Shown here one piece after another: positions 1-64,000 of a stretch of DNA of 64,000 nucleotides (position 1 is the stretch's first letter; each line of letters begins with the position of its first letter). This DNA is from an uncultured Clostridia bacterium (lineage in GTDB: Bacteria > Bacillota > Clostridia > Christensenellales > CAG-314). The stretch covers positions 423 through 64,422 of the forward strand of contig CANQGO010000005.1 of assembly GCA_947623225.1 (NCBI GenBank), in the 5' to 3' direction. The position numbers and the translations under genes were made by a program. The notes below the pieces were generated by a model. That model was given only the letters and a program-made list of their open reading frames with translations. It had not been told where the DNA came from and ran no database searches.

Positions 1-3000
1 ATGAATTCGTTGATAAAGACTTCCATAAAGCGGTCGGTGACGGTGTGCGTATTGGTGATAGTGCTCATGGCGGTAGGCGTACTTGCCACGTTGGACATGT
101 CCACCAATCTGCTGCCGAATATACGCCTGCCCATGCTGGGGATATCCGTTGTATACCCCGGTGCAAGCGCGCGCAGTGTGGAAGAGGGCGTGACGGCGAA
201 GTTGGAGCAGGCATTGCAGACGGTGCCGGGCATCAAGGAGCTGTCTACCACTTCCTACGACAATGTAGCCGTAGCCGTGCTTACATTTGACTACGGCACG
301 GACATAGATGAAAAGATATCCGCCATAGAGGACAGTTTCGACTCCGTTGCCTTCCCCGACGGGTGCGAGGAGCCGGACTTCGTCAAGATAGACATGAACG
401 GCACAGCCACAGCCACCGTCGCGTTGTACAATTCGTCGGGCGACGTGGAGACGTTGACTGCCGACGCGGAGTCGCTTGCCGCAAAACTCAGCGGAATAGA
501 GGGCGTAGGCTCGGTAAGTGTGCTGGGTGCGCAGGAGCACGAGGTGCGTATCACCGCGCTCGAGGGGCTGGACATATCCGCGTTGCTCATAGTGCAGGCT
601 TTGCAAAACGAGAACCTCGACATACCGCTTGGCAGTATCATGCAGGACGGCACGACGGTATCCGTGCGCAATGCCACCGACGCGGACAGCGTATATGACA
701 TAATGCGCCTGCCCGTGCGACTGGATCTCGGCAGTGCGCTGCTCTCCAGACTGGACGGAGCCAAGAGCATGCTCACGTCGCTGGAGGAGTGCACGCTGGA
801 CGAATTCAAGCAAAACGTGCTATCGCCGCTATTCACGCTGCGGATGATATTGCCGCTTTATGCCTCCATGTCCGACGCGGAGGTGGCTGCGGCGTTGCAG
901 TCCAACCCCATCATTCCGCAATCTTCCAAATCCCTTATATCCGCAAGCCTTATACACATGCTGCGACAGCCCGATTGCTATATGGCGGCGGACTCGGGCA
1001 AGCCGGAAGGTCCGGACAATATATCCCCCGACTGCACGCTGGGGAAATTGCTCGCCGTCAAGAGCGCGCATGTGGACGATGAAGGCGCGCCGTTGTACGC
1101 CAACGGTACTCCGCTGACGGTAGTGGACGGCAAGCGTATGTCCGGAACGTTCTATGTAGATCCCTACGGCTATCTGATGGACGAAGAAGGTCACGCCGTG
1201 GACGAAGAGGGACACAGGGTCACATTGAATGAGCAGGAGGCGGCTGCGCGCTATGCTCGATACGGTGCGTATACGGTATTCACCGACCAAGAAACGGCGT
1301 CGCTTTGCGATATCCTGAGCCTGGGTGACAATCTCGGCGTGAGCGTCACGAGCGATCTGGTGCGGTTGGTGCGCCTGTGCGACTTCGGCGGCAGCACGGA
1401 CGGAAGCGCGGACGGAAGCGTGGTATACCCCGATAGCATAACGGTACCGCTGACGGTAGTGGGACGTGTGGAGTATGTGACGGAGCGCGCGGCGTATGCC
1501 GAATACAACGGTCTGGCAGCGGTGACGGTGGAAGTGTATGCCGTAGCCGACGCCAATACCACCCAAGTGGTGGACAGCGTCAAGAACGTGCTCGCGCGTT
1601 CGGACGTGAAGAGCAACGTATTGCTGCTGGACGACAAGGCGGAGTTCATCACGGACAGTATAAGCAATGTACTCAGCAGTATCATCATAGGCGGCGTGCT
1701 GGCGGTGCTGGTCATATACCTGTTCGTACGCAGGATAGGCTCGTCGCTGGTAGTGAGCATAACCATGCCGCTGTCGGTGCTGACGGCACTGGCAGGGCTG
1801 TGGATAATGAATATAAGCCTCAACCTCGTGTCCCTCGGCGGACTGGCTGTAGGCATAGGCATGCTGGTGGACAACAGTATCGTGGTGCTGGAGAGCATCA
1901 CCAAGCGCAGAGACAGGGGCGAGAGCGTATACGACGCCTGCCTCAACGGTACCAAAGAGGTGGCAGGCAGCCTGTTCGCCTCCACGCTGACCAATGTGTG
2001 CGTGTTCTTCCCGATACTGTTTGCAAGAGGACTGACGAGAGAGATATTCTACGACCTGGTGTGGGCGGTGCTGTTCTCCATAGTCATGTCCCTTATAGTG
2101 GCGATCACCGTCATACCTTCGCTGTACCACCTCATATACCGCAAGGGTCCGCGCAAGCGTTTCCGCAAGAACGCCGACGGCACCTACACGCAACTGAGCA
2201 GTTACGAGGACAACGAGCCGCGCGAGCGTATCAACAACCGCAACGACAAGTCCACCGAGCGGCGCAGACGCTTCAAAGAAAAGGCGGACAGACTGCGCGC
2301 ACGCCTGCACAGCGGCGCGACCATAAGCAAAATGGAATCGGGCTACGGCAAGATACTTTCCAAAGTGCTGACCAAGCGCGTACTTGTATGCGTGCTGGCA
2401 CTGGTGCTGTTCGGCTCCAGCGTGGCGTTGGTATTCACTACCGGTACGGAGTTTTTGCCGAGCGTCGACAAGGGCGTGATAGAGGTGGATATAGACTTCG
2501 ACACCGCCGCAGATATAGAAGTTGCCAATGCCGCGAGTAAGCAGGCGGCGGACGTCATACGCGAGCACTACGGCAACAAGTTGGAATACGTGTCGCTGAC
2601 GGTGGGCAAGCAGGGGCTGCTCGCCATGAGCAACAGCGGCGTTATACGCATACAGACCACCAAGCAATTGAAAACTTCCGAGACGGTGCAGGAGATACGC
2701 GACCTGCTCGCCGAGCAAAACATACAAGCCAAGAGCGTGACGGTGCGCGAGATGGACGGCGTCGTGGCGGAAGTGACGGGCGGTATGTCCGGTCAGTCGG
2801 TGACGTTGCTGTGCGACGACCAAGCCACATTGCGTGAGGCGGCGGCAAAGGTACGGGACGCGCTGCTCAAGGCGGACCCCGAGCACATAGTGTCCGCCGT
2901 GGACAATACTCCCGCGCTGAATACGGAGTATTCCTTCACCTTCGACCGCACCAAGTGCATAGAGCGCGGCGTGGACTACTCCACGGCAGTCATGCTGCTG

Positions 3001-4026
3001 CGCGTGGGCATGAGCGGCTATACCGCCGCCGATCTGGACATAGAGGACCGCTCCTGCGCCGTCAATGTCATATTCGCCGACAGTACGACTTCGAGCATGG
3101 ACGCGCTGTGCGAGCTGATAGTGGGCTTTGACGAGGCGGGTCCGGTACGTCTTAAGGACGTCCTCACTCCCGCAGCGGACGGGAAACTGTACAGCACCGA
3201 CACGGTGGCGGCAGCCATAGAAAAGGAGAACGGAAGGTATACCACGAGCATAGACCTCGAGATATACGGCACAGACAGCGGCAGCGCGGGCAAGGTCATC
3301 AAGCGCGCCGTGCACGAGGCGTTGTCCGGCTATCCCGACGTGGAGTATGAGGAGGGCGGCGTGTCCAGCTACCTCAATGACGCATTCGACGGGCTGGTGG
3401 TGTCGCTGATCGCGGCATTCGTACTGCTGTACAGCGTGATGGCGTGCCAGTTCGAGAGTCTGTCCAAGCCCTTTGTGGTCATCATGTCCATACCCTTCAG
3501 CTTCACGGGCGGTTTCCTCGCGCTGGCTATAACGGGAATGACGCTGAACGTAGTCTCCTTCGTGGGGCTTATAATGCTGATGGGCGTCATAGTCAACGGA
3601 GCCATAGTCATGATAGACAAGATCAATATGCTCATAGCCGAGGGCATGTCGCCGCAGGAGGCGGTGATAGAGGGTTGCAAGACGCGTCTGCGCCCCATCC
3701 TCATGACCACCCTGACCACGGTGCTGGCTCTGGTGCCTCTCGCACTCGGTCTCGGGCGCGGCGGCGAACTCATGCAGCCCATGGGCATAGTGGTGCTGGG
3801 CGGCTTGCTGCTGGGCACCCTCGTCACACTGGTGCTCATCCCCTGCTTCTACTGCCTTATCAAGCGTATCCGCTTCGACAAGCGCGCCCTGCCTGCCGCA
3901 GGTGAGCAAGAGGAAGGCGCAGGCGAAGAGAATAGCGACGAGCAAATTACAGACAATAGCGACATAGACAGTACGGATACCGACGCCGCAGAAGGTGCGG
4001 AGCCGAAGGATCCGTCGGAGGAATGA
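1..4026 (+). CDS. RND-family (AcrB/SwrC-like) efflux permease, 1341 aa, with an enlarged first extracytoplasmic loop and an acidic C-terminal tail
   Basis: The N-terminus MNSLIKTSIKRSVTVCVLVIVLMAVGVLATLDMSTNLLPNIRLPMLGISVVYPGASA matches RND TM1 plus the start of the porter domain. The protein has a 12-TM layout with two large loops and a GIGMLVDNSIVVLE TM4-type motif. The ATG sits at position 1, so the true 5' end is at or just beyond the window edge. Confidence 0.85.
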   Translation: MNSLIKTSIKRSVTVCVLVIVLMAVGVLATLDMSTNLLPNIRLPMLGISVVYPGASARSVEEGVTAKLEQALQTVPGIKELSTTSYDNVAVAVLTFDYGTDIDEKISAIEDSFDSVAFPDGCEEPDFVKIDMNGTATATVALYNSSGDVETLTADAESLAAKLSGIEGVGSVSVLGAQEHEVRITALEGLDISALLIVQALQNENLDIPLGSIMQDGTTVSVRNATDADSVYDIMRLPVRLDLGSALLSRLDGAKSMLTSLEECTLDEFKQNVLSPLFTLRMILPLYASMSDAEVAAALQSNPIIPQSSKSLISASLIHMLRQPDCYMAADSGKPEGPDNISPDCTLGKLLAVKSAHVDDEGAPLYANGTPLTVVDGKRMSGTFYVDPYGYLMDEEGHAVDEEGHRVTLNEQEAAARYARYGAYTVFTDQETASLCDILSLGDNLGVSVTSDLVRLVRLCDFGGSTDGSADGSVVYPDSITVPLTVVGRVEYVTERAAYAEYNGLAAVTVEVYAVADANTTQVVDSVKNVLARSDVKSNVLLLDDKAEFITDSISNVLSSIIIGGVLAVLVIYLFVRRIGSSLVVSITMPLSVLTALAGLWIMNISLNLVSLGGLAVGIGMLVDNSIVVLESITKRRDRGESVYDACLNGTKEVAGSLFASTLTNVCVFFPILFARGLTREIFYDLVWAVLFSIVMSLIVAITVIPSLYHLIYRKGPRKRFRKNADGTYTQLSSYEDNEPRERINNRNDKSTERRRRFKEKADRLRARLHSGATISKMESGYGKILSKVLTKRVLVCVLALVLFGSSVALVFTTGTEFLPSVDKGVIEVDIDFDTAADIEVANAASKQAADVIREHYGNKLEYVSLTVGKQGLLAMSNSGVIRIQTTKQLKTSETVQEIRDLLAEQNIQAKSVTVREMDGVVAEVTGGMSGQSVTLLCDDQATLREAAAKVRDALLKADPEHIVSAVDNTPALNTEYSFTFDRTKCIERGVDYSTAVMLLRVGMSGYTAADLDIEDRSCAVNVIFADSTTSSMDALCELIVGFDEAGPVRLKDVLTPAADGKLYSTDTVAAAIEKENGRYTTSIDLEIYGTDSGSAGKVIKRAVHEALSGYPDVEYEEGGVSSYLNDAFDGLVVSLIAAFVLLYSVMACQFESLSKPFVVIMSIPFSFTGGFLALAITGMTLNVVSFVGLIMLMGVIVNGAIVMIDKINMLIAEGMSPQEAVIEGCKTRLRPILMTTLTTVLALVPLALGLGRGGELMQPMGIVVLGGLLLGTLVTLVLIPCFYCLIKRIRFDKRALPAAGEQEEGAGEENSDEQITDNSDIDSTDTDAAEGAEPKDPSEE

Positions 4027-4027
4027 T

Positions 4028-5560
4028 ATGGCTGTCAAGATGAAAAAGTATCGCAACTACATGCCTTTCAGGTTCGTATTCAATATCCTGCTCATGCTCG
4101 CCGAGGTGGCGTTGGTGCTGTGCCTGGTCATATTGGTCAGCATACAGAGCAGATATTCCCTCATAGCCGAGGCGGTCACCCAGCTGGCTGTGGCTGTGGT
4201 GATAATCGCGAGCAACGACAACCCGGACTACAAGGTGCCCTGGCTGTTCTTCGTCATTGTGGTGCCGGTGGTGGGATTCATGTGCTACTTTATGTTCTAT
4301 TCGCGCAAACTCAACCCCGTAGCGCGGCGCAAACTGCGCTTGCTGGACATGAAGAGCAACATATCCGGCAGTCCGGACGGCGAGCGGCTGACGACGCACC
4401 CGCATGCGTACAGTCAGGCGGAGTTGCTGTGCCGTCTGAGCCAGACGCACATATACACCGACACCGACGTGAGGTACTTTACGCTCGGCGACGATATGTT
4501 CCCCGTCATGCTGGAGGACTTGAAGCGCGCGCAGAAGTTCATATTCCTCGAATACTTCATCATACAGGAGGGCAGATTCTGGAATACCATTCTGAACGTG
4601 CTGAAGCGCAAGGTAGACGAGGGCGTGGAGGTGCGCGTCATATACGACGACATAGGCTGTATGCGCACATTGCCCGGCAACTACTACAGGAAACTGCGCA
4701 GGATGGGCATCAAGTGCGTCACCTTTTCCCACCTGGTAGCGCAAGCCAACAACAAGTTCAACAACCGCAGCCACCGCAAGATACTGGTCATAGACGGCAC
4801 CGTGGGCTATACGGGCGGCGTCAACCTCGCCGACGAGTATATCAACGAGAGAGTGCGCTTCGGACACTGGAAGGACGTGGGACTGCGCCTGGAGGGCAAT
4901 GCGGTCAACGAGCTGACGCGGCTTTTCTTGGCGGACTACGCGCTCAATTCGCCCCTGCACAACGAGGATCTGTCCCGCTTCTACGACAACACCGTGCGCG
5001 CCACGCGACAGGGATATGTGGTGCCCTTCGGCGACGGGCCCAAGCCGCTGTACGACAGGGCTGTAGCCAAGACCGCGCTCATCAACCTGCTCGGACAGGC
5101 GACGCGCTATGTGTATATGACTACGCCCTACCTCATCATAGACAGCGAGTTGACGCAGGCGATAGAGAATGCCGCCCTGCGCGGAGTGGACGTGCGTATC
5201 ATAACGCCGCATATCCCCGACAAGAAGTTGGTATTCACCATGACGCGCAGCTACTACGCGCGGCTGATGGAGGCGGGAGTGAAGATATACGAGTATACGC
5301 CCGGCTTCATCCATGCGAAAATGTACCTTGCCGACGGTGACACGGCGATAGTGGGCACCGTCAACCTCGACTACCGCAGTCTGGTGCATCACTTCGAGAA
5401 CGCGGTGTGGATGCACGAGGTGCCCGCCATAGCGGATATGGAGAGCGACTTCATCGCCACCCAGAGCAAGTCGGAGCAGATGAGCATAGAGAACACCCGT
5501 GCCCGACTGCCCAGCAAGTTCGTGCGCGCCATCGTCAAGATCTTCGCGCCGTTGCTTTGA
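4028..5560 (+). CDS. cls: cardiolipin synthase (PLD superfamily)
   Basis: Two HKD motifs are present (NNRSHRKILVIDG and IHAKMYLADGD), preceded by two N-terminal TM helices. ATG 4028 (MAVKMKKYRNY) lies one nt after the RND stop. The track ORF start at 3995 falls inside the RND gene. Confidence 0.9.
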   Translation: MAVKMKKYRNYMPFRFVFNILLMLAEVALVLCLVILVSIQSRYSLIAEAVTQLAVAVVIIASNDNPDYKVPWLFFVIVVPVVGFMCYFMFYSRKLNPVARRKLRLLDMKSNISGSPDGERLTTHPHAYSQAELLCRLSQTHIYTDTDVRYFTLGDDMFPVMLEDLKRAQKFIFLEYFIIQEGRFWNTILNVLKRKVDEGVEVRVIYDDIGCMRTLPGNYYRKLRRMGIKCVTFSHLVAQANNKFNNRSHRKILVIDGTVGYTGGVNLADEYINERVRFGHWKDVGLRLEGNAVNELTRLFLADYALNSPLHNEDLSRFYDNTVRATRQGYVVPFGDGPKPLYDRAVAKTALINLLGQATRYVYMTTPYLIIDSELTQAIENAALRGVDVRIITPHIPDKKLVFTMTRSYYARLMEAGVKIYEYTPGFIHAKMYLADGDTAIVGTVNLDYRSLVHHFENAVWMHEVPAIADMESDFIATQSKSEQMSIENTRARLPSKFVRAIVKIFAPLL

Positions 5561-5580
5561 TGAAAAAATACACTTTTCCG

Positions 5581-5610
5581 ACGAAGTTTTGCACAAAAAC
5601 TTCGTTTTTT
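5581..5610 (+). terminator. rho-independent terminator after cls
   Basis: Stem ACGAAGTTTT, loop GCAC, stem AAAACTTCGT, followed by TTTTTT. Confidence 0.75.
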
Positions 5611-5641
5611 CATTTGTTGACGGAATTTTTCGAAAAAAGTA

Positions 5642-5670
5642 TTGAAAATGCCTCGGAAATGTAGTAATAT
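5642..5670 (+). promoter_or_regulatory. sigma-A type promoter for the GH13 gene
   Basis: TTGAAA at 5642-5647, a 17-nt spacer, then TAATAT at 5665-5670, about 70 nt upstream of ATG 5738. Confidence 0.55.
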
Positions 5671-5737
5671 ATTACAGGCATAATACATAGGGCGCGCATT
5701 TCGATAGGACAAGGTGCGCGACAGAGGAGGAATATAT

Positions 5738-7309
5738 ATGAGAGTGATGCCCGATTGGCTGAGTACGGCAATATTTTACCAGGTGTATCCGCAGTCCTTT
5801 TGCGACAGCAACGGCGACGGGATAGGGGATATCAACGGGATAACGTCGAAGTTGGACTACATACGGGAGACGGGGTTCAATGCGTTGTGGATCAATCCCT
5901 GCTACGTGTCTCCCTTCAGGGACGCCGGCTACGACGTGCAGAACTACCGCAAGGTGGCACCGCGCTACGGCACCAACGCCGACCTGGAGCGGCTTTTCGA
6001 AGAGGCGCACAAGCGGGGCATGCACGTGCTGCTGGACCTCGTGCCCGGGCACACCAGCGATCAGCACCGCTGGTTCCGCAAGAGCTGCAGTACCGAGCCG
6101 AACAGCTACAGCGACCGCTATATATGGTCGCGCAGCGTATGGGACCGTCCGGAAGGGTACAACTGGGTATCCGGCAATGCGGACAGGGACGGCGCGTATA
6201 TGTTGAATTTCTTCCTGAGCCAGCCGGCACTTAACTACGGATTTTCGCGGGTGTCGGACCCCAGTTGGCAGATACACTACAGAGACAAACGCGTGCGCGG
6301 TTCGCTGTACGAGCTGAAGGATATCATGGCGTTCTGGCTGGACAAGGGCGCGGACGGGTTCCGCGTGGACATGGCGGACAGCCTGGTCAAGGACGACCCG
6401 GACAAGTCCGCTACCTGCTGGATATGGCGCAAGATACGCGCGTATCTGAACAAGCACTATCCGCAAGCCGCCATCATATCCGAGTGGTGCAACGCGCCCT
6501 TAGCCATCAACGCGGCGGGATTTCACGGCGACTTCATACTGCATCACGACAAGAAGATGACGGACTACGCCTTCTATCGCAAGGGCGAGGACGGAGCAAG
6601 CCGCGCCTACTTCTGCAAGACGGCACACGTGCCTGCCAACGACATGCTCACGCCCTACATGCGCGATCTGCGCCTCACACGCGGCGGCGGATATCTGTGC
6701 CCCATCAGCGGCAACCACGACATGGTGCGACTGAGCAGTTTTCTGGACGAGAGGGAGCGCAAATTGGCGTTTACCTTCCTGCTCACGCAGCCCGGACTGC
6801 CCTTTGTGTACTACGGCGACGAGATAGGTATGAGATACCTGCCTCAGCCCTCCAAGGAAGGGGGATATCAGCGCACGGGCAGCAGAACGCCCATGCAGTG
6901 GGACAGAAACGCGCCAAATCTCGGCTTCTCCACGGCGGAGAGAGAGAAACTGTATCTGGACGTGGACCGCTCTGCCGACGCGCCCTGCGTAGCGCAGCAG
7001 ATGGAGGATGAGGACTCGCTGTGGAGCACGGTACGCGCGCTCAACCACCTGCGTATGACCCGTCCCGACCTGCAGGCGGACGGCGAACTGAGAATAGAGG
7101 AATGCACCCAGCACGGCACGCTGTGCTATCAGCGGGGCGAGAACACATACGTCATCATCAACCCCACCGACACGGTGCAAGATTGCCGTACCAAGGTGGG
7201 CAGGATACTCTTCGCCATAGGCGGAGCGACGCGCAGGCCCACAGTGACATATCTCGAGCCGCAGACGGCTATCATATTCGAAAAGGAAGACTACAAGGAG
7301 GAAGTATGA
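5738..7309 (+). CDS. GH13 alpha-glucosidase / oligo-1,6-glucosidase-type glycoside hydrolase
   Basis: Contains AIFYQVYPQSFCDSNGDGIGDINGI, DLVPGHTSDQHRWF, GADGFRVDMA (nucleophile region), ISEW (acid/base) and SGNHDMVR. An AGGAGG RBS at 5725-5730 precedes ATG 5738. Confidence 0.85.
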   Translation: MRVMPDWLSTAIFYQVYPQSFCDSNGDGIGDINGITSKLDYIRETGFNALWINPCYVSPFRDAGYDVQNYRKVAPRYGTNADLERLFEEAHKRGMHVLLDLVPGHTSDQHRWFRKSCSTEPNSYSDRYIWSRSVWDRPEGYNWVSGNADRDGAYMLNFFLSQPALNYGFSRVSDPSWQIHYRDKRVRGSLYELKDIMAFWLDKGADGFRVDMADSLVKDDPDKSATCWIWRKIRAYLNKHYPQAAIISEWCNAPLAINAAGFHGDFILHHDKKMTDYAFYRKGEDGASRAYFCKTAHVPANDMLTPYMRDLRLTRGGGYLCPISGNHDMVRLSSFLDERERKLAFTFLLTQPGLPFVYYGDEIGMRYLPQPSKEGGYQRTGSRTPMQWDRNAPNLGFSTAEREKLYLDVDRSADAPCVAQQMEDEDSLWSTVRALNHLRMTRPDLQADGELRIEECTQHGTLCYQRGENTYVIINPTDTVQDCRTKVGRILFAIGGATRRPTVTYLEPQTAIIFEKEDYKEEV

Positions 7310-8148
7310 GCAGACCTATAGTTGCATTGATATACGACTTCGACAATACGCTGTCCACGCATGACATGCAGGAATTTACATTCATACCCGCGCTGGGTAT
7401 GTCCCCTGCCGAGTTCTGGTCCAAGTGCGACGAGATATCTCACAGCAGGAATATGGACCACATATTGGCGTATATGTACCTCATGGCGCAGAAGGCGAGA
7501 GAAAAGGGCATAGACCTGTCCCCGGCGTCGCTGCGTGCCATGGGCAAGGACGTGGAGTTCTTCGAGGGTGTGGACACCTGGTTTCGGCGTATCAACGAAT
7601 ACGGCGACTCGCTGGGGCTGGAAGTGCGGCATTACATAATAAGCTGCGGACTGAAAGCCATGATAGAGGGCTGCCCCATAGGACACGAATTTCACAATAT
7701 CTTCGCCTGCGACTACATATACGGCGAGGACGGTCAGGTCATCTGGCCGGGCGTAGCCATCAACTACACCAGCAAGACGCAGTTCCTGTACCGTATCAAC
7801 AAGGGCGTAGAGGACGTGGGCGAGCACAAGAAGCTGAATATGTACATGCCCACCAACGAACGCGTCGTGCCCTTCGAGAATATGATATATATCGGCGACG
7901 GACTGACGGACGTGCCCAGCATGAAGCTGACGCGTAGCCGCGGCGGCTATGCCATAGGCGTGTATCGCAATCCGCAGGACGCCACCTACCTGGTCAAGGA
8001 GGACCGCGTGGACTTCTACGTGGAGTCCAACTACCTCGATGGCAGTGCCATGGACGTGGCGATGAAGGCGATACTCAACCGTATCAGCGCGCGCATCCGC
8101 TTCAAGGAACTGTCGGAGAACAGCTACAAGATAGCGCAGAAGAAGTAA
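7306..8148 (+). CDS. HAD-superfamily hydrolase
   Basis: DxDxT motif in ALIYDFDNTL and motif IV in YIGDGLTDVPSM. The start ATG overlaps the GH13 stop (ATGA), suggesting translational coupling. Confidence 0.7.
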   Translation: MSRPIVALIYDFDNTLSTHDMQEFTFIPALGMSPAEFWSKCDEISHSRNMDHILAYMYLMAQKAREKGIDLSPASLRAMGKDVEFFEGVDTWFRRINEYGDSLGLEVRHYIISCGLKAMIEGCPIGHEFHNIFACDYIYGEDGQVIWPGVAINYTSKTQFLYRINKGVEDVGEHKKLNMYMPTNERVVPFENMIYIGDGLTDVPSMKLTRSRGGYAIGVYRNPQDATYLVKEDRVDFYVESNYLDGSAMDVAMKAILNRISARIRFKELSENSYKIAQKK

Positions 8149-8154
8149 GATATG

Positions 8155-8182
8155 CCCCCGCACGAGTGCGTGCGGGGGTTTT
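8155..8182 (+). terminator. rho-independent terminator
   Basis: Stem CCCCCGCACG, loop AGTG, stem CGTGCGGGGG, then TTTT. Confidence 0.8.
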
Positions 8183-8273
8183 GTACGGCAAAGAAGGCAC
8201 CTTTACGACGTTATCCGACAAAAGAGTGCGCGGCGGGCTTGGTACAATGGTATGAGCAAGAGGAGGCACTGCC

Positions 8274-9104
8274 ATGTACTGCAAGCGGATACTTATTTTA
8301 CAACAGAGCGACGCCGCCTTTGCCGAGAGGGGCAAGGAACTGTGCGGATTGGTCAAGTTGGTACGCGAGGGGGAAACGGTACGCGTGACGGTATTCGTGA
8401 CCAACGCGGACGTGTCGGCGGCAGGAGAGTGGTGGCTGCTGCTGGCATTCGGCAGGGAGCCGTACGCTCGCAAACCGGACACGTTGAACAACTATACCTT
8501 CACATTGGAGTCCCGTCCGCTGGACAGCGTGAGTTGCCTGCTGGTCAAGAAGGAAGAGCGTTGCCGCGAGGCGGCGCGTGCGCACCTCGGGGAGGACGCC
8601 TGCGACAGCCTGTACAGGCAGATGGATACGCTGACTGCGGAAGCCACGCCCTACGAGCGATTCGTCGCGTCCTCTGACAACTTCTACGAGGGCGGCGTAG
8701 GGCAGCTGAAGAAGCAGGCGGAGAACAGGTACAGGAGCGTATCGGAGTACAGCGACGCATTCGAACGGTTTTACGCGGCGGGCAGCCATACCGACTACTA
8801 CGGCAGCGTGAGAGAGCAGATATGCAGGGTATTCATGCAGTTTCCGCCCTACTATCCGCTGATACAGAGGTACAGCGAGAGTTTCTTCGTGCGGATAGAC
8901 TTTCCGCGATCGGACAAGTACTTTGTACTGGGCGTATTGCAGCGGCAGGGGCGTATAAGATATATCTGCTACGGACTGCCCGCAGACGATGAAGGGCTGA
9001 CTGACAAGGACTTTGTGTACGTGGACAACGCGCCCACGGCGTTCTGGATGCTGTTTCAGGACGCGGATACGGGGCAAATATCCGCCATAAACGGGCTGGT
9101 GTAG
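8274..9104 (+). CDS. hypothetical cytoplasmic protein, 276 aa, no family recognised
   Basis: Clean ORF with genome-typical codon usage, sitting between a terminator and a promoter. No TM helix or signal peptide and no motif I can name. Confidence 0.55.
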   Translation: MYCKRILILQQSDAAFAERGKELCGLVKLVREGETVRVTVFVTNADVSAAGEWWLLLAFGREPYARKPDTLNNYTFTLESRPLDSVSCLLVKKEERCREAARAHLGEDACDSLYRQMDTLTAEATPYERFVASSDNFYEGGVGQLKKQAENRYRSVSEYSDAFERFYAAGSHTDYYGSVREQICRVFMQFPPYYPLIQRYSESFFVRIDFPRSDKYFVLGVLQRQGRIRYICYGLPADDEGLTDKDFVYVDNAPTAFWMLFQDADTGQISAINGLV

Positions 9105-9154
9105 CCTGCGCCTTTTTATTCTCAGGCTTATTGCGACAGATTGGTGCAAAATTG

Positions 9155-9183
9155 TTGCAATTTTCGGTTTTTTGTACTATAAT
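9155..9183 (+). promoter_or_regulatory. sigma-A type promoter
   Basis: TTGCAA, a 17-nt spacer, then TATAAT (9178-9183), upstream of the AAGGAG RBS and ATG 9221. Confidence 0.6.
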
Positions 9184-9220
9184 CTATAGCGTATGTACTA
9201 TCTACTTAAGGAGTAGTGTA

Positions 9221-10693
9221 ATGAAAAAGATGACGACAAGAAAAATATTGATCATCGCTGTCGCATTTGCACTCATGACGGCACTGACGCTGGCGGCTTG
9301 CTCACCCAAGCCCTTTACACCGGTGACGGACCCCGGCACGGGCAGCGTGGAAGGCAACGGCGGCATAGCGGTGAAGTACGGCGAGTGGCTGTACTATATC
9401 AACGGATACACCAGCGATACCAACGCGGAGAATACCTATACCGACGTGAAGGACGCGCCGCGCGTAGGCTCCGTAGTGCGTATGAAGTTGGCTGACCTGG
9501 AGCAGTGCTTTGAGATACAGAGCGACAAGAACAAGACCTCCGACGACATAGCGCAGTACGTGCGCGAACATGCCGAGACGGTAGTGCCCAGGATATACTA
9601 CAGCGGCAATACCACCACGACGCAGTTCAACGGACTGTATATCTTCGGCGACAGACTGTATATCACCACGCCCAATGACGAACTGACGGCGGGCGGCGAT
9701 ACGCAGACCAGCCAACTCGTGCTGTGCAGCTACAAGCTCGACGGCAGCGACGAGCAACGCCATTTCGTATTCGAGGACAACACAACCCAACTCTGCCTGC
9801 TGGAAAAGAGCGGCAAGGTGGTAGGCACGTACCTGACGGGCAGCAAACTGTACAGTCTGGACGTGGCTGCCGGACAGGGCAAGGAAGTGACGTTCGACGG
9901 TACCGACAAGGCTCCGACGGCGGAGAGCGCGTATACCTCTCCCACCTGGGATATGGCGGGCAAGTGCGTATTCTTCATCGACAAGCTGCTCAATATCTGC
10001 AAACTCGACTTCGGCGCGGACAAGTACACCGTAGTGGTGGACAACCCCGACGTGAAGGTGGAGGAGCACGAGGGCGAGGAGCATGCTCACGTGTCCAGCG
10101 AGGACAGGACCTATACCATCAACTCCGTCAACAACGGCGAAGTGTACTACACCGTAGCGTACAGCAAAAACCCCAGCGTTTCCAATGTCAAACTGTACTG
10201 GGCAGACTCTGCAGGTCAGGACAAGGTGGCATTCAACTCCACTTCCCAGAGCAACCTCAGAGGCTACAAGGGCGGCAAGGTGCTGTACACCGATACTACC
10301 ACTAACCAGGACGGCATATCCTTCTACGGCGTCACTATCATCACCGCCGCCGACGGCTCCACGCAGTCGATAGCATTGGTGCCCGCGTACAACAAGAACT
10401 CCATCACCATAGACAGACTGGAAGGAGATATCCTGTACTACACGGCCAACAGCATCAAGTACACGCTGGATCTGTCCGCTGCCGAGCAGCACAACGGTAC
10501 GCCGTACGCGCGCAACCTTTCCTCTGCGGCAGGCTGGGCGGCACCCGACTTCTTCGCTCACAACGGTACGCAGTATATCATCACCGCGTCCAGTTCCGGC
10601 GGCTTGACGGTAGCCAAGTTCGACCCCGCCAACCCCACCAAGACGCAGAACTCTCTGTCTGTCTTGCTGACGGCGGCTCCCGAAGAAGAGTAA
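9221..10693 (+). CDS. surface lipoprotein, beta-propeller-like (DUF5050-like YY-repeat protein)
   Basis: Lipobox signal MKKMTTRKILIIAVAFALMTALTLAAC. Recurrent strand motifs GEWLYYINGY, GEVYYTVAY and GDILYYTAN. The DUF5050 assignment is by recollection only. Confidence 0.6.
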   Translation: MKKMTTRKILIIAVAFALMTALTLAACSPKPFTPVTDPGTGSVEGNGGIAVKYGEWLYYINGYTSDTNAENTYTDVKDAPRVGSVVRMKLADLEQCFEIQSDKNKTSDDIAQYVREHAETVVPRIYYSGNTTTTQFNGLYIFGDRLYITTPNDELTAGGDTQTSQLVLCSYKLDGSDEQRHFVFEDNTTQLCLLEKSGKVVGTYLTGSKLYSLDVAAGQGKEVTFDGTDKAPTAESAYTSPTWDMAGKCVFFIDKLLNICKLDFGADKYTVVVDNPDVKVEEHEGEEHAHVSSEDRTYTINSVNNGEVYYTVAYSKNPSVSNVKLYWADSAGQDKVAFNSTSQSNLRGYKGGKVLYTDTTTNQDGISFYGVTIITAADGSTQSIALVPAYNKNSITIDRLEGDILYYTANSIKYTLDLSAAEQHNGTPYARNLSSAAGWAAPDFFAHNGTQYIITASSSGGLTVAKFDPANPTKTQNSLSVLLTAAPEEE

Positions 10694-10715
10694 AATAGTT
10701 TTATCTGATAAAAAC

Positions 10716-10744
10716 AGACCTTGCAGATCGCTGCAAGGTCTTTT
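10716..10744. terminator. bidirectional terminator between convergent genes
   Basis: Stem AGACCTTGCAG, loop ATCG, stem CTGCAAGGTCT, with an A-run upstream and a T-run downstream. Confidence 0.75.
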
Positions 10745-10783
10745 CTTTACGTCGTATAAGTTGTCTCGAGAGTGCGAGTAGAG

Positions 10784-11374
10784 TCATGCGAGAGCGCGAG
10801 TGCGGGCGGCAGAGGGTATAAGTTCTCCCGTCAGCCACTTGTAGCCCGCAGCCACAGGCAGTGCGCATAGGAAGGTGGCGGCTGCGCCGGCGAGTTGGTA
10901 GGGCAGGTCTGCGGCAATGTATGCGGCAGGCTGTACGTGCCAGATTAGAACGGTGGCGGCTATGGACACCCAGTAGTACGCTATCTCCGCCAGCGACGCC
11001 ATCGCGGCATAGGACAGCACGCTCATATCGCGGTGGGAGCGGTTGCACAGGCGATAGAGCAGGAAGGGCATCATATAGCCTATCCATACTTCTATGTACC
11101 ATAGGTGCGCGCGCAGCAGTTCGGCGGGGAACCACCCTACGCAGCTGAGTTCGAACAGGACGGCGTACAGCGTGACTATGAGCAGGTTTTTGCCCGCGCT
11201 CATGCTCGCCGCGCATATGATAAGCAATGGAAATACCACATTGGCAAAGGGTATATCCAGCACGAATTGGTCTGTGCACATGGCTGCGAGCACCGTCAGT
11301 GCCGCAAGCCAACCGCCTGCGCCGCCCGTGCGAGCGAGACGCTGTGACTTGGTAAGATTTGTGCAATTGTACAT
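10784..11374 (-). CDS. polytopic membrane protein, ECF S-component-like (putative corrinoid uptake component), 196 aa
   Basis: ATG 11374 with an AAAGGAG RBS. About 5-6 hydrophobic helices. It is the last gene of the riboswitch-controlled operon. The long upstream extension of the track ORF (to 11932) overlaps the real lipoprotein gene in another frame. Confidence 0.5.
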   Translation of the reverse strand: MYNCTNLTKSQRLARTGGAGGWLAALTVLAAMCTDQFVLDIPFANVVFPLLIICAASMSAGKNLLIVTLYAVLFELSCVGWFPAELLRAHLWYIEVWIGYMMPFLLYRLCNRSHRDMSVLSYAAMASLAEIAYYWVSIAATVLIWHVQPAAYIAADLPYQLAGAAATFLCALPVAAGYKWLTGELIPSAARTRALA

Positions 11375-11394
11375 ATATACATATTCTCCTTTGT

Positions 11395-11943
11395 TCAATA
11401 TAGCCAGCCTCTGTACACCAACGTGACCGTTTTGACGTCGTCGTCCGTGCCGAATACCCCGTCCGCGCCCTGTAGCGTCTGGAAATTGGCGGTGTTGCCG
11501 TATTCGCCGTCCACCGCTATGTAGCAGGTCTCGAGATCGTAGTGGCTGCCGTCGGCGAGAGTGCAGTCGTGGAACATATAGAATCGGTGCTGAGACAGGC
11601 GAAATGTGATACTGTCCTCGCTGTCCTCGAAGTACTTGACCACCGACTCGTACACCGTGTTGCCGTAGACGGGTATCGTCCACTCGGCTATGAGTTCGCC
11701 GTCGGCGGTAGAGTGCGGGTAGGCGTCTCCCTCCTCTCTCTCCGTCCTGTCGGTGGGCAGGCGCAGTTCCAGAAGGAACGTAAGGTACTCTTCGTCGCTT
11801 GTCGTGCCCGCTTCGGTGCTCGTCTGCGGCTCTTTCACGCGGTAGTCCGCGTCGTCGGAGGTGGCGTCTTTGCCCCATACTCCGCATGCGGTGAGCAGCA
11901 GGGCACAGGCTGCGAGCATCAGGGCAATGCATATCCGCTTCAT
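11395..11943 (-). CDS. small lipoprotein, 182 aa, unknown family
   Basis: Lipobox MKRICIALMLAACALLLTAC. The start overlaps the upstream gene's stop (ATGA). Confidence 0.7.
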   Translation of the reverse strand: MKRICIALMLAACALLLTACGVWGKDATSDDADYRVKEPQTSTEAGTTSDEEYLTFLLELRLPTDRTEREEGDAYPHSTADGELIAEWTIPVYGNTVYESVVKYFEDSEDSITFRLSQHRFYMFHDCTLADGSHYDLETCYIAVDGEYGNTANFQTLQGADGVFGTDDDVKTVTLVYRGWLY

Positions 11944-13757
11944 AGTACTATCACCTTCTCCGCCGCGTCGTATGCACCCAGCGGAGTGGGAGCGTCTATG
12001 CCCTGTATGTACGCCAGGTAGGCTATAGCTACGGCGAGGTCGATATTGTTGTCTATGACGTACTTGTCACCCTCTGCGGTGAGCGTCTCACGCCATAGCG
12101 TTATTATGTTGTACTCGGTCGGTTCGCCTTCTACGGGTCGAGCAACGGTATAGTGCTCCATGTCTATGCCGTGCATGTAGCCCGTGAGCACAGCCCACTC
12201 CGGCGTGACGTTGGCACCCGTTTCCAATTCGTGGTTGTAGTACTTGCCCAATGTGTCGAGCGTTATCATCTCCTCGAGGGGTTGATTCCAGCCGTCGGTG
12301 AAGGGGAAGTAGCCCTGACGGTACTTCTCGAAGTCCACGTCGTACTCCGGATAGTCGCGGTAGAGCGAGGCGGCTACGGGTCTGCCGCTGGGTCCTACCC
12401 AGTTGGGCGTGCCGCCCTTTCGGGTGAATTCGCCGTTGTCGTCCTTGGCGTAGTAGCCCAGTACGGTGGCGTCGGTGTAGGGCAACTCCGCGTTCAGTGC
12501 CAGATTGGCACGCACGATGGCGAGATAGCTGTACGCCGTCATGCCGAAGGATACCTGCGTCACGGGCAGAAAACTCTTGTAGCGTCCCGCGAAGTCCTTG
12601 CCGTTGGCGTAGGAAGTGAATTGCTGCTCCAGCGTATTCAGCGTGCCCTTGATCTCGCGTATCTGCGCATTGACAGCGGTGCGCTCGGCGGACACCTCGT
12701 CCATCTGCGCCTTGATGGCGGGCTTGTCCTCTTCGCTTGCCGCACGATATTGCGCGTTTAACTCGCTATATTGTACATTCAAAGCGTCGTTTCTGTCGCT
12801 CAGCGGTTGCAACAGCGGTGCTATGCGCTCCTGCTCCGCGAGTATGGCTTCGTATCTCGGCTGCAGCGTCGCGTAGTCGGCGAGGAAGTCGGCGTGACCT
12901 CTGTCGCTGCCCGTGGCTTGCTGTACCGCCGCGAGCAACTGCTCTACGTAGTCCGACGGCATCTCGGCATAGCGCGTGGAAGTCATATTGGAAAAGCGGC
13001 TGTACTTGGCGGCGAGATTGATCTGATATATATTTTCGTCTCCCACTTGGTAGGTATTCTTGGTACCGCCGGACTCCCAAGCGTCGGCTCTTTCCAGATA
13101 GCGCGCTATGGCGTCGGAGTACACGTCGAATGTATTGTCCGTCAGCCCCTTGCCGTGCAGGTACTCCTTGTAGGCATTGGCGGCGATGGAGTAGGTGTAC
13201 AGGTAGTCGAGGATGCCGTACCAGCCCTGAGCCTGCGCTGCGGAGCCGTTCCACTTGTAGTCGGACAACTCGCCCTCTTCTATGAGTTCCGGAAGCATAT
13301 TCATATACTTGCGGAATAGCGCGGCATTGGCGTCGGTGTAGAAGTCGCCCTGCACGTACCGCAGGTATGCAAGGGGCAGCCAGGCGGCAGCCGTCTTGGC
13401 GGAAGATACGGAAGCGGCGAACTCGTCCGAGGCGAGGTACACGCGCAACGCGTCGGCTATACGCTCGGCAAGCGGCGCGTACGAGAAGCGTGCAGTCAGC
13501 GTCACGTCCTCCGTCACGGTATAGGGGAATGACACCCGCACCTCTCCGTCGTAGTACCCGTCGAAGTCAAATCCCGACTTGTGCGGATCCTCCAGCGTCA
13601 GCGCGTCCCCTTCTTGTCGTTCGTAGCGCGTCTGTACGCCATCCACGACGACGGTCACAGTGTGAACAAGCGGCGCAGAGTGCGGCTTGCAAGCCGAGAT
13701 GAACAGGGCAAGCAAGCACACGCACAGCAACGCCGCCATGTGTCTGAGTCTTTTCAT
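11940..13757 (-). CDS. large surface lipoprotein (605 aa): Listeria-Bacteroides-repeat (Flg_new-like) domain plus a long helical region, unknown function
   Basis: Lipobox MKRLRHMAALLCVCLLALFISAC at ATG 13757 with a GGAG RBS. HTVTVVVDGVQTRYERQEGDALTLEDPHKSGFDFDGYYDGEVRVSFPYTVTEDVTLTARF fits the Flg_new repeat pattern. It is the first gene downstream of the cobalamin riboswitch. Confidence 0.7.
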   Translation of the reverse strand: MKRLRHMAALLCVCLLALFISACKPHSAPLVHTVTVVVDGVQTRYERQEGDALTLEDPHKSGFDFDGYYDGEVRVSFPYTVTEDVTLTARFSYAPLAERIADALRVYLASDEFAASVSSAKTAAAWLPLAYLRYVQGDFYTDANAALFRKYMNMLPELIEEGELSDYKWNGSAAQAQGWYGILDYLYTYSIAANAYKEYLHGKGLTDNTFDVYSDAIARYLERADAWESGGTKNTYQVGDENIYQINLAAKYSRFSNMTSTRYAEMPSDYVEQLLAAVQQATGSDRGHADFLADYATLQPRYEAILAEQERIAPLLQPLSDRNDALNVQYSELNAQYRAASEEDKPAIKAQMDEVSAERTAVNAQIREIKGTLNTLEQQFTSYANGKDFAGRYKSFLPVTQVSFGMTAYSYLAIVRANLALNAELPYTDATVLGYYAKDDNGEFTRKGGTPNWVGPSGRPVAASLYRDYPEYDVDFEKYRQGYFPFTDGWNQPLEEMITLDTLGKYYNHELETGANVTPEWAVLTGYMHGIDMEHYTVARPVEGEPTEYNIITLWRETLTAEGDKYVIDNNIDLAVAIAYLAYIQGIDAPTPLGAYDAAEKVIVL

Positions 13758-13786
13758 AGTCCAATCTCCATTCAATGTAATTTCAA

Positions 13787-13812
13787 GGGTCTCCCATAGA
13801 CAAAGAGACCCC
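13787..13812 (-). terminator. expression-platform hairpin (possible attenuator) of the riboswitch
   Basis: On the minus-strand RNA, GGGTCTC, loop TTTGTCTATG, GAGACCC, then TTGAAATT. It lies about 30 nt upstream of ATG 13757. The U-tract is weak. Confidence 0.4.
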
Positions 13813-13850
13813 TTTCCGCGCTTTTCTCGAAACGCAGACAAAATCTCAAC

Positions 13851-14008
13851 GTGGGCGTGGCATTCGGACTTGTCCGAGCACTGTGTGTCGGCTTACCGTT
13901 GCGGAACAGTCCCCGATTCTCACGGGGTTCCCCGTTTGATGCACATACTTGCGCCGTGCAACCCAGGTGTATTCAATTGAGATCATCGTACCCTCTCGGG
14001 CACATTAC
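13851..14008 (-). promoter_or_regulatory. cobalamin (B12) riboswitch
   Basis: The minus-strand RNA contains AAACGGGGAACCCCGUGAGAAUCGGGGACUGUUCCGCAACGGUAAGCC (the conserved GGGAA...GUG.GAAU.C...CCGCAAC.GUAA core). It also contains the B12-box AGUCCGAAUGCCACGCC. Confidence 0.8.
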
Positions 14009-14009
14009 C

Positions 14010-14038
14010 ATTATATACCCGCACCGTCCCGCCGTCAA
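14010..14038 (-). promoter_or_regulatory. sigma-A promoter driving the riboswitch operon
   Basis: Minus strand: TTGACG (14038-14033), a 17-nt spacer, then TATAAT (14015-14010). Confidence 0.65.
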
Positions 14039-14053
14039 GTGCCTGCTCGCGGT

Positions 14054-14082
14054 TTGACAAAAGCGGCGGACTACGCTATACT
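14054..14082 (+). promoter_or_regulatory. divergent sigma-A promoter for the DUF4430-like gene
   Basis: TTGACA (14054-14059), a 17-nt spacer, then TATACT (14077-14082). Only about 17 nt remain before ATG 14100, so this side has no room for a riboswitch. Confidence 0.6.
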
Positions 14083-14099
14083 CTTGGTACAGGTGAGTT

Positions 14100-14573
14100 A
14101 TGAAAAGGTATGTATATGTGCTCATATGTATATGTGCGGCGTTGATGATATGCCTGACGGGCTGCGTGGACAAGGCGGAAGGTACGACGCTCGAAGGTCT
14201 GACGTTGCCGACTCTCAGTGACGGTCAGATGGCGGTGGTGGTCAAGGGCGACGGCTACGAGTGCCACACCGTGACGTTGACGGAGGACATACGTACCTGC
14301 GAGGACGCGTTGGATAGCCTGTATGAGCAGGGCGCGTTGGATATCCGCTGGTCGGATACCGGCTACGGCAAGTATATAGAGAGCGTGGGCGGCGCGGTAC
14401 CCGGCACGGGTCAGTGGATAGCCGTGTACACCGACATGGAAGAGTATAGGGACAGCGGCGCGTATGCCGTGACGTACCTTGTAGGCGAGCGCACGCTGAC
14501 GTCGGCAAAGACGGGCGTGTCCGACCTGCCCGCAAGGAGCGGCTCCGTGCTGTATCTGGAGATCGCAGGCTGA
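14100..14573 (+). CDS. DUF4430-like (transcobalamin beta-domain-like) lipoprotein
   Basis: Lipobox MKRYVYVLICICAALMICLTGC. ALDSLYEQGALDIRWSDTGYGKYIESVGG...GQWIAVYTD resembles the DUF4430 GYG.Y(I/V).S(I/V).G pattern. The family call is from memory. Confidence 0.55.
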   Translation: MKRYVYVLICICAALMICLTGCVDKAEGTTLEGLTLPTLSDGQMAVVVKGDGYECHTVTLTEDIRTCEDALDSLYEQGALDIRWSDTGYGKYIESVGGAVPGTGQWIAVYTDMEEYRDSGAYAVTYLVGERTLTSAKTGVSDLPARSGSVLYLEIAG

Positions 14574-14578
14574 TAATT

Positions 14579-15178
14579 ATGAAACGTATCCGTTCACGAG
14601 GCGGCTATAGTGCCGTACTTATAGCGGTGGCAGCCATGTATGCCGCGCTGCTGGTAGGGGGCAAGGAGATACTCGCCGCCCTTCCCAATGTAGAGATAGT
14701 AACGCTGCTGACGGCGGTGTGCGCCTACGTATGGGGCGGCATGGCGTTTGCCTCGGTGAATGTATTCATCGCGGCGGATATGGCTATATGGGGCGTGAAT
14801 ACCTGGATATTGACCTACCTCGTGCACTGGAACGCCGTCGCGCTGTGCTTTTTCCTGCTGGGCAGGGCGCGCTTTCGCCACAGACGCGTGGAAGTGCTGT
14901 GTGTGACGGCGGCGGCAATTGTACTTACGGTGCTGTTCGGCGTGACGAGTACCATAGTGGATACGTCCATCGGCTACACGGGTAAGGGATTTTTCACCGA
15001 CTTTGAGCAGTTTTTCCCCCGCTTTGCCGCGTTGTACACCGCAGGCGCACCCTTTTTCATCACCCAGACAGTGTGCAATGCCGTCCTGTTCCCGACGGCT
15101 TTTGTGCCGCTGTGTCGGCTGAATGTCCGGGCAAAGACCCGCCTGCAGCCGCCGAGCGAAGAGGGGCAAAGCGATTGA
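14579..15178 (+). CDS. polytopic membrane protein, ECF S-component-like, probable paralog of 10784-11374
   Basis: About 5-6 TM helices, starting 5 nt after the DUF4430-like gene. Its helix and charge pattern is similar to that of the 10784-11374 product. Confidence 0.5.
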   Translation: MKRIRSRGGYSAVLIAVAAMYAALLVGGKEILAALPNVEIVTLLTAVCAYVWGGMAFASVNVFIAADMAIWGVNTWILTYLVHWNAVALCFFLLGRARFRHRRVEVLCVTAAAIVLTVLFGVTSTIVDTSIGYTGKGFFTDFEQFFPRFAALYTAGAPFFITQTVCNAVLFPTAFVPLCRLNVRAKTRLQPPSEEGQSD

Positions 15179-15203
15179 CAAATCCGACGCATTGCACTAT
15201 ACT
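15175..15203 (+). promoter_or_regulatory. sigma-A promoter for proS
   Basis: TTGACA, a 17-nt spacer, then TATACT. The -35 hexamer overlaps the stop codon of the upstream gene. Confidence 0.6.
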
Positions 15204-15245
15204 CATTGAGGTAAAGTTATAAATATATGTAAATAGGAGATATAT

Positions 15246-16682
15246 ATGGCAGACAAACAGTTTGTTACGCAGATAGCGGATATAGATACGGACTTCACGC
15301 AGTGGTACACCGACGTGGTCATCAAGACGCAGTTGGTGGACTACGGTCCCGTGAAGGGCACCATGGTCATACGCCCCTACGGCTATGCCATCTGGGAGAA
15401 TATCCAACGCGAGTTGGACGCGCGTATCAAGGCGACAGGGCATCAGAATGCCTACTTCCCCATGCTCATTCCCATGAGCCTGCTCACCAAGGAGGCAGAG
15501 CACGTGGAGGGCTTCGCTCCCGAGGTGGCGGTCGTGGATATTGCGGGCGGTGAGAAACTCGCCGAACCCCTCGTGGTGCGCCCCACCAGCGAGACCATCA
15601 TATGCAGTATGTACTCCAAGTGGATCAACAGCTACCGCGATCTGCCGCTGAAACTCAACCAGTGGGCAAACGTGGTGCGTTGGGAAAAGACCACCCGTCC
15701 GTTTTTGCGCACGTCGGAGTTCCTCTGGCAGGAGGGTCACACCGTCCACGCCACTCGCGAGGAGTCGGTAGAGGAGACGCTCACCATGCTGCACCTGTAC
15801 CAAGACTTCGCTCGCGAGATACTGGCTATGCCTACATTCATCGGGCGCAAGAGCGAAAAGGAAAAGTTCGCCGGCGCGGAAGAGACCTACGGCATGGAGG
15901 CTATGATGCTGGACGGCAAGAGCCTGCAGGCAGGTACCACTCACCACTTCGGTCAGAAGTTCAGCCGCGCCTATGATATCCAGTTCCTCGACAAGGACGG
16001 CACGCACAAGTACGTCTGGCAGTCCAGTTGGGGCGTGACTACACGCCTTATAGGCGGTCTCATCATGGCGCACGGCGACAAGCGCGGTCTCGTACTGCCG
16101 CCCAGGGTGGCTCCCGTGCAGGTGGTGGTCATACCCGTCGCCGCACACAAGGAGGGCGTTCTCGACAAGGCAGCCGCCGTGGCTCGGACGCTCAGAGACA
16201 AGGGTCTGCGCGTGGAGTTGGACACCCGCGATCAGTCTCCCGGCTGGAAGTTCAACGAGTGGGAGATGAAGGGCGTGCCCCTGCGCATAGAGATAGGTCC
16301 CCGCGATATAGAAAACGGCGTGGCTACCTGCTCCCGCCGCGACACGTTGGAGAAGTTCACATTGCCTCTCGAGGACATTGCCGACAGCGCGGCGCAGCTC
16401 ATGGATACGATACAGTCGGATATGTACCTCAAGTCCCTCGCCTTCCGCGACGCACACGTCAGATACGCCCACGATATGGACGAACTGGGCAGGATCCTCG
16501 ACGACAAGTGCTTTGCCAAGGTGGTCTGGGACAAGGACCCCGCCTGCGAGGCAGCCTTCAAGGAACGCTTCCAGGCTACCGTCCGCGTCATGCTGGACGA
16601 GGTTCCCTTCCAGGATAAGTGCACCTGCTGCGGCAGCAAGGGTGACGACCTGACAGTGGCGATAGTGGCAAGAGCCTACTGA
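15246..16682 (+). CDS. proS: prolyl-tRNA synthetase (archaeal/eukaryote-like short type)
   Basis: Contains FTQWYTDVVIKTQLVDYGPVKGTMVIRPYGYAIWENIQ, NAYFPMLIP and RPTSETI. It also has a C-terminal Zn-type CTCCG motif. Confidence 0.9.
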   Translation: MADKQFVTQIADIDTDFTQWYTDVVIKTQLVDYGPVKGTMVIRPYGYAIWENIQRELDARIKATGHQNAYFPMLIPMSLLTKEAEHVEGFAPEVAVVDIAGGEKLAEPLVVRPTSETIICSMYSKWINSYRDLPLKLNQWANVVRWEKTTRPFLRTSEFLWQEGHTVHATREESVEETLTMLHLYQDFAREILAMPTFIGRKSEKEKFAGAEETYGMEAMMLDGKSLQAGTTHHFGQKFSRAYDIQFLDKDGTHKYVWQSSWGVTTRLIGGLIMAHGDKRGLVLPPRVAPVQVVVIPVAAHKEGVLDKAAAVARTLRDKGLRVELDTRDQSPGWKFNEWEMKGVPLRIEIGPRDIENGVATCSRRDTLEKFTLPLEDIADSAAQLMDTIQSDMYLKSLAFRDAHVRYAHDMDELGRILDDKCFAKVVWDKDPACEAAFKERFQATVRVMLDEVPFQDKCTCCGSKGDDLTVAIVARAY

Positions 16683-16718
16683 TCCGCCCTGCAGTATGAG
16701 ATATTGACGATTTTTTAT

Positions 16719-16770
16719 GAGTGAGGTGTATCTATAAATTTTTTCTATACCTCACTCAAATATTTTTTAG
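16719..16770 (+). terminator. terminator after proS
   Basis: A 13-bp stem TGAGTGAGGTGTA / TATACCTCACTCA (one G-U pair) followed by a T-run at 16764-16769. Confidence 0.6.
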
Positions 16771-16791
16771 GAAAAAAGCCCGTCAAATCGT

Positions 16792-16820
16792 TTGGCTAAT
16801 ATCTCATAGTATGGTATAAT
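16792..16820 (+). promoter_or_regulatory. strong extended -10 promoter for the FMN-binding lipoprotein gene
   Basis: TTGGCT, a 17-nt spacer ending in TGG, then TATAAT (16815-16820). Confidence 0.6.
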
Positions 16821-16926
16821 GTCAAAGGCTGAGGCGAGGGCCACCCGCCGCACCGAAAAACGAGTGGTTTCAAGCAAATAAAATGCTTTGGAATACAAAA
16901 AATATATTTTTTGAAGGAGAAAAAAC

Positions 16927-17409
16927 ATGAAAAAACTTATTGTTATTGCTCTCGCAGTAGTAATGATGGTCTCTGCAGTAGCAGTTCTCGCTGCTTGCGG
17001 CAAGACTTATGAGGGTGAGTACAGCTATGTCAGCCCCTATAACGCTGCTCAGAAGTATGGCTGCAAAGTCAAGGTCACCGTCAAGGGCGACACGATCACG
17101 AACGTCGAAGTAGTCGCTGACACGGAGGACTTCTTCAACCTTACCTCTTCCTGGAATGACAAGTCCAAGTGGGAACAAGGCGGACAAGGCATGATCGACA
17201 GTTTCGTTGGTCTGACCATTGACGAAGTCAACAAGATCGTTGTTAAGTGCGATACCGAGACCAACTCTGAGACTCACGCTACGAAGGGACAACCCCAAGC
17301 CAATGGAATCTCCAATATTCCCACAGGTCTCAAGGTCGTTACCGGTGCTACACAGTCCAGTGGTCGTCTGATCCTTGCAGTTCAGAACGCTCTCAAGAAC
17401 GTTAAATAA
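16927..17409 (+). CDS. FMN-binding-domain lipoprotein (PplA-like flavinylation substrate)
   Basis: Lipobox MKKLIVIALAVVMMVSAVAVLAAC. The C-terminal VTGATQSSG matches the [S/T]GA[S/T] FMN-attachment motif of FMN_bind domains. GAAGGAGA RBS. Confidence 0.75.
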   Translation: MKKLIVIALAVVMMVSAVAVLAACGKTYEGEYSYVSPYNAAQKYGCKVKVTVKGDTITNVEVVADTEDFFNLTSSWNDKSKWEQGGQGMIDSFVGLTIDEVNKIVVKCDTETNSETHATKGQPQANGISNIPTGLKVVTGATQSSGRLILAVQNALKNVK

Positions 17410-17427
17410 TTGCATAACAATTCAGAA

Positions 17428-17463
17428 CAAAAAAACTCGACCCCAAACGGGTCGAGTTTTTTT
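17428..17463. terminator. bidirectional terminator
   Basis: A-run, stem CTCGACCC, loop CAAAC, stem GGGTCGAG, then TTTTTTT. It sits between convergent genes. Confidence 0.85.
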
Positions 17464-17471
17464 GTACGTAG

Positions 17472-18443
17472 TTATTGTTTGTGTACCACGATCTGGGGGA
17501 AGGGAATGCCGATACCGTTCTCGTCGAACATATTCTTGACGGCGGCATTGAGTTCTCTGCCGGCGGCGAATATGTCCGCTTCCTTGCAGGAGCAGCTGAA
17601 GCGCAGCGTCACGCCGCTGGCTCCGAGGCTGGTCACGCCGTCGTAGGTCACTTCACCCACGGCGTGTTCCACTTTCAGCTTGGACAGGTGCTTGCGAATG
17701 ATCTTCTCCGTCTCGGGCAGGCGTGCGCCGTACTCCACGTCGATGAAGGTGTGGGCGTAGCTCAACTCGGTATCGTGGTTGATGACGCCGCGCAGGTCGC
17801 TGTTGTTGAATATCTTCACGTCGCCGAAGGAGCGTACCTTGGTGGTGCGGATACCTATGCCTATCACCTCGCCGTGGAAGTCGCCCACGGTGATATAGTC
17901 ACCGACATTGAATTCGTTTTCGAATACGATGAACAGTCCCGCGACTATATCCGCGATGAGGCTCTGCATACCGAGACCGACTATGAGGGTGAGCACTCCC
18001 GCGCCGGTGATGAGGGCGGTGGTGTCCACGCCGAAGGCGGACAGGACGATGATTATCAATATGAGTGCCGTCACCCAGTTGAGCAGGTTGCATATCAGGC
18101 TGGAGATGGTCAGACCCCTGTGCGTCTTGCCGAAGGACTTGCGGATGATGAGGGACGCGATGGTGACGATCAGCAGCAGCACCGTCACCGACTGGATGCA
18201 CTTGATGAGGGTGGGCACCAGCATGATGAGTTTGTCAAAAAACAGCGAATCTGTGCCGGGAGTGGCTGTCGCGGGATCGCCGTCTACCATAGTAGAGGGA
18301 TCGAGGAACCAGTTGACGGCGGGATCCGTGCTGAAGAGTGGTTCGTAAAATACGTAGCTCAGTACCGTGATGATCAGCATGACGGCGAGTATCACCAGTC
18401 GGGCGGGACTCACCGCACGCAGGCGTTTGTTTTCTTTGGACAT
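17472..18443 (-). CDS. small-conductance mechanosensitive channel (MscS family)
   Basis: N-terminal TM helices plus LIADIVAGLFIVFENEFNVGDYITVGDFHGEVIGIGIRTTKVRSFGDVKIFNNSDL. Start taken at MSKENKRL (ATG 18443). Confidence 0.85.
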   Translation of the reverse strand: MSKENKRLRAVSPARLVILAVMLIITVLSYVFYEPLFSTDPAVNWFLDPSTMVDGDPATATPGTDSLFFDKLIMLVPTLIKCIQSVTVLLLIVTIASLIIRKSFGKTHRGLTISSLICNLLNWVTALILIIIVLSAFGVDTTALITGAGVLTLIVGLGMQSLIADIVAGLFIVFENEFNVGDYITVGDFHGEVIGIGIRTTKVRSFGDVKIFNNSDLRGVINHDTELSYAHTFIDVEYGARLPETEKIIRKHLSKLKVEHAVGEVTYDGVTSLGASGVTLRFSCSCKEADIFAAGRELNAAVKNMFDENGIGIPFPQIVVHKQ

Positions 18444-18571
18444 ATGTACCTCCGTGTATGTGATGAGTCCATTATACACCCGTATGCCTTTTGAGGCAAG
18501 CGCGTAGTGCTTTTTGCGCGTGCAAGCACTTGCAAAAATGCGGCGGATATAGTAAAATCATATATATAGTT

Positions 18572-20572
18572 ATGAAAAGAACGCTCGTATTATTTGCCAT
18601 AGTCATAGCCCTTGCGGTATGGTGCGCTCCGACTCTGTCGGGGCAAGTGGCGCATGCGGCGAGCGAGTATATGTATGAGTTTGAGTCGGGCGGCGATACG
18701 CTGTATATGCAGAATGTAGCCGACGAGCAGGAGCGCGTGATAGGCGTGAGTTTCAGCGGTAGCTACTTCGGAGATATCCCCGTGACTATGGAGGTGTACG
18801 CCGTGGGGGACAAGCCGCTGGACTTCAATATAGGCGGCACGCTCACGAGCGAGCAGAGAGCCTTGCGCGAGGACCTGGCGGATATGTTCGGCAGGATACA
18901 CGCCTTCATCGAGAGGATAGACGGCTTGGCGAATACGAGCTACGACGGCACGGACAAGCCGGCTTCGGACGTGTACAGGTACAACAACGCGGAGCAGGGA
19001 CAGCGTATAGAGATAGCGCGCGAGACGTACGAGATGCTGTGCGCGGCGAAGGAAATGTACGAGTTGACGGACGGAGCGTTCGATCCGGCAGTATACAGGC
19101 TGGTGGACTTGTGGGGATTCTCGTCGAGGATATACTCGCGCGGAGAGTTCGGCTTGCCCTACGACAGAGAGGTGAGCGCGGAGGAGTTCTTCACCAACGG
19201 TATGCCCTTGCCGGAGGAGAAGTATATAGAGGCGTTCTCCGCGGCGGAGTTTGTCGACTTTTCGGACAGTGCGGTGGTACTGGATACCGACGGCGGCTAC
19301 GGCGTGACCAAGAACGTACCGCCTGCCGTGGTGGACGGAGTGAGTTTCGGACAATGGATAGACCTGGGCGGCATAGCCAAGGGCTACGTGGTGGACGGGA
19401 TACGAGATATATTCGCCGAGCAGGGCATAGACCGCTTCTATGTGAGTGCCGGCGGCAGCAGCGTGGCGTACGGAAAGGACTATGACGGCACGGACAGCGT
19501 GCTGGGCATAGCGGACGCCTTCGACCCTATGTCGGCGTTGTATGCTACGCCGCTTTTCAGCCTGGAAGTGGGCGAGAGCAGCGTATCCACCAGCGGACAA
19601 AATGTGCGCAAGTACACCCGCGACGGCGTGGAGTATGCGCATATATTGGACGGAGAGACGGGCGCGCCTGCGCAGACGGGCGTCAGGAGCGTCACGGTGA
19701 TAGTGCCCAAGGAGCAGGGTCTCGACTGGGCGACCAAGGGGGACTGCCTGACCACCGCGCTGACGGTGATGGGCAGAGACGGCATCATCCGCCTTATCAA
19801 CGACTACTTCGACGAGCGGGGCATACTCGTGGCTGTGGAGTACGAGACGGCGGACGGCAGAAAGCAACTGCTGACCAACATTCCGAGAGAGGCTATCACG
19901 GCAAAAGCGGACAGTTTCGCCGAGTACGGCTGGGCACTGACCGCCACGGACAATGGGTTTGTGTACGACGCGAACGCCACGGGCGAACAGACCGCCCCGC
20001 GCAATACATACCGCGTATGGCTGATAGTCCTCGGCTGTATACTGGGCGCGGCTGCGGTGGCGTTGGTCATATACCGACTGGTCAAGGGCGGCGGCAGAAC
20101 GCTCAGGAACGTGCGTAATGCGCGCAGAGATAAGCCCTTTAAGCTCGGAGATATACTTATATATATGGGCGTGGTGCTGCTCATACTCGTACTGTTCGGC
20201 GTGTTCGTACTGGGAGATACGGGCAAGGGCGACATACAGCGCGTGAACGTGATAGACGAGCGCACGGGCGAGATACTGTTCGTATACAATACCGTCCGCG
20301 ACGAGTACACGGTCAACAGCACCAACTCCGGCGGTTGGCAGATAGAGGTAGAGGACATCTCCGGCGGCATACGTGTGACTCTGTACCGTACGGTGGACGG
20401 AGAAGAGAGGTACAACCAACTGACGGTGATGAGGGGCAGGGACGCTTCCGTGAAGATGACGGACAGCGTATGCGGCTTCCACCAGGACTGCGTGCGCAAC
20501 TTCCCCGAGATCAAGCGCGCCGGCGGCGTGATAGTATGCAGTCCAAATATGCTGAAGGTGGTGACGTTATGA
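18572..20572 (+). CDS. ApbE-family FAD:protein FMN transferase fused through two TM helices to a NusG_II (DUF1312-like) domain, 666 aa
   Basis: Signal peptide MKRTLVLFAIVIALAVWCAPTLSGQVAHA. ApbE motifs TDGAFDPAVYRLVDLWGF, DLGGIAKGYVVD and VSTSGQNVRKY..YAHILD. TM helices lie at about aa 478-500 and 527-550. The C-terminus RVNVIDERTGEILFVY...QIEVEDISGGIRV...VCSPNMLKV resembles NusG domain II. Confidence 0.75.
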   Translation: MKRTLVLFAIVIALAVWCAPTLSGQVAHAASEYMYEFESGGDTLYMQNVADEQERVIGVSFSGSYFGDIPVTMEVYAVGDKPLDFNIGGTLTSEQRALREDLADMFGRIHAFIERIDGLANTSYDGTDKPASDVYRYNNAEQGQRIEIARETYEMLCAAKEMYELTDGAFDPAVYRLVDLWGFSSRIYSRGEFGLPYDREVSAEEFFTNGMPLPEEKYIEAFSAAEFVDFSDSAVVLDTDGGYGVTKNVPPAVVDGVSFGQWIDLGGIAKGYVVDGIRDIFAEQGIDRFYVSAGGSSVAYGKDYDGTDSVLGIADAFDPMSALYATPLFSLEVGESSVSTSGQNVRKYTRDGVEYAHILDGETGAPAQTGVRSVTVIVPKEQGLDWATKGDCLTTALTVMGRDGIIRLINDYFDERGILVAVEYETADGRKQLLTNIPREAITAKADSFAEYGWALTATDNGFVYDANATGEQTAPRNTYRVWLIVLGCILGAAAVALVIYRLVKGGGRTLRNVRNARRDKPFKLGDILIYMGVVLLILVLFGVFVLGDTGKGDIQRVNVIDERTGEILFVYNTVRDEYTVNSTNSGGWQIEVEDISGGIRVTLYRTVDGEERYNQLTVMRGRDASVKMTDSVCGFHQDCVRNFPEIKRAGGVIVCSPNMLKVVTL

Positions 20573-21240
20573 GAGGCAGCAAGTTCTTTTCCGCCCGTAG
20601 GATAGCCACCCTCGCGGTGCTGACGGCTATGGGGCTTATAATGTTCATGGTGGAGAGCCTGTTTCCACCGCTGTTTTTGCCCGGTGCCAAGATGGGACTG
20701 TCCAATATATTCTCCCTGCTGACTCTGTTCGTACTGGGACCGACGGAGGCGTTCATATCCGTCATCGTGAGAACGACCTTGGGCAGCATGTTCACGGGCA
20801 ATATAAGTACCCTTATGTACAGCCTGACTGCAGGCATAGTGGCTGTGAGCGTGTCGGCGGTATTGGAAGAATTTCTCTATCCGCGCGTGTCCATAGTGGC
20901 TATATCCGTAGTCGCGGCGGTCATGCACAATCTGGCGCAGAATATCGTGTTCTGCCTCGCCAGCAATACTCCCGAGATGTTTGCCTATATGCCCTGGCTG
21001 GCACTCATAGGCGTGGTGGCGGGTATCATCGTGGGCTTCGCGGTGTGGTTCATCCTCCGCGCCGTCCCTGCCAAGGTATTCATAGGTGCGGCAGACTTCG
21101 GCGACGATACGCCCGCTCCGCCTGCAACGGTAGAAGAGACTACCCAAGATACGTCGGATAGCGAAGATACGACGGAAGAAAATGCGTCGGAGACCGAAGA
21201 GACTACTCAGGAGGAGTCGGAGACGGACGACGAGCAATAG
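20569..21240 (+). CDS. Gx transporter family / heptaprenyl-diphosphate-synthase-component-I-like membrane protein with an acidic tail
   Basis: MRGSKFFSARRIATLAVLTAMGLIMFMVESLFPPLFLPGAKMGLSNIFSLL is typical of PF07456-type proteins. The ATG overlaps the ApbE-fusion stop (ATGA). Confidence 0.65.
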   Translation: MRGSKFFSARRIATLAVLTAMGLIMFMVESLFPPLFLPGAKMGLSNIFSLLTLFVLGPTEAFISVIVRTTLGSMFTGNISTLMYSLTAGIVAVSVSAVLEEFLYPRVSIVAISVVAAVMHNLAQNIVFCLASNTPEMFAYMPWLALIGVVAGIIVGFAVWFILRAVPAKVFIGAADFGDDTPAPPATVEETTQDTSDSEDTTEENASETEETTQEESETDDEQ

Positions 21241-21267
21241 ACAGGGCTGAAAGTACAAAAAATAAGA

Positions 21268-21315
21268 CCCCGTGCGGGTGCAGTCTGCGGACTTGCGTCG
21301 GGCACGGGGCTTTTT
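21268..21315. terminator. bidirectional terminator
   Basis: CCCCGTGC ... GCACGGGG, followed by TTTTT and preceded by an A-run. It sits between convergent genes. Confidence 0.65.
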
Positions 21316-21329
21316 GTATGCAGTGAGCG

Positions 21330-23039
21330 TCAGTCGTCGCCGCCCAGCATCTCCAGTTTGTCCTTCGGAGCGGTGGGCTTGCTGTCGCCGTGTCGTACGA
21401 AGAGCATAGTGACGAAGGAGGCTGCGGCGAAGAACGCGCCGTAGGGGAAGAGCACGGACATGGAGCCGAATGCGTCCATGAGCGCGCCGGAAAGTATGGG
21501 AGTGATGACCTGTGCCGCCATGGAAGCGGTGTAGTAGAAGCCGGTGTATTTGCCGATATCGCCGCCCTTGGACATCTCTACCACCATGGGGAAGCTATTG
21601 ACATTGATGGTCGCCCAGCCTATACCTGCCAGGGCGAAGAGCAGCCACAGCAGCCAACTTGGGCTGGCGGCGGTGATGAATATCGCGCCGAAGAAGGCAC
21701 CCGTCAGCATGGCAATGCCGCCGAGAATGCACTTTTTGCGGCCGATCTTGCTCGCCAGCAAGCCTACGGGCACGTATGCGACTATAGCCGCGCCTTGGGC
21801 TATCATCAGGGTGGTGTTGTAGTCCTTGTTGAGTACGTTGAGCGCGTAGACGCTGTATTTGCTGGTGATGGCGTTGTAGCCGGTGAACCACAGCGCGACG
21901 GAAGCGAGTATGAGTATGAGGGAACGCAGTTGACCCTTGGACAGTTTGCCGTGGGCGGCCTGCGGCTCCTCGTCGGGAGCGGACTGCTTGTCCAACTCCG
22001 CCTGCGCCTCCAGCATATCCGCGTTCCAGCGACGTTCCTTCACGGTGAAGGCAAATACCACCAACGCTATGAGCATGATACCGCATACGGCACCGACGAA
22101 GCCGGTGTAGCTCATCAGTTGGTTTTTGACGTCGCCTGTAGCGAATAGCTTGCCCAGCAATAGCACCAGCAAGCCGCCGGCGGTACCCATCAGGTTGATA
22201 ACGGCGTTGGCTTTGCTGCGCAGAGGCTTGACGGTCACGTCCGGCATGAGTGCCACGGCAGGCGAGCGGAATGTCGCCATAGCCACCAGCGTGACAAGCA
22301 GAACCGCGATGAACAGTACCAGTACCTGCCAATTGGCGGCGGTCACCTGCTTGGCGAATTGCGCCTCGGCGTCGCTGACCAGAGCGGAGTAGGCATTGGA
22401 AGTACGCGCGGTCACTTCCGTGCCGTCGGTGTACAATACCTTTTTGTCCGCCGTCTTGTAGCACAGGCGGTAACTCTGCGCCTGATCGCCCGCGGGCTTG
22501 GAGTAGGTGTACAGCGTATCGTAGTCGAGCGTGTGCTTGTACCAATCCTCCACCTCGCGCTGCTGCTCGGCGGTCAGACTGTCGTAGTCGCTGCCGAAGT
22601 ACATTTCTGCGGCGTAGTCGTGCACGGTGTATTGCTCCGGGACGGTGTTGTTGGTTATATTGTGATAGTCGCGGTTCTCCACCGTGTAGTTTTGGCTCCA
22701 GTAGGTCTCCTTGGTGCCTTCGCTTATCTTGTGCAGTTGCGCATTGTCCGCAAATGTCAGCCCCATAAAGCATACTATAGCCACCGCCGCGCCTATGAGA
22801 ATGAAGGGCGTGCGCTTGCCCAGCCGAGTGTCCTTTTTGTCGGACAGCGCGCCGAATAGCGGCAGCATGAACAGTGCCAATACGTTGTCCAGAGACATTA
22901 TGACGCCCGACCAGCCCTGGCTCAGTCCGAATTTGTTGGTGAGCATCAGGGGGACTATGGTGTCATACGCCTGCCAGAATGCGGATATGAGGAAGAAGGC
23001 AAAGCCTACGAGTATGGTGCGTTTGTAATTCAATTTCAT
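21330..23039 (-). CDS. MFS transporter with a roughly 145-aa extracytoplasmic insertion between TM3 and TM4
   Basis: Start at MKLNYKRTILVGFAFF (ATG 23039). Loop 2-3 motif GALSDKKDTRLGKR. About 12 TM helices. The track ORF extends spuriously upstream to 23774. Confidence 0.8.
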   Translation of the reverse strand: MKLNYKRTILVGFAFFLISAFWQAYDTIVPLMLTNKFGLSQGWSGVIMSLDNVLALFMLPLFGALSDKKDTRLGKRTPFILIGAAVAIVCFMGLTFADNAQLHKISEGTKETYWSQNYTVENRDYHNITNNTVPEQYTVHDYAAEMYFGSDYDSLTAEQQREVEDWYKHTLDYDTLYTYSKPAGDQAQSYRLCYKTADKKVLYTDGTEVTARTSNAYSALVSDAEAQFAKQVTAANWQVLVLFIAVLLVTLVAMATFRSPAVALMPDVTVKPLRSKANAVINLMGTAGGLLVLLLGKLFATGDVKNQLMSYTGFVGAVCGIMLIALVVFAFTVKERRWNADMLEAQAELDKQSAPDEEPQAAHGKLSKGQLRSLILILASVALWFTGYNAITSKYSVYALNVLNKDYNTTLMIAQGAAIVAYVPVGLLASKIGRKKCILGGIAMLTGAFFGAIFITAASPSWLLWLLFALAGIGWATINVNSFPMVVEMSKGGDIGKYTGFYYTASMAAQVITPILSGALMDAFGSMSVLFPYGAFFAAASFVTMLFVRHGDSKPTAPKDKLEMLGGDD

Positions 23040-23205
23040 ACCTTGATTATACAGTATATATCCGCTTTTGTAAATCCCTTGCGCCCATTTGCTCCCGAGA
23101 GTGCGAGCCGTGCGACGGATTTCGGCAAATATCCGAAGGATCTTACTCAAAAGGGCGAAGTGGTGCGCATATGATATACGGATACTACCAAATGGAGGCA
23201 AAAAG

Positions 23206-24288
23206 TTGGATACGGGGACGAAGAACGGACGCAGATGGTCGAAGGTGGTGCTTCCCCTCATAGCGGTGACGGCGGCGGCTGTATTCGCGCTCATATGGGC
23301 ACCGGGTCGTCTGCCCGTCACGCCGAACGTGCAGAGCGGCGAGGAGTACGAGGGCATAGCGGAGTTGTGGAACGTGGAGAGCTTCGAGGGCGGTACAGGC
23401 AGCCGCGAGAGTTGGCTGAAGGCGCGCGCCGCGCGTTTCGAGAAGGAACACAAGGGCTTTTTCGTGCATGTGAGCACCCTGACGGCGGAGCAGGCGGAGG
23501 AAAAACTCCGACAGGGGGAGGGTTTCGATATGGTTTGCTTCTCGCGTGGCGTGGGAGAGTCGCTCGCGGACAAACTGGCGCAGGTGGAGAGCGGAGCGGA
23601 CATACGTGACAACTTTCTGGTGTCGGGGCAGATAGGGGGAGTGCAGTACGCGCTGCCGTTGTACACGGGAGTGTATTGCCTGTTTGCACGGGCGTCCATG
23701 CTGAGCGAGGACAGACTGCGCGAGGAGGCACTGACGCGGACGTACACGCGCAAGGTGGGCAAGACGGAAGTCACGTTGGCACCGCTGGTGTGCGGATTCG
23801 CGCCCTACGGCAGTCCGCTGTCCGCTCCGGCGATGAGCGGTATGAGAGGAAGCGTACAGGCGGACGAGAATATGACTCAGTACGCCGCGTACGAGGCATT
23901 CGTCGCCAACAGAACGGCGGTGACGCTGCTGGGCACCCAGCGGGATATGTTCCGACTGGGACAGCGGGAGCGTGACGGCAGACTGGAGAGTCTGGCGTTT
24001 CAGCCGCTGGGCGGATATACCGACCTGGTGCAGTATGTGGGTATTTCCGCAGAGACAGGCTACGCCGACGCCTGCGCCGCCTTCACGGACCAACTGCTGA
24101 GCGACGAAGCGCAGTCCGCGCTCGCGCAACTGTGCCTGTTTTCCGTGACAAGCAACCATATATACACGGAGGGCAGATTCGCCGACAGCGAGGCATTGCT
24201 GGGAGAGGCGTACGTGCCCAATGTATTCGGCGGCAGCGACGCGGTGGCACGCCAGCGCAGGATAGCACTGGAGACGTTGGCGGCGTGA
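23206..24288 (+). CDS. membrane-anchored extracytoplasmic protein, unknown function (solute-binding-protein-like by impression only)
   Basis: TTG 23206 lies 7 nt after GGAGG. N-terminal anchor WSKVVLPLIAVTAAAVFALIW. The gene ends 1 nt before murB. Confidence 0.5.
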   Translation: MDTGTKNGRRWSKVVLPLIAVTAAAVFALIWAPGRLPVTPNVQSGEEYEGIAELWNVESFEGGTGSRESWLKARAARFEKEHKGFFVHVSTLTAEQAEEKLRQGEGFDMVCFSRGVGESLADKLAQVESGADIRDNFLVSGQIGGVQYALPLYTGVYCLFARASMLSEDRLREEALTRTYTRKVGKTEVTLAPLVCGFAPYGSPLSAPAMSGMRGSVQADENMTQYAAYEAFVANRTAVTLLGTQRDMFRLGQRERDGRLESLAFQPLGGYTDLVQYVGISAETGYADACAAFTDQLLSDEAQSALAQLCLFSVTSNHIYTEGRFADSEALLGEAYVPNVFGGSDAVARQRRIALETLAA

Positions 24289-24289
24289 T

Positions 24290-25246
24290 ATGGACGTATT
24301 CGAGCAGATAAAGCGTAGAGCCGAGCGGCTGAAGATAGCCTGCGGCGAGGGGGAGAGTTTCGCCCGACTGACTACCATAGGCACCGGCGGAGACATACGT
24401 CTCACGCTCCGACCGGACAGCGTGAAGAAACTATACAAGATACTCCTGTACCTGCAGCGCAAGCACGTCCCGACGGTATTGGTGGGCAGAGGCAGCAATA
24501 TACTGGCTGCGGACGAACCGTATGAGGGCGTGGCGGTGGTGACTACGCAGGTGAACGGGCTGTGCATACGGGGCAGACGGCTGTATGCCGAGTGCGGAGC
24601 GAGCGCGCCTGCTGCGGCTGCCGCGCTTGCGGACAGGGGACTGACGGGAGGGGAATTTCTCGCCTGTCTGCCCGCTACCATAGGCGGGGCTGTGGTGGGC
24701 AATGCCGGCTGCTTCGGACAGGACGTGAGCGGCGTATTCGTACGCGCACGCGTGCTCCGTAGCGGAAAAGTACGTACGTACAGGCGCAGAGATTGCGCGT
24801 TTGCCAAGCGGTACAGCGTATTTCGCGAGGGCGGAGGCGTGGTATTGTCCGTCACGCTGCGCTTCGAGCGGTCGAGTAGCGAGCAGGTGCGGGAGAACAT
24901 AGCGCGTATGCGCCGAGTCAAGGCACAGACCCAGCCGCTGGGCGCGCGCTCTGCCGGCTGCGTGCTGTATCACGATCGCGTGGCGGTGTCGGCGTTGCTG
25001 GACAGGTGCGGACTGAAAGGCTGCCGTATAGGCGGCGCGGAAGTGTCCGCAAAACACGCGGGATTCGTTATAAATATTGACAAAGCCACCTCTTTGGATA
25101 TATACTTATTAGTACGGCGCATGCGTGACGCGCTTTGGCAAAAATACGGCATACGTGCCAAAAATGAACTTCAAGAGATAAATTTTCATCGGAATTATGA
25201 CATTTTCACAGAGTGTAAAGGCTTGGATACTGAAGAGCGTACGTAA
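24290..25246 (+). CDS. murB: UDP-N-acetylenolpyruvoylglucosamine reductase
   Basis: FARLTTIGTGGDIRL, VLVGRGSNIL and GGEFLACLPATIGGAVVGNAGCFG form an FAD-binding PCMH domain. Confidence 0.85.
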   Translation: MDVFEQIKRRAERLKIACGEGESFARLTTIGTGGDIRLTLRPDSVKKLYKILLYLQRKHVPTVLVGRGSNILAADEPYEGVAVVTTQVNGLCIRGRRLYAECGASAPAAAAALADRGLTGGEFLACLPATIGGAVVGNAGCFGQDVSGVFVRARVLRSGKVRTYRRRDCAFAKRYSVFREGGGVVLSVTLRFERSSSEQVRENIARMRRVKAQTQPLGARSAGCVLYHDRVAVSALLDRCGLKGCRIGGAEVSAKHAGFVINIDKATSLDIYLLVRRMRDALWQKYGIRAKNELQEINFHRNYDIFTECKGLDTEERT

Positions 25247-26129
25247 TGTAAAGTCCTGCTGCGCTACGGCGTTTCTGACGGCGGTGGTGAAGTCCGTCGG
25301 GTCGCTGACGATAGGGCGGGGCGGATACGGATTCAGCGTGGAGAGCGACAATGAAGAATTTCTCGGGCTGCTGAGCAATCTGGCACAGGAGCACCTCGAT
25401 GAGGAGTCGAAAACGGAAGCGTACAACCTCTCCGCCAAGGGGACGGCGGTGTACAGTTGCCGCTTCGACGCGAGCATGGGGGAGAAGTTGGGCATAGTCC
25501 TTCGGGACGCCGACGGTGCGTTGGAACTCGCGCCGGCGGAGACGTTGCTGCCGACAAAGCACTGCTGCAAGAAGGCGTTTTTGCAGGGGCTGTTCGTGTC
25601 CTGCGGCTCGGTGGTGATACCGCATCCGGATGACGTGGGCACGTCGGACAATGCGCGCTACCACCTGGAGTTGCGCTTCTCGGACGGGGAATTTGCACGG
25701 GCTGTGGAGGCGGCATATTCCGATCTGGGCTTTCGTGCCACCGCGCGGAAAAATCACACGGTGCTGTACCTGAAGGACAGCGAGAGCATATCCGATCTGC
25801 TGGTGTATGTGAATGCCACCTCGGCTAAGTTCGAGTTGGAAAATATACGCGTGATGCGCAGCATACGCAACGACGCCAACAGGCAGAGCAACTGCACCGT
25901 AGCCAATATAGAGAAGGCGGTAGCGGCGGCGGCGCGGCAGCTGGAGGCTATAGCCCTGCTGCGCAAGAAGGGGCTGTTCGATACATTGCCGGACAATCTG
26001 CGCGAGATAGCACTGGCGCGGGAAGAGTATCCCGAGGCGACGCTGGAGGAGATAGCCGCGCGACTGCACATATCCAAGAGCGGAGCCAGTCACCGCTTTG
26101 CCAAGCTGTCGGAGATAGCATTCGACTGA
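25197..26129 (+). CDS. whiA: DNA-binding protein WhiA
   Basis: MTFSQSVKAWIL...CCATAFLTAVVKSVGSL, a LAGLIDADG-like middle region, and the C-terminal HTH ATLEEIAARLHISKSGASHRFAKL. Confidence 0.85.
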   Translation: MTFSQSVKAWILKSVRNVKSCCATAFLTAVVKSVGSLTIGRGGYGFSVESDNEEFLGLLSNLAQEHLDEESKTEAYNLSAKGTAVYSCRFDASMGEKLGIVLRDADGALELAPAETLLPTKHCCKKAFLQGLFVSCGSVVIPHPDDVGTSDNARYHLELRFSDGEFARAVEAAYSDLGFRATARKNHTVLYLKDSESISDLLVYVNATSAKFELENIRVMRSIRNDANRQSNCTVANIEKAVAAAARQLEAIALLRKKGLFDTLPDNLREIALAREEYPEATLEEIAARLHISKSGASHRFAKLSEIAFD

Positions 26130-26149
26130 GGTATACTAAGGAAGAGAGT

Positions 26150-29100
26150 ATGAAACAATTTGTACACCTGCACCTGCACACGGAATACAGTCTGCTGGAC
26201 GGAGCGACGCGCATAGACGATATGCTGCGCCGTTGTCAGGAACTGAATATGCCCGCCATAGCCGTCACGGACCACGGCAATATGTACTGCGCCTGGAAGT
26301 TTCTCAAGGCGGCGCACGCGGCGGGGATCAAGCCCATCATAGGCTGCGAATTCTATATGTGCGAGAACCTGCACAGCGTAGGCTTCGAGAATAAAGAGTA
26401 TTTCCACCTCATATTGCTTGCCAAGAACAATGTCGGCTACTACAATCTGTGCCGACTGAATTCCATCGCATTCGTAGAGGGCTTCTACTACAAGCCGCGT
26501 ATAGACTTCGAGACGCTCACCAAGTACTCCGAGGGGCTTATATGCCTGTCCGCCTGCATAGCGGGGCAGTTGCCGAGACTGTTGCTCATGGACCGCCCGG
26601 ACGAGGCGCGGGAGTTGGCATTGCAGTACAAGGCACTCTTCGGCGAGGACTATTATATAGAGATACAACGGCACGGCATAGAGGAAGAGGACGCCGTCAT
26701 GCCGCAACTGATCGCGTTGGCGCGGGAGTTGGGCATCAAGATAGTGGTCACCAACGACGTGCATTATCTGAACAAGGAAGACGCGGAGTTGCAGGATGTG
26801 ATGCTGTGCGTGCAGATGGGCAAGTACCTGGACGATACGGACAGAATGAAGTTCCATGGCGAGGAGTTCTATCTCAAGGACTACGACGAGATGGCGATGC
26901 TGTTTCCAAATCTGCCCGAGGCGATGGAGACGACGCTGGAGATAGCGGACAAGTGCAATGTGGACTTCGGCAAGGAGAAGCTGCTGCCGCTGTACACGCC
27001 GCCGGACGGTATGTCCTCCCCCGACTATCTGTGGCTGCTGGTGCAGAAGGGGTTGGAAAAGAAGTATCCCGACCCTACCAAGGAGATACTGGACCGTATC
27101 GACTACGAGTACGGCGTCATATGCAGTATGGGATTCGTGGACTACTATCTCATAGTGTGGGACTTCATCAACTACGCCAAGCAAAACGGTATCCCCGTAG
27201 GCCCCGGACGCGGCAGCGGAGCGGGCAGTGTGATAGCCTACCTCATAGGTATCACGGAGGTGGAACCTTTCCGCTTCAATCTCATGTTCGAGAGATTCCT
27301 CAACCCCCAGCGCAAGTCTATGCCGGACTTCGACGTGGACTTCTGCATGGACCGCCGTGGAGAGGTCATAGACTATGTGCACCGCAAGTACGGCAATGAC
27401 AACGTGTGCCAGATAGTCACCTTCGGCACGATGGCTGCGAAGAACGCCATCAGAGACGTGGCGCGCGTGATGCGCTTTCCCATCAGCGAGTCCAACCGTC
27501 TGGCGAAGATGGTCCCGGACAACTTCAAGTACACGCTCAGGCACCTGCTGGGGCTGGTACCGTACAAGAAGGAAGCGGACGCATACGTGTCCGACGAACT
27601 CATACGCGCATACCATGACCCTGCCACGCACAAACTCATCGACATAGCCATGCGTATAGAAGGCTCGCCGCGTCAGACGGGCATGCACGCAGCGGGAGTG
27701 GTCATCTGCCGTGAGAAGGTGAGCGACCACGTGCCTCTGCAGACCAACGGCGGTTCGTTGGCAAAGGGCGGCATCGTCACCACGCAGTATACCATGACGG
27801 AAGTGGAAGAGTTGGGCTTGCTCAAGATGGACTTCCTCGGACTGCGTACGCTGACGGATATCAAGAAGGCGTGCGACTACGTGTATGAGGACTACGGCGT
27901 CAAGGTGGACTTCAGTACGGACAACTACGACGACCCGAATGTATTCAACCTCATAGGCAGCGGGGACACCATGTGTATATTCCAACTGGAGAGCGGCGGC
28001 ATGTGCGACCTGATGCGCAAGATGAAGCCGACTCACCTGGAAGAGATCATAGCAGGTATCAGCCTGTACCGTCCCGGTCCCATGCAGTATATAGGGGACT
28101 ATATCGACTGCAAGTTCGACAAGTCCAAGATCAAGTACCTGCACCCCTCTATGGAGTCCATACTTGCCGTGACCAACGGCTGTATAGTGTACCAGGAGCA
28201 GGTCATGCAGTTGGTGCAGAAGTTGGCGGGCTTCTCCATGGCACTGGCAGACAACGTGCGCTACGCCATGAGCAAGAAGAAGGCGCAGATGATGAAGGAC
28301 CTTGGGGAGTTGTTCGTACACGGCGGCACCTGGACCAACGGCGAAACGGTGCCCGGCTGCGTCAAAAACGGCATACCCGAGGACGTCGCGCTGGAGATAT
28401 ACAAGCAGCTGGACGACTTCTCGCAGTACGCCTTCAACAAGTCCCACGCCACATGCTACGCATACGTGACCTATCAGACGGCATGGCTCAAGAACTACTA
28501 CCCCGTGGAGTTCATATGCGCCCTGCTCAACAACCGTATCAACGATATCTCCCAGATCAAGAAGTATATGGCGTACGCCAAGTCTCAGGGCATAGAGGTA
28601 TTGCCGCCGGATATCAACAAGAGTCGCGACGAATTCCGCGTGGAGAACGGTGCCATCCGTTTCGGACTGGGCGGTATACGCAATATCGGCGTAGGCGTTG
28701 TGAAAAAGATCGTGGACGAGCGCGAGCGCGGCGGCGAGTTCAAGGATATGCAGGACCTGTTCGAACGCTGTATCGAGCGCGAGACCACAGCCACAGCACG
28801 CGAGGGACAGAGTTTCATCAACAAGCGCATGGTGGAGAACTTCATCAAGGGCGGAGCATTCGACTGCTTCGGCAGGACGCGGGCGGATATGATAGCCCAC
28901 TACAATATAGAATACAACGAGTCTATGGACTCTCTTAAGTCCCGCGCGACGGGTCAGTTGTCCATATTCGACCTCGTGCCCGACGTGAATAAAAGCTCGC
29001 GCAAGAGCCATCAGCAACTGCCCGAGTTCAGCAAGGATATACTGTACAACTACGAAAATGAGGTACTGGGCGTGTATATGACCGGCTCGCCGCTGGACGA

Positions 29101-29710
29101 GTACACGGATATATCCCGACAGTTCCGCTTCGACTTCACCACACAGGAGACCAACGCCGTCGCTGAGTCGGATGAGGAGGACGAACTCTTCCGTCCCACG
29201 GTGAATAAGCGTTTCGTGACCACAGGCGGTATACTCCACGATATCCGCGTAGTGGTGGGCAGAGACAACCAACGTATGGCTTTCGGCACGCTGGAGGATA
29301 TGTGGGGCACCATCGAGGTGAGCGTATTCGGCGCGGTATACGAGAAGTGCAAGGAGATGCTGGCAGAGGACGCCTTTTTGGTGGTACGCGGCAATGTCAC
29401 CGACGCTCGCGAGGGCTACAAGATCAACGTCCGCGAACTCATCAACCCCCACAGCGAGGACGCCATGAAGAACCGCCCCGCTCCGCCCGAGCACAATATC
29501 GTACTCTGGCTGAAGATGGACGAGCGCGACGACGAGAAGTATTCGCGCGTGCTGGAGACGCTGCTACGCTACGAGGGCGAGATCCCCGTGCGCATCAAGA
29601 TAGAAGGCAAACCATACCGTATGGATACCTGCGTGCGCAATTGCCCCGGTATAGTGTACGAACTGGGCGGCATCCTCGGCGACTCCAACGTCATCTTCTT
29701 CGAGAAATAA
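26150..29710 (+). CDS. dnaE: DNA polymerase III alpha subunit
   Basis: PHP domain FVHLHLHTEYSLLDGA, GRGSGAGSVIAYLIGIT, MPDFDVDF and an OB-fold C-terminal region. Confidence 0.92.
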   Translation: MKQFVHLHLHTEYSLLDGATRIDDMLRRCQELNMPAIAVTDHGNMYCAWKFLKAAHAAGIKPIIGCEFYMCENLHSVGFENKEYFHLILLAKNNVGYYNLCRLNSIAFVEGFYYKPRIDFETLTKYSEGLICLSACIAGQLPRLLLMDRPDEARELALQYKALFGEDYYIEIQRHGIEEEDAVMPQLIALARELGIKIVVTNDVHYLNKEDAELQDVMLCVQMGKYLDDTDRMKFHGEEFYLKDYDEMAMLFPNLPEAMETTLEIADKCNVDFGKEKLLPLYTPPDGMSSPDYLWLLVQKGLEKKYPDPTKEILDRIDYEYGVICSMGFVDYYLIVWDFINYAKQNGIPVGPGRGSGAGSVIAYLIGITEVEPFRFNLMFERFLNPQRKSMPDFDVDFCMDRRGEVIDYVHRKYGNDNVCQIVTFGTMAAKNAIRDVARVMRFPISESNRLAKMVPDNFKYTLRHLLGLVPYKKEADAYVSDELIRAYHDPATHKLIDIAMRIEGSPRQTGMHAAGVVICREKVSDHVPLQTNGGSLAKGGIVTTQYTMTEVEELGLLKMDFLGLRTLTDIKKACDYVYEDYGVKVDFSTDNYDDPNVFNLIGSGDTMCIFQLESGGMCDLMRKMKPTHLEEIIAGISLYRPGPMQYIGDYIDCKFDKSKIKYLHPSMESILAVTNGCIVYQEQVMQLVQKLAGFSMALADNVRYAMSKKKAQMMKDLGELFVHGGTWTNGETVPGCVKNGIPEDVALEIYKQLDDFSQYAFNKSHATCYAYVTYQTAWLKNYYPVEFICALLNNRINDISQIKKYMAYAKSQGIEVLPPDINKSRDEFRVENGAIRFGLGGIRNIGVGVVKKIVDERERGGEFKDMQDLFERCIERETTATAREGQSFINKRMVENFIKGGAFDCFGRTRADMIAHYNIEYNESMDSLKSRATGQLSIFDLVPDVNKSSRKSHQQLPEFSKDILYNYENEVLGVYMTGSPLDEYTDISRQFRFDFTTQETNAVAESDEEDELFRPTVNKRFVTTGGILHDIRVVVGRDNQRMAFGTLEDMWGTIEVSVFGAVYEKCKEMLAEDAFLVVRGNVTDAREGYKINVRELINPHSEDAMKNRPAPPEHNIVLWLKMDERDDEKYSRVLETLLRYEGEIPVRIKIEGKPYRMDTCVRNCPGIVYELGGILGDSNVIFFEK

Positions 29711-29754
29711 GCCCCTGTCTACAGAAACGCGAATAAAACATTAGACCGCATACG

Positions 29755-29783
29755 AGCGGCTTGGCAACTGCCAAGCCGCTTTT
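29755..29783 (+). terminator. terminator after dnaE
   Basis: AGCGGCTTGG, a loop, CCAAGCCGCT, then TTT. The U-tract is short. Confidence 0.55.
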
Positions 29784-29870
29784 CGTGCTGTATAAGTGTG
29801 TAGAAGTGGTGCCTGAGCGGGGAGAGGGATATCCCGAGCGCACAGAAGCGGATAAGGAAGGGCGTGACTG

Positions 29871-30749
29871 CTAAACGAAACTGTCCTGCAGTTCTTTCAG
29901 AAATACCTCGGCGCACTTGGGGAATACCTGATATTTTTTCCAGGCGATATCGAGGTGAGATACGAGCCTCGGATAGAGCGGACGAAAACACAGTCGGCTG
30001 TCGCCGGTGGTGTTGATTATATGTTCCAGTCCCACGGCATAGCCCACGCCCTCGGTGACGAAGAGCGAGGCGTTATACATAAGGTTGTATGTGGCGACGA
30101 TATTCAGCTCGTCCGATCTTTTTCTGAACCAATCTGTGATGACGCTTTTGTCCAGCGAATGACGGGAGCGGATAAGAGGCGCGTCCCATAGGTCTTCGGG
30201 GGTTATATATTCCTTCTCCGCGAGCGGACTGTCTTTGCGCATCAGAACGCCCCAGGTATCTACGAGAGGAAGGCGGATATAGTCGTACTTGGTGAGGTCT
30301 GCCGGCTCGATGAATACGCCAAAGTCGATAAGCCCCTTGTCGAGTTTTTCCGCTATAGTTGCCATATCTCCGCTGTAGAGATGAAACTTGACGGCGGGAT
30401 ATCTCTCCCTCACGGCATGCGCCGCCTTCGCCACAAGTTGCATGACGTAACTCTCTCCGCCGCCTATATAGACGTCGCCGCGTATCTCCGCGACGGGCAA
30501 GGCAAGCTCCGATTCCGTCTTTTTTTGCAATTCTATAATTTCCTCGGCGCGTTTTTTGAGAAGCTGACCCGCTTCGGTGAGCGTGATCTTTCTGCTGCCG
30601 CGTATGAAGAGTTGCTGCCCGAGTTCTTCTTCCAGACGCTTCATCTGCCGCGACAGGTTGGGCTGGGATATATACAGCGATTCCGCCGCTTTCAAAATAC
30701 TTTCTTCCCGTGCCACCGCCAAAAAATATCTGAGTTCCCGCAGTTCCAT
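29871..30749 (-). CDS. LysR-family transcriptional regulator
   Basis: MELRELRYFLAVAREESILKAAESLYISQPNLSRQMKRLEEELG wHTH domain. It is divergent from the acetyltransferase operon. Confidence 0.9.
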   Translation of the reverse strand: MELRELRYFLAVAREESILKAAESLYISQPNLSRQMKRLEEELGQQLFIRGSRKITLTEAGQLLKKRAEEIIELQKKTESELALPVAEIRGDVYIGGGESYVMQLVAKAAHAVRERYPAVKFHLYSGDMATIAEKLDKGLIDFGVFIEPADLTKYDYIRLPLVDTWGVLMRKDSPLAEKEYITPEDLWDAPLIRSRHSLDKSVITDWFRKRSDELNIVATYNLMYNASLFVTEGVGYAVGLEHIINTTGDSRLCFRPLYPRLVSHLDIAWKKYQVFPKCAEVFLKELQDSFV

Positions 30750-30880
30750 ACATATACACTCCTTTTTAAGTATTATATTGCCGAAAACTATACTTGTCAA
30801 GCATAGATATTCTATAATATATAAGTATTGGACATATAATATTTTTTCGTATATAATATCGGTGTATATTCGAGGTGGAT

Positions 30881-31450
30881 ATGGACAGAGAACGATTTGC
30901 CGAAACTACGAAGGCAGGGACCTGCCTTGTTGCGGGATCGGAGACGCACCAATACATGCACGACATGTCGCAGCGCGCGCTTGCGCTGACGGCGGAGATC
31001 AACGGAACATATCACAAGCCGGAGGAAGTGAGGCGGTTGTTTTTTGAACTCATCGGAAAAGAATATGACGAAACTTTCGGACTGTTCCCGCCCTTTTCCA
31101 CCGACTACGGGCTGAATATAACGCTCGGCAAGCGCGTTTTTATCAATTCGGGTTGTTGCTTCCAAGATCAGGGCGGTATAGAGATCGGAGACGACTGCCT
31201 CATCGGACAGCAGGTGGTGATCGCAACCTTAAATCACGATTTGGATCCCGAAAGGCGCGGCAATATGTTTCCCGCACCCGTGAAGATCGGAAACAAAGTT
31301 TGGATCGGCGCACACGCCACAATTTTGCCGGGAGTAACGATCGGTAATGGGGCTGTTGTCGGCGCGGGTGCGGTAGTCACCAAGGACGTTCCGGACAATG
31401 CCATCGTGGCAGGCGTTCCGGCAAAAATCATAAAAATCATCAAGGAGTGA
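30881..31450 (+). CDS. sugar (maltose/galactoside-type) O-acetyltransferase, left-handed beta-helix
   Basis: An N-terminal Mac-like region is followed by hexapeptide repeats [13 protein letters not shown] and [31 protein letters not shown] at 30875 is an alternative start. Confidence 0.8.
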
Positions 31451-31454
31451 GATC

Positions 31455-32438
31455 ATGGAAGAATTGAAATTGACGAGAGAGTGGGACAAAGTATTCCCCA
31501 AGAGCGAGCAGGTGGAGCACAGTAAGGCGACGTTCCATAACCGTTACGGCATCACTCTCGCATGCGACGTATACAAGCCGAAAGGTGCAGAGGGCAAACT
31601 CTCCGCAGTTGCGGTGTGCGGTCCCTTCGGCGCGGTCAAGGAACAAAGTTCGGGACTGTATGCACAGGAACTTGCCAAGCGCGGCTTTTTGGCTATCGCG
31701 TTCGACCCGTCTTTCACGGGCGAGAGCGGAGGAATGCCCCGCTATGTTGCCTCTCCGGATATCAATACCGAGGACTTCTCGGCGGCGGTGGACTATCTCT
31801 CCTGCCGCGAGGACGTGGACGCGGACAAGATCGGTATATTGGGTATTTGCGGCTGGGGCGGAATGGCGATAAACGCCGCGGCAATGGATACGAGGATAAA
31901 GGCGACCGTCGCTTCCACCATGTACGATATGACGCGAGTGAACGCCAAAGGCTACTTCGACGCGCAGGACAGCGAGGAGGCGCGCTTTGAAACGAAAAAA
32001 GCCCTCAACGCACAGCGTACCCTCGATTACAAAAAGGGCAACTACGAACTCGGTGGCGGTGTGGTGGATCCGCTTCCCGACGACGCGCCCTTCTTCGTCA
32101 AGGACTATTACGACTACTACAAGACCAAGCGCGGCTACCATGTCCGCAGTCTGAACTCCAACGGCGGCTGGAACAAAACTTACTCGCTTTCCTTTATGAA
32201 TATGCCCATTCTGGCGTATAGCAACGAGATAAGGAGCGCGGTGCTGCTCATTCACGGCGAAAAGGCGCACTCATGCTACTTCTCGAAGGACGCCTACGTC
32301 GCGATGACAAAGGACAGCAAGTACGCGGGTAATAAGGAACTTCTCATTATCCCGAACGCCGTGCATACCGACCTCTACGACCGGCTCGACGTCATTCCGT
32401 TCGACAAGATCGAGACGTTTTTCAAGGCAAATTTGTAA
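31455..32438 (+). CDS. alpha/beta hydrolase, dienelactone-hydrolase-like (Cys nucleophile elbow)
   Basis: The nucleophile elbow is GICGWGG (G-x-C-x-G). Confidence 0.7.
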   Translation: MEELKLTREWDKVFPKSEQVEHSKATFHNRYGITLACDVYKPKGAEGKLSAVAVCGPFGAVKEQSSGLYAQELAKRGFLAIAFDPSFTGESGGMPRYVASPDINTEDFSAAVDYLSCREDVDADKIGILGICGWGGMAINAAAMDTRIKATVASTMYDMTRVNAKGYFDAQDSEEARFETKKALNAQRTLDYKKGNYELGGGVVDPLPDDAPFFVKDYYDYYKTKRGYHVRSLNSNGGWNKTYSLSFMNMPILAYSNEIRSAVLLIHGEKAHSCYFSKDAYVAMTKDSKYAGNKELLIIPNAVHTDLYDRLDVIPFDKIETFFKANL

Positions 32439-32450
32439 TAGCGTAAAGTT

Positions 32451-32969
32451 ATGAAGAAAGTATTCGGAATATCTATACTTATTTTATGGTTATGCTTTTT
32501 TGTCTTTGCGCTTGCGGCTTGCGTTCCGGATGAGCCGTTGCCCGAGCAGACCGCGCCAGAAAAGAATGAACAGTCGTCCGAAAAGTCAAATGCGGACAGC
32601 GAGGCAGAGATGACAGATACGATTTATTTTACGATAGGAACGCATAAAATCGCCGTGAAACTCGAAAACAATGCCGCGACAAAGGCACTTGTCGAGTTGC
32701 TGCAAGAGGGCGACATTACATACACCGCGCACGACTACGGCGGCTTTGAAAAGGTGGGCGATTTGGGACATACCCTCCCACGCGAAGATAAGCAGATGAC
32801 GACCGAAGCGGGCGACGTGATACTCTATCTGGGCGATCGGATCGTACTGTTTTACGGCAGTAATTCGTGGAGTTATACAAAACTCGGCAAGATGCAATGC
32901 TCCGCGAGCGAGATCAAGGAGATTCTTACGGAAAACGACGCCGTCACGGTGAATATCTGTTTGCAATAA
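32451..32969 (+). CDS. cyclophilin-like fold lipoprotein
   Basis: Lipobox LCFFVFALAAC. IYFTIGTHKIAVKLENNAATKALVELL...AGDVILYLGDRIVLFYGSNSWSYTKLGKM matches the pattern of cyclophilin-like fold proteins. Confidence 0.7.
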   Translation: MKKVFGISILILWLCFFVFALAACVPDEPLPEQTAPEKNEQSSEKSNADSEAEMTDTIYFTIGTHKIAVKLENNAATKALVELLQEGDITYTAHDYGGFEKVGDLGHTLPREDKQMTTEAGDVILYLGDRIVLFYGSNSWSYTKLGKMQCSASEIKEILTENDAVTVNICLQ

Positions 32970-32986
32970 CTTCGGAGGAAATATCT

Positions 32987-33526
32987 ATGAACAAAAAAGT
33001 TTTGGTCATATCGTCAAGTTACAGGACTAAAGGCAACTCGGCAAGGCTCGCCGAGCAATTTGCAAAAGGTGCCCTCGAGGCGGGAAACGACGTAGAGTAT
33101 ATCTCCCTGCATGACAAAAAGATAGGTTTCTGCCGCGGGTGTCTTGCCTGTCAAAAGACGAAGAAGTGCGTCATTTCCGACGACGCCGACATTATACGCG
33201 AGAAAATGCTGCATGCGGACGTGGTGGTATTTGCAACGCCCGTTTACTACTACGGCGTAAGCGGACAGCTTAAAACTTTGCTCGATCGCTGCAACCCGCT
33301 GTACGCTTCGGACTATCGATTCCGCGACATATACCTGCTCTTTGCAGCGGCAGAGGACGGCGACGACGCCGAGAAGCGGACGCTGGACAACTTCGACGGC
33401 TGGGCGGTCTGCTTTGACAAGGCACGCTTTGCCGGCTATGTGTTCTGCGGCGGAGTGAACGACGTGGGCGACATAGAAGGCAATATTAAACTCGAAGAAG
33501 CCTACCGACTGGGAAAGTCCGTTTGA
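32987..33526 (+). CDS. flavodoxin-like NAD(P)H-dependent FMN reductase / iron-sulfur flavoprotein family
   Basis: MNKKVLVISSSYRTKGNS, CRGCLAC and FATPVYYYGVSGQLKTLLDR. A GGAGG RBS lies 8 nt upstream of ATG 32987. Confidence 0.8.
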   Translation: MNKKVLVISSSYRTKGNSARLAEQFAKGALEAGNDVEYISLHDKKIGFCRGCLACQKTKKCVISDDADIIREKMLHADVVVFATPVYYYGVSGQLKTLLDRCNPLYASDYRFRDIYLLFAAAEDGDDAEKRTLDNFDGWAVCFDKARFAGYVFCGGVNDVGDIEGNIKLEEAYRLGKSV

Positions 33527-33707
33527 TACGTACCGTTATCTTTCGGTGCGATAGACATAAAATGATACAATAGAATAAACCATCATCAAAGTACAGCGAG
33601 ACCCTCGCTGTGCTTGCATTTTGTACGGGTATAAGCGCGAAAGCGGCGAGGTTTTTACGACCACGCGCGAAATATTATATTTGCAGCGAATTTTTTGGTG
33701 CAGTTGC

Positions 33708-33736
33708 TTGACAAATGCGGCGATTGGTAGTACTAT
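33708..33736 (+). promoter_or_regulatory. sigma-A promoter for the MarR-ABC operon
   Basis: TTGACA, a 17-nt spacer, then TACTAT. Confidence 0.55.
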
Positions 33737-33779
33737 AGGTGAAAGTTCAATTTGGGACTAATTGTCCGGGAAGGGAAAT

Positions 33780-34217
33780 ATGGCAAAAAATGATATATTT
33801 GAGTATATACATAATATATTTTTGGTGAAGCGATACGCCTATGAGGAGACGAGCAGGCGCAACGGGCTGTTGCCAATAGACGTGCATATATTGACATTTG
33901 TGGATATGCACGCGGACGACTCCACGGCGGCGGACATAGAGCGTGATCACAAGATAAAGAAGAATACCATCTCGGTACACGTGGACTATCTGATGAAGAA
34001 CGGGTATCTGGAGCGGCAGTGCAGCGAGGATGACAGGCGCAAGATGGTGCTCCTGCTGACGCCTTCGGGCAAAGCCATCGCCGCCGAGTGCGAGGAGATG
34101 CTTCTGGATATGAACAAGAAGCTGAACGAAGGTCTGACGGACGAGGACAAGGCGACGCTGCTGCGCTGTTTCGAGAGGGTGAACGAGAACGCTCTGAGAC
34201 TACTGAGCGAGCATTGA
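33780..34217 (+). CDS. MarR-family transcriptional regulator
   Basis: Winged-helix region AADIERDHKIKKNTISVHVDYLMKNGYLERQCSEDDRRKMVLLLTPSG. Confidence 0.8.
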   Translation: MAKNDIFEYIHNIFLVKRYAYEETSRRNGLLPIDVHILTFVDMHADDSTAADIERDHKIKKNTISVHVDYLMKNGYLERQCSEDDRRKMVLLLTPSGKAIAAECEEMLLDMNKKLNEGLTDEDKATLLRCFERVNENALRLLSEH

Positions 34218-34291
34218 CATAAAATACAGGCATATTGCATATATATGAGAGCCTCTGCCTTTCATAGGAAGGGCGAGGGCAAGGAGGCAAC

Positions 34292-36172
34292 TTGATAAGA
34301 AAACTTTTGAAAGGAGCGAAAGGGTACGAACTCCAGTCTATATTCACCGTGGTGCTGGTGCTGTGCGAGACGGCACTGGAGGTAGTCCTGCCCATATTCA
34401 TGTCGAATATACTGAACGTGATGCAGTTGTACGCCATGGATCCGACGGGCAAAGGGCTTACGTCCGCCATCACCGTATACGATTTTTGCGGAGGGACGCA
34501 TACGCTCCTGACGTATGGAGTGGGCACGATCGTGCTGGGTATCAAGGACATATTGCTGAACACGGTCTATTCATACGGCATACTCATGGTCATATCCGCG
34601 CTGTGCTCGCTGACATTCGGCGGACTGGCAGGCTGGCTGTGCGCTGTGGCGGGAGCGGGATTCTCCAAGAATATGAGGGGGATGCTGTTCACCAAGATAC
34701 AGAGTTTTTCCTTTGCCAACGTGGACAAGTTCAGCACCGCGTCGCTGGTGACGCGCTCGACTACCGACGTGAACAACGCGCAGAACTCCTTCATGATGAT
34801 CATACGTACCGTCATACGTGCGCCGGCTATGCTCATATTCAGCACGGTCATGGCATTCATGACGGAGCCGAAGATGGCTTGGATATTCTTTGCCGCCATA
34901 CCCGCGCTGGGGTTGGTAATGTTCCTTATATCCACGCGCGTACATCCGCTGTTCAAGGCGATGCTCAAGAAGTACGACAAGATGAACGCCGACGTGCAGG
35001 AGGACCTGGTGGCTATACGCGTGGTGAAGGCATTCGTGAGGGAGGACTACGAGGAGCAAAAGTATCGTGAGTCCACCGAGGCGGTGCGCAAGGCGCAGTT
35101 GAAAGCCGAGAGGTTGATGATATTCATGAACCCGCTGACCAGCTGTATCATGTACGGAACTATAGTGGGCTTGCTCATCATAGGGGGCAAGGATATAGCC
35201 GTAGGCACCATGCAGGGCGGTACGTTGACAGCCATGATGAACTATTGCACGCAGATATTGAGCAGCGTGATGATGATATGCTTCATCGCGGTACAACTCG
35301 TTTTGAGCCGTGCCAGCATAGACCGTATATACGAGGTGCTGGAGACGGAGTCGGATATACGGGACGGCGAGCAGTCGGACAAGACGGTGGACAGCGGCAG
35401 TATAGAGTTCTGCGACGTGGACTTCAGCTATTCGTCCAACGCCGACAACCTGACGCTCGAGCATATCAACTTGTCCGTCAAGGCCGGCGAGACGGTGGGT
35501 ATCATCGGCGGCACCGGAGACGGCAAGAGCAGTCTGGTGCAGTTAATACCGCGATTTTACGACGTATTCAACGGCTGTGTGAAGGTGGACGGCACGGACG
35601 TGAGGGAGTACAGCGTGTACAACCTGCGCGAGGGCGTGTCCATGGTGCTGCAGAAGAACGTTCTTTTCAGCGGTACCATCAGGGAAAACCTGCTGTGGGG
35701 CAACAAGGACGCCACGCAGGAGGAGATAGAGGCGGCTTGCCGCGCCGCATGCGCGCATGACTTCATCATGTCCTTCCCGGGTGGCTACGATACCGATCTG
35801 GGACAGGGCGGCGTGAACGTGTCCGGCGGACAGAAACAGCGTCTGTGCATAGCCAGAGCACTGCTTAAAAAGCCTAAGATAATGATCCTCGACGACTCCA
35901 CCAGCGCGGTGGATACCGCCACGGACGCGCAGATACGCAAAGGTCTCAAAGAGTTGTCGGCGGATATGACCACCATCATAATCGCTCAGCGTCTGTCCTC
36001 TGTGCAGGATTGCGACAAGATAGTCATACTGGATGACGGCAAAATAAACGCCGTAGGCACGCACGAGCAGTTGTTGGCGAGCAACTCCATATACCAGGAG
36101 ATATACCGCTCGCAGCAGAAGGGCACGGCAGACGCCGACGGAGATATACATACGGAAGGGGGTGAGAACTGA
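34292..36172 (+). CDS. ABC exporter, fused permease-ATPase (half-transporter A)
   Basis: TTG start 4 nt after AAGGAGG. Six TM helices, then Walker A GGTGDGKSS, signature VSGGQKQR and Walker B ILILDDSTS-type (IMILDDSTSAVD). Confidence 0.9.
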   Translation: MIRKLLKGAKGYELQSIFTVVLVLCETALEVVLPIFMSNILNVMQLYAMDPTGKGLTSAITVYDFCGGTHTLLTYGVGTIVLGIKDILLNTVYSYGILMVISALCSLTFGGLAGWLCAVAGAGFSKNMRGMLFTKIQSFSFANVDKFSTASLVTRSTTDVNNAQNSFMMIIRTVIRAPAMLIFSTVMAFMTEPKMAWIFFAAIPALGLVMFLISTRVHPLFKAMLKKYDKMNADVQEDLVAIRVVKAFVREDYEEQKYRESTEAVRKAQLKAERLMIFMNPLTSCIMYGTIVGLLIIGGKDIAVGTMQGGTLTAMMNYCTQILSSVMMICFIAVQLVLSRASIDRIYEVLETESDIRDGEQSDKTVDSGSIEFCDVDFSYSSNADNLTLEHINLSVKAGETVGIIGGTGDGKSSLVQLIPRFYDVFNGCVKVDGTDVREYSVYNLREGVSMVLQKNVLFSGTIRENLLWGNKDATQEEIEAACRAACAHDFIMSFPGGYDTDLGQGGVNVSGGQKQRLCIARALLKKPKIMILDDSTSAVDTATDAQIRKGLKELSADMTTIIIAQRLSSVQDCDKIVILDDGKINAVGTHEQLLASNSIYQEIYRSQQKGTADADGDIHTEGGEN

Positions 36173-38112
36173 TGCCTCCGCGCAACAGTAAATATATGGG
36201 CGCACAACGCCCTGCCAATCTGAAAGGCACGCTGGGCAGACTGCTCGGCTATCTCAAACCGTACAAGGGACGCATGGCGTTGGTATTCATCTGCGTTATA
36301 TTGCAGAGCATTGCCAACGTACTGGCTACCACGCTGCTCCGACCGCTCATCAACGGTCTTGCGGTGAGCGCGGACGCCACGGGCGTATCTCTGACGGGAA
36401 TAGGATTCATAGACCAACTCGCCTACACCGATAAGATAGCCTATCTCGGCACGGTGGTGGGATTGATGGTGGCGGTGTACCTGTTGAGCCTCGGCGCGAA
36501 CTATCTGTTCAATCGCCTGCTCATCGCGGTATCCACGTCCACTATCAAGCGTCTGCGCGACGAATTGTTCACGCACATGCAGTCGCTGCCCATCAAGGTA
36601 TTCGACGGCACCACGCACGGCGAACTGATGAGTCGGTATACCAACGATATAGATATGATGAACGAGTTCATAGCGCGCGCTTTGCCGCAGTTCGTGAGCA
36701 GTTTCGTCACCATAGTGGGGGTGTTCACCGCCATGTTCGTGATGGATTGGAAGTTGTCGCTGGTCATGGTGGGAATGCTCATAGTCATGGGCATACTCGT
36801 CAAGGTCATAGGCGGCCGTTCCAAGCGCAACTTCGTGGCACAGCAGGAGGCAGTAGGCAAACTGAACGGCTATGTCGAGGAGATGACGGAAGGACAGAAA
36901 GTGGTGAAGGCATTCAACCACGAAGCGCAGGCGTCGGCGGATTTCGATAAGATCAACAGCCACTGGGCAAAGGTGTCCGCCCGCGCCAACAGTTACGCCA
37001 ATATAATGGGTCCCATCATGAACAACCTGTCCCACTTCTTCTATGCGGGTATAGCCATATTCGGCGCGCTCATAGCCACCAATTCGGCAAATCCGCTCAA
37101 CTACGTGGGAACCATCGCCACATTCTTGCTGTTCGTGCGTACCATCACCATGCCGATACAGCAGATATCTCAGCAGATCAACCTGCTGTTCATGGCGGTA
37201 GCGGGCGGCGAACGCGTATTCGCACTGATGGATACTCCCTCCGAGACGGATGACGGATATGTCACTTTGGTCAATGCCGTCATAGACGAGTCGGGCAATA
37301 TAACCGAGAGCGAGACACGTACCGGACGCTGGGCATGGAAACATCCGCACAGCGACGGCACCGTGACATATACGGAACTGAAGGGCGACGTGGTGTTCGA
37401 AGACGTTACATTCGGCTACGAAGAGGGCAAGACGGTACTGCACGACGTGTCGCTGTACGCCCATCCCGGTCAGAAGATAGCCTTCGTGGGCAGCACGGGC
37501 GCAGGCAAGACTACCATAACCAACCTTATCAACAGGTTCTACGACGTGCCGGACGGCAAGATACGCTACGACGGTATCAATATAACCAAGATAAAGAAGG
37601 CGGCCCTGCGCAGATCGCTGGCGATGGTGCTGCAGGATACGCACCTGTTCACCGGTACCGTGATGGACAATATCCGCTACGGCAGACTGGACGCTACCGA
37701 CGAGGAGTGCATAGCCGCCGCCAAGTCGGCAAACGCCCATCAGTTCATCAAGCACCTGCCTGAGGGCTACGATACCATGCTGACCCGCGACGGAGAGAAC
37801 CTCTCTCAAGGTCAGCGTCAGCTGCTCGCCATAGCCAGAGCGGCGGTGGCGGATCCGCCGGTGCTCATACTGGACGAGGCTACCAGCAGTATAGATACCC
37901 GTACGGAGTGGCTCATAGAAAAAGGTATGGACGCACTCATGGAGGGCAGGACCACCTTCGTCATAGCGCACAGACTGTCCACCGTACGCAACAGCGACGC
38001 CATCATGGTGCTGGAGCACGGCGTCATCATCGAGCGCGGCAACCACGACGACCTCATAGCGCAGAAGGGCAAATATTACCAACTCTATACCGGTATGTTC
38101 GAGTTGTCCTGA
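36172..38112 (+). CDS. ABC exporter, fused permease-ATPase (half-transporter B)
   Basis: The ATG overlaps the upstream stop. Walker A GSTGAGKTT, signature LSQGQRQL and Walker B LILDEATSSID. Confidence 0.9.
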   Translation: MPPRNSKYMGAQRPANLKGTLGRLLGYLKPYKGRMALVFICVILQSIANVLATTLLRPLINGLAVSADATGVSLTGIGFIDQLAYTDKIAYLGTVVGLMVAVYLLSLGANYLFNRLLIAVSTSTIKRLRDELFTHMQSLPIKVFDGTTHGELMSRYTNDIDMMNEFIARALPQFVSSFVTIVGVFTAMFVMDWKLSLVMVGMLIVMGILVKVIGGRSKRNFVAQQEAVGKLNGYVEEMTEGQKVVKAFNHEAQASADFDKINSHWAKVSARANSYANIMGPIMNNLSHFFYAGIAIFGALIATNSANPLNYVGTIATFLLFVRTITMPIQQISQQINLLFMAVAGGERVFALMDTPSETDDGYVTLVNAVIDESGNITESETRTGRWAWKHPHSDGTVTYTELKGDVVFEDVTFGYEEGKTVLHDVSLYAHPGQKIAFVGSTGAGKTTITNLINRFYDVPDGKIRYDGINITKIKKAALRRSLAMVLQDTHLFTGTVMDNIRYGRLDATDEECIAAAKSANAHQFIKHLPEGYDTMLTRDGENLSQGQRQLLAIARAAVADPPVLILDEATSSIDTRTEWLIEKGMDALMEGRTTFVIAHRLSTVRNSDAIMVLEHGVIIERGNHDDLIAQKGKYYQLYTGMFELS

Positions 38113-38180
38113 TACGGACAGTCGGCGACTGCTTGCAGTATCATATAGCCTTACCTGCTTGCATAAGTAGCACAATAGAC

Positions 38181-38208
38181 AACGTCGGAGGTGTGTACCT
38201 CCGACGTT
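38181..38208. terminator. strong hairpin between convergent genes (possible terminator, no U-tract)
   Basis: AACGTCGGAGGT, loop GTGT, ACCTCCGACGTT. There is no T/A run on either side. Confidence 0.4.
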
Positions 38209-38263
38209 GCTGTATATATACATATTTTTTGTTTACGGTATAGGGTATCGACGTACGGCGCGC

Positions 38264-39004
38264 CTACTCCGTATCGGAGGAGTCCGACGGGACGACGTCT
38301 GTGCGGATATGCTGCTCGAATAGCTCATTGACCTGACGGCACAACTCCGCAGCCATCTGTCTGCGATCCAGACCGCGCTGCTCGTAGTCGGTGTAGTAGG
38401 AGGGGAAACCTATCACCATCTTTTTCAGCTTGGCGTGGTAGTAGACGGGATATATGGGTATATCCTCCCCCGTCTGCTTGCGGTAGTACTGAGCCAGCAC
38501 GGCAAATCCGGCATAGAACTCCGTCAGGTGCTCGTGGTATCCGTCGTCGCTGTTTTCCGGAAAGATGATGATACCTACGTCGTTTTCCAACGTCTGCATG
38601 CTCTTGCGCAGAGTGGTGATGAAGCGTTGGTCGTTGTAGCTGGGCAGTACGCGCAGTCCCTTGTAGAAAAAACCGGAGAAGCACGCCTCTATGACGGCGA
38701 GGAAGGTGGCGGCGAATTTGTTCTTGTGCCGCTTCTGTATGAAGTACACGTTCCTGAGATACCGGTAGCGCGACTTCCAATTGCCAAACATGGGCCAGGC
38801 ACCCCACGGCGCGACGGTCGCCGGCAGGTACAGGTTGTACATGACGGGTCCGAACATTGCCGCATGGTTGGCTACGTATATAGCCTTGTCGGGCAGGTCT
38901 CCGGACAGACTGAGTATCTGAGGCTTCTTGAAAAACAGTTTCAGAAACCTTGACACGCCCTTCCATATCGGTTGTTTCTTCCTGAATTGCTCCTTCTTTT
39001 TCAT
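38264..39004 (-). CDS. PlsC-like lysophospholipid acyltransferase family protein (divergent)
   Basis: Block I-like VANHAAMFGP (the Asp is missing) and block III-like IIFPENSDDG. Assignment is tentative. Confidence 0.45.
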   Translation of the reverse strand: MKKKEQFRKKQPIWKGVSRFLKLFFKKPQILSLSGDLPDKAIYVANHAAMFGPVMYNLYLPATVAPWGAWPMFGNWKSRYRYLRNVYFIQKRHKNKFAATFLAVIEACFSGFFYKGLRVLPSYNDQRFITTLRKSMQTLENDVGIIIFPENSDDGYHEHLTEFYAGFAVLAQYYRKQTGEDIPIYPVYYHAKLKKMVIGFPSYYTDYEQRGLDRRQMAAELCRQVNELFEQHIRTDVVPSDSSDTE

Positions 39005-39234
39005 TTTGTTCCTTCACGGCTTTCGTTTTATATATTGTACAATATTTCCGCATTTTTTTCAACCTTTTTGCTTATAAATATTTCACAAAAGTTAAATATC
39101 CGTCTTGTTTGCGCATCTGTGCATTTTATCTCGGATCCGTCCGTGCAAAATTGCGGAAAACTGTTTACCTTTTGACGGTTTTACGCTAAAATATAAGGGA
39201 CAGTATGAAAAACGCTATGCAGAGAGGTATGGCT

Positions 39235-39912
39235 ATGTTTGATATTCTGGTGGTAGAGGACGACAAGAATACTCGCAAACTGCTCACGGCTATATTGAGC
39301 GGGGAGGGGTACAATGTCCTGCAGGCGAAGAACGGCGTAGAGGCGTTGGAGGCGATGGAGCACAATCACGTGGACCTGATGGTGCTGGACGTGATGATGC
39401 CGCAGATGGACGGCTTCACGCTCACGCAGACGCTGAGGGAGAGCGGCAGTCAGCTGCCCATGCTGATACTGTCTGCCAAGCAGAACGTAATGGATATCAA
39501 GAAGGGCTTTCTGGTGGGCATAGACGACTACCTGACCAAGCCGTTCGACCCGGATATGCTCATATTGCGCATCAAGGCATTGCTCAGGCGCAGCAAGATA
39601 GTTACGGAAAACAAACTGACTGTGGGCAATGTGACTCTGGACTACAACGCCTACACGGTGACCACGCCCGAGTGGCAGGAGCAACTGCCGCAGAAGGAGT
39701 TTTTGCTGCTGTTCAAGTTGCTCAGCTATCCCAATGTGGTATTCACGCGCATGCAGCTGATGGACGAGATATGGGGCATGGACGCGGAGAGCGACGAGCA
39801 CACGGTGAACGTGCACATAAACAGACTGCGTACGCGTTTTGCCGACACGCCGGACTTCGAGATAGTGACGGTGCGCGGCTTGGGATACAAGGCGGTGAGA
39901 CACGATGAGTAG
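39235..39912 (+). CDS. OmpR-family response regulator
   Basis: MFDILVVEDD receiver domain with DLMVLDVMMP, and winged helix TVNVHINRLRTRF...VRGLGYK. ATGs at 39205 and 39229 are alternative starts. Confidence 0.88.
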   Translation: MFDILVVEDDKNTRKLLTAILSGEGYNVLQAKNGVEALEAMEHNHVDLMVLDVMMPQMDGFTLTQTLRESGSQLPMLILSAKQNVMDIKKGFLVGIDDYLTKPFDPDMLILRIKALLRRSKIVTENKLTVGNVTLDYNAYTVTTPEWQEQLPQKEFLLLFKLLSYPNVVFTRMQLMDEIWGMDAESDEHTVNVHINRLRTRFADTPDFEIVTVRGLGYKAVRHDE

Positions 39913-40945
39913 ACGCAAAAAGAGAAATATATTCAACCGCATCACCCTCATAGTGGTGCTGTGCCTGTTCGTGCTGCTGATGGTGACCATGATAGCCACG
40001 CTGGGGCTTACCTCCCTCATAGCGCAGCATTGGATGGTGGACGAGGACAATATATTCCTGTTCGGTACCATCATCATGGCATTCAGTATCGTATTCGGCG
40101 TTGCCTTGTCCTTTGCATACTCCGCCATCATAGTGAAGGCGAGCAGACCCTACCTCGACGCTTTGCAGAAGGTGGCGGAAGGAGACTTCTCCGTGAGGAT
40201 AGAGGACCCGGTAGTATTTGCCAACTTCAATATAGCCAAGAACTTCAACTATATGGTCAGTCAACTGCAGAGCGTGGAGACGCTGCGCGAGAACTTCGTG
40301 TCCGACTTCTCTCACGAGTTCAAAACGCCCATCAGTTCCATATCCGGCTTTGCAAAACTGCTCAAGAATCCCAACCTGTCCGTCGAGGCGCGCAACGAGT
40401 ACCTGGACGCCATCATAGACGAGTCCCGTCGGCTGGTGGAGTTGTCCGAGAGCGTGCTCATGCTGAACAGGCTGGACTCCACGGAGGAGGTGGACAAGCA
40501 GCTGTACAGTCTGGACGAGCAGTTGAGGCAATGCGTGCTCATGTTCGAACAGCAATGCGATGCCAAGCATATAGAGTTGAATGTCGACTTGGAGGAGATG
40601 AAGATACTCAGCAATTACAAGTTGCTCAGTCAGGTCGTAGTCAATCTGCTGTCCAATGCCGTCAAGTTCACGGACGAAGGGGGATCCATAGACGTGAGGT
40701 GCAAGACGGTGGGGCTGAATGTGCTCATATCCGTCACCGACAGCGGCTGCGGTATGGATGAGGAGACCAAGAACAATATTTTCAACAAATTTTATCAGGG
40801 GGACAAGTCGCATACCACCGAGGGCAACGGCTTGGGACTGTGTATAGTCAAGAAGATCGTGGATATGCTGGGCGGTCAGATATTCGTGGAGAGCAAGCCT
40901 GGTGCGGGCAGTACCTTCTCCGTGCTGCTGCTCAAGGGGAATTGA
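39905..40945 (+). CDS. sensor histidine kinase (two TM helices, minimal extracellular loop)
   Basis: H-box FVSDFSHEFKTPISSI, N-box LLSNAVKFT and G-boxes DSGCGM and GNGLGL. It overlaps the response regulator gene by 8 nt. Confidence 0.88.
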   Translation: MSRRKKRNIFNRITLIVVLCLFVLLMVTMIATLGLTSLIAQHWMVDEDNIFLFGTIIMAFSIVFGVALSFAYSAIIVKASRPYLDALQKVAEGDFSVRIEDPVVFANFNIAKNFNYMVSQLQSVETLRENFVSDFSHEFKTPISSISGFAKLLKNPNLSVEARNEYLDAIIDESRRLVELSESVLMLNRLDSTEEVDKQLYSLDEQLRQCVLMFEQQCDAKHIELNVDLEEMKILSNYKLLSQVVVNLLSNAVKFTDEGGSIDVRCKTVGLNVLISVTDSGCGMDEETKNNIFNKFYQGDKSHTTEGNGLGLCIVKKIVDMLGGQIFVESKPGAGSTFSVLLLKGN

Positions 40946-40946
40946 C

Positions 40947-42302
40947 GTGCTGAAGGTCAACGATACCATCACCTATACCGCACGGGACTATGCCAATGCC
41001 GAAACGGTGGGCGTATACGACGATACGACCGTATTCGTACCGCAGATGATAGCGGGCGAGTGCGCACGTGTGCGTATCGACTACGTGGGCAGAGGCGTGG
41101 CGTACGGCTCCGTGAAGGAGATACTGACCTCGTCTCCGGCACGTGTGCAGCCCGTATGCGAGCATGTGGGCAAGTGCGGCGGCTGCGTATTGGCGCATAT
41201 GCGCTACTCCGAGCAACTGCGCTTCAAGCAGAACAAGGTGCGCTCCGTTCTGCGCAAGATAGGCGGTCTCGACATAGACGTACCGCCTTGTATGCCTTCG
41301 CCCCTGCCGCTGGGCTATCGCAACAAGCTGAGTCTGCCCGTCCGCGGCAGACGGGGCAACGTGCAGGTGGGCATGTTCGAGCGCAACAGCCACCGCGTGG
41401 TACCTACGGCACGGTGCGCTCTGGGCGGAGACTGGGCCGAGACGCTGGTGTCCGACTTTGTGGAGTTTTGTAACAGATACGGCGTTGAACCCTACAATGA
41501 AAGGACGTTTAAGGGCGTTATCCGACACTTGACGGGGAGATACGTGGACGGTCAGCTGCTGGTGACGGCAGTGGTCAACGGCGAAACGGATACGGACTGG
41601 TCTTCGCTGGTGCAGTCGCTGAGCAGCCGCTTTGACCGATTCGGAGTGTTTGTGAATATCAATACCGCGCACAACAACGTGATACTGGGCAAGGTCACGC
41701 GCCACGTGAGCGGGATAGAGTACATAGAAGGTGAACAGTGCGGAGTGAAGTTCCGCCTGCGCCCGGACAGTTTCTTTCAGGTGAATGACGGCGTGAAGGA
41801 TATGCTGTACGCCTGCGTACGCGAGCAGCTGGACCTGTCCGAGACGGAGGTGCTGGTGGACTGTTTCAGTGGTATAGGCTTGCTTACCAATACGCTTGCC
41901 TGTCCGCGCTTCGACACGTACGCCATAGAGATAGAACCCTCTGCCGTACGCGACGCTCGGGATATGGCAGAGTTGAACGGTACGCCGCGGCTGGTGAATG
42001 TGTGCGGCGACGTGACGACGGAGTTGCCCAAGATAGTGGCGGCGAATAGTGGCAAACGCATGACTGCGGTGGTGGATCCGCCCAGAAAGGGGCTGAATCC
42101 CGCCCTGTACGATACATTCAGACAAGCCGCACCGGACTGTATAGTGTATATCAGTTGCGATCCGGCGACATTGGCAAGGGACATAGCGGCACTGTCCGAC
42201 GCTTACGAAGTGGCGTACGTGCAGCCGTACGATATGTTCCCGCAGACAGATCAGGTGGAAACTGTGGTGAGATTGACACACAGAAAGGAGGAAATATGTT
42301 AG
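40947..42302 (+). CDS. 23S rRNA (uracil-C5)-methyltransferase, RumA/RlmD type
   Basis: GTG start directly after the kinase stop. TRAM-like N-terminus, Fe-S Cys cluster CEHVGKCGGCVLAHM, and SAM fold LVDCFSGIGL and VVDPPRKG. Confidence 0.8.
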   Translation: MLKVNDTITYTARDYANAETVGVYDDTTVFVPQMIAGECARVRIDYVGRGVAYGSVKEILTSSPARVQPVCEHVGKCGGCVLAHMRYSEQLRFKQNKVRSVLRKIGGLDIDVPPCMPSPLPLGYRNKLSLPVRGRRGNVQVGMFERNSHRVVPTARCALGGDWAETLVSDFVEFCNRYGVEPYNERTFKGVIRHLTGRYVDGQLLVTAVVNGETDTDWSSLVQSLSSRFDRFGVFVNINTAHNNVILGKVTRHVSGIEYIEGEQCGVKFRLRPDSFFQVNDGVKDMLYACVREQLDLSETEVLVDCFSGIGLLTNTLACPRFDTYAIEIEPSAVRDARDMAELNGTPRLVNVCGDVTTELPKIVAANSGKRMTAVVDPPRKGLNPALYDTFRQAAPDCIVYISCDPATLARDIAALSDAYEVAYVQPYDMFPQTDQVETVVRLTHRKEEIC

Positions 42303-42997
42303 GAGCAAGACTGGACCGCGTCGAGATGATGCTGGGGGACAAGATAAACGACGTACGCAAAGCACGCGTAGCGGTGATAGGCGCAGGCGGCGTAGGCTGT
42401 TTCGCATTGGAGATGCTGGCGCGCTCGGGGATAGAGCATATCACGGTGATGGATGACGATATATTCACCGAGAGCAATATGAATCGACAACTGTACGCGC
42501 TGTATTCTACATTGGGCGAGTACAAGGTGGACGTAGTCAAGACGCGTATAAAGGATATCAACCCCGACTGCGAAGTGACGGTGTATCGTGAGCGTTACAC
42601 GGCGGCTACGGCGTCCATGCTGGACTTGACTGCGTTTGACTACGTGATAGACGCCATCGATACGGTGACGGACAAGGTATTGCTGATACGCAACTGCTTG
42701 GAGGCGCATACGTATATCATATCCTGTATGGGTACAGGCAACAGACTGAATCCGGGCGACTTGCGCGTGGCGGATATATCCGAGACGACGGTGTGCCCGC
42801 TGGCGAAGGCAGTGCGCAAGTTGCTGCGGGAGCAGGGCATCACGAGCGGAGTACCGACGGTGTACTCCAGCGAGGAGCCCGTCTCGTCATACACGGAAAC
42901 GGTGAAGTCCCGTCACGTGCCGGGCAGTATATTCTCGGTGCCTGCCACGGCGGGTATCATGCTCGCCGTCGAGGTCGTCAGACAGATCGTCGAGTAA
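42296..42997 (+). CDS. tcdA: tRNA threonylcarbamoyladenosine dehydratase (ThiF/E1-like)
   Basis: VAVIGAGGVGCFALEMLARSGIEHITVMDDDIFTESNMNRQ. AGGAGG RBS. It overlaps the methyltransferase stop. Confidence 0.8.
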   Translation: MLGARLDRVEMMLGDKINDVRKARVAVIGAGGVGCFALEMLARSGIEHITVMDDDIFTESNMNRQLYALYSTLGEYKVDVVKTRIKDINPDCEVTVYRERYTAATASMLDLTAFDYVIDAIDTVTDKVLLIRNCLEAHTYIISCMGTGNRLNPGDLRVADISETTVCPLAKAVRKLLREQGITSGVPTVYSSEEPVSSYTETVKSRHVPGSIFSVPATAGIMLAVEVVRQIVE

Positions 42998-43010
42998 GAT
43001 CGTATATATG

Positions 43011-43043
43011 AAAAACTCTCCGAAGCGTATCGGAGAGTTTTTT
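43011..43043. terminator. bidirectional terminator
   Basis: AAAAA, CTCTCCGA, loop AGCGTA, TCGGAGAG, then TTTTTT. Confidence 0.85.
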
Positions 43044-43054
43044 GTATACTATTT

Positions 43055-45712
43055 TTATTTGCGCCGCAGACGCAGTTTCCCGATACCGTTGACGGCGAGT
43101 TTTTGCAACTCCACCAGCGGGATAATGGCAAATGCGAGTGCCAGCGCGATGAAGTATTCCGCCGCGGATATGCTCACGAAGCCGAATGCCGTATTGAGAC
43201 CGGGTATATATATGACGGCGGTGGTCAGCGCGAGACTGAGCAGCATGGCACCCCACAGCAACAGGTTCTGATTGCGGATACGGAAGATACTTCCGGACAT
43301 GCTGCGTGCGTTGTACGCGTGGAATATCTCCGTCATGCTCATGGTCATGAACGCCATAGTCATACCCTGCTCGGATATGTGCCAATCCACGCCCTCGAGG
43401 TACGCGCCTACGAAGTATGCCGCCAGGGTGATACCTGCCACGAACAGCCCGTGCAGTGCCACATTGACGCCGAGACCGCCTGCGAATATGCCTTCTTTCT
43501 TGAGGCGCGGAGGACGGTCCATCACGTCCGGTTCCGCCTTTTCCATGCCCAGTGCCACGGCGGGCAGTGTGTCGGTGATGAGGTTTATCCACAGCAAGTG
43601 TGCCGGTCTGAGCAATGTGAACCCGCACAACGTGGAAATGAATACCGCCAGCACTTCGGCAAGGTTGCTGGAGAGCAGATACTGAATGGCTTTGCGGATA
43701 TTGTCGTATATCCTGCGTCCTTCGCCCACAGCGGTGACGATGGTGGCGAAGTTGTCGTCGGTGAGTATCATATCGGCGGTGTTTTTGGTGACGTCCGTAC
43801 CCGTGATACCCATACCTACGCCTATATCCGCGCTCTTGATGGAGGGCGCGTCGTTCACGCCGTCTCCCGTCATGGCGCATACCTTACCGCATCTCTTCCA
43901 GGCATTGACTATGCGCACCTTGTGCTCCGGTTGGACGCGGGCGTATACGGAATAGTCGGCTATATGCCTGTCCAGCTCATCGTCGCTCATGTCGTCCAGA
44001 GCGGAGCCGAGCACCGCCTGCGAACGGTCGGTGATGATGCCCAGTTGCATTGCTATGGCTACGGCGGTGTCTATGTGATCGCCCGTGATCATGATGGGGC
44101 GGATACCGGCGTGCTTGCAGCGCACGATGGCGTCGTAGACTTCTTCACGTACGGGATCTATCATGCCGCACATTCCCACGAATATCATATCCCGCTCGAG
44201 GGCTTCGGCGGATATATCGTCGGGCAGGTCGGCGTACTGTCTGTACGCTACGGCAAGTACGCGCAGTGCCTTGTCCGCCATGCCCTTGTTGGCGGAGAGT
44301 ATATGCTCGCGCGTCTGCTCTGTCAGCGGACGGACCTCGCCCTCCTCCAGAATGTATGAGCAGTGCGCGACTATCTCGTCCGGTGCGCCCTTGGTGTACT
44401 GGGTGACGCCCTCTTTCGTGCGGTGCAGGGTGCTCATCATCTTGCGCAGGCTGTCGAAGGGGGCTTCCGCCACGCGCGGAGACTGCTCTTGCAGCAGCGT
44501 CTTGTCCAGTCCTCTGCTCAGCGCGAAGTTTACCAAAGCGCACTCCGTAGGTTCGCCTACCGCCTCGCCGCCGTTGACCTGAGCGTCACAGCACAGAGCC
44601 ATACCCCTTGCCAGCAATTCGGCGTCGCCGTAGGTCTCTACGACGGTCATCTTGTTTTGCGTGAGCGTGCCCGTTTTGTCCGAGCATATTATCTCCGCAC
44701 AGCCCAGCGTCTCCACAGCCGTCATCTTGCGTATCACGGCGTGCTTCTTGCTCATATTGGTAACGCCGATGGACAGCACGATGGTGACTACCGTAGCCAG
44801 ACCTTCGGGAATGGCCGCTACAGCCAAGCCTATGGCTATGAGCAGCGAATCCATGACCACGTCAGCGTCGAAACCGCTTCCGTTGACGTAGCTCATCAGC
44901 AGTTTGAAGAGGAATATGAATACGGAAATGCCTATCACCACATAGGTGAGTATACGGGACAGTTGCGCCATCTTGATCTGTAAGGGCGTCTTTTCCTCTT
45001 GAGTGGTGGCGAGCACATTGGCTATCTTGCCCATCTCGGTATCCATTGCCGCAGCCACTATGACGGCTTTCGCCCGACCGTAGGCTATGGAACTGCCCAT
45101 GAAGAGCATATTTTTTCTGTCACCGAGCGGCACTTCGCGTTCTATGACGGCGTCCGTCTTGTCCACCGGTACGCTCTCGCCCGTCAGCGAGGACTCTTCC
45201 GCTTTGCAACTCGCCGCTTCCAGTATCCTGCAGTCGGCAGGTACGCTGTCGCCCGCCTCCAGCAGTACTACGTCGCCTACTACGAGGTCGCAGCTGTCGA
45301 TGAAACTCATCTTGCCGTCGCGCAGCACTTTGCACTTGGACTCCGTCATGGATTGCAACGCTTCTATGGCTTGCTCCGCCTTGCTTTCCTGTATGACGCC
45401 CAGCGTGGCATTGAGCAATACGACCACGGCGATGATGATGACGTCGGCAAATGACTCTTTTTCGTTGGAGGGGTCGGCATTGTTCACCAATGTAAGGACC
45501 AAACTGACCAGCGCAGCCACCAGCAGAATGATGATCATGGGATCGGCAAGCTGCTTGAGGAACCGAATGAAGATATTCTGCTTTTTGCCCTCGGCGAGTT
45601 TGTTCTTGCCGTTACGCTGCAGCCTCTCCGCCCCTTCCTGCTCGCTGAGACCTTGTGCGGAGGAGCCGACCTCCCGCAACGTCTCTTCGACGGACATTTG
45701 GTAGTATTTCAT
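43055..45712 (-). CDS. P-type IIA cation (Ca2+/Mn2+)-transporting ATPase
   Basis: Phosphorylation motif CSDKTGTLTQNKM, TGES in SLTGESVPV, hinge MTGDGVNDAPS and PAVALGME in TM6. Confidence 0.9.
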   Translation of the reverse strand: MKYYQMSVEETLREVGSSAQGLSEQEGAERLQRNGKNKLAEGKKQNIFIRFLKQLADPMIIILLVAALVSLVLTLVNNADPSNEKESFADVIIIAVVVLLNATLGVIQESKAEQAIEALQSMTESKCKVLRDGKMSFIDSCDLVVGDVVLLEAGDSVPADCRILEAASCKAEESSLTGESVPVDKTDAVIEREVPLGDRKNMLFMGSSIAYGRAKAVIVAAAMDTEMGKIANVLATTQEEKTPLQIKMAQLSRILTYVVIGISVFIFLFKLLMSYVNGSGFDADVVMDSLLIAIGLAVAAIPEGLATVVTIVLSIGVTNMSKKHAVIRKMTAVETLGCAEIICSDKTGTLTQNKMTVVETYGDAELLARGMALCCDAQVNGGEAVGEPTECALVNFALSRGLDKTLLQEQSPRVAEAPFDSLRKMMSTLHRTKEGVTQYTKGAPDEIVAHCSYILEEGEVRPLTEQTREHILSANKGMADKALRVLAVAYRQYADLPDDISAEALERDMIFVGMCGMIDPVREEVYDAIVRCKHAGIRPIMITGDHIDTAVAIAMQLGIITDRSQAVLGSALDDMSDDELDRHIADYSVYARVQPEHKVRIVNAWKRCGKVCAMTGDGVNDAPSIKSADIGVGMGITGTDVTKNTADMILTDDNFATIVTAVGEGRRIYDNIRKAIQYLLSSNLAEVLAVFISTLCGFTLLRPAHLLWINLITDTLPAVALGMEKAEPDVMDRPPRLKKEGIFAGGLGVNVALHGLFVAGITLAAYFVGAYLEGVDWHISEQGMTMAFMTMSMTEIFHAYNARSMSGSIFRIRNQNLLLWGAMLLSLALTTAVIYIPGLNTAFGFVSISAAEYFIALALAFAIIPLVELQKLAVNGIGKLRLRRK

Positions 45713-45763
45713 ACTCTTCTCCTGTCTGTGAGGGAGAGCGGACGCTGTTTATTCAAAAACTCA

Positions 45764-45796
45764 CGCAACCGAGCGGTTGCGTGAGTCTTATCATTC
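45764..45796 (-). terminator. intrinsic terminator inside the 5' leader of the ATPase gene
   Basis: Minus-strand RNA: ACUCACGCAACC, loop GCUC, GGUUGCGUGAGU, then UUUUU. It lies about 55 nt upstream of the ATG. Confidence 0.7.
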
Positions 45797-45876
45797 AAAA
45801 CAGTACCAGACGGCTTGCCGTCGGTTGTTGGTATCTGCTACGCTATGCGCCGATTACTCCCTCACGGATGATTCAA
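45790..45876 (-). promoter_or_regulatory. candidate yybP-ykoY-like (Mn2+) riboswitch aptamer
   Basis: P1 is CGUGAG / CUCACG. It is flanked by GGAGUAAUC on the 5' side and UAAGA on the 3' side, compared with GGGGAGUAG ... CAAGA in known Mn riboswitches. The 3' strand of P1 is the left arm of the terminator, giving ON-switch logic. Confidence 0.4.
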
Positions 45877-45896
45877 TTATATTGTAATCATACCAT

Positions 45897-45925
45897 ACAA
45901 CAAATATGTTGTCAACTGCTTATAG
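45897..45925 (-). promoter_or_regulatory. extended -10 promoter for the ATPase leader
   Basis: Minus strand: TTGACA (45925-45920), a 17-nt spacer ending in TGG, then TATGAT (45902-45897). Confidence 0.6.
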
Positions 45926-45948
45926 GGTGTGGTATAATCAATTTCATC
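45919..45948 (+). promoter_or_regulatory. extended -10 promoter for the thioesterase gene
   Basis: TTGTCA (45919-45924), an 18-nt spacer ending in TGG, then TATAAT (45943-45948). Confidence 0.5.
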
Positions 45949-45972
45949 GATGAAAAGGGTACGGTAAAATAT

Positions 45973-46698
45973 ATGCTGCCTTCCAAAACCTATTTGCAAC
46001 AGAATATACCCGTCAGGCAGGGGGACTGTGACGCAAGCGGTTGCGTGAGCCTGCATGCGGTGGCGCGTTGGCTGCAGGACGCGGCAAGCGAGCACGCAGA
46101 GAGATTGGGCTTCGGCTGGGACAGCCTGGACGCCGCCGGGTGCCTGTGGGTGCTGTCCAAGCTGAAGATACGCCTCGACATACCCTTCGCCGCGGATACA
46201 GCCGACTTCACGCTGTATACCTGGCCGCTCCGCCCCGCGCGCTTCTTTGCGGAACGTTGCTTTGCGGGGGTGAAGGAGGACAGAACGCTGTTTTCCGCCA
46301 CCTCGCTGTGGACGGTGATAGACCGCAATACACGAAGGATCGTCTCCGCGGACAAGCTGAACAGCATATATCGCTGTGACTTCGACGACGCGCATTGCGA
46401 CGTGACGGCGGACTTTGTGCGCCTTCGCCGCGACGAAAGCTATGTACAGTGCTATACCAAGACCGTGCGCCGCAGCGATCTGGACGTGAACGGACACGTG
46501 AACAACACCAACTATGTCAACTACGCGCTGGACGTGCTGCAGCCGGGCGAGCGTGTGACGGAGGCGGAGATAGTGTTTCAGAAGGAATTACTCTTCGGCG
46601 ATACCGTTACGGTGTATGCCAAGCGGGAAAGCGGCAAAGTATACGTCATAGGCGAACGGGACGAGACCTGCTTCACCGCCGTACTGACTATAGCATAG
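45973..46698 (+). CDS. acyl-ACP thioesterase (Fat-type, double hotdog)
   Basis: MLPSKTYLQQNIPVRQGDCDASGCVSL...LQDAASEHAERLG and the second-hotdog motif DLDVNGHVNNTNYVNYALD. Confidence 0.8.
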   Translation: MLPSKTYLQQNIPVRQGDCDASGCVSLHAVARWLQDAASEHAERLGFGWDSLDAAGCLWVLSKLKIRLDIPFAADTADFTLYTWPLRPARFFAERCFAGVKEDRTLFSATSLWTVIDRNTRRIVSADKLNSIYRCDFDDAHCDVTADFVRLRRDESYVQCYTKTVRRSDLDVNGHVNNTNYVNYALDVLQPGERVTEAEIVFQKELLFGDTVTVYAKRESGKVYVIGERDETCFTAVLTIA

Positions 46699-46710
46699 GA
46701 TAAAACGCAA

Positions 46711-46736
46711 CAAAAAAGCCCGACGACCGTCGGGCT
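46711..46736 (-). terminator. terminator for the minus-strand MarR gene
   Basis: GCCCGAC / GTCGGGC hairpin. The U-run is present only in the minus-strand sense (plus-strand CAAAAAA). Confidence 0.6.
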
Positions 46737-46750
46737 GTAATATTGTAAGG

Positions 46751-47191
46751 CTATTCTTCGCGGTAGCCGAAGTAACTCATCACGTACGCTATGCTGTCGT
46801 ACAGTTTGTCTATCTCGTCGGATGACTTCTTGCTCAGCACATAGCCCAACTTGCGGTCTATCTCGTTTTTGAGCGAGTTGAGCAACTCCGTGCCCTTGGG
46901 CGCGAGACGCGCGTAGAACTTGCGGCGATTGTGCTCGTCACAGACGCGTTCTACCATGTCCATATCCGTCAGCACGTCTATCACCTTGGTGAGTTGTTGA
47001 TTGCTCATGCACAGATCGGCGGCGAGTTCGGACATGCTGAGTTGGCTGCTCTGGTTGAGAATGTGCAGGCAGGTCAGCTGAGTGATGGAGATGGGAATAT
47101 CCTTGATGGATACCAGATTGCGATACATTTTGCGCATCTTGGGATAGTACGCAAAGATAAGGTCGGCGAGTTCGGAAACACTTCTGCTCAT
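46751..47191 (-). CDS. MarR-family transcriptional regulator
   Basis: ITQLTCLHILNQSSQLSMSELAADLCMSNQQLTKVIDVLTDMDMVERVCDEHNRRKFYARLAPKG. Confidence 0.85.
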   Translation of the reverse strand: MSRSVSELADLIFAYYPKMRKMYRNLVSIKDIPISITQLTCLHILNQSSQLSMSELAADLCMSNQQLTKVIDVLTDMDMVERVCDEHNRRKFYARLAPKGTELLNSLKNEIDRKLGYVLSKKSSDEIDKLYDSIAYVMSYFGYREE

Positions 47192-47353
47192 ATGTAAGCC
47201 TCTTTATGTCCAAATTATAGCCGTTTTACGCCGTTTTGTCAACATGAGCGTCGGGCAAAAGCGAAATAATTTTTGCTCTGTTTTGTTCTGCGCTCTTGCA
47301 ATATATCGCTTTTTGGTGTAAACTGATACGGAATGGATGGAATGGAGGTTCAG

Positions 47354-47902
47354 ATGAACAAAGCAGTTGCGGTAGTGGGAATGTGCGGCTCCGGCAAGAG
47401 CGTACTGTGCAAGTATTTCACCGATATGGGTTGGGAGAGCGTGTACTTCGGCGGCGTGGCGGTGTCACAGCTGCAGAAGGACGGTATCCCCGTCAACGAA
47501 GCCAACGAGCGTCGCGTGCGCGAGCAACTTCGTCACGACCTGGGCATGGGCGCGTTCGCCATAGTGCTCAAAGACGAGATCTTGGATAAACTCTCTCGCG
47601 GCAATGTGGTGCTGGACGGGCTGTACAGCTGGAGCGAGTACCTTATACTCAAGCAATTGCTGGGCGACGACCTCGTGATACTTGCCGTCGTCACCAACAG
47701 CGATATTCGCAAGCAGCGTCTTGCCTGCCGTCAGGTACGCCCCCTGTCCGCAGAGATGGTGGATAGCCGCGACGTGGCGGAGATAGAACATTCCGAAAAG
47801 GGCGGTCCCATAGCCAAAGCCGACTACTACGTGATGAATAACGGCACAGAAGCGGAGCTTAAAGCGCAATTCCAAGCCTTCATGCAGTGGCTGTGCAGAT
47901 GA
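47354..47902 (+). CDS. P-loop nucleotide/nucleoside kinase-like protein (dephospho-CoA-kinase-like fold)
   Basis: Walker A VVGMCGSGKS. GGAGG RBS 5 nt upstream. Substrate is unknown. Confidence 0.6.
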   Translation: MNKAVAVVGMCGSGKSVLCKYFTDMGWESVYFGGVAVSQLQKDGIPVNEANERRVREQLRHDLGMGAFAIVLKDEILDKLSRGNVVLDGLYSWSEYLILKQLLGDDLVILAVVTNSDIRKQRLACRQVRPLSAEMVDSRDVAEIEHSEKGGPIAKADYYVMNNGTEAELKAQFQAFMQWLCR

Positions 47903-47916
47903 TCCCGAGCAATATA

Positions 47917-47949
47917 AAACGCTCTTCCTTGTAGGGGAGAGCGTTTTTT
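47917..47949. terminator. bidirectional terminator
   Basis: AAACGCTCTTCC, a loop, GGGGAGAGCGTTT, then TTT. The upstream flank is A/T-rich. Confidence 0.7.
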
Positions 47950-47956
47950 ACGTTAT

Positions 47957-49390
47957 CTACTTCTTCGCTCGGTGCGGCTTTGCGGTATCTTCCACCGGAG
48001 TGCACGGGCGGATGAAGAAGCGTATGAGTATGGGCAGACTGACCGCCGCCGTCAGAAAGTCGGCTATGGGCTGGGCTATCTGTATGCCCGTCAGTCCCCA
48101 TATGCCTGTGGTGAGCAGCAGTACGGGTATGAATATAAGCCCCGAGCGCAGCAGCGCGAGGAAGGACGCCATGCCTGCCTTGCGTATGCTCTGGTAGGTC
48201 ATATTGAGCGGAATGAACAGCGGCATGAACAGCTGACCGAATATGGCATAGCGCATGGCGGGAGTGGCAAAGGCTATGACTGCCGGATCTTCCTGGAATA
48301 TGCGTACGAAGAAGCGCGGAGCGGCTATGATGGGCAAGCCGAGTACCGTCACACAGCCCAGACAGATGAGACATGCCACCCATAGTCCCTGCTTGACGCG
48401 GGAGTACTTGCGCGCCTGATAGTTGAAGGAAGCCACAGGCTGCAGACCTTGACTGATGCCCATGCCCACGCACATGACGAAGTTGCTTATGCGGTTGACC
48501 ACCGTCATACCGTCTATGGCTACGTCCGCCATTTGCTCGCTCACCGTGCCGCCGTATCTGCCCGCGAGAGTATTGAGCAGTCCGCTGCTGATACTGTTCA
48601 GCCCCTGACGTATGAAGGAGGGAAATCCCGTGCGGAATATCTGCGCGTACAGCCTGCCTTGACGGCTTATATGCCGTAGGCGTATCTTGCTCTGGGCGGT
48701 GCGGATGAAGCCTATGAGCAGTATGACGAAACTTATTATCTGCGATATGGCAGTCGCCATACCCGCGCCGAATACGCCGAGACCGCACAGGCGGATGAAT
48801 ATATAGTCCATGCCCATATTCAGCAGTCCGCCGCTGACCAGCCCTATCATGGCGAAAAAGGCTTTGCCCTCGTAGCGCAGGTTGTTGTTCAATATGAGAC
48901 TGCATATCATGAATGGGCAACTGATGAGCACCCACATGCCGTAGTCGCGGGCGTAGGGCAGTATGGTCTCGGTAGAGCCGAGCAGGCGCATGAGCGGGGA
49001 CAGGAATATAAGCCCCAACGCCGTCATCAGCAGACCTATCGCTCCGCCGAGGAAAAATGCGGACGATACGTACTTGGACGCACGGGGGACGTTTTTCTCC
49101 GCGAGTTCTTTGGAAACGTATGTGCCAGAGCCGTGTCCGAGCATGAATGCGATCGCTTGTATGATGGACTGCAACGTGAAGAGTATACCTATGGACCCCT
49201 GCGCACTGGTGTTCAACTCGCCGCTTGCGTTGGTGATGGTACCAACGAAGTAGGTATCCGCCATATTGTATATACTGGTGATGAGCATGCTCACGGTGGT
49301 GGGTATCCCCAGCCGTACGACCAGCCGCGCTACCGGCGTGCGCGTCATTTTATTGTAGTATATTTCCGTTGCCTGTTGCTGTTCATTCAT
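47957..49390 (-). CDS. MATE-family efflux transporter
   Basis: MNEQQQATEIYYNKMTRTPVARLVVRLGIPTTVSMLITSIYNMADTYFVG, with 12 TM helices. Confidence 0.88.
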   Translation of the reverse strand: MNEQQQATEIYYNKMTRTPVARLVVRLGIPTTVSMLITSIYNMADTYFVGTITNASGELNTSAQGSIGILFTLQSIIQAIAFMLGHGSGTYVSKELAEKNVPRASKYVSSAFFLGGAIGLLMTALGLIFLSPLMRLLGSTETILPYARDYGMWVLISCPFMICSLILNNNLRYEGKAFFAMIGLVSGGLLNMGMDYIFIRLCGLGVFGAGMATAISQIISFVILLIGFIRTAQSKIRLRHISRQGRLYAQIFRTGFPSFIRQGLNSISSGLLNTLAGRYGGTVSEQMADVAIDGMTVVNRISNFVMCVGMGISQGLQPVASFNYQARKYSRVKQGLWVACLICLGCVTVLGLPIIAAPRFFVRIFQEDPAVIAFATPAMRYAIFGQLFMPLFIPLNMTYQSIRKAGMASFLALLRSGLIFIPVLLLTTGIWGLTGIQIAQPIADFLTAAVSLPILIRFFIRPCTPVEDTAKPHRAKK

Positions 49391-49507
49391 AAGTGTATAT
49401 AGTTTACTACCACGACAATAATATGTCAACAAACCGAGCACGGACACTCGGTCAACACTTGCAAGAGGTACTCATATGTGGTATAATCTTGCCATACGGA
49501 GGCGCAA

Positions 49508-49948
49508 GTGAAAGCGGTCATACAGAGAGTAAGCGGTGCGACATTGACGGCGGAGGGACGAGAAGTATCCCGCATAGGCAACGGATTGGTGGTGTTTTTC
49601 TGCGTGGAGCGGGAGGATCCCGAGCCGCTGTGTGCGCGTTTCGCGGACAAGTTGGCAAAGTTGCGTATATTCGAGGACGGCGCAGGCAAGATGAACCTGT
49701 CCGTGACGGACGTGGGTGGCGAGGTGCTGCTGGTGTCTCAGTTCACGCTGGCGGCGGATCTGCGTCACGGCAACAGACCGAGTTTCACGGAGGCAGAGCA
49801 GCCGGAGCGTGCGAAGGAATTGTACCTCAGGACGGCGGACCTGCTGCGCGACAGGGGCATACCTACGCAGTTGGGCATATTCGGCGCGGATATGACGGTG
49901 TCCCAGCACAATGCCGGTCCCGTCACCGTGATCTGGGAGGAAAGATGA
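49508..49948 (+). CDS. dtd: D-aminoacyl-tRNA deacylase
   Basis: MKAVIQRV...LLVSQFTL..D...GNRPSF, with C-terminal NAGPVT. GTG start. Confidence 0.9.
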   Translation: MKAVIQRVSGATLTAEGREVSRIGNGLVVFFCVEREDPEPLCARFADKLAKLRIFEDGAGKMNLSVTDVGGEVLLVSQFTLAADLRHGNRPSFTEAEQPERAKELYLRTADLLRDRGIPTQLGIFGADMTVSQHNAGPVTVIWEER

Positions 49949-51138
49949 AGAGTCTCAGACAGTTATATAAGATAGGAGTAGGTCCTTCTTCGTCCCATAC
50001 TATGGGACCGGTGAAGGCTACGGAGATGTTTCTCGCCCGGCACGGCGACTGCGACAGTTATACGGTGACGCTCATGGGCTCTCTCGCCATGACGGGAGAG
50101 GGGCACGGCACGGACGTGGCGATCAGGCGCGCCTTCGGCGACAGAGACGTGACGGTAGTGTTCGACAGACAGACCAAGTGCGTCCATCCCAATACCATGG
50201 AGTTCGTGGGCTACAAGCAGGGGCAGGAACCGGTGCGTATGCAGATATTCAGCATCGGCGGCGGAGACATACTGGTCGCCGGAGACAATCCCGTCGAGGG
50301 CGAGGAAGTGTATCCCGAGAATACATTCGAGCAGATCAAGTCCCGTTGCAACAGCGAAGGCATACGCCTGTGGCAGTACGCCATAGAGCAGGAAGGCGAG
50401 GGTATCCTCGAGTATATGTACGCTATATGGCAGGTCATGCAGCGGTGTGTGGCGGAGGGACTGGACGCAGAAGGAGTACTGCCCGGCGGACTGAACGTAC
50501 AGCGTCGCGCGCGCAAGTTGCTCAACGAGCAAAACGATATCACCCGCCATACGCGCCGTGACAGGATAGTGGCGGCGTACGCCTTTGCGGTAGGCGAGCA
50601 GAACGCTGCCGGCGGAGTGGTGGTGACCGCGCCCACGTGCGGCGCAAGCGGAGTGCTGCCGGCGGTATTGGTGTATGCCAAGCAGCAGCAGGACTACACC
50701 GACGAGCAGATATGCCGCGCCTTGCTCACGGCAGGTATAGTGGGCAATGTAGTCAAGACCAACGCCTCCATCTCCGGTGCGGAGTGCGGCTGTCAGGCGG
50801 AGATAGGCACGGCAGGCTCTATGGCTGCCGCCGCTCTGGCGGAGTTGTACGGTATGACGCTCGACGAGATAGAGTACAGCGCGGAAGTGGCACTCGAGCA
50901 CCAACTGGGTCTCACATGCGACCCCGTGAACGGTCTGGTGCAGATACCCTGCATAGAGCGCAATGCCGTCTGTGCCATGCGCGCCATCAACGCCGTCAGT
51001 CTCGCCACATTCCTTGCGGACAGCCGCAAGATCAGTTTCGACACGGTAGTACGCGTCATGTACGAGACGGGCAGGGATATATCGGAAAAGTACCGCGAGA
51101 CGTCGGTGGGCGGACTCGCCAAAATGTACACCAAATAA
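49945..51138 (+). CDS. sdaA: L-serine ammonia-lyase, iron-sulfur dependent, single chain
   Basis: MKSLRQLYKIGVGPSSSHTMGP and TAPTCGASGVLPAV. The ATG overlaps the dtd stop. Confidence 0.88.
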   Translation: MKSLRQLYKIGVGPSSSHTMGPVKATEMFLARHGDCDSYTVTLMGSLAMTGEGHGTDVAIRRAFGDRDVTVVFDRQTKCVHPNTMEFVGYKQGQEPVRMQIFSIGGGDILVAGDNPVEGEEVYPENTFEQIKSRCNSEGIRLWQYAIEQEGEGILEYMYAIWQVMQRCVAEGLDAEGVLPGGLNVQRRARKLLNEQNDITRHTRRDRIVAAYAFAVGEQNAAGGVVVTAPTCGASGVLPAVLVYAKQQQDYTDEQICRALLTAGIVGNVVKTNASISGAECGCQAEIGTAGSMAAAALAELYGMTLDEIEYSAEVALEHQLGLTCDPVNGLVQIPCIERNAVCAMRAINAVSLATFLADSRKISFDTVVRVMYETGRDISEKYRETSVGGLAKMYTK

Positions 51139-51215
51139 TTTTCGCAAACGTATTTACTTGACGGGAAAAAAGTTGTACAATAATAAATACACCAAATAAA
51201 TTTCGGAGATAGACT

Positions 51216-53021
51216 ATGACACAACAGAGAAAAGTCAGACTGACATTGTCCATCATAGTGTTGGCGGCACTCCTGCTCGCCGTGGCAATGCCTTTTGCTC
51301 TGAAAACTTCTGCCGCGGACGCCGCACCTGTATTGGCGGATACGTCTGCAACAAATACGTACTACAGCGGCAATTACTACAACAATCTGAATACCAACCT
51401 GACGGGCACGGCATTCAGGACGGAATTGTACAATTTGATATCCAATCCGCATAAGAATTCTACTTATGACGGATTGAAAACGGTATACAAGACATCCGAC
51501 GCGGACCCCAACAGAAACGGCAATATATTGTGGTTCTATACCGGTACGTCCACGTCCTACAACGGAAGTATGGGCAGTTCCGCAGGGACAACGAATCGTG
51601 AACACGTATGGCCCAAAAGAGGGGGCAAAGCCTTCACTCCCATAGAATCGGAAGCAGGCAGCGACGCTCACCATCTTCGCCCGACGGATGCGACGCTGAA
51701 TAGTACTCGCGGCGAAAAAGATTTCGACGAAGTGCCTCAGACCTCTTCGAATATAGTGTCCGAAGCCGGCAAGAAAAACTACGGCTCTTCTCCGGACGGA
51801 CTTTGCTATTCTACCAGTACGTCGTTCTATCCCGCCAAAGGCTATCGCGGAGCGACGGCGCGCATTTTGTTCTATGTGCAGGTGCGCTGGGGAGACAAAA
51901 ACAGTTTGCGATTTGTAGACACGGTGGGCACCTCCGGCAAGACGCTGGGCAAGATATCCACTTTGCTCAAGTGGCACCTGGAGGAGCCGCCTACAGAGGA
52001 GGAGATACGCCGCAACGAAGTGGTATTCGGCTTACAAAATAACCGCAACCCCTTCATAGATCACCCGGAGTATGCCGAGATGATATACTGCTACGACGGT
52101 CAGACTTACAACAACGCGCTCAAGGCGGTCGTGGAGTCACACGGCGGCGGATATATGAGCGGTACGCCCGTAGTGCCGCCGACGCCGGATGAGACGCCGA
52201 CGCAGTTGACGTTGTCGGCAAGTTCGCTCAGTCTGAAAGTGGGCGAGACCTCGCAGCCGATAACGGTATCGGCATTGCCGCAGGGCGCGAGCAACAGCGT
52301 GGTATGGGGCACGAGCGACAACAGCGTCGCCACCGTCAACAACGGCGCAGTGACTGCCGTGGGCGCAGGTACTGCCACCATCACGGCGGTAAGCGTACTG
52401 GACGAGAATGTGAAGGCAAGCCTTACGGTGACGGTGACGCAGGCGGAAGCACCGCCCGTTGTCATAGAAAAGTTGGAGATCTTTCCTTCTTCGCTATCCA
52501 TGACGCAGGGAGGTACGCGGCAACTCTCGGTGCAGGTGACGCCCGAGAGGGCGAGCACCGCAGTCACCTGGAGCAGTACGCAGCCCGACGTGGCTACGGT
52601 ATCGGCAAGCGGACTGGTCACGGCGGTGAAGGAAGGGGAGACTGTGATCACCGCGACGTCGGTGGCGGATCCCAACGTGTCTGCCAGCGTCAAGGTGAAA
52701 GTAGTGTCGCAGGCGGTGAATACGGAGACGTTCCGCTCGGCGATGGCGTCATACGGCGTGGCGCAGACATTGGAAGATAAGTATAACGCGCTGCAACGGG
52801 CGATAGAAGCCTACGGCAATATGGACGAAGCCTCCAAGGCTACGGTGACGGCGGAGCATGAGCAGATGATAGAAGCCGTCGAGAAGTTCAACGGCAGCGT
52901 GGGGATATACAACAACGAGATATACAACGCTGCACAGTTTGCTTCTCAGACGACGGCGTTGAGCATATCCGCTGTACTGCTGGCGATAGTCGCCATAGTA
53001 GGCAAGGCACTGGGGAGGTGA
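51216..53021 (+). CDS. secreted endonuclease I-family nuclease fused to two Big_2 Ig-like domains, with a C-terminal TM anchor
   Basis: Signal peptide, then NREHVWPK, DAHHLRPTD, NSTRGEKDF and NRNPFIDHPE (Endonuclease_1 motifs). Two Big_2-like repeats follow (VWGTSDNSVATV..GTATITA and VTWSSTQPDVATV..GETVITA). The terminal helix is ALSISAVLLAIVAIVGKALG. Confidence 0.8.
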   Translation: MTQQRKVRLTLSIIVLAALLLAVAMPFALKTSAADAAPVLADTSATNTYYSGNYYNNLNTNLTGTAFRTELYNLISNPHKNSTYDGLKTVYKTSDADPNRNGNILWFYTGTSTSYNGSMGSSAGTTNREHVWPKRGGKAFTPIESEAGSDAHHLRPTDATLNSTRGEKDFDEVPQTSSNIVSEAGKKNYGSSPDGLCYSTSTSFYPAKGYRGATARILFYVQVRWGDKNSLRFVDTVGTSGKTLGKISTLLKWHLEEPPTEEEIRRNEVVFGLQNNRNPFIDHPEYAEMIYCYDGQTYNNALKAVVESHGGGYMSGTPVVPPTPDETPTQLTLSASSLSLKVGETSQPITVSALPQGASNSVVWGTSDNSVATVNNGAVTAVGAGTATITAVSVLDENVKASLTVTVTQAEAPPVVIEKLEIFPSSLSMTQGGTRQLSVQVTPERASTAVTWSSTQPDVATVSASGLVTAVKEGETVITATSVADPNVSASVKVKVVSQAVNTETFRSAMASYGVAQTLEDKYNALQRAIEAYGNMDEASKATVTAEHEQMIEAVEKFNGSVGIYNNEIYNAAQFASQTTALSISAVLLAIVAIVGKALGR

Positions 53022-53025
53022 CGTG

Positions 53026-53625
53026 ATGAAGAAGATATATATATTGCTTGTCGCAGTCATACTCACGCTGACGCTGGTGTGCGCGGCGGCATGCGAGTCC
53101 GAAGAACTCACGGAGCAGATCAACGAAGCACTCAAAAAAGACTACACTTCCGTCACGGTGAATACCGTCGTGAAGATGGAAAGTTACACGTTGAACGGCG
53201 TGTACAATATCCGCTATGACGGAGATTCCGCCACGGTGGAGTATACATTTGACAAATTCAACACGCTGGACCCGAACGGGGACAACAGCGACTCCCTGAT
53301 ATCCACCGTATCCGGCACGGCGTCCGTGGTGGACGGCAAGATAGTCGGAGAGGACGTCGACCTCAATGCCGGTGTGCTGGCATATACGGGGTTCAGCTTC
53401 AAAAAGAATTTTCTCAAAGTGACCAACGACTCCAGGACGGTGCTGAACGCTCAGGTGCTCAACCCGAAGGCATTCGTAGGCAACAACGACTTCGGCGGCA
53501 CGGATATGACCGTCAGCGTCATCTGCGGCGGCGGTATCTTGCAAAAACTTGCCGTGGAGTACACATCCGTACAGGGCGCGAACGTCTCCGTGACCTACCT
53601 GTTCCAAACCGACTCTGCAAATTAA
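53026..53625 (+). CDS. lipoprotein, unknown function
   Basis: Lipobox MKKIYILLVAVILTLTLVCAAAC. It directly follows the nuclease gene. Confidence 0.7.
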   Translation: MKKIYILLVAVILTLTLVCAAACESEELTEQINEALKKDYTSVTVNTVVKMESYTLNGVYNIRYDGDSATVEYTFDKFNTLDPNGDNSDSLISTVSGTASVVDGKIVGEDVDLNAGVLAYTGFSFKKNFLKVTNDSRTVLNAQVLNPKAFVGNNDFGGTDMTVSVICGGGILQKLAVEYTSVQGANVSVTYLFQTDSAN

Positions 53626-53653
53626 CTTTTGCGCCTATTATATTGTTACAGAT

Positions 53654-53686
53654 CGTCCCCGAAGGATATCGGGGACGGTTTTTTTT
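53654..53686 (+). terminator. rho-independent terminator
   Basis: CGTCCCCGA, loop AGGATA, TCGGGGACG, then GTTTTTTTT. Confidence 0.85.
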
Positions 53687-53811
53687 GTTTTTTTATATTT
53701 ATATATAATATATCTACGATTTTTCTTTGAAAATTTACCTAAAATTTACTTGACGCGGTTACAATCATCTACAAGAGTGAAATTTCAGCCCAAAACAAAA
53801 GGAAATCAACT

Positions 53812-56800
53812 ATGCCGAAATTCAAAATAATATGTTTTGTAGTAGCCGCGATCATGGCGGCGGTAGGCACGATGCTGGTATTGAAGAACCTCAATAACGA
53901 CTTCGTGCCGCCGGACAAAGTAGTCTCGACGGACATGAATACCTATCTGGACAGGACGGAGGATATGGATATATCCGACCGTACTCGTGACGCACGCGAA
54001 TTTTTGTTCGTGGCGCACAAGATACTGCTGCAGCGTCCCGCCTTCAAGGGCGTATCCAGCGGAACGTCCACTGCTATGGGCGGTATCGAGCAGAGCGTAT
54101 TGAATACTCGCGTGGTTTTGGGTGAATTCGGCAACAAGCGCGTATTTAAGGAAATGGTGACCAAGGGCATAGTCAGCAACGCTTACCAACTGTATCTGGT
54201 AGGACTGGGCGAAACGGGCAACTACATATACCGCGGATTCGACAGAGTACGCGAGATAGACAACGTGGAGTGGAGCGGACAGGCTCAGCCGCTGTCCATG
54301 CAGGCATTTTACAACAGGTTCGGTCATCGCTCGGATAAGCTGACCAGCTACATACTGAACTGGGACACCGTTACCGACGGAGAGTTCGTGGAAGAGAAGG
54401 ACGGTCTGTACACATTCCTGTACAACCTCGACACTGAGACGGCACCGGCGGATCTGCGCTACGAGATGGTGACCAACGGCAATCTGGCTGACTTCCCCAA
54501 ATTTACCAAGTGCCGCATATACGTCACTATGGACGCCGACTTCAATATCCGTTCTCTGCGCACGGACTGCGCTTACCAAGCCACTACGATGGGTATCAAC
54601 GCACCCTGTGCGGAGGATATCACCGAGGTCATAGAGGACTACGAGGGAGATCTGCCCTATACGGACTTCTTCTCGGCGTATCTCGGTCAGGTGGGCGGCA
54701 ATGACATACAGAGCGATCCCACCGCGCTGAATATGCTTATGGATATGTTCGCGCCGTATCTCGGCGGTGAAGAGCTGAGAGCGTATATGACCGTCACGAA
54801 GGAGGGCGAAGCCGTCACCGACGCGCTCATCTCCCTGTCCGGACTGGATATAAGCGACCTGTCCAAGTTGACGGTGGATATGCGCTTGGGCGAGCTGAAC
54901 GTCTGCTACAAGCACGGCGAAGGCAAGATATTGGTCAATTGGCAAGACTTCAACGGCAGCGCGACGGTGGATGGTATCATGCAACTGGTCGAGGCGTTCT
55001 CTTCGCTCGGGGAGCCGCAAGCCCTCTCGGAGAGTGCTATGCCCGAGATAGACTTGGGCGCATTGCTGGAGGGGCTGACTTTCAGTACGGAAGGCAATAT
55101 ATGCACGGTGGACTTGCCTGTATCGCTCGAGCAGCTCATCGGCGTGGATATGCAGGTGAACGCTCGCTTCACGGGAGTGCTGCAGGGCGATAAGTATGTA
55201 TTCGACCACGCGGATATAAGTATCAACGATACCGATATACACATATCTCTGCGTGAGTGGACTCCGACGGTCATAGACGGCAACGCGCCCGAGATATTGG
55301 GACTTGCCGATCTGATAGTGAACGGCAAACTTGCGCTGAGCGCGGACGTGGAACTGCCGCTGTCCGACAGGACATACCGCGTGCAGGCAAACGTATTGGC
55401 TGATCTGGGCAACGGCTCCGTCAGCGCAGACGCGATACTGGGCAACAACGGCTCCGCGCACATTGTGTATGCGGACAACATAGCGTATCTCGCCCTTGGC
55501 AATGTGAAGGTGCGTCTGGACGTAGACGACACCGATGACCTGCTGACGCTCATAGGTCAATTCGCAGGCGACGGTCTGACGGGCGGAGCATTGCCGCAAG
55601 TAGACGTTGTGGAGATACTGGCACTGCTCGGCGGCTTCCGCGCAGAGGGCGACGGCAGCAACATAACGCTGTCGCTGAGTACGGATGAGCTGACGGTCGG
55701 ACTGGATATAGTCTCCGAACTCGGCAGATGGAATGTACGCTCCGTGACGGTACGGGGCATGGGCATAGAGGCGCAACTGACGCCGTCGGACATGCAGGGT
55801 GAGGTGACTGTACCCGCAGACGGCGACGAATACGCCGACATAACCGAGATGGTAGCCCAATTCGACGGGCCCATACTGGGACTGGCTGTAGCCAACGGCT
55901 ATGCGTTGAATGCGAATGTGGATCTCCTCTCCGACGGCACGGGATACCATCTTGCGGCGCAGGCGTATATAGACGAAGAGGGCAGCGTGAGCGTGAGTGC
56001 TTCCGTAGACAACGGCAATGTCAAGTTGCTGTGTGCGGATGCGGTGTACGCAAAAGACGCGTTGTATCTGCAACTCAACGGTATCAAGGTAGCTTTGCCT
56101 ATATCGGGAAGTGACGGGGACGTGGATATGTCCGCAGCACTTGACCGCCTTGCAGCAGATGAGCAGGTACGGCAGTTGCTGGCAGACAGCGGTATAGTGA
56201 AGATAGTCGCACTTGTCAGACAGTTGGCGGAGTTCGACCCGACGACGCTATTGGACGTGGACTTTGCCGCGCTCATCACCGACTTTGGATACGCTGACGG
56301 CGTACTGTCGCTGGCGGCAGACGGCAGCGCACTCGGGCTGGAGGGCGTGAGCATAGCTTGCTCGCTGTACGTACGCGACGGCGGACTGGCACTGGATATA
56401 GACCGACTGACATTTGCGGATATGACCCTGAGCGGAGACGTAGCGGTGGCTCCGTACAACAGAACGATAGCATTGCCCGACGCGAAGGAGTACGTGACGG
56501 CATTGTATGCCGAGTTGATGGGCGCGCAGGCGTATATCACGGCGGATCTTCTGAATGACGACATATGGGCAAGTGTACATATAGGCAACGAGGATATACT
56601 GCTGCGTTACACGGCAGGCAAGGTATATTTGGTATACGGCGGAGCGCGTATAGCGATAGATACGAAAGAACTGGACACGCTGACGGAGAAGATAGAACAA
56701 CTGACAGGCACTGTCGATACGGCTATGCCGGATATGACGCAACTGCTGGCGGTATTTGCCGCATTGAGCGCGGACTTCACAGGCGAACCGAATATCTCCC

Positions 56801-59800
56801 TCGTATACGGCGATATAGACCTGAGAGTGAACTTCACCGAGCGGGACGGCGCGTTGCTGTTTGAGGAAGTGTGTGTGACATTCGCCATAGAGGGCGAGAC
56901 GTACGAGGCGCGCCTGACGCAGAGCGACAGGCAAGCGGACAAGTTGAGTACGGCGGGCGAATTCGTCAACGGCAATGTGCTTGCAGAGCAACTGATGGAT
57001 ACCGTGCTGACGCTGAAGGACGCCGAAGCGGTGCAATTGACGATAGAGAACGCTCGTCTTACGGTGGGCGGAAGCGTGTATTCGGCGGACGTGACGCTGA
57101 ACACCAACGGCGGCACGGCATTGACGCTGTCACTGCGTGACGGCACCACACGCAAGGCGTTGGTATACGCCGACATACGTATACTGGACGGCGTGGCATA
57201 TATAGACTTCAACGGTATCAGACAGGCTTTGGACCTGACCGAGATACTCCCGTCCGGTCAGACGGATATGCCCGAGGCGGCTGCCGTCATAGCCGTACTG
57301 TACGAGTTGAGAGGTATGAACGGCGTATTGGACAGCATACTGGACGCTGTGGACAGGTTGCCGCGCGACCTTGACGGTATCACATTCTCGCAGATAATAG
57401 AGCATGTGACGCAGACGCAAAACGGTATAAGCGTTCGTCTGGATCCGTCGCAATTTGCACTGGACGGCGTCACGCTGGATATAGGCTTGGGCGTTGCGCC
57501 GACGATAGGCGTGGACGGTTTCACGTTGGGCGAGGTATCGGTATCCTTCGAGGCGGCATTGGATTGCTCGACAGAGCCGGTGACGGAGCCGGAAGGCGAC
57601 TACGGCACGGTGCTGAGCGTGAGTTATGGCGAGATGAGCGGTGCCGTGATGCTGGACCTGTACGGCAAGAGCGTGTACGGTCAGCTGGATATCACGGACA
57701 AGGACACGGTGCTCTTTGAGTACGAAGGCGGCAATGTATACCTGCAATACGGCAATGTGAATGTCGTATGCGGTACCAAGGATATAGGTCTGCTGCTGGC
57801 TGCGGTGAGCAAGTTCGTCACACTGCCCGAATTGCCGCAGACGGACGGCACAGACATATTGCAGACTGTGAAAGAGGTATTTTCGCAGATGGGATATACC
57901 CGTACAGACACGGAAGAAGGCTATATGCTGACCGTGCGCTACGGCGACATGAGCGTATATGTGCGCTTCCGTTGCGACGGCGACAGAGTGAGCGCGGACA
58001 GCATAGAGATACTGCCCGACGGTACACAGACTATCGCGTTGCGCTTCGGCGAGGCGGATATAGCACGGCTGGACACGCAAGCGCGCTTCGACGATATCAC
58101 CCGTATAGTGGATACATTCGCTCAACCCGTTGCGGATATCCTGAACGCAAACAGCTATGGCGCGCACTTCGATATCTCGCTGGACGCGGGCGGCGAATAC
58201 TACGCCGAGGGCGACTTCACGCTGGATGCGCAGGGCAATATATCCGTCGCGGCACTGGTGAAGGATGGCGATATCGATATTTTGGATATAGCTCTGACGC
58301 GCATGGGCGAGTCGGTATATCTCACCGTCAACGGCATAAGCGTGAGGTTCCGTATGCAGGGTACCGAGGGCGCAGACGTGAGCGGTATAGCGCAGCTGCT
58401 GGAGGACGAACGAATACAGGCTGTGCTGAGCGAACACCCGAGTATAGCCGCGCTGATAGACCGGATACAGACCGTCGCGGACAAACTCGCGCATACGGAT
58501 ATCGCTACGATAGCCTTTGCCAAGCTCATAGACTCGTTTGAGTTCGATGACGGCACGGATACATTGACGGTGGGCGTCGACGCGAGCGACCTGTCGCTGG
58601 GCAGATTCACTCTCCGTCTGTGCAACGACGACGGCAACCTCGTGCTGTCGCTGAGCGATCTGGAATTGGCGGATATACGCCTGAGAGAGGCGGAAGTGAC
58701 GCTCATGACGAACGTTGCGGACGTGACGGTGCCGGGCGAGGCGCAGGACTACATACTCAAACTGAACATATCCGGCTTCGGCGCAAATATAGACCTCGCG
58801 GCGGATCTGTACAATATGGACATATGGGCACAGATACACTACACGCACGAGGAGATACAGGGTATCACAATAGACGAGTACGCTTCGGTACTCTTCAGTG
58901 ACAATATCCTGTATGTGGATCTGAACAATATACACCTCAAGTTCCGCACGTCGGGACTTATGGACGCCGTAACGCGTATCATGGCTCTGGCAGGAGCAAG
59001 CGGATCGGTGAATGTCGCCGATATAGACGTGAATGACATCCTGTCTCGCCTGGACTACGAGATAGTGGGCGGCAACCCGCTGTTGACATACGAGAGCAAC
59101 GGATTGACGCTGGCGGTACGCTTCGGACGCGACGAGCAAGGCAGATTGGCATTTGCCGGCGTGACGGGAGACATAGGCGGCGAGAAGATAGAGATAACTC
59201 CGCAGCAGTCTGCCGTGACGGAGCAGCCGTCTACTGAAGGAACGTATACCGACGGCAACGATATGCTGGATACGGTAAGCAACGTGCTGAATATACTGGA
59301 CGTCAAGGCATTGGCAGCTGGCACCAAGGGTATAGATACCAACTTCGACCTGTCGCTGAGCCTCGACGGCAGAGCGTACACGGCGGCACTGCGCGTGCAG
59401 TACTTCGAGGGACTGAAAGTATGGCTGACGCTGTACGACGGAAGCGCGGAAGAGGGTAAACTCATCGCCCAAGGCAGCGTAACGTTCAAGGCGGGCGTAC
59501 TGTACATAGACGTCAACGGTATCCGACAGGCTGTGGATCTGAGGAGTCAAGGCGAGCACGCGGGCGAAGGTGCGACAAGCGTACAGGGCGGCGAGAAGAA
59601 GTTCTCGCTCGATCAACTGAGCGGTGCGCTGGAGCAGTACAGACATATGCATGGCGTCATAGACGCTGTCATAGACCTGGTGCAGGGACTGCCCGAGCGT
59701 CTGCGCTCGATAGATACGGTATCCTCACTTATAGTTGGACTCACGGCGGATGACGGCAAGGTGACATTGGCACTCAACGGACCTGCTATAGGTCTCAAGC

Positions 59801-62800
59801 GCAACGTAGCCGTCACGGTGGGAGTACAGGACGGCAAAGCGACCTACTCCATAGGAGATATAGCACTGCCGAGCGTTACGCCTACGGCGAAGGCAACGTA
59901 TGCGTTGTTCGCCACGCTGTCCGGCAGTATATGCGCCACAAGCGAAGCGGTGAAGGTAGAGGGCAGCGCAGAGGACTATATCACCGACCTGTCCCTCGAC
60001 CTGACTCAGTCCGCGCCCGTCATGACGATGGCGTACGGCGAGAGCGTACAGCAGGTGTTGCACGCGGGCATACGTCTGGATCTGTATCACGGGCTCATAC
60101 ACGCGACCGTCTCCTACGGCGGCAACCAAGTGACGCTGGAGGTGGATATATCCGAAGGCATAGCCGACGGCGTCGTGTATGTATTGGTGGGCAAGGATAT
60201 CTCCTCCGGCACCAAGATGAAGTTCGACCTCGCCGATACGGACAGCCTAATGCAGGCACTGGCTCAGATGGGCATCGAGTTGCCCGAGACGAGCGGCAAC
60301 GGCGGCAGCGTCTCCGATACGGCAAGCAAATTGCTTGGCGGCATACGCTACGAGCGTGCTGTACAGGGCGGCAAGGACGTCGGCTACACGCTGGCACTGA
60401 ATATAGAAGGTATATCAGTGGGCGTGGGCTTCCGTGCCGAGTCGGACGGACTGACGCTGGACGATCTGTCCCTGTACGGCGGTAACTTCCTGCTGAGCAA
60501 GGCGTCTACCGACTACGACGTGACGGAGTTGAACGCGGCAGACAACGCGCAGGCTTACTCCTTCGACGCGGCGGAGGTGCTGGAGGCATTCGCACCCTCT
60601 ATCGGCAGTCTGCTGGCTCCCGAGGGCGGCTACACGCTGCAACTGAATGGCGTCACGCTGGGACTGCTCCGTCAGGGCAATTCCTACTACAAGGTAGACG
60701 GCTCCGTCACGATAGCGGAGGGCAATATACATATCAAATTGACCGCTCACAGCGGCTCGGACAAGTACAACTTCGCAGGCAATGCGTTGCTGAGCGACGT
60801 GGAAGTATGGCTGTATGAGGACGCGCTGTATATCGATCTGGGCGGTATCAGAGTGAGAGTGCCGATGAATAACTCGGACGAGCAGCAGTCGGATACGGAT
60901 ATAGACTCCGTGCTGAACGCGCTCAAGGGCTACAGCGACAGCATAGACGCCGTGGTGACCCTGATCGAGAATATATTAGCTACGGACTTGCACACGCTCA
61001 ACGTGACGGATATGCTGGGTTTGAAGTATGCAGACGGTACGCTCACTGCCAACGTGGACGGCAGCAGGTGGGGTATCAACGAATTCTCGCTGAACGCACA
61101 GCCGCTGGACAAGGGTATATCGATCACTCTGGGCGATCTGGAGAGTGATAACACGCTGTATCTCGGCGGTAATATCACCGTCACGGGCGACGGCAGCGTC
61201 GACAAGCCCATAGGCAATGACTGGGCGACGGATCTGGATATCACCATCGACGATCACGGCGACATGAGCAACAAAGTCCACGTCAGAGTAGACCTGACGG
61301 ACAAAAAAGTATACGCCGAGATAGAGTCTCCCTCTGCGACCGACACCGCCAGACTGTATGTCAAGTACGATATCCCGACCAATACATTGTGGGTAACCGA
61401 CAAGAATAAAGTTAACGCGTCCGTGAATATAGACAGCGTGAGCCGTCTCGTGGACGAGGTGCAGAAGATAGTCGTGCAGGTATCCGGCGACGAGAATGAG
61501 AAACTGCCCGACCTTATAGGCGGCGGCTTGGATCTCAAGGCTATCAAGGACTCTTTGGAGATCACCCACGACACCGCACGCGGCACTCTCGGCGCGTCGC
61601 TCACCGCTATGGGCTTCGGAGTGACTGTGGAGATAGCCAACGGTGCTATCACGGCAAAAGTGAATGTCGGCAGCATATTCCCCGAGACCGCTTTGCACGT
61701 GGGCAGAGCACAGGCGTCTCAGAAGGGTATGGCTGAGGACCTCGACGAGTATATCGGCAAGTACGACAAGCAGGACTCTTCCCGCAAGTTCGTCTCGCTG
61801 GATACCATACTGAACTACTGGTTCTACAAGAACGGCGAGGTGAGCGAGGATCCCGAGGACAACGGCGTCATATACGACCTTGTCAATACCAACGCCTGGA
61901 TGTTTGCCTTCGACGGCGACGTACAGGGCGACAACAGTACGGAACTCACGCTCAACGGTACCACTTACCGCATAGGTCAAGGCTCCTTCCTCTCCTTCTA
62001 CTTCGACAAGGCAGAGACCTCCTTCAGTATGGAGACGCTCATAGACGAATTCGGTCAGAAGGACAAGACGCAGGCGTACAACGATCTGTTCATCCTGCTC
62101 AACTCTCTGCAACTGCGCGCCAAGTTGAATATATACAAGGGCACTACGGACGCAAGCGGCAATATGACCTTCTCCGAGTGCATGCTGCTGGACGTGGCAT
62201 TGCTGCGCGACACGGCAAGCAAGGAAGCGGACAAGAACACTTCCCGCCTGTATGTGAGCTACGATACGAGCAGCAACTCGAGTCGTCCCGGTACCCTGCG
62301 CGCTACTCTCAGCGTGGATACCTTGAAGAACGTCATCCAACTCAAGGACGAACTGGATAAGGTGCTGGGCGGTGCCATCACCGGTATGGTCAACTCCATC
62401 ACCAAGATGATAGCCGACATGCAGCAGAACGCGGCAGAGTTGCGCATTGGCAAACTCGCTCGCCTGTTCAACGAAGTGAGCTACGGCGGCGAGGACCGCA
62501 CGGGCACCAACCTGGTACTGAGGCTCAACGGCTCCGTGCTGGGCGGCGACATAGGCGAGATCGGTCTGGACGTACAACCCTACAACAGCGCGGACGCGAG
62601 CATAGGCAACGGCTTGCAGGTCAACGCTCTGCAGTTCTCCTACGGCGATATCAGCCTGGATCTCCGCAATGTGACGGTCACGGCAAGTCCCTTCACCTCC
62701 ACAGGCGACGGCGACACCGCAGACGCTCGCAAGTATACATACGTGGATTCCCGTATAGACTCCTACCGCACGGACAACCGCGCAGGCGCAGCCACCGGCA

Positions 62801-64000
62801 GCGCGTCGGATATGACCGCCAGCGGCTATGACAGAGCCAACGACCACGGCAGCGATATGACCAACTTCATCAACCTGGACAGCCTGTACGAGTTGGCGTC
62901 CTCCGTCATCATCACCGCATCCAACTACGGTGCCAAGACGCCCGCAGGTACCACACCCGCGCGCGTAGATGAGGGCTATCGCTCCTTCAGGATAGAAGGG
63001 GATCTGACTATTAGTCTGCATTTGTTGGGTAGAGATATACAATTGAGTAATATTCATCTTACTATGTATGCGGATATAGATAAGGACGGAGAGAGTTACT
63101 TCGCTGTCAAGATCCATAGAGATGAGGATAATATCCCATTAGTGGAGGCGTTCGCAGATAAGGGAGGAGACAGTTATCTGACATTCGATACGGTCAGCAA
63201 AACATTCAGTGTGTACAGGGATTCAATTTTGAGTAGGAAAATTTGCCCGGGATGTGGATTATCCATTTACCATGTTGTTAAGGAAAAAAGGAATGGTGAC
63301 TGGCGGGCAGTTGAATATGGTTATTGCGATAATCCCGAATGTAAGGATAGGAATAGTTACAAATTGAGTGCGTGGGCGTCTGCTGATAAACTTGGTTCTG
63401 AGGCGACCGGCATGCCGGATTTCCATGATACCGGTATCACTCCCGCCGAGTTCATGAGCAACTTGATGAGCGGCACGGCAGACGCGAGATGCCCGCGTGG
63501 ATATCTGTTTGAGATGATAAATCTTGGCTCGCTCTTAGGTCAAAAAATTGAAAAAATTATAATGGATCAAATAGGTAAACAGGATAGCAAAGTATTCGGT
63601 GTGGACTATGGTGTGGAGGATATACTGGACAGCGGCGACTCGTACAACTACGGCGACGCCGTGGACAATAGCAACAAACCCGTAACCGACCACAAACAGT
63701 TCCAGGTCAAGGCAAATCTTAAACCTATATCGAGTGCGTTGGGTACGCTGGATATCAAGATACACCACAGCGGCGACTTCAAGCAGTTGATGCAGTATCA
63801 GGACGGCAAGTGGGTGTATGACGAGAGTAAGTTGGCAGAGATCAAACTGGACAGACTGTGCGGCGGATTAAATATAGTTACTTCAACCGGGTTAACGATT
63901 ATACAAATTGATTTCGACCTTACGCACACGACGCCGGGATACGGTACAGCGGCGTATTACGTACAGAACAACGCGGATATGTGGAACTTGAGTATACCGT
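53812..64000 (+). CDS. giant membrane-anchored repeat protein, 5' part only (at least 3,396 codons in the window, no stop reached), no recognised family
   Basis: ATG 53812 follows AAAAGGAAA. I translated the frame by hand to position 63999 and met no stop. Frame checkpoints were confirmed at 54001, 55000, 57001 and 60001, and codon by codon from 63001 to 63999. No fragment of this frame appears in the ORF track, which is consistent with an ORF lacking an in-window stop. The N-terminus MPKFKIICFVVAAIMAAVGTMLVLKNL is a single TM anchor. Confidence 0.85.
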   Translation, partial: MPKFKIICFVVAAIMAAVGTMLVLKNLNNDFVPPDKVVSTDMNTYLDRTEDMDISDRTRDAREFLFVAHKILLQRPAFKGVSSGTSTAMGGIEQSVLNTRVVLGEFGNKRVFKEMVTKGIVSNAYQLYLVGLGETGNYIYRGFDRVREIDNVEWSGQAQPLSMQAFYNRFGHRSDKLTSYILNWDTVTDGEFVEEKDGLYTFLYNLDTETAPADLRYEMVTNGNLADFPKFTKCRIYVTMDADFNIRSLRTDCAYQATTMGINAPCAEDITEVIEDYEGDLPYTDFFSAYLGQVGGNDIQSDPTALNMLMDMFAPYLGGEELRAYMTVTKEGEAVTDALISLSGLDISDLSKLTVDMRLGELNVCYKHGEGKILVNWQDFNGSATVDGIMQLVEAFSSLGEPQALSESAMPEIDLGALLEGLTFSTEGNICTVDLPVSLEQLIGVDMQVNARFTGVLQGDKYVFDHADISINDTDIHISLREWTPTVIDGNAPEILGLADLIVNGKLALSADVELPLSDRTYRVQANVLADLGNGSVSADAILGNNGSAHIVYADNIAYLALGNVKVRLDVDDTDDLLTLIGQFAGDGLTGGALPQVDVVEILALLGGFRAEGDGSNITLSLSTDELTVGLDIVSELGRWNVRSVTVRGMGIEAQLTPSDMQGEVTVPADGDEYADITEMVAQFDGPILGLAVANGYALNANVDLLSDGTGYHLAAQAYIDEEGSVSVSASVDNGNVKLLCADAVYAKDALYLQLNGIKVALPISGSDGDVDMSAALDRLAADEQVRQLLADSGIVKIVALVRQLAEFDPTTLLDVDFAALITDFGYADGVLSLAADGSALGLEGVSIACSLYVRDGGLALDIDRLTFADMTLSGDVAVAPYNRTIALPDAKEYVTALYAELMGAQAYITADLLNDDIWASVHIGNEDILLRYTAGKVYLVYGGARIAIDTKELDTLTEKIEQLTGTVDTAMPDMTQLLAVFAALSADFTGEPNISLVYGDIDLRVNFTERDGALLFEEVCVTFAIEGETYEARLTQSDRQADKLSTAGEFVNGNVLAEQLMDTVLTLKDAEAVQLTIENARLTVGGSVYSADVTLNTNGGTALTLSLRDGTTRKALVYADIRILDGVAYIDFNGIRQALDLTEILPSGQTDMPEAAAVIAVLYELRGMNGVLDSILDAVDRLPRDLDGITFSQIIEHVTQTQNGISVRLDPSQFALDGVTLDIGLGVAPTIGVDGFTLGEVSVSFEAALDCSTEPVTEPEGDYGTVLSVSYGEMSGAVMLDLYGKSVYGQLDITDKDTVLFEYEGGNVYLQYGNVNVVCGTKDIGLLLAAVSKFVTLPELPQTDGTDILQTVKEVFSQMGYTRTDTEEGYMLTVRYGDMSVYVRFRCDGDRVSADSIEILPDGTQTIALRFGEADIARLDTQARFDDITRIVDTFAQPVADILNANSYGAHFDISLDAGGEYYAEGDFTLDAQGNISVAALVKDGDIDILDIALTRMGESVYLTVNGISVRFRMQGTEGADVSGIAQLLEDERIQAVLSEHPSIAALIDRIQTVADKLAHTDIATIAFAKLIDSFEFDDGTDTLTVGVDASDLSLGRFTLRLCNDDGNLVLSLSDLELADIRLREAEVTLMTNVADVTVPGEAQDYILKLNISGFGANIDLAADLYNMDIWAQIHYTHEEIQGITIDEYASVLFSDNILYVDLNNIHLKFRTSGLMDAVTRIMALAGASGSVNVADIDVNDILSRLDYEIVGGNPLLTYESNGLTLAVRFGRDEQGRLAFAGVTGDIGGEKIEITPQQSAVTEQPSTEGTYTDGNDMLDTVSNVLNILDVKALAAGTKGIDTNFDLSLSLDGRAYTAALRVQYFEGLKVWLTLYDGSAEEGKLIAQGSVTFKAGVLYIDVNGIRQAVDLRSQGEHAGEGATSVQGGEKKFSLDQLSGALEQYRHMHGVIDAVIDLVQGLPERLRSIDTVSSLIVGLTADDGKVTLALNGPAIGLKRNVAVTVGVQDGKATYSIGDIALPSVTPTAKATYALFATLSGSICATSEAVKVEGSAEDYITDLSLDLTQSAPVMTMAYGESVQQVLHAGIRLDLYHGLIHATVSYGGNQVTLEVDISEGIADGVVYVLVGKDISSGTKMKFDLADTDSLMQALAQMGIELPETSGNGGSVSDTASKLLGGIRYERAVQGGKDVGYTLALNIEGISVGVGFRAESDGLTLDDLSLYGGNFLLSKASTDYDVTELNAADNAQAYSFDAAEVLEAFAPSIGSLLAPEGGYTLQLNGVTLGLLRQGNSYYKVDGSVTIAEGNIHIKLTAHSGSDKYNFAGNALLSDVEVWLYEDALYIDLGGIRVRVPMNNSDEQQSDTDIDSVLNALKGYSDSIDAVVTLIENILATDLHTLNVTDMLGLKYADGTLTANVDGSRWGINEFSLNAQPLDKGISITLGDLESDNTLYLGGNITVTGDGSVDKPIGNDWATDLDITIDDHGDMSNKVHVRVDLTDKKVYAEIESPSATDTARLYVKYDIPTNTLWVTDKNKVNASVNIDSVSRLVDEVQKIVVQVSGDENEKLPDLIGGGLDLKAIKDSLEITHDTARGTLGASLTAMGFGVTVEIANGAITAKVNVGSIFPETALHVGRAQASQKGMAEDLDEYIGKYDKQDSSRKFVSLDTILNYWFYKNGEVSEDPEDNGVIYDLVNTNAWMFAFDGDVQGDNSTELTLNGTTYRIGQGSFLSFYFDKAETSFSMETLIDEFGQKDKTQAYNDLFILLNSLQLRAKLNIYKGTTDASGNMTFSECMLLDVALLRDTASKEADKNTSRLYVSYDTSSNSSRPGTLRATLSVDTLKNVIQLKDELDKVLGGAITGMVNSITKMIADMQQNAAELRIGKLARLFNEVSYGGEDRTGTNLVLRLNGSVLGGDIGEIGLDVQPYNSADASIGNGLQVNALQFSYGDISLDLRNVTVTASPFTSTGDGDTADARKYTYVDSRIDSYRTDNRAGAATGSASDMTASGYDRANDHGSDMTNFINLDSLYELASSVIITASNYGAKTPAGTTPARVDEGYRSFRIEGDLTISLHLLGRDIQLSNIHLTMYADIDKDGESYFAVKIHRDEDNIPLVEAFADKGGDSYLTFDTVSKTFSVYRDSILSRKICPGCGLSIYHVVKEKRNGDWRAVEYGYCDNPECKDRNSYKLSAWASADKLGSEATGMPDFHDTGITPAEFMSNLMSGTADARCPRGYLFEMINLGSLLGQKIEKIIMDQIGKQDSKVFGVDYGVEDILDSGDSYNYGDAVDNSNKPVTDHKQFQVKANLKPISSALGTLDIKIHHSGDFKQLMQYQDGKWVYDESKLAEIKLDRLCGGLNIVTSTGLTIIQIDFDLTHTTPGYGTAAYYVQNNADMWNLSIP
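54915..61700 (+). repeat. degenerate in-frame tandem protein repeats inside the giant ORF (sub-unit about 190 aa, unit about 380 aa, super-unit about 755 aa)
   Basis: A recurring strand motif, x-Y-[IL]-x-[LFV]-N/G-G-I-x-x-x, appears at 55480, 56059, 56620, 57193, 57733, 58312, 58906, 59497 and 60823. NGIRQA(L/V)DL occurs at 57193 and 59497. ADL(L/Y)N.DIWA..H occurs at 56542 and 58801, 2,259 nt apart. Confidence 0.7.
63244..63342 (+). other. Cys4 zinc-ribbon-like motif encoded inside the giant ORF
   Basis: The sequence CPGC-GLSIYHVVKEKRNGDWRAVEYGY-CDNPEC gives the spacing CxxC-x23-Cx4C. It lies inside the low-GC patch. Confidence 0.45.

Follow-up and report, generated by a model that had tools for sequence, protein, structure and literature searches.

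The low-GC patch near the end of a giant open reading frame in the window, i.e. the whole stretch of 64,000 nucleotides that was analysed, is probably the version that this strain carries of a hypervariable segment, part of the C-terminal module of a giant envelope protein with a membrane anchor. We think it likely that this distal module has been diversified by homologous exchange among co-resident species, and that it is AT-rich because its versions come from a common lower-GC allele pool. The patch represents a recombination hot segment, resolved to the base pair, in a 10-kb gene that is otherwise clonal in this uncultured gut bacterium, and a compositional signal in the raw sequence alone correctly foretold the polymorphism at population level. 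Mosaic hypervariable surface segments are already well known; the protein family is new. Recombining segments of this kind cause breaks in metagenomic assemblies and make strains harder to track, and the variable zinc-knuckle module would be the obvious place for the family's ligand or antigenic specificity. The features are listed in Table 1.

Table 1. Features of the giant reading frame and of its variable C-terminal segment (window coordinates)
Feature	Position	Strand	Remarks
Giant ORF	53812..63999	+	3,396 codons in the window; full protein 3,412 aa (P0001), ending 16 codons beyond the window
Conserved C-terminal module of the family	62872..63999	+	begins INLDSLYEL; beta-rich model
Low-GC3 segment	62992..63624	+	GC3 0.44 vs 0.715 upstream; codon usage unlike that of the host
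First replaced block	63007..63060	+	54 nt in the window allele, 78 nt in the P3 alternative allele
Diverged block	63099..63165	+	alternative allele aligned over 63061-63225 with 22 substitutions and 12 additional nt, clustered here
Unalignable block	63226..63419	+	194 nt in the window, 218 nt in the alternative; holds the entire Cys4 motif
Cys4 motif CPGC-x23-CDNPEC (C3145, C3148, C3172, C3177)	63244..63342	+	probable zinc knuckle/ribbon insert
Third replaced block	63529..63588	+	60-63 nt in the window, 72-75 nt in the alternative; overlaps the 26.7 % GC dip 63541-63600
Second short GC dip	63841..63911	+	12 nt in the window allele (within ...NIVTSTGLTII...), absent from the alternative

Composition of the patch

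A sequence-only reading of this DNA had described a fall in GC to 27-47 % over 63001-63360 and 63541-63600, followed by a second short dip to about 42 % at 63841-63900, all within an uninterrupted frame. Counting in 60-nt blocks reproduced these values, i.e. 31.7, 41.7, 46.7, 38.3, 40.0 and 41.7 % across 63001-63360, 26.7 % in the block 63541-63600 and 41.7 % in the block 63841-63900, with 55-63 % in the three blocks just before 63001. No stop codon interrupts the frame between 53743 and the end of the window, and translation probably starts at the ATG at 53812.

In windows of 120 codons, GC3 upstream of 62990 has a mean of 0.715 (SD 0.048), and the minimum of the whole ORF, 0.40, lies at 62989. 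The deviation is significant, since the 211-codon block 62980-63610 has a GC3 of 0.445, z = -6.9 against all upstream blocks of equal length, the lowest of which reaches 0.626. Penalised segmentation of the whole ORF returned a single BIC-supported change-point across the 3,396 codons, at 62991/62992, where GC3 drops from 0.715 to 0.521. Only with a lenient penalty does the remainder split into 62992-63624 (0.44), 63625-63666 (1.0) and 63667-63999 (0.62), and the alternation of low and high values after 62992 gave p = 0.089 in a runs test. Of the mosaic patch first described, the sharp step therefore holds, whereas a finer mosaic of GC dips is weakly supported on composition alone.

The switch to A/T-ending codons is equally clear. 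The patch favours ATT, TTA, AGT, GGT/GGA, AAT, GAT and AAA, with ATT making up 7 of 16 isoleucine codons (3 of 185 upstream) and GGC only 3 of 19 glycine codons (189 of 284 upstream). Amino-acid composition was rejected as the source of this low GC3, because the residues of the patch combined with the upstream codon usage lead one to expect 0.70, compared with 0.36 observed (z = -10). The log-likelihood of the patch is about 39 units better under the codon usage of family members with 45 % GC than under that of the host (-252 vs -291). One way to account for such a shift is a local selective constraint on nucleotides or codons, e.g. slow A/T-ending codons that pace co-translational folding or metal loading, with recombination being incidental. 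The codons themselves argue against this explanation, since the shift is a general one towards A/T endings and not towards the host's rarest codons, with GGT/GGA rather than GGG, no CTA or CGA in the patch and TCA only once, and since GC1 and GC2 fall there as well. Over 62700-64000 no Rfam match was found at E ≤ 1. Promoter-like sites were not enriched and terminators were absent, so that there is no support for an RNA or a promoter embedded in the gene.

Two alleles within the species and integrity of the assembly

Direct evidence for recombination comes from populations of the same species in four rabbit-gut samples of another study (P3). On the 5' side, where flank identity was tested, their gene body is around 99.6 % identical to the window over at least 4 kb up to 63006, with 0-4 mismatches per contig between 59000 and 63006; the 3' end of the gene is still diverged at the window end. 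From 63007 onwards these samples carry a different, block-mosaic allele. The breakpoint, 63006/63007, is only 15 nt away from the place where GC3 changes, which supports the view that the step in composition marks recombined DNA.

The alternative allele, which was read in partial blocks, shows replaced blocks interleaved with blocks that are identical or 85-92 % identical to the window, e.g. the near-identical 63061-63098 and 63166-63225 on either side of the diverged block. In place of the unalignable block it reads on YRD-DIEKTEP..., and the two alleles have AT-rich blocks in common. At the second short dip, orthologues are 4-5 residues shorter. The k-mer shares agree with this picture: those of the gene body (60500-62950) are 0.73, 0.69, 0.63 and 0.52 in the P3 runs X10, X6, X13 and X14, respectively, and those of the patch (63010-63640) only 0.03, 0.03 and 0.05 in X10, X6 and X14 (X13 not listed), while runs of the studies P1 and P2 do hold the patch (X1, 1.00; X4, 0.59). 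In the raw-read run X18 the organism was absent. Strain pairs of three other species (L001/L008, L002/L006 and L003/L004) showed no such within-species replacement.

The sequence-only reading had also raised chimerism at the patch borders. A mis-assembly that fused the body of the gene from a high-GC species with an orthologous tail from a co-resident species of lower GC would be favoured by the presence of other species' orthologues in the same samples and by the low depth (2-7×) of the Logan contigs that make up the read evidence, and in the samples with the window allele X1 is the only run in which a unitig bridges the left border. That unitig (62809-63058) nevertheless crosses the border with 0 mismatches, and the internal borders are spanned by unitigs from X1 (63301-63649), X2 (63432-63931), X4 (63028-63460), X5 (63405-63660) and X7 (63501-63687), all identical to the window and from runs drawn from two studies. 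Depth is alike on either side of the border in X1, X2 and X4, and window tail and body occur together in the independent studies P1 and P2. Moreover, the P3 contigs, identical to the window over 62933-63006, cross the same point into a different tail, which makes the junction a real biological breakpoint; with orthologue nucleotide identity of only about 40-55 % near the border, a shared word long enough for false joining is unlikely. We therefore regard mis-assembly as highly improbable.

The C-terminal module, its family and the cysteine motif

The giant protein has one N-terminal hydrophobic anchor, MPKFKIICFVVAAIMAAVGTMLVL, and this single helix is what places it, by prediction, outside the cell. 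It contains internal repeats of roughly 200-750 aa, visible when the protein is compared with itself chunk by chunk (self-BLAST of the whole protein returned the identity hit alone). Neither the giant ORF nor the patch gave a significant match in Pfam or NCBIfam, and AsmA, TamB and LolA were among the Pfam families without a match in the ORF. A model of the N-terminal domain (pLDDT 67) was matched by Foldseek to LolA/LprF/LprG-type folds with a probability of 0.97-1.00 and E = 4e-4 to 3e-3, with target TM-scores of only 0.38-0.46 for 4egd, 4qa8 and 1iwl. The locus has a conserved order, i.e. a secreted endonuclease I that carries Ig-like domains, a lipoprotein-like protein (196-200 aa) and the giant protein, followed by a cytidine deaminase gene (cdd) of housekeeping size in either orientation. 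The host is an uncultured Clostridia bacterium of the rabbit gut.

The family consists of rare giant proteins of uncultured rabbit-gut Clostridia, and none of the libraries searched annotates it. A word-indexed protein search with the C-terminal 519 aa gave no match, and a four-sequence profile retrieved nothing there beyond one already-known 205-aa fragment; among genome contigs a single protein found no match and the profile found six loci, and JGI metagenome contigs gave none. The C-terminal module was modelled with AF2 (pLDDT 71, pTM 0.69), no solved structure matched the model significantly, and a PDB sequence search with the patch was likewise negative. Residue by residue, the patch is homologous to the C-terminal module conserved in the family: MYADID..SYFAV, GGxSYLxF, YRDS and later blocks align in 19-22 members, and the last ~130 residues are the best-conserved part of the protein, with 61-80 % identity among close orthologues.

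This homology bears on the suggestion that the patch is an in-frame insertion of non-homologous DNA with a zinc-ribbon domain, brought by a mobile element, an intein or as the variable region of a diversity-generating retroelement (DGR). The sharp compositional step and the position of the Cys4 motif within the low-GC part would fit such an event; the family module, however, can be aligned with the patch around the Cys insert and to either side of it, the patch has no intein, Hint or zinc-ribbon profile match, and phage records searched in distant DNA mode showed no similarity. An intein was accordingly rejected. A DGR target was rejected too, because the 64 kb hold no second copy (template repeat) of the patch and the alleles differ by indels and whole-block replacement, not by adenine-specific substitutions; lack of a second copy also led us to reject silent-cassette gene conversion within the window. 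Foreign insertion thus has next to no probability, and the module as such is no recent acquisition, since comparison of orthologues shows it to be ancestral.

The peptide quoted earlier and its CxxC-x23-Cx4C spacing are correct; the idea that the motif arrived with the patch does not hold, the motif being an old, family-wide variable insert. CxxC and a downstream C/H pair are kept in 19 of 23 members (tallied by eye; four lack them), and the insert varies in sequence and length, with no conservation of the residues around the ligands. Zinc-ribbon and zinc-knuckle inserts include the rubredoxin-like CPxCG knuckles, which the Cys4 insert resembles in its CPxCG-type first knuckle, in a second Cys/His pair 10-25 residues on and in the two short strands modelled between the half-sites (135-140 and 143-148), the model having a pLDDT of only 32-54 across the insert (131-181). 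It differs from them in its second half-site, Cx4C (C...H in many relatives), in its predicted location outside the cytoplasm and in having no profile match, the only hits being GFA (E = 0.07) and TIGR04139 (E = 0.053), both far below their cut-offs. The ligand pattern makes the zinc ribbon or knuckle of the sequence-only reading plausible, and we describe the insert as a probable, predicted zinc-binding knuckle or ribbon.

Probable exchange between species and comparison with known systems

Further evidence is given by the orthologues of other species, which co-occur in the same samples. Nucleotide identity between L007 and L008 rises from around 55 % to 86-91 % over the window-equivalent 62875-63700, and pS in this segment is 0.377, whereas it is 0.61 for the upstream part, 0.77 for the tail, 0.69 for cdd and 0.42-0.48 for genes of ribosomal proteins. 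L006 is nearest to L005 and L004 upstream but to L007 and L008 inside the patch. Together with the different conspecific allele from 63007 onwards, the reduced-dS tract and the incongruent similarity between species show that the recombined module or cassette exchange first proposed was right in kind, and that the segment is variable among relatives. The window allele is saturated at synonymous sites (pS > 0.7) against every sampled orthologue; no donor lineage was found among them, and the searchable collections contained no closer relative.

The low GC is itself shared. An unsupervised search picked the same segment as the best deviating interval in the window, L008, L007, L006, L005 and L004, i.e. 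five related species have their lowest-GC3 interval at the position of the window patch. Considering this and the AT-rich blocks common to both alleles, low GC appears to be a property of the allele pool rather than the trace of a one-off event, and the window genome, with the highest GC among the sampled hosts, shows the sharpest step. A local constraint could also explain why GC3 reaches its minimum at the corresponding place in six species that are otherwise saturated at synonymous sites; it is consistent with both conspecific alleles being AT-rich where readable, and a single ancient import would by now be ameliorated. Yet module GC3 does not follow gene-body GC3 (r = -0.11, n = 10), low-GC hosts have no dip (L009, z = +0.1) or a marginal one (L011, z = -2.1; L012, z = -1.8), L010 is reversed (module 0.62, host gene 0.51), and the compositional step lies at most 15 nt from a proven intraspecific breakpoint. 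Different constraints, also proposed earlier, are thus touched on by an allele-pool trait found at the same place in six species, but local constraint as the cause seems unlikely to us.

With exchange from a shared allele pool, the conserved blocks beside and between the variable loops would serve as anchors for homologous recombination, and the segment would be overwritten time and again by the orthologous versions of co-resident Clostridia, most of them lower in GC. It would thereby hold the composition of the pool (GC3 ~0.42-0.62 whatever the host) with no drift towards that of the host. The variable loops, including the probable zinc-stabilised knuckle, may make up an exposed distal surface with a role in specificity or antigenicity, on which phage, host IgA or cell-cell recognition could exert diversifying selection; surface exposure, zinc binding and selection on the loops are what we infer. 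It is tempting, if rather speculative, to see the giant protein as the founder of a new class of fibres or bridges in the Clostridial envelope, made of LolA-like open beta-sheet modules, with the distal zinc-knuckle module as a specificity determinant diversified by cassette exchange between co-resident species. If so, this module would, for example, bind substrates, partner cells or the host, or be a target of phage or IgA, and the whole would amount to a system of surface variation for which gut Clostridia offer no described counterpart.

In its size and in the recombination and deviant composition of its C-terminal region, the giant protein recalls the polymorphic toxin systems (Rhs, CdiA and similar; Zhang et al. 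2012; PMC3482391). Unlike in those systems, the extreme C-terminus is conserved and not variable, Pfam and NCBIfam reveal no toxin domain or pre-toxin motif, and the gene downstream is cdd and not an immunity gene; a polymorphic toxin tip was therefore rejected.

Mosaic genes arising from interspecies homologous recombination include pbp2x and pbp2b of Streptococcus pneumoniae as well as penA and tbpB of Neisseria. The giant gene resembles them in its diverged blocks inside a near-identical gene, its sharp breakpoints, the block structure seen on comparison of alleles and, as proposed, in having related co-resident species as donors. In contrast to these genes, it belongs to an uncharacterised family with no antibiotic or other known selective agent, and its segment is compositionally distinct in several species at once, with no donor among the sampled orthologues. 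Hypervariable surface regions that are exchanged horizontally include the central domain of the flagellin FliC, the variable regions of pilins and low-GC O-antigen loci. Unlike these, the segment lies near the C-terminus of 3,412 aa and includes a Cys-ligand knuckle, and silent cassettes or phase-variation machinery were not found in the 64-kb window. It shares with them conserved flanks as recombination anchors, indel-bearing variable loops, an atypical and often lower GC content that persists over lineages, and population-structured alleles.

Composition of the patch and assembly check

The giant ORF contains a real compositional discontinuity, beginning at the left edge of the low-GC segment at its 3′ end (around 62992-63624, hereafter the patch). 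The GC dips first counted by hand were reproduced in 60-nt blocks (63001-63360, 31.7-46.7 %; 63541-63600, 26.7 %; 63841-63900, 41.7 %), the three blocks before the patch having 55-63 % GC, and the reported switch to A/T-ending codons was confirmed, i.e. TTA, AGT, GTT, AAT, GAT and AAA are all more frequent in the patch. The sliding-window GC3 check that had been proposed showed a drop well beyond chance: in 120-codon windows, GC3 falls from an upstream mean of 0.715 (sd 0.048) to 0.40 at 62989, and the 211 codons at 62980-63610 have a GC3 of 0.445 (z = -6.9), the lowest equal-length upstream block reaching 0.626 and the remaining genes in the window 0.64-0.79. Amino-acid content was ruled out as the cause, since the residues of the patch and the codon preferences of the gene itself predict a GC3 of 0.70 vs 0.36 observed (z = -10); for example, ATT accounts for 7/16 Ile codons in the patch vs 3/185 upstream, and GGC for 3/19 Gly codons vs 189/284. 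When the 3,396 codons were divided by penalised segmentation, a single change-point emerged, at 62991/62992. In codon usage the patch is closer to the 45 %-GC relatives than to its own host, the fit being better by about 39 log units.

An assembly artefact was rejected, because unitigs identical to the window cross the left and the internal borders at similar depth on either side, this depth being low (2-7x, from contigs and not reads), which is the main technical caveat. The sequence occurs in rabbit-gut metagenomes of several studies.

Allelic replacement within the species begins at the compositional discontinuity

The decisive result came from rabbit-gut metagenome runs of three studies (P1, P2 and P3). 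In four P3 samples (X6, X10, X13 and X14), 0.52-0.73 of the k-mer words of the gene body (60500-62950) were found vs 0.03-0.05 for the patch (63010-63640), which is nearly absent; in P1 and P2 samples the patch is present (X1, 1.00; X4, 0.59) alongside gene-body words. The P3 contigs match the window over 59000-63006 with 0-4 mismatches per contig (about 0.4 %), and diverge into an alternative allele from 63007, the left breakpoint (63006/63007) lying 15 nt from the GC3 change-point. The mosaic structure proposed by the sequence-only reading was weak on composition (low/high/low pattern downstream of the change-point, runs test p = 0.089), and became a clear block mosaic once the two alleles were compared. 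The readable pieces of the alternative allele are AT-rich too, with substitutions relative to the window leaning modestly from AT to GC.

Coordinates of the alternative allele, border-spanning unitigs, upstream genes and internal repeats (window positions unless stated; X, rabbit-gut metagenome runs; L, loci of family members in other genomes)
Feature	Position	Description
Alternative allele	63007-63060 (54 nt)	78 nt instead
Alternative allele	63061-63098	Identical to window
Alternative allele	63099-63165	22 substitutions, +12 nt
Alternative allele	63166-63225	2 substitutions
Alternative allele	63226-63419 (194 nt, entire Cys4 motif)	218 nt, unalignable, starts YRD-DIEKTEP
Alternative allele	63420-63528	About 85 % identity
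Alternative allele	63529-63588	72-75 nt instead
Alternative allele	63589 to about 63980 (rest of gene)	About 88-92 % identity; 12-nt deletion at 63882-63911
Left border spanned	62809-63058 (X1)	Logan unitig identical to window
Internal borders spanned	63301-63649 (X1); 63432-63931 (X2); 63028-63460 (X4)	Unitigs identical to window
Internal borders spanned, further runs	63405-63660 (X5); 63501-63687 (X7)	Unitigs identical to window
Lipoprotein-like protein	53023-53625	Lipoprotein-like signal, no Pfam hit; MKKIYILLVAVILTLTLVCAAAC...
Upstream gene-order stretches	Window 51216-63999; L010 1-11519; L011 2-10726; L001 3-11611	
Internal repeat pair	Residues 528-740 with 1279-1491	Giant protein
Internal repeat set	Residues 751-929 with 1502-1682 and 2339-2427	Giant protein
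Internal repeat pair	Residues 1004-1217 with 1767-1995	Giant protein

Exchange between species and origin of the AT-rich composition

Six orthologues were aligned to the window over their final 1,400 codons. In 5/5 close species GC3 drops, beginning with the 62950 bin (z-scores of -6.0, -8.9, -4.1, -3.2 and -1.7), and when the most deviant interval was sought without supervision, the same segment came up in each of them. Among low-GC hosts, L009 has no dip and L011 and L012 have marginal ones (z about -2). Across ten genes, module GC3 (0.42-0.62) is uncoupled from gene-body GC3 (0.51-0.72; r = -0.11), and the step is largest in the window genome, the GC-richest host. A codon-level constraint, e.g. 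translational pacing, is the main rival explanation for the AT-rich patch and would account for the conserved position of the dip across species, but it fits poorly with L010, a low-GC host in which the pattern is reversed (GC3 0.62 in the module vs 0.51 elsewhere in the gene), with a shift towards A/T in general and not towards the rarest codons, and with a change-point that coincides with a recombination breakpoint. Exchange and codon-level constraint may nevertheless both be acting.

Exchange is also seen between species. Similarity matrices switch topology at the border: upstream, L006 groups with L005 and L004, but its partners within the patch are L007 and L008. Between L007 and L008, window-equivalent 62875-63700 shows 86-91 % nucleotide identity, up from about 55 % before it, and the value is lower again in the tail; synonymous difference (pS) in this stretch is 0.377, compared with upstream and tail values of 0.61 and 0.77, with 0.69 in the cytidine deaminase gene (cdd) and with 0.42-0.48 in codon-biased ribosomal-protein genes. 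The stretch is an interspecific recombination tract covering the same segment as the window patch. Shorter tracts of low synonymous divergence (pS 0.20-0.43 vs 0.6-0.8 in their surroundings) were observed between L006 and L008 (window-equivalent 62440-62560) and between L006 and L005 (62920-63040 and 61840-61960), and therefore mosaicism is not limited to the patch but reaches other parts of the gene's 3′ third. Contigs from orthologues of other species were found in X3, X5 and X7 at the most conserved stretches only (62839-62891 and 63595-63660, about 83 % identity), i.e. several family members co-reside in the same rabbit-gut samples.

The proposed insertion from a lower-GC donor did not hold, as the family alignment identifies several blocks as conserved elements of the C-terminal module (...RSFxIxG..., MYADIDxxGxSYFAVK, GGxSYLxF, FxVxRDS, ...EFxxN..., YLFExLN and KVFGVDYGxEDIL). 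The comparison with orthologues gave a twofold answer: in the aligned sequences, homology of the module extends over the whole family, and the patch segment itself differs between conspecific alleles. Of the options put forward, it was the recombined module or cassette exchange that was borne out in kind, by the alternative allele from 63007 and by the L007/L008 tract, which covers this segment. The patch segment would be exchanged by homologous recombination, with the conserved blocks as anchors, and its AT-rich composition would reflect a common pool of lower-GC alleles in which replacement outpaces amelioration. The variable loops, together with the probable Zn knuckle, would provide a surface that is exposed, determines specificity or antigenicity, and is subject to diversifying selection.

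Surface proteins are known to carry hypervariable segments that are mosaic and spread by horizontal exchange, and the patch is of the same kind as the mosaics of pbp and penA, the variable regions of flagellins and pilins, and low-GC O-antigen loci. The patch is therefore a real and well-explained feature of a known kind, in a carrier family new to annotation libraries. A diversity-generating retroelement (DGR) target and an intein were rejected as its identity. So was a polymorphic toxin tip, given a conserved extreme C-terminus and the absence of a toxin/immunity pair.

The giant protein, its Cys insert and its locus

Neither the patch nor the giant ORF matched Pfam, NCBIfam, PDB or Rfam, and among 1.84 billion cluster representatives, scanned exhaustively with HMMER, only 32 relatives emerged; DNA was obtained for nine further family members, and wherever the record carries a name, it is that of an 'uncultured Clostridia' MAG of rabbit-gut origin. 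The frame has no stop codon between 53743 and the last window base, with a likely ATG start at 53812. The C-terminal 1,200 residues encoded in the window align over their full length with the library protein P0001, which continues for 16 residues, so the giant gene encodes 3,412 aa and stops just beyond the window. Directly 5′ of the start codon, 53620-53800 is very AT-rich (23-28 % GC), presumably the promoter and leader region.

The quoted patch peptide and its CxxC-x23-Cx4C spacing were both correct. The motif is located in a length-variable insert after RDS/RNS, in which CxxC (often CPxCG or CTxC) and a second C/C or C/H pair were counted in 19/23 members, the insert being otherwise unconserved and absent from 4/23. 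Since the ligand pairs are kept while the rest varies, a small, putative metal-stabilised knuckle is suggested. The zinc-ribbon-like reading is plausible as regards its recurring ligand pairs; it gained no profile match, and the insert was modelled poorly (pLDDT 32-54, in a C-terminal module model with pLDDT 71 and pTM 0.69 overall).

This module model has no significant structural neighbour, its weak best matches being lipid-binding β-sheet proteins (LolA3, ApoB and vitellogenin). The N-terminus (MPKFKIICFVVAAIMAAVGTMLVL) is a single hydrophobic helix, the only 19-residue Kyte-Doolittle window of the protein scoring at least 1.6. In the AlphaFold model of the N-terminal domain (residues 1-420, window 53812-55071; pLDDT 67 overall, >80 for most of 50-300), residues 60-300 or so resemble open β-barrels of the LolA, LprF and Staphylococcus aureus SAOUHSC_02783 types (Foldseek probability 0.97-1.0, but target TM-score 0.38-0.46 and E = 4e-4 to 3e-3). 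These models hint, weakly, at an elongated envelope protein made of lipid-binding-like modules. The protein also has internal repeats, diverged and of about 100-230 residues each (window 55400-61000, residues 528-2444 or so), with a recurring ...VYLxxNGIxVxF... motif.

The locus is syntenic among family members. Where contigs extend far enough upstream, the genes run from a secreted endonuclease I carrying Ig-like Big_2 domains (window and L010) through a lipoprotein-like protein, 196-200 aa long (window, L001, L010 and L011), to the giant gene, an order kept in distant members that suggests a functional envelope module. Downstream, a cytidine deaminase gene follows in five fetched loci, and rpmG-secE-nusG-rplK follow it in two of these. 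Elsewhere in the window, the ORF with serine dehydratase domains (49393-51138) has a 120-codon block with GC3 0.42, its Pfam domains beginning at residue 187; probably its listed GTG start is over-extended, or a separate beta-chain gene or intergenic stretch is included. The ORF with AcrB/RND transporter domains (1-4026) is listed from window base 1, and its true start may differ.
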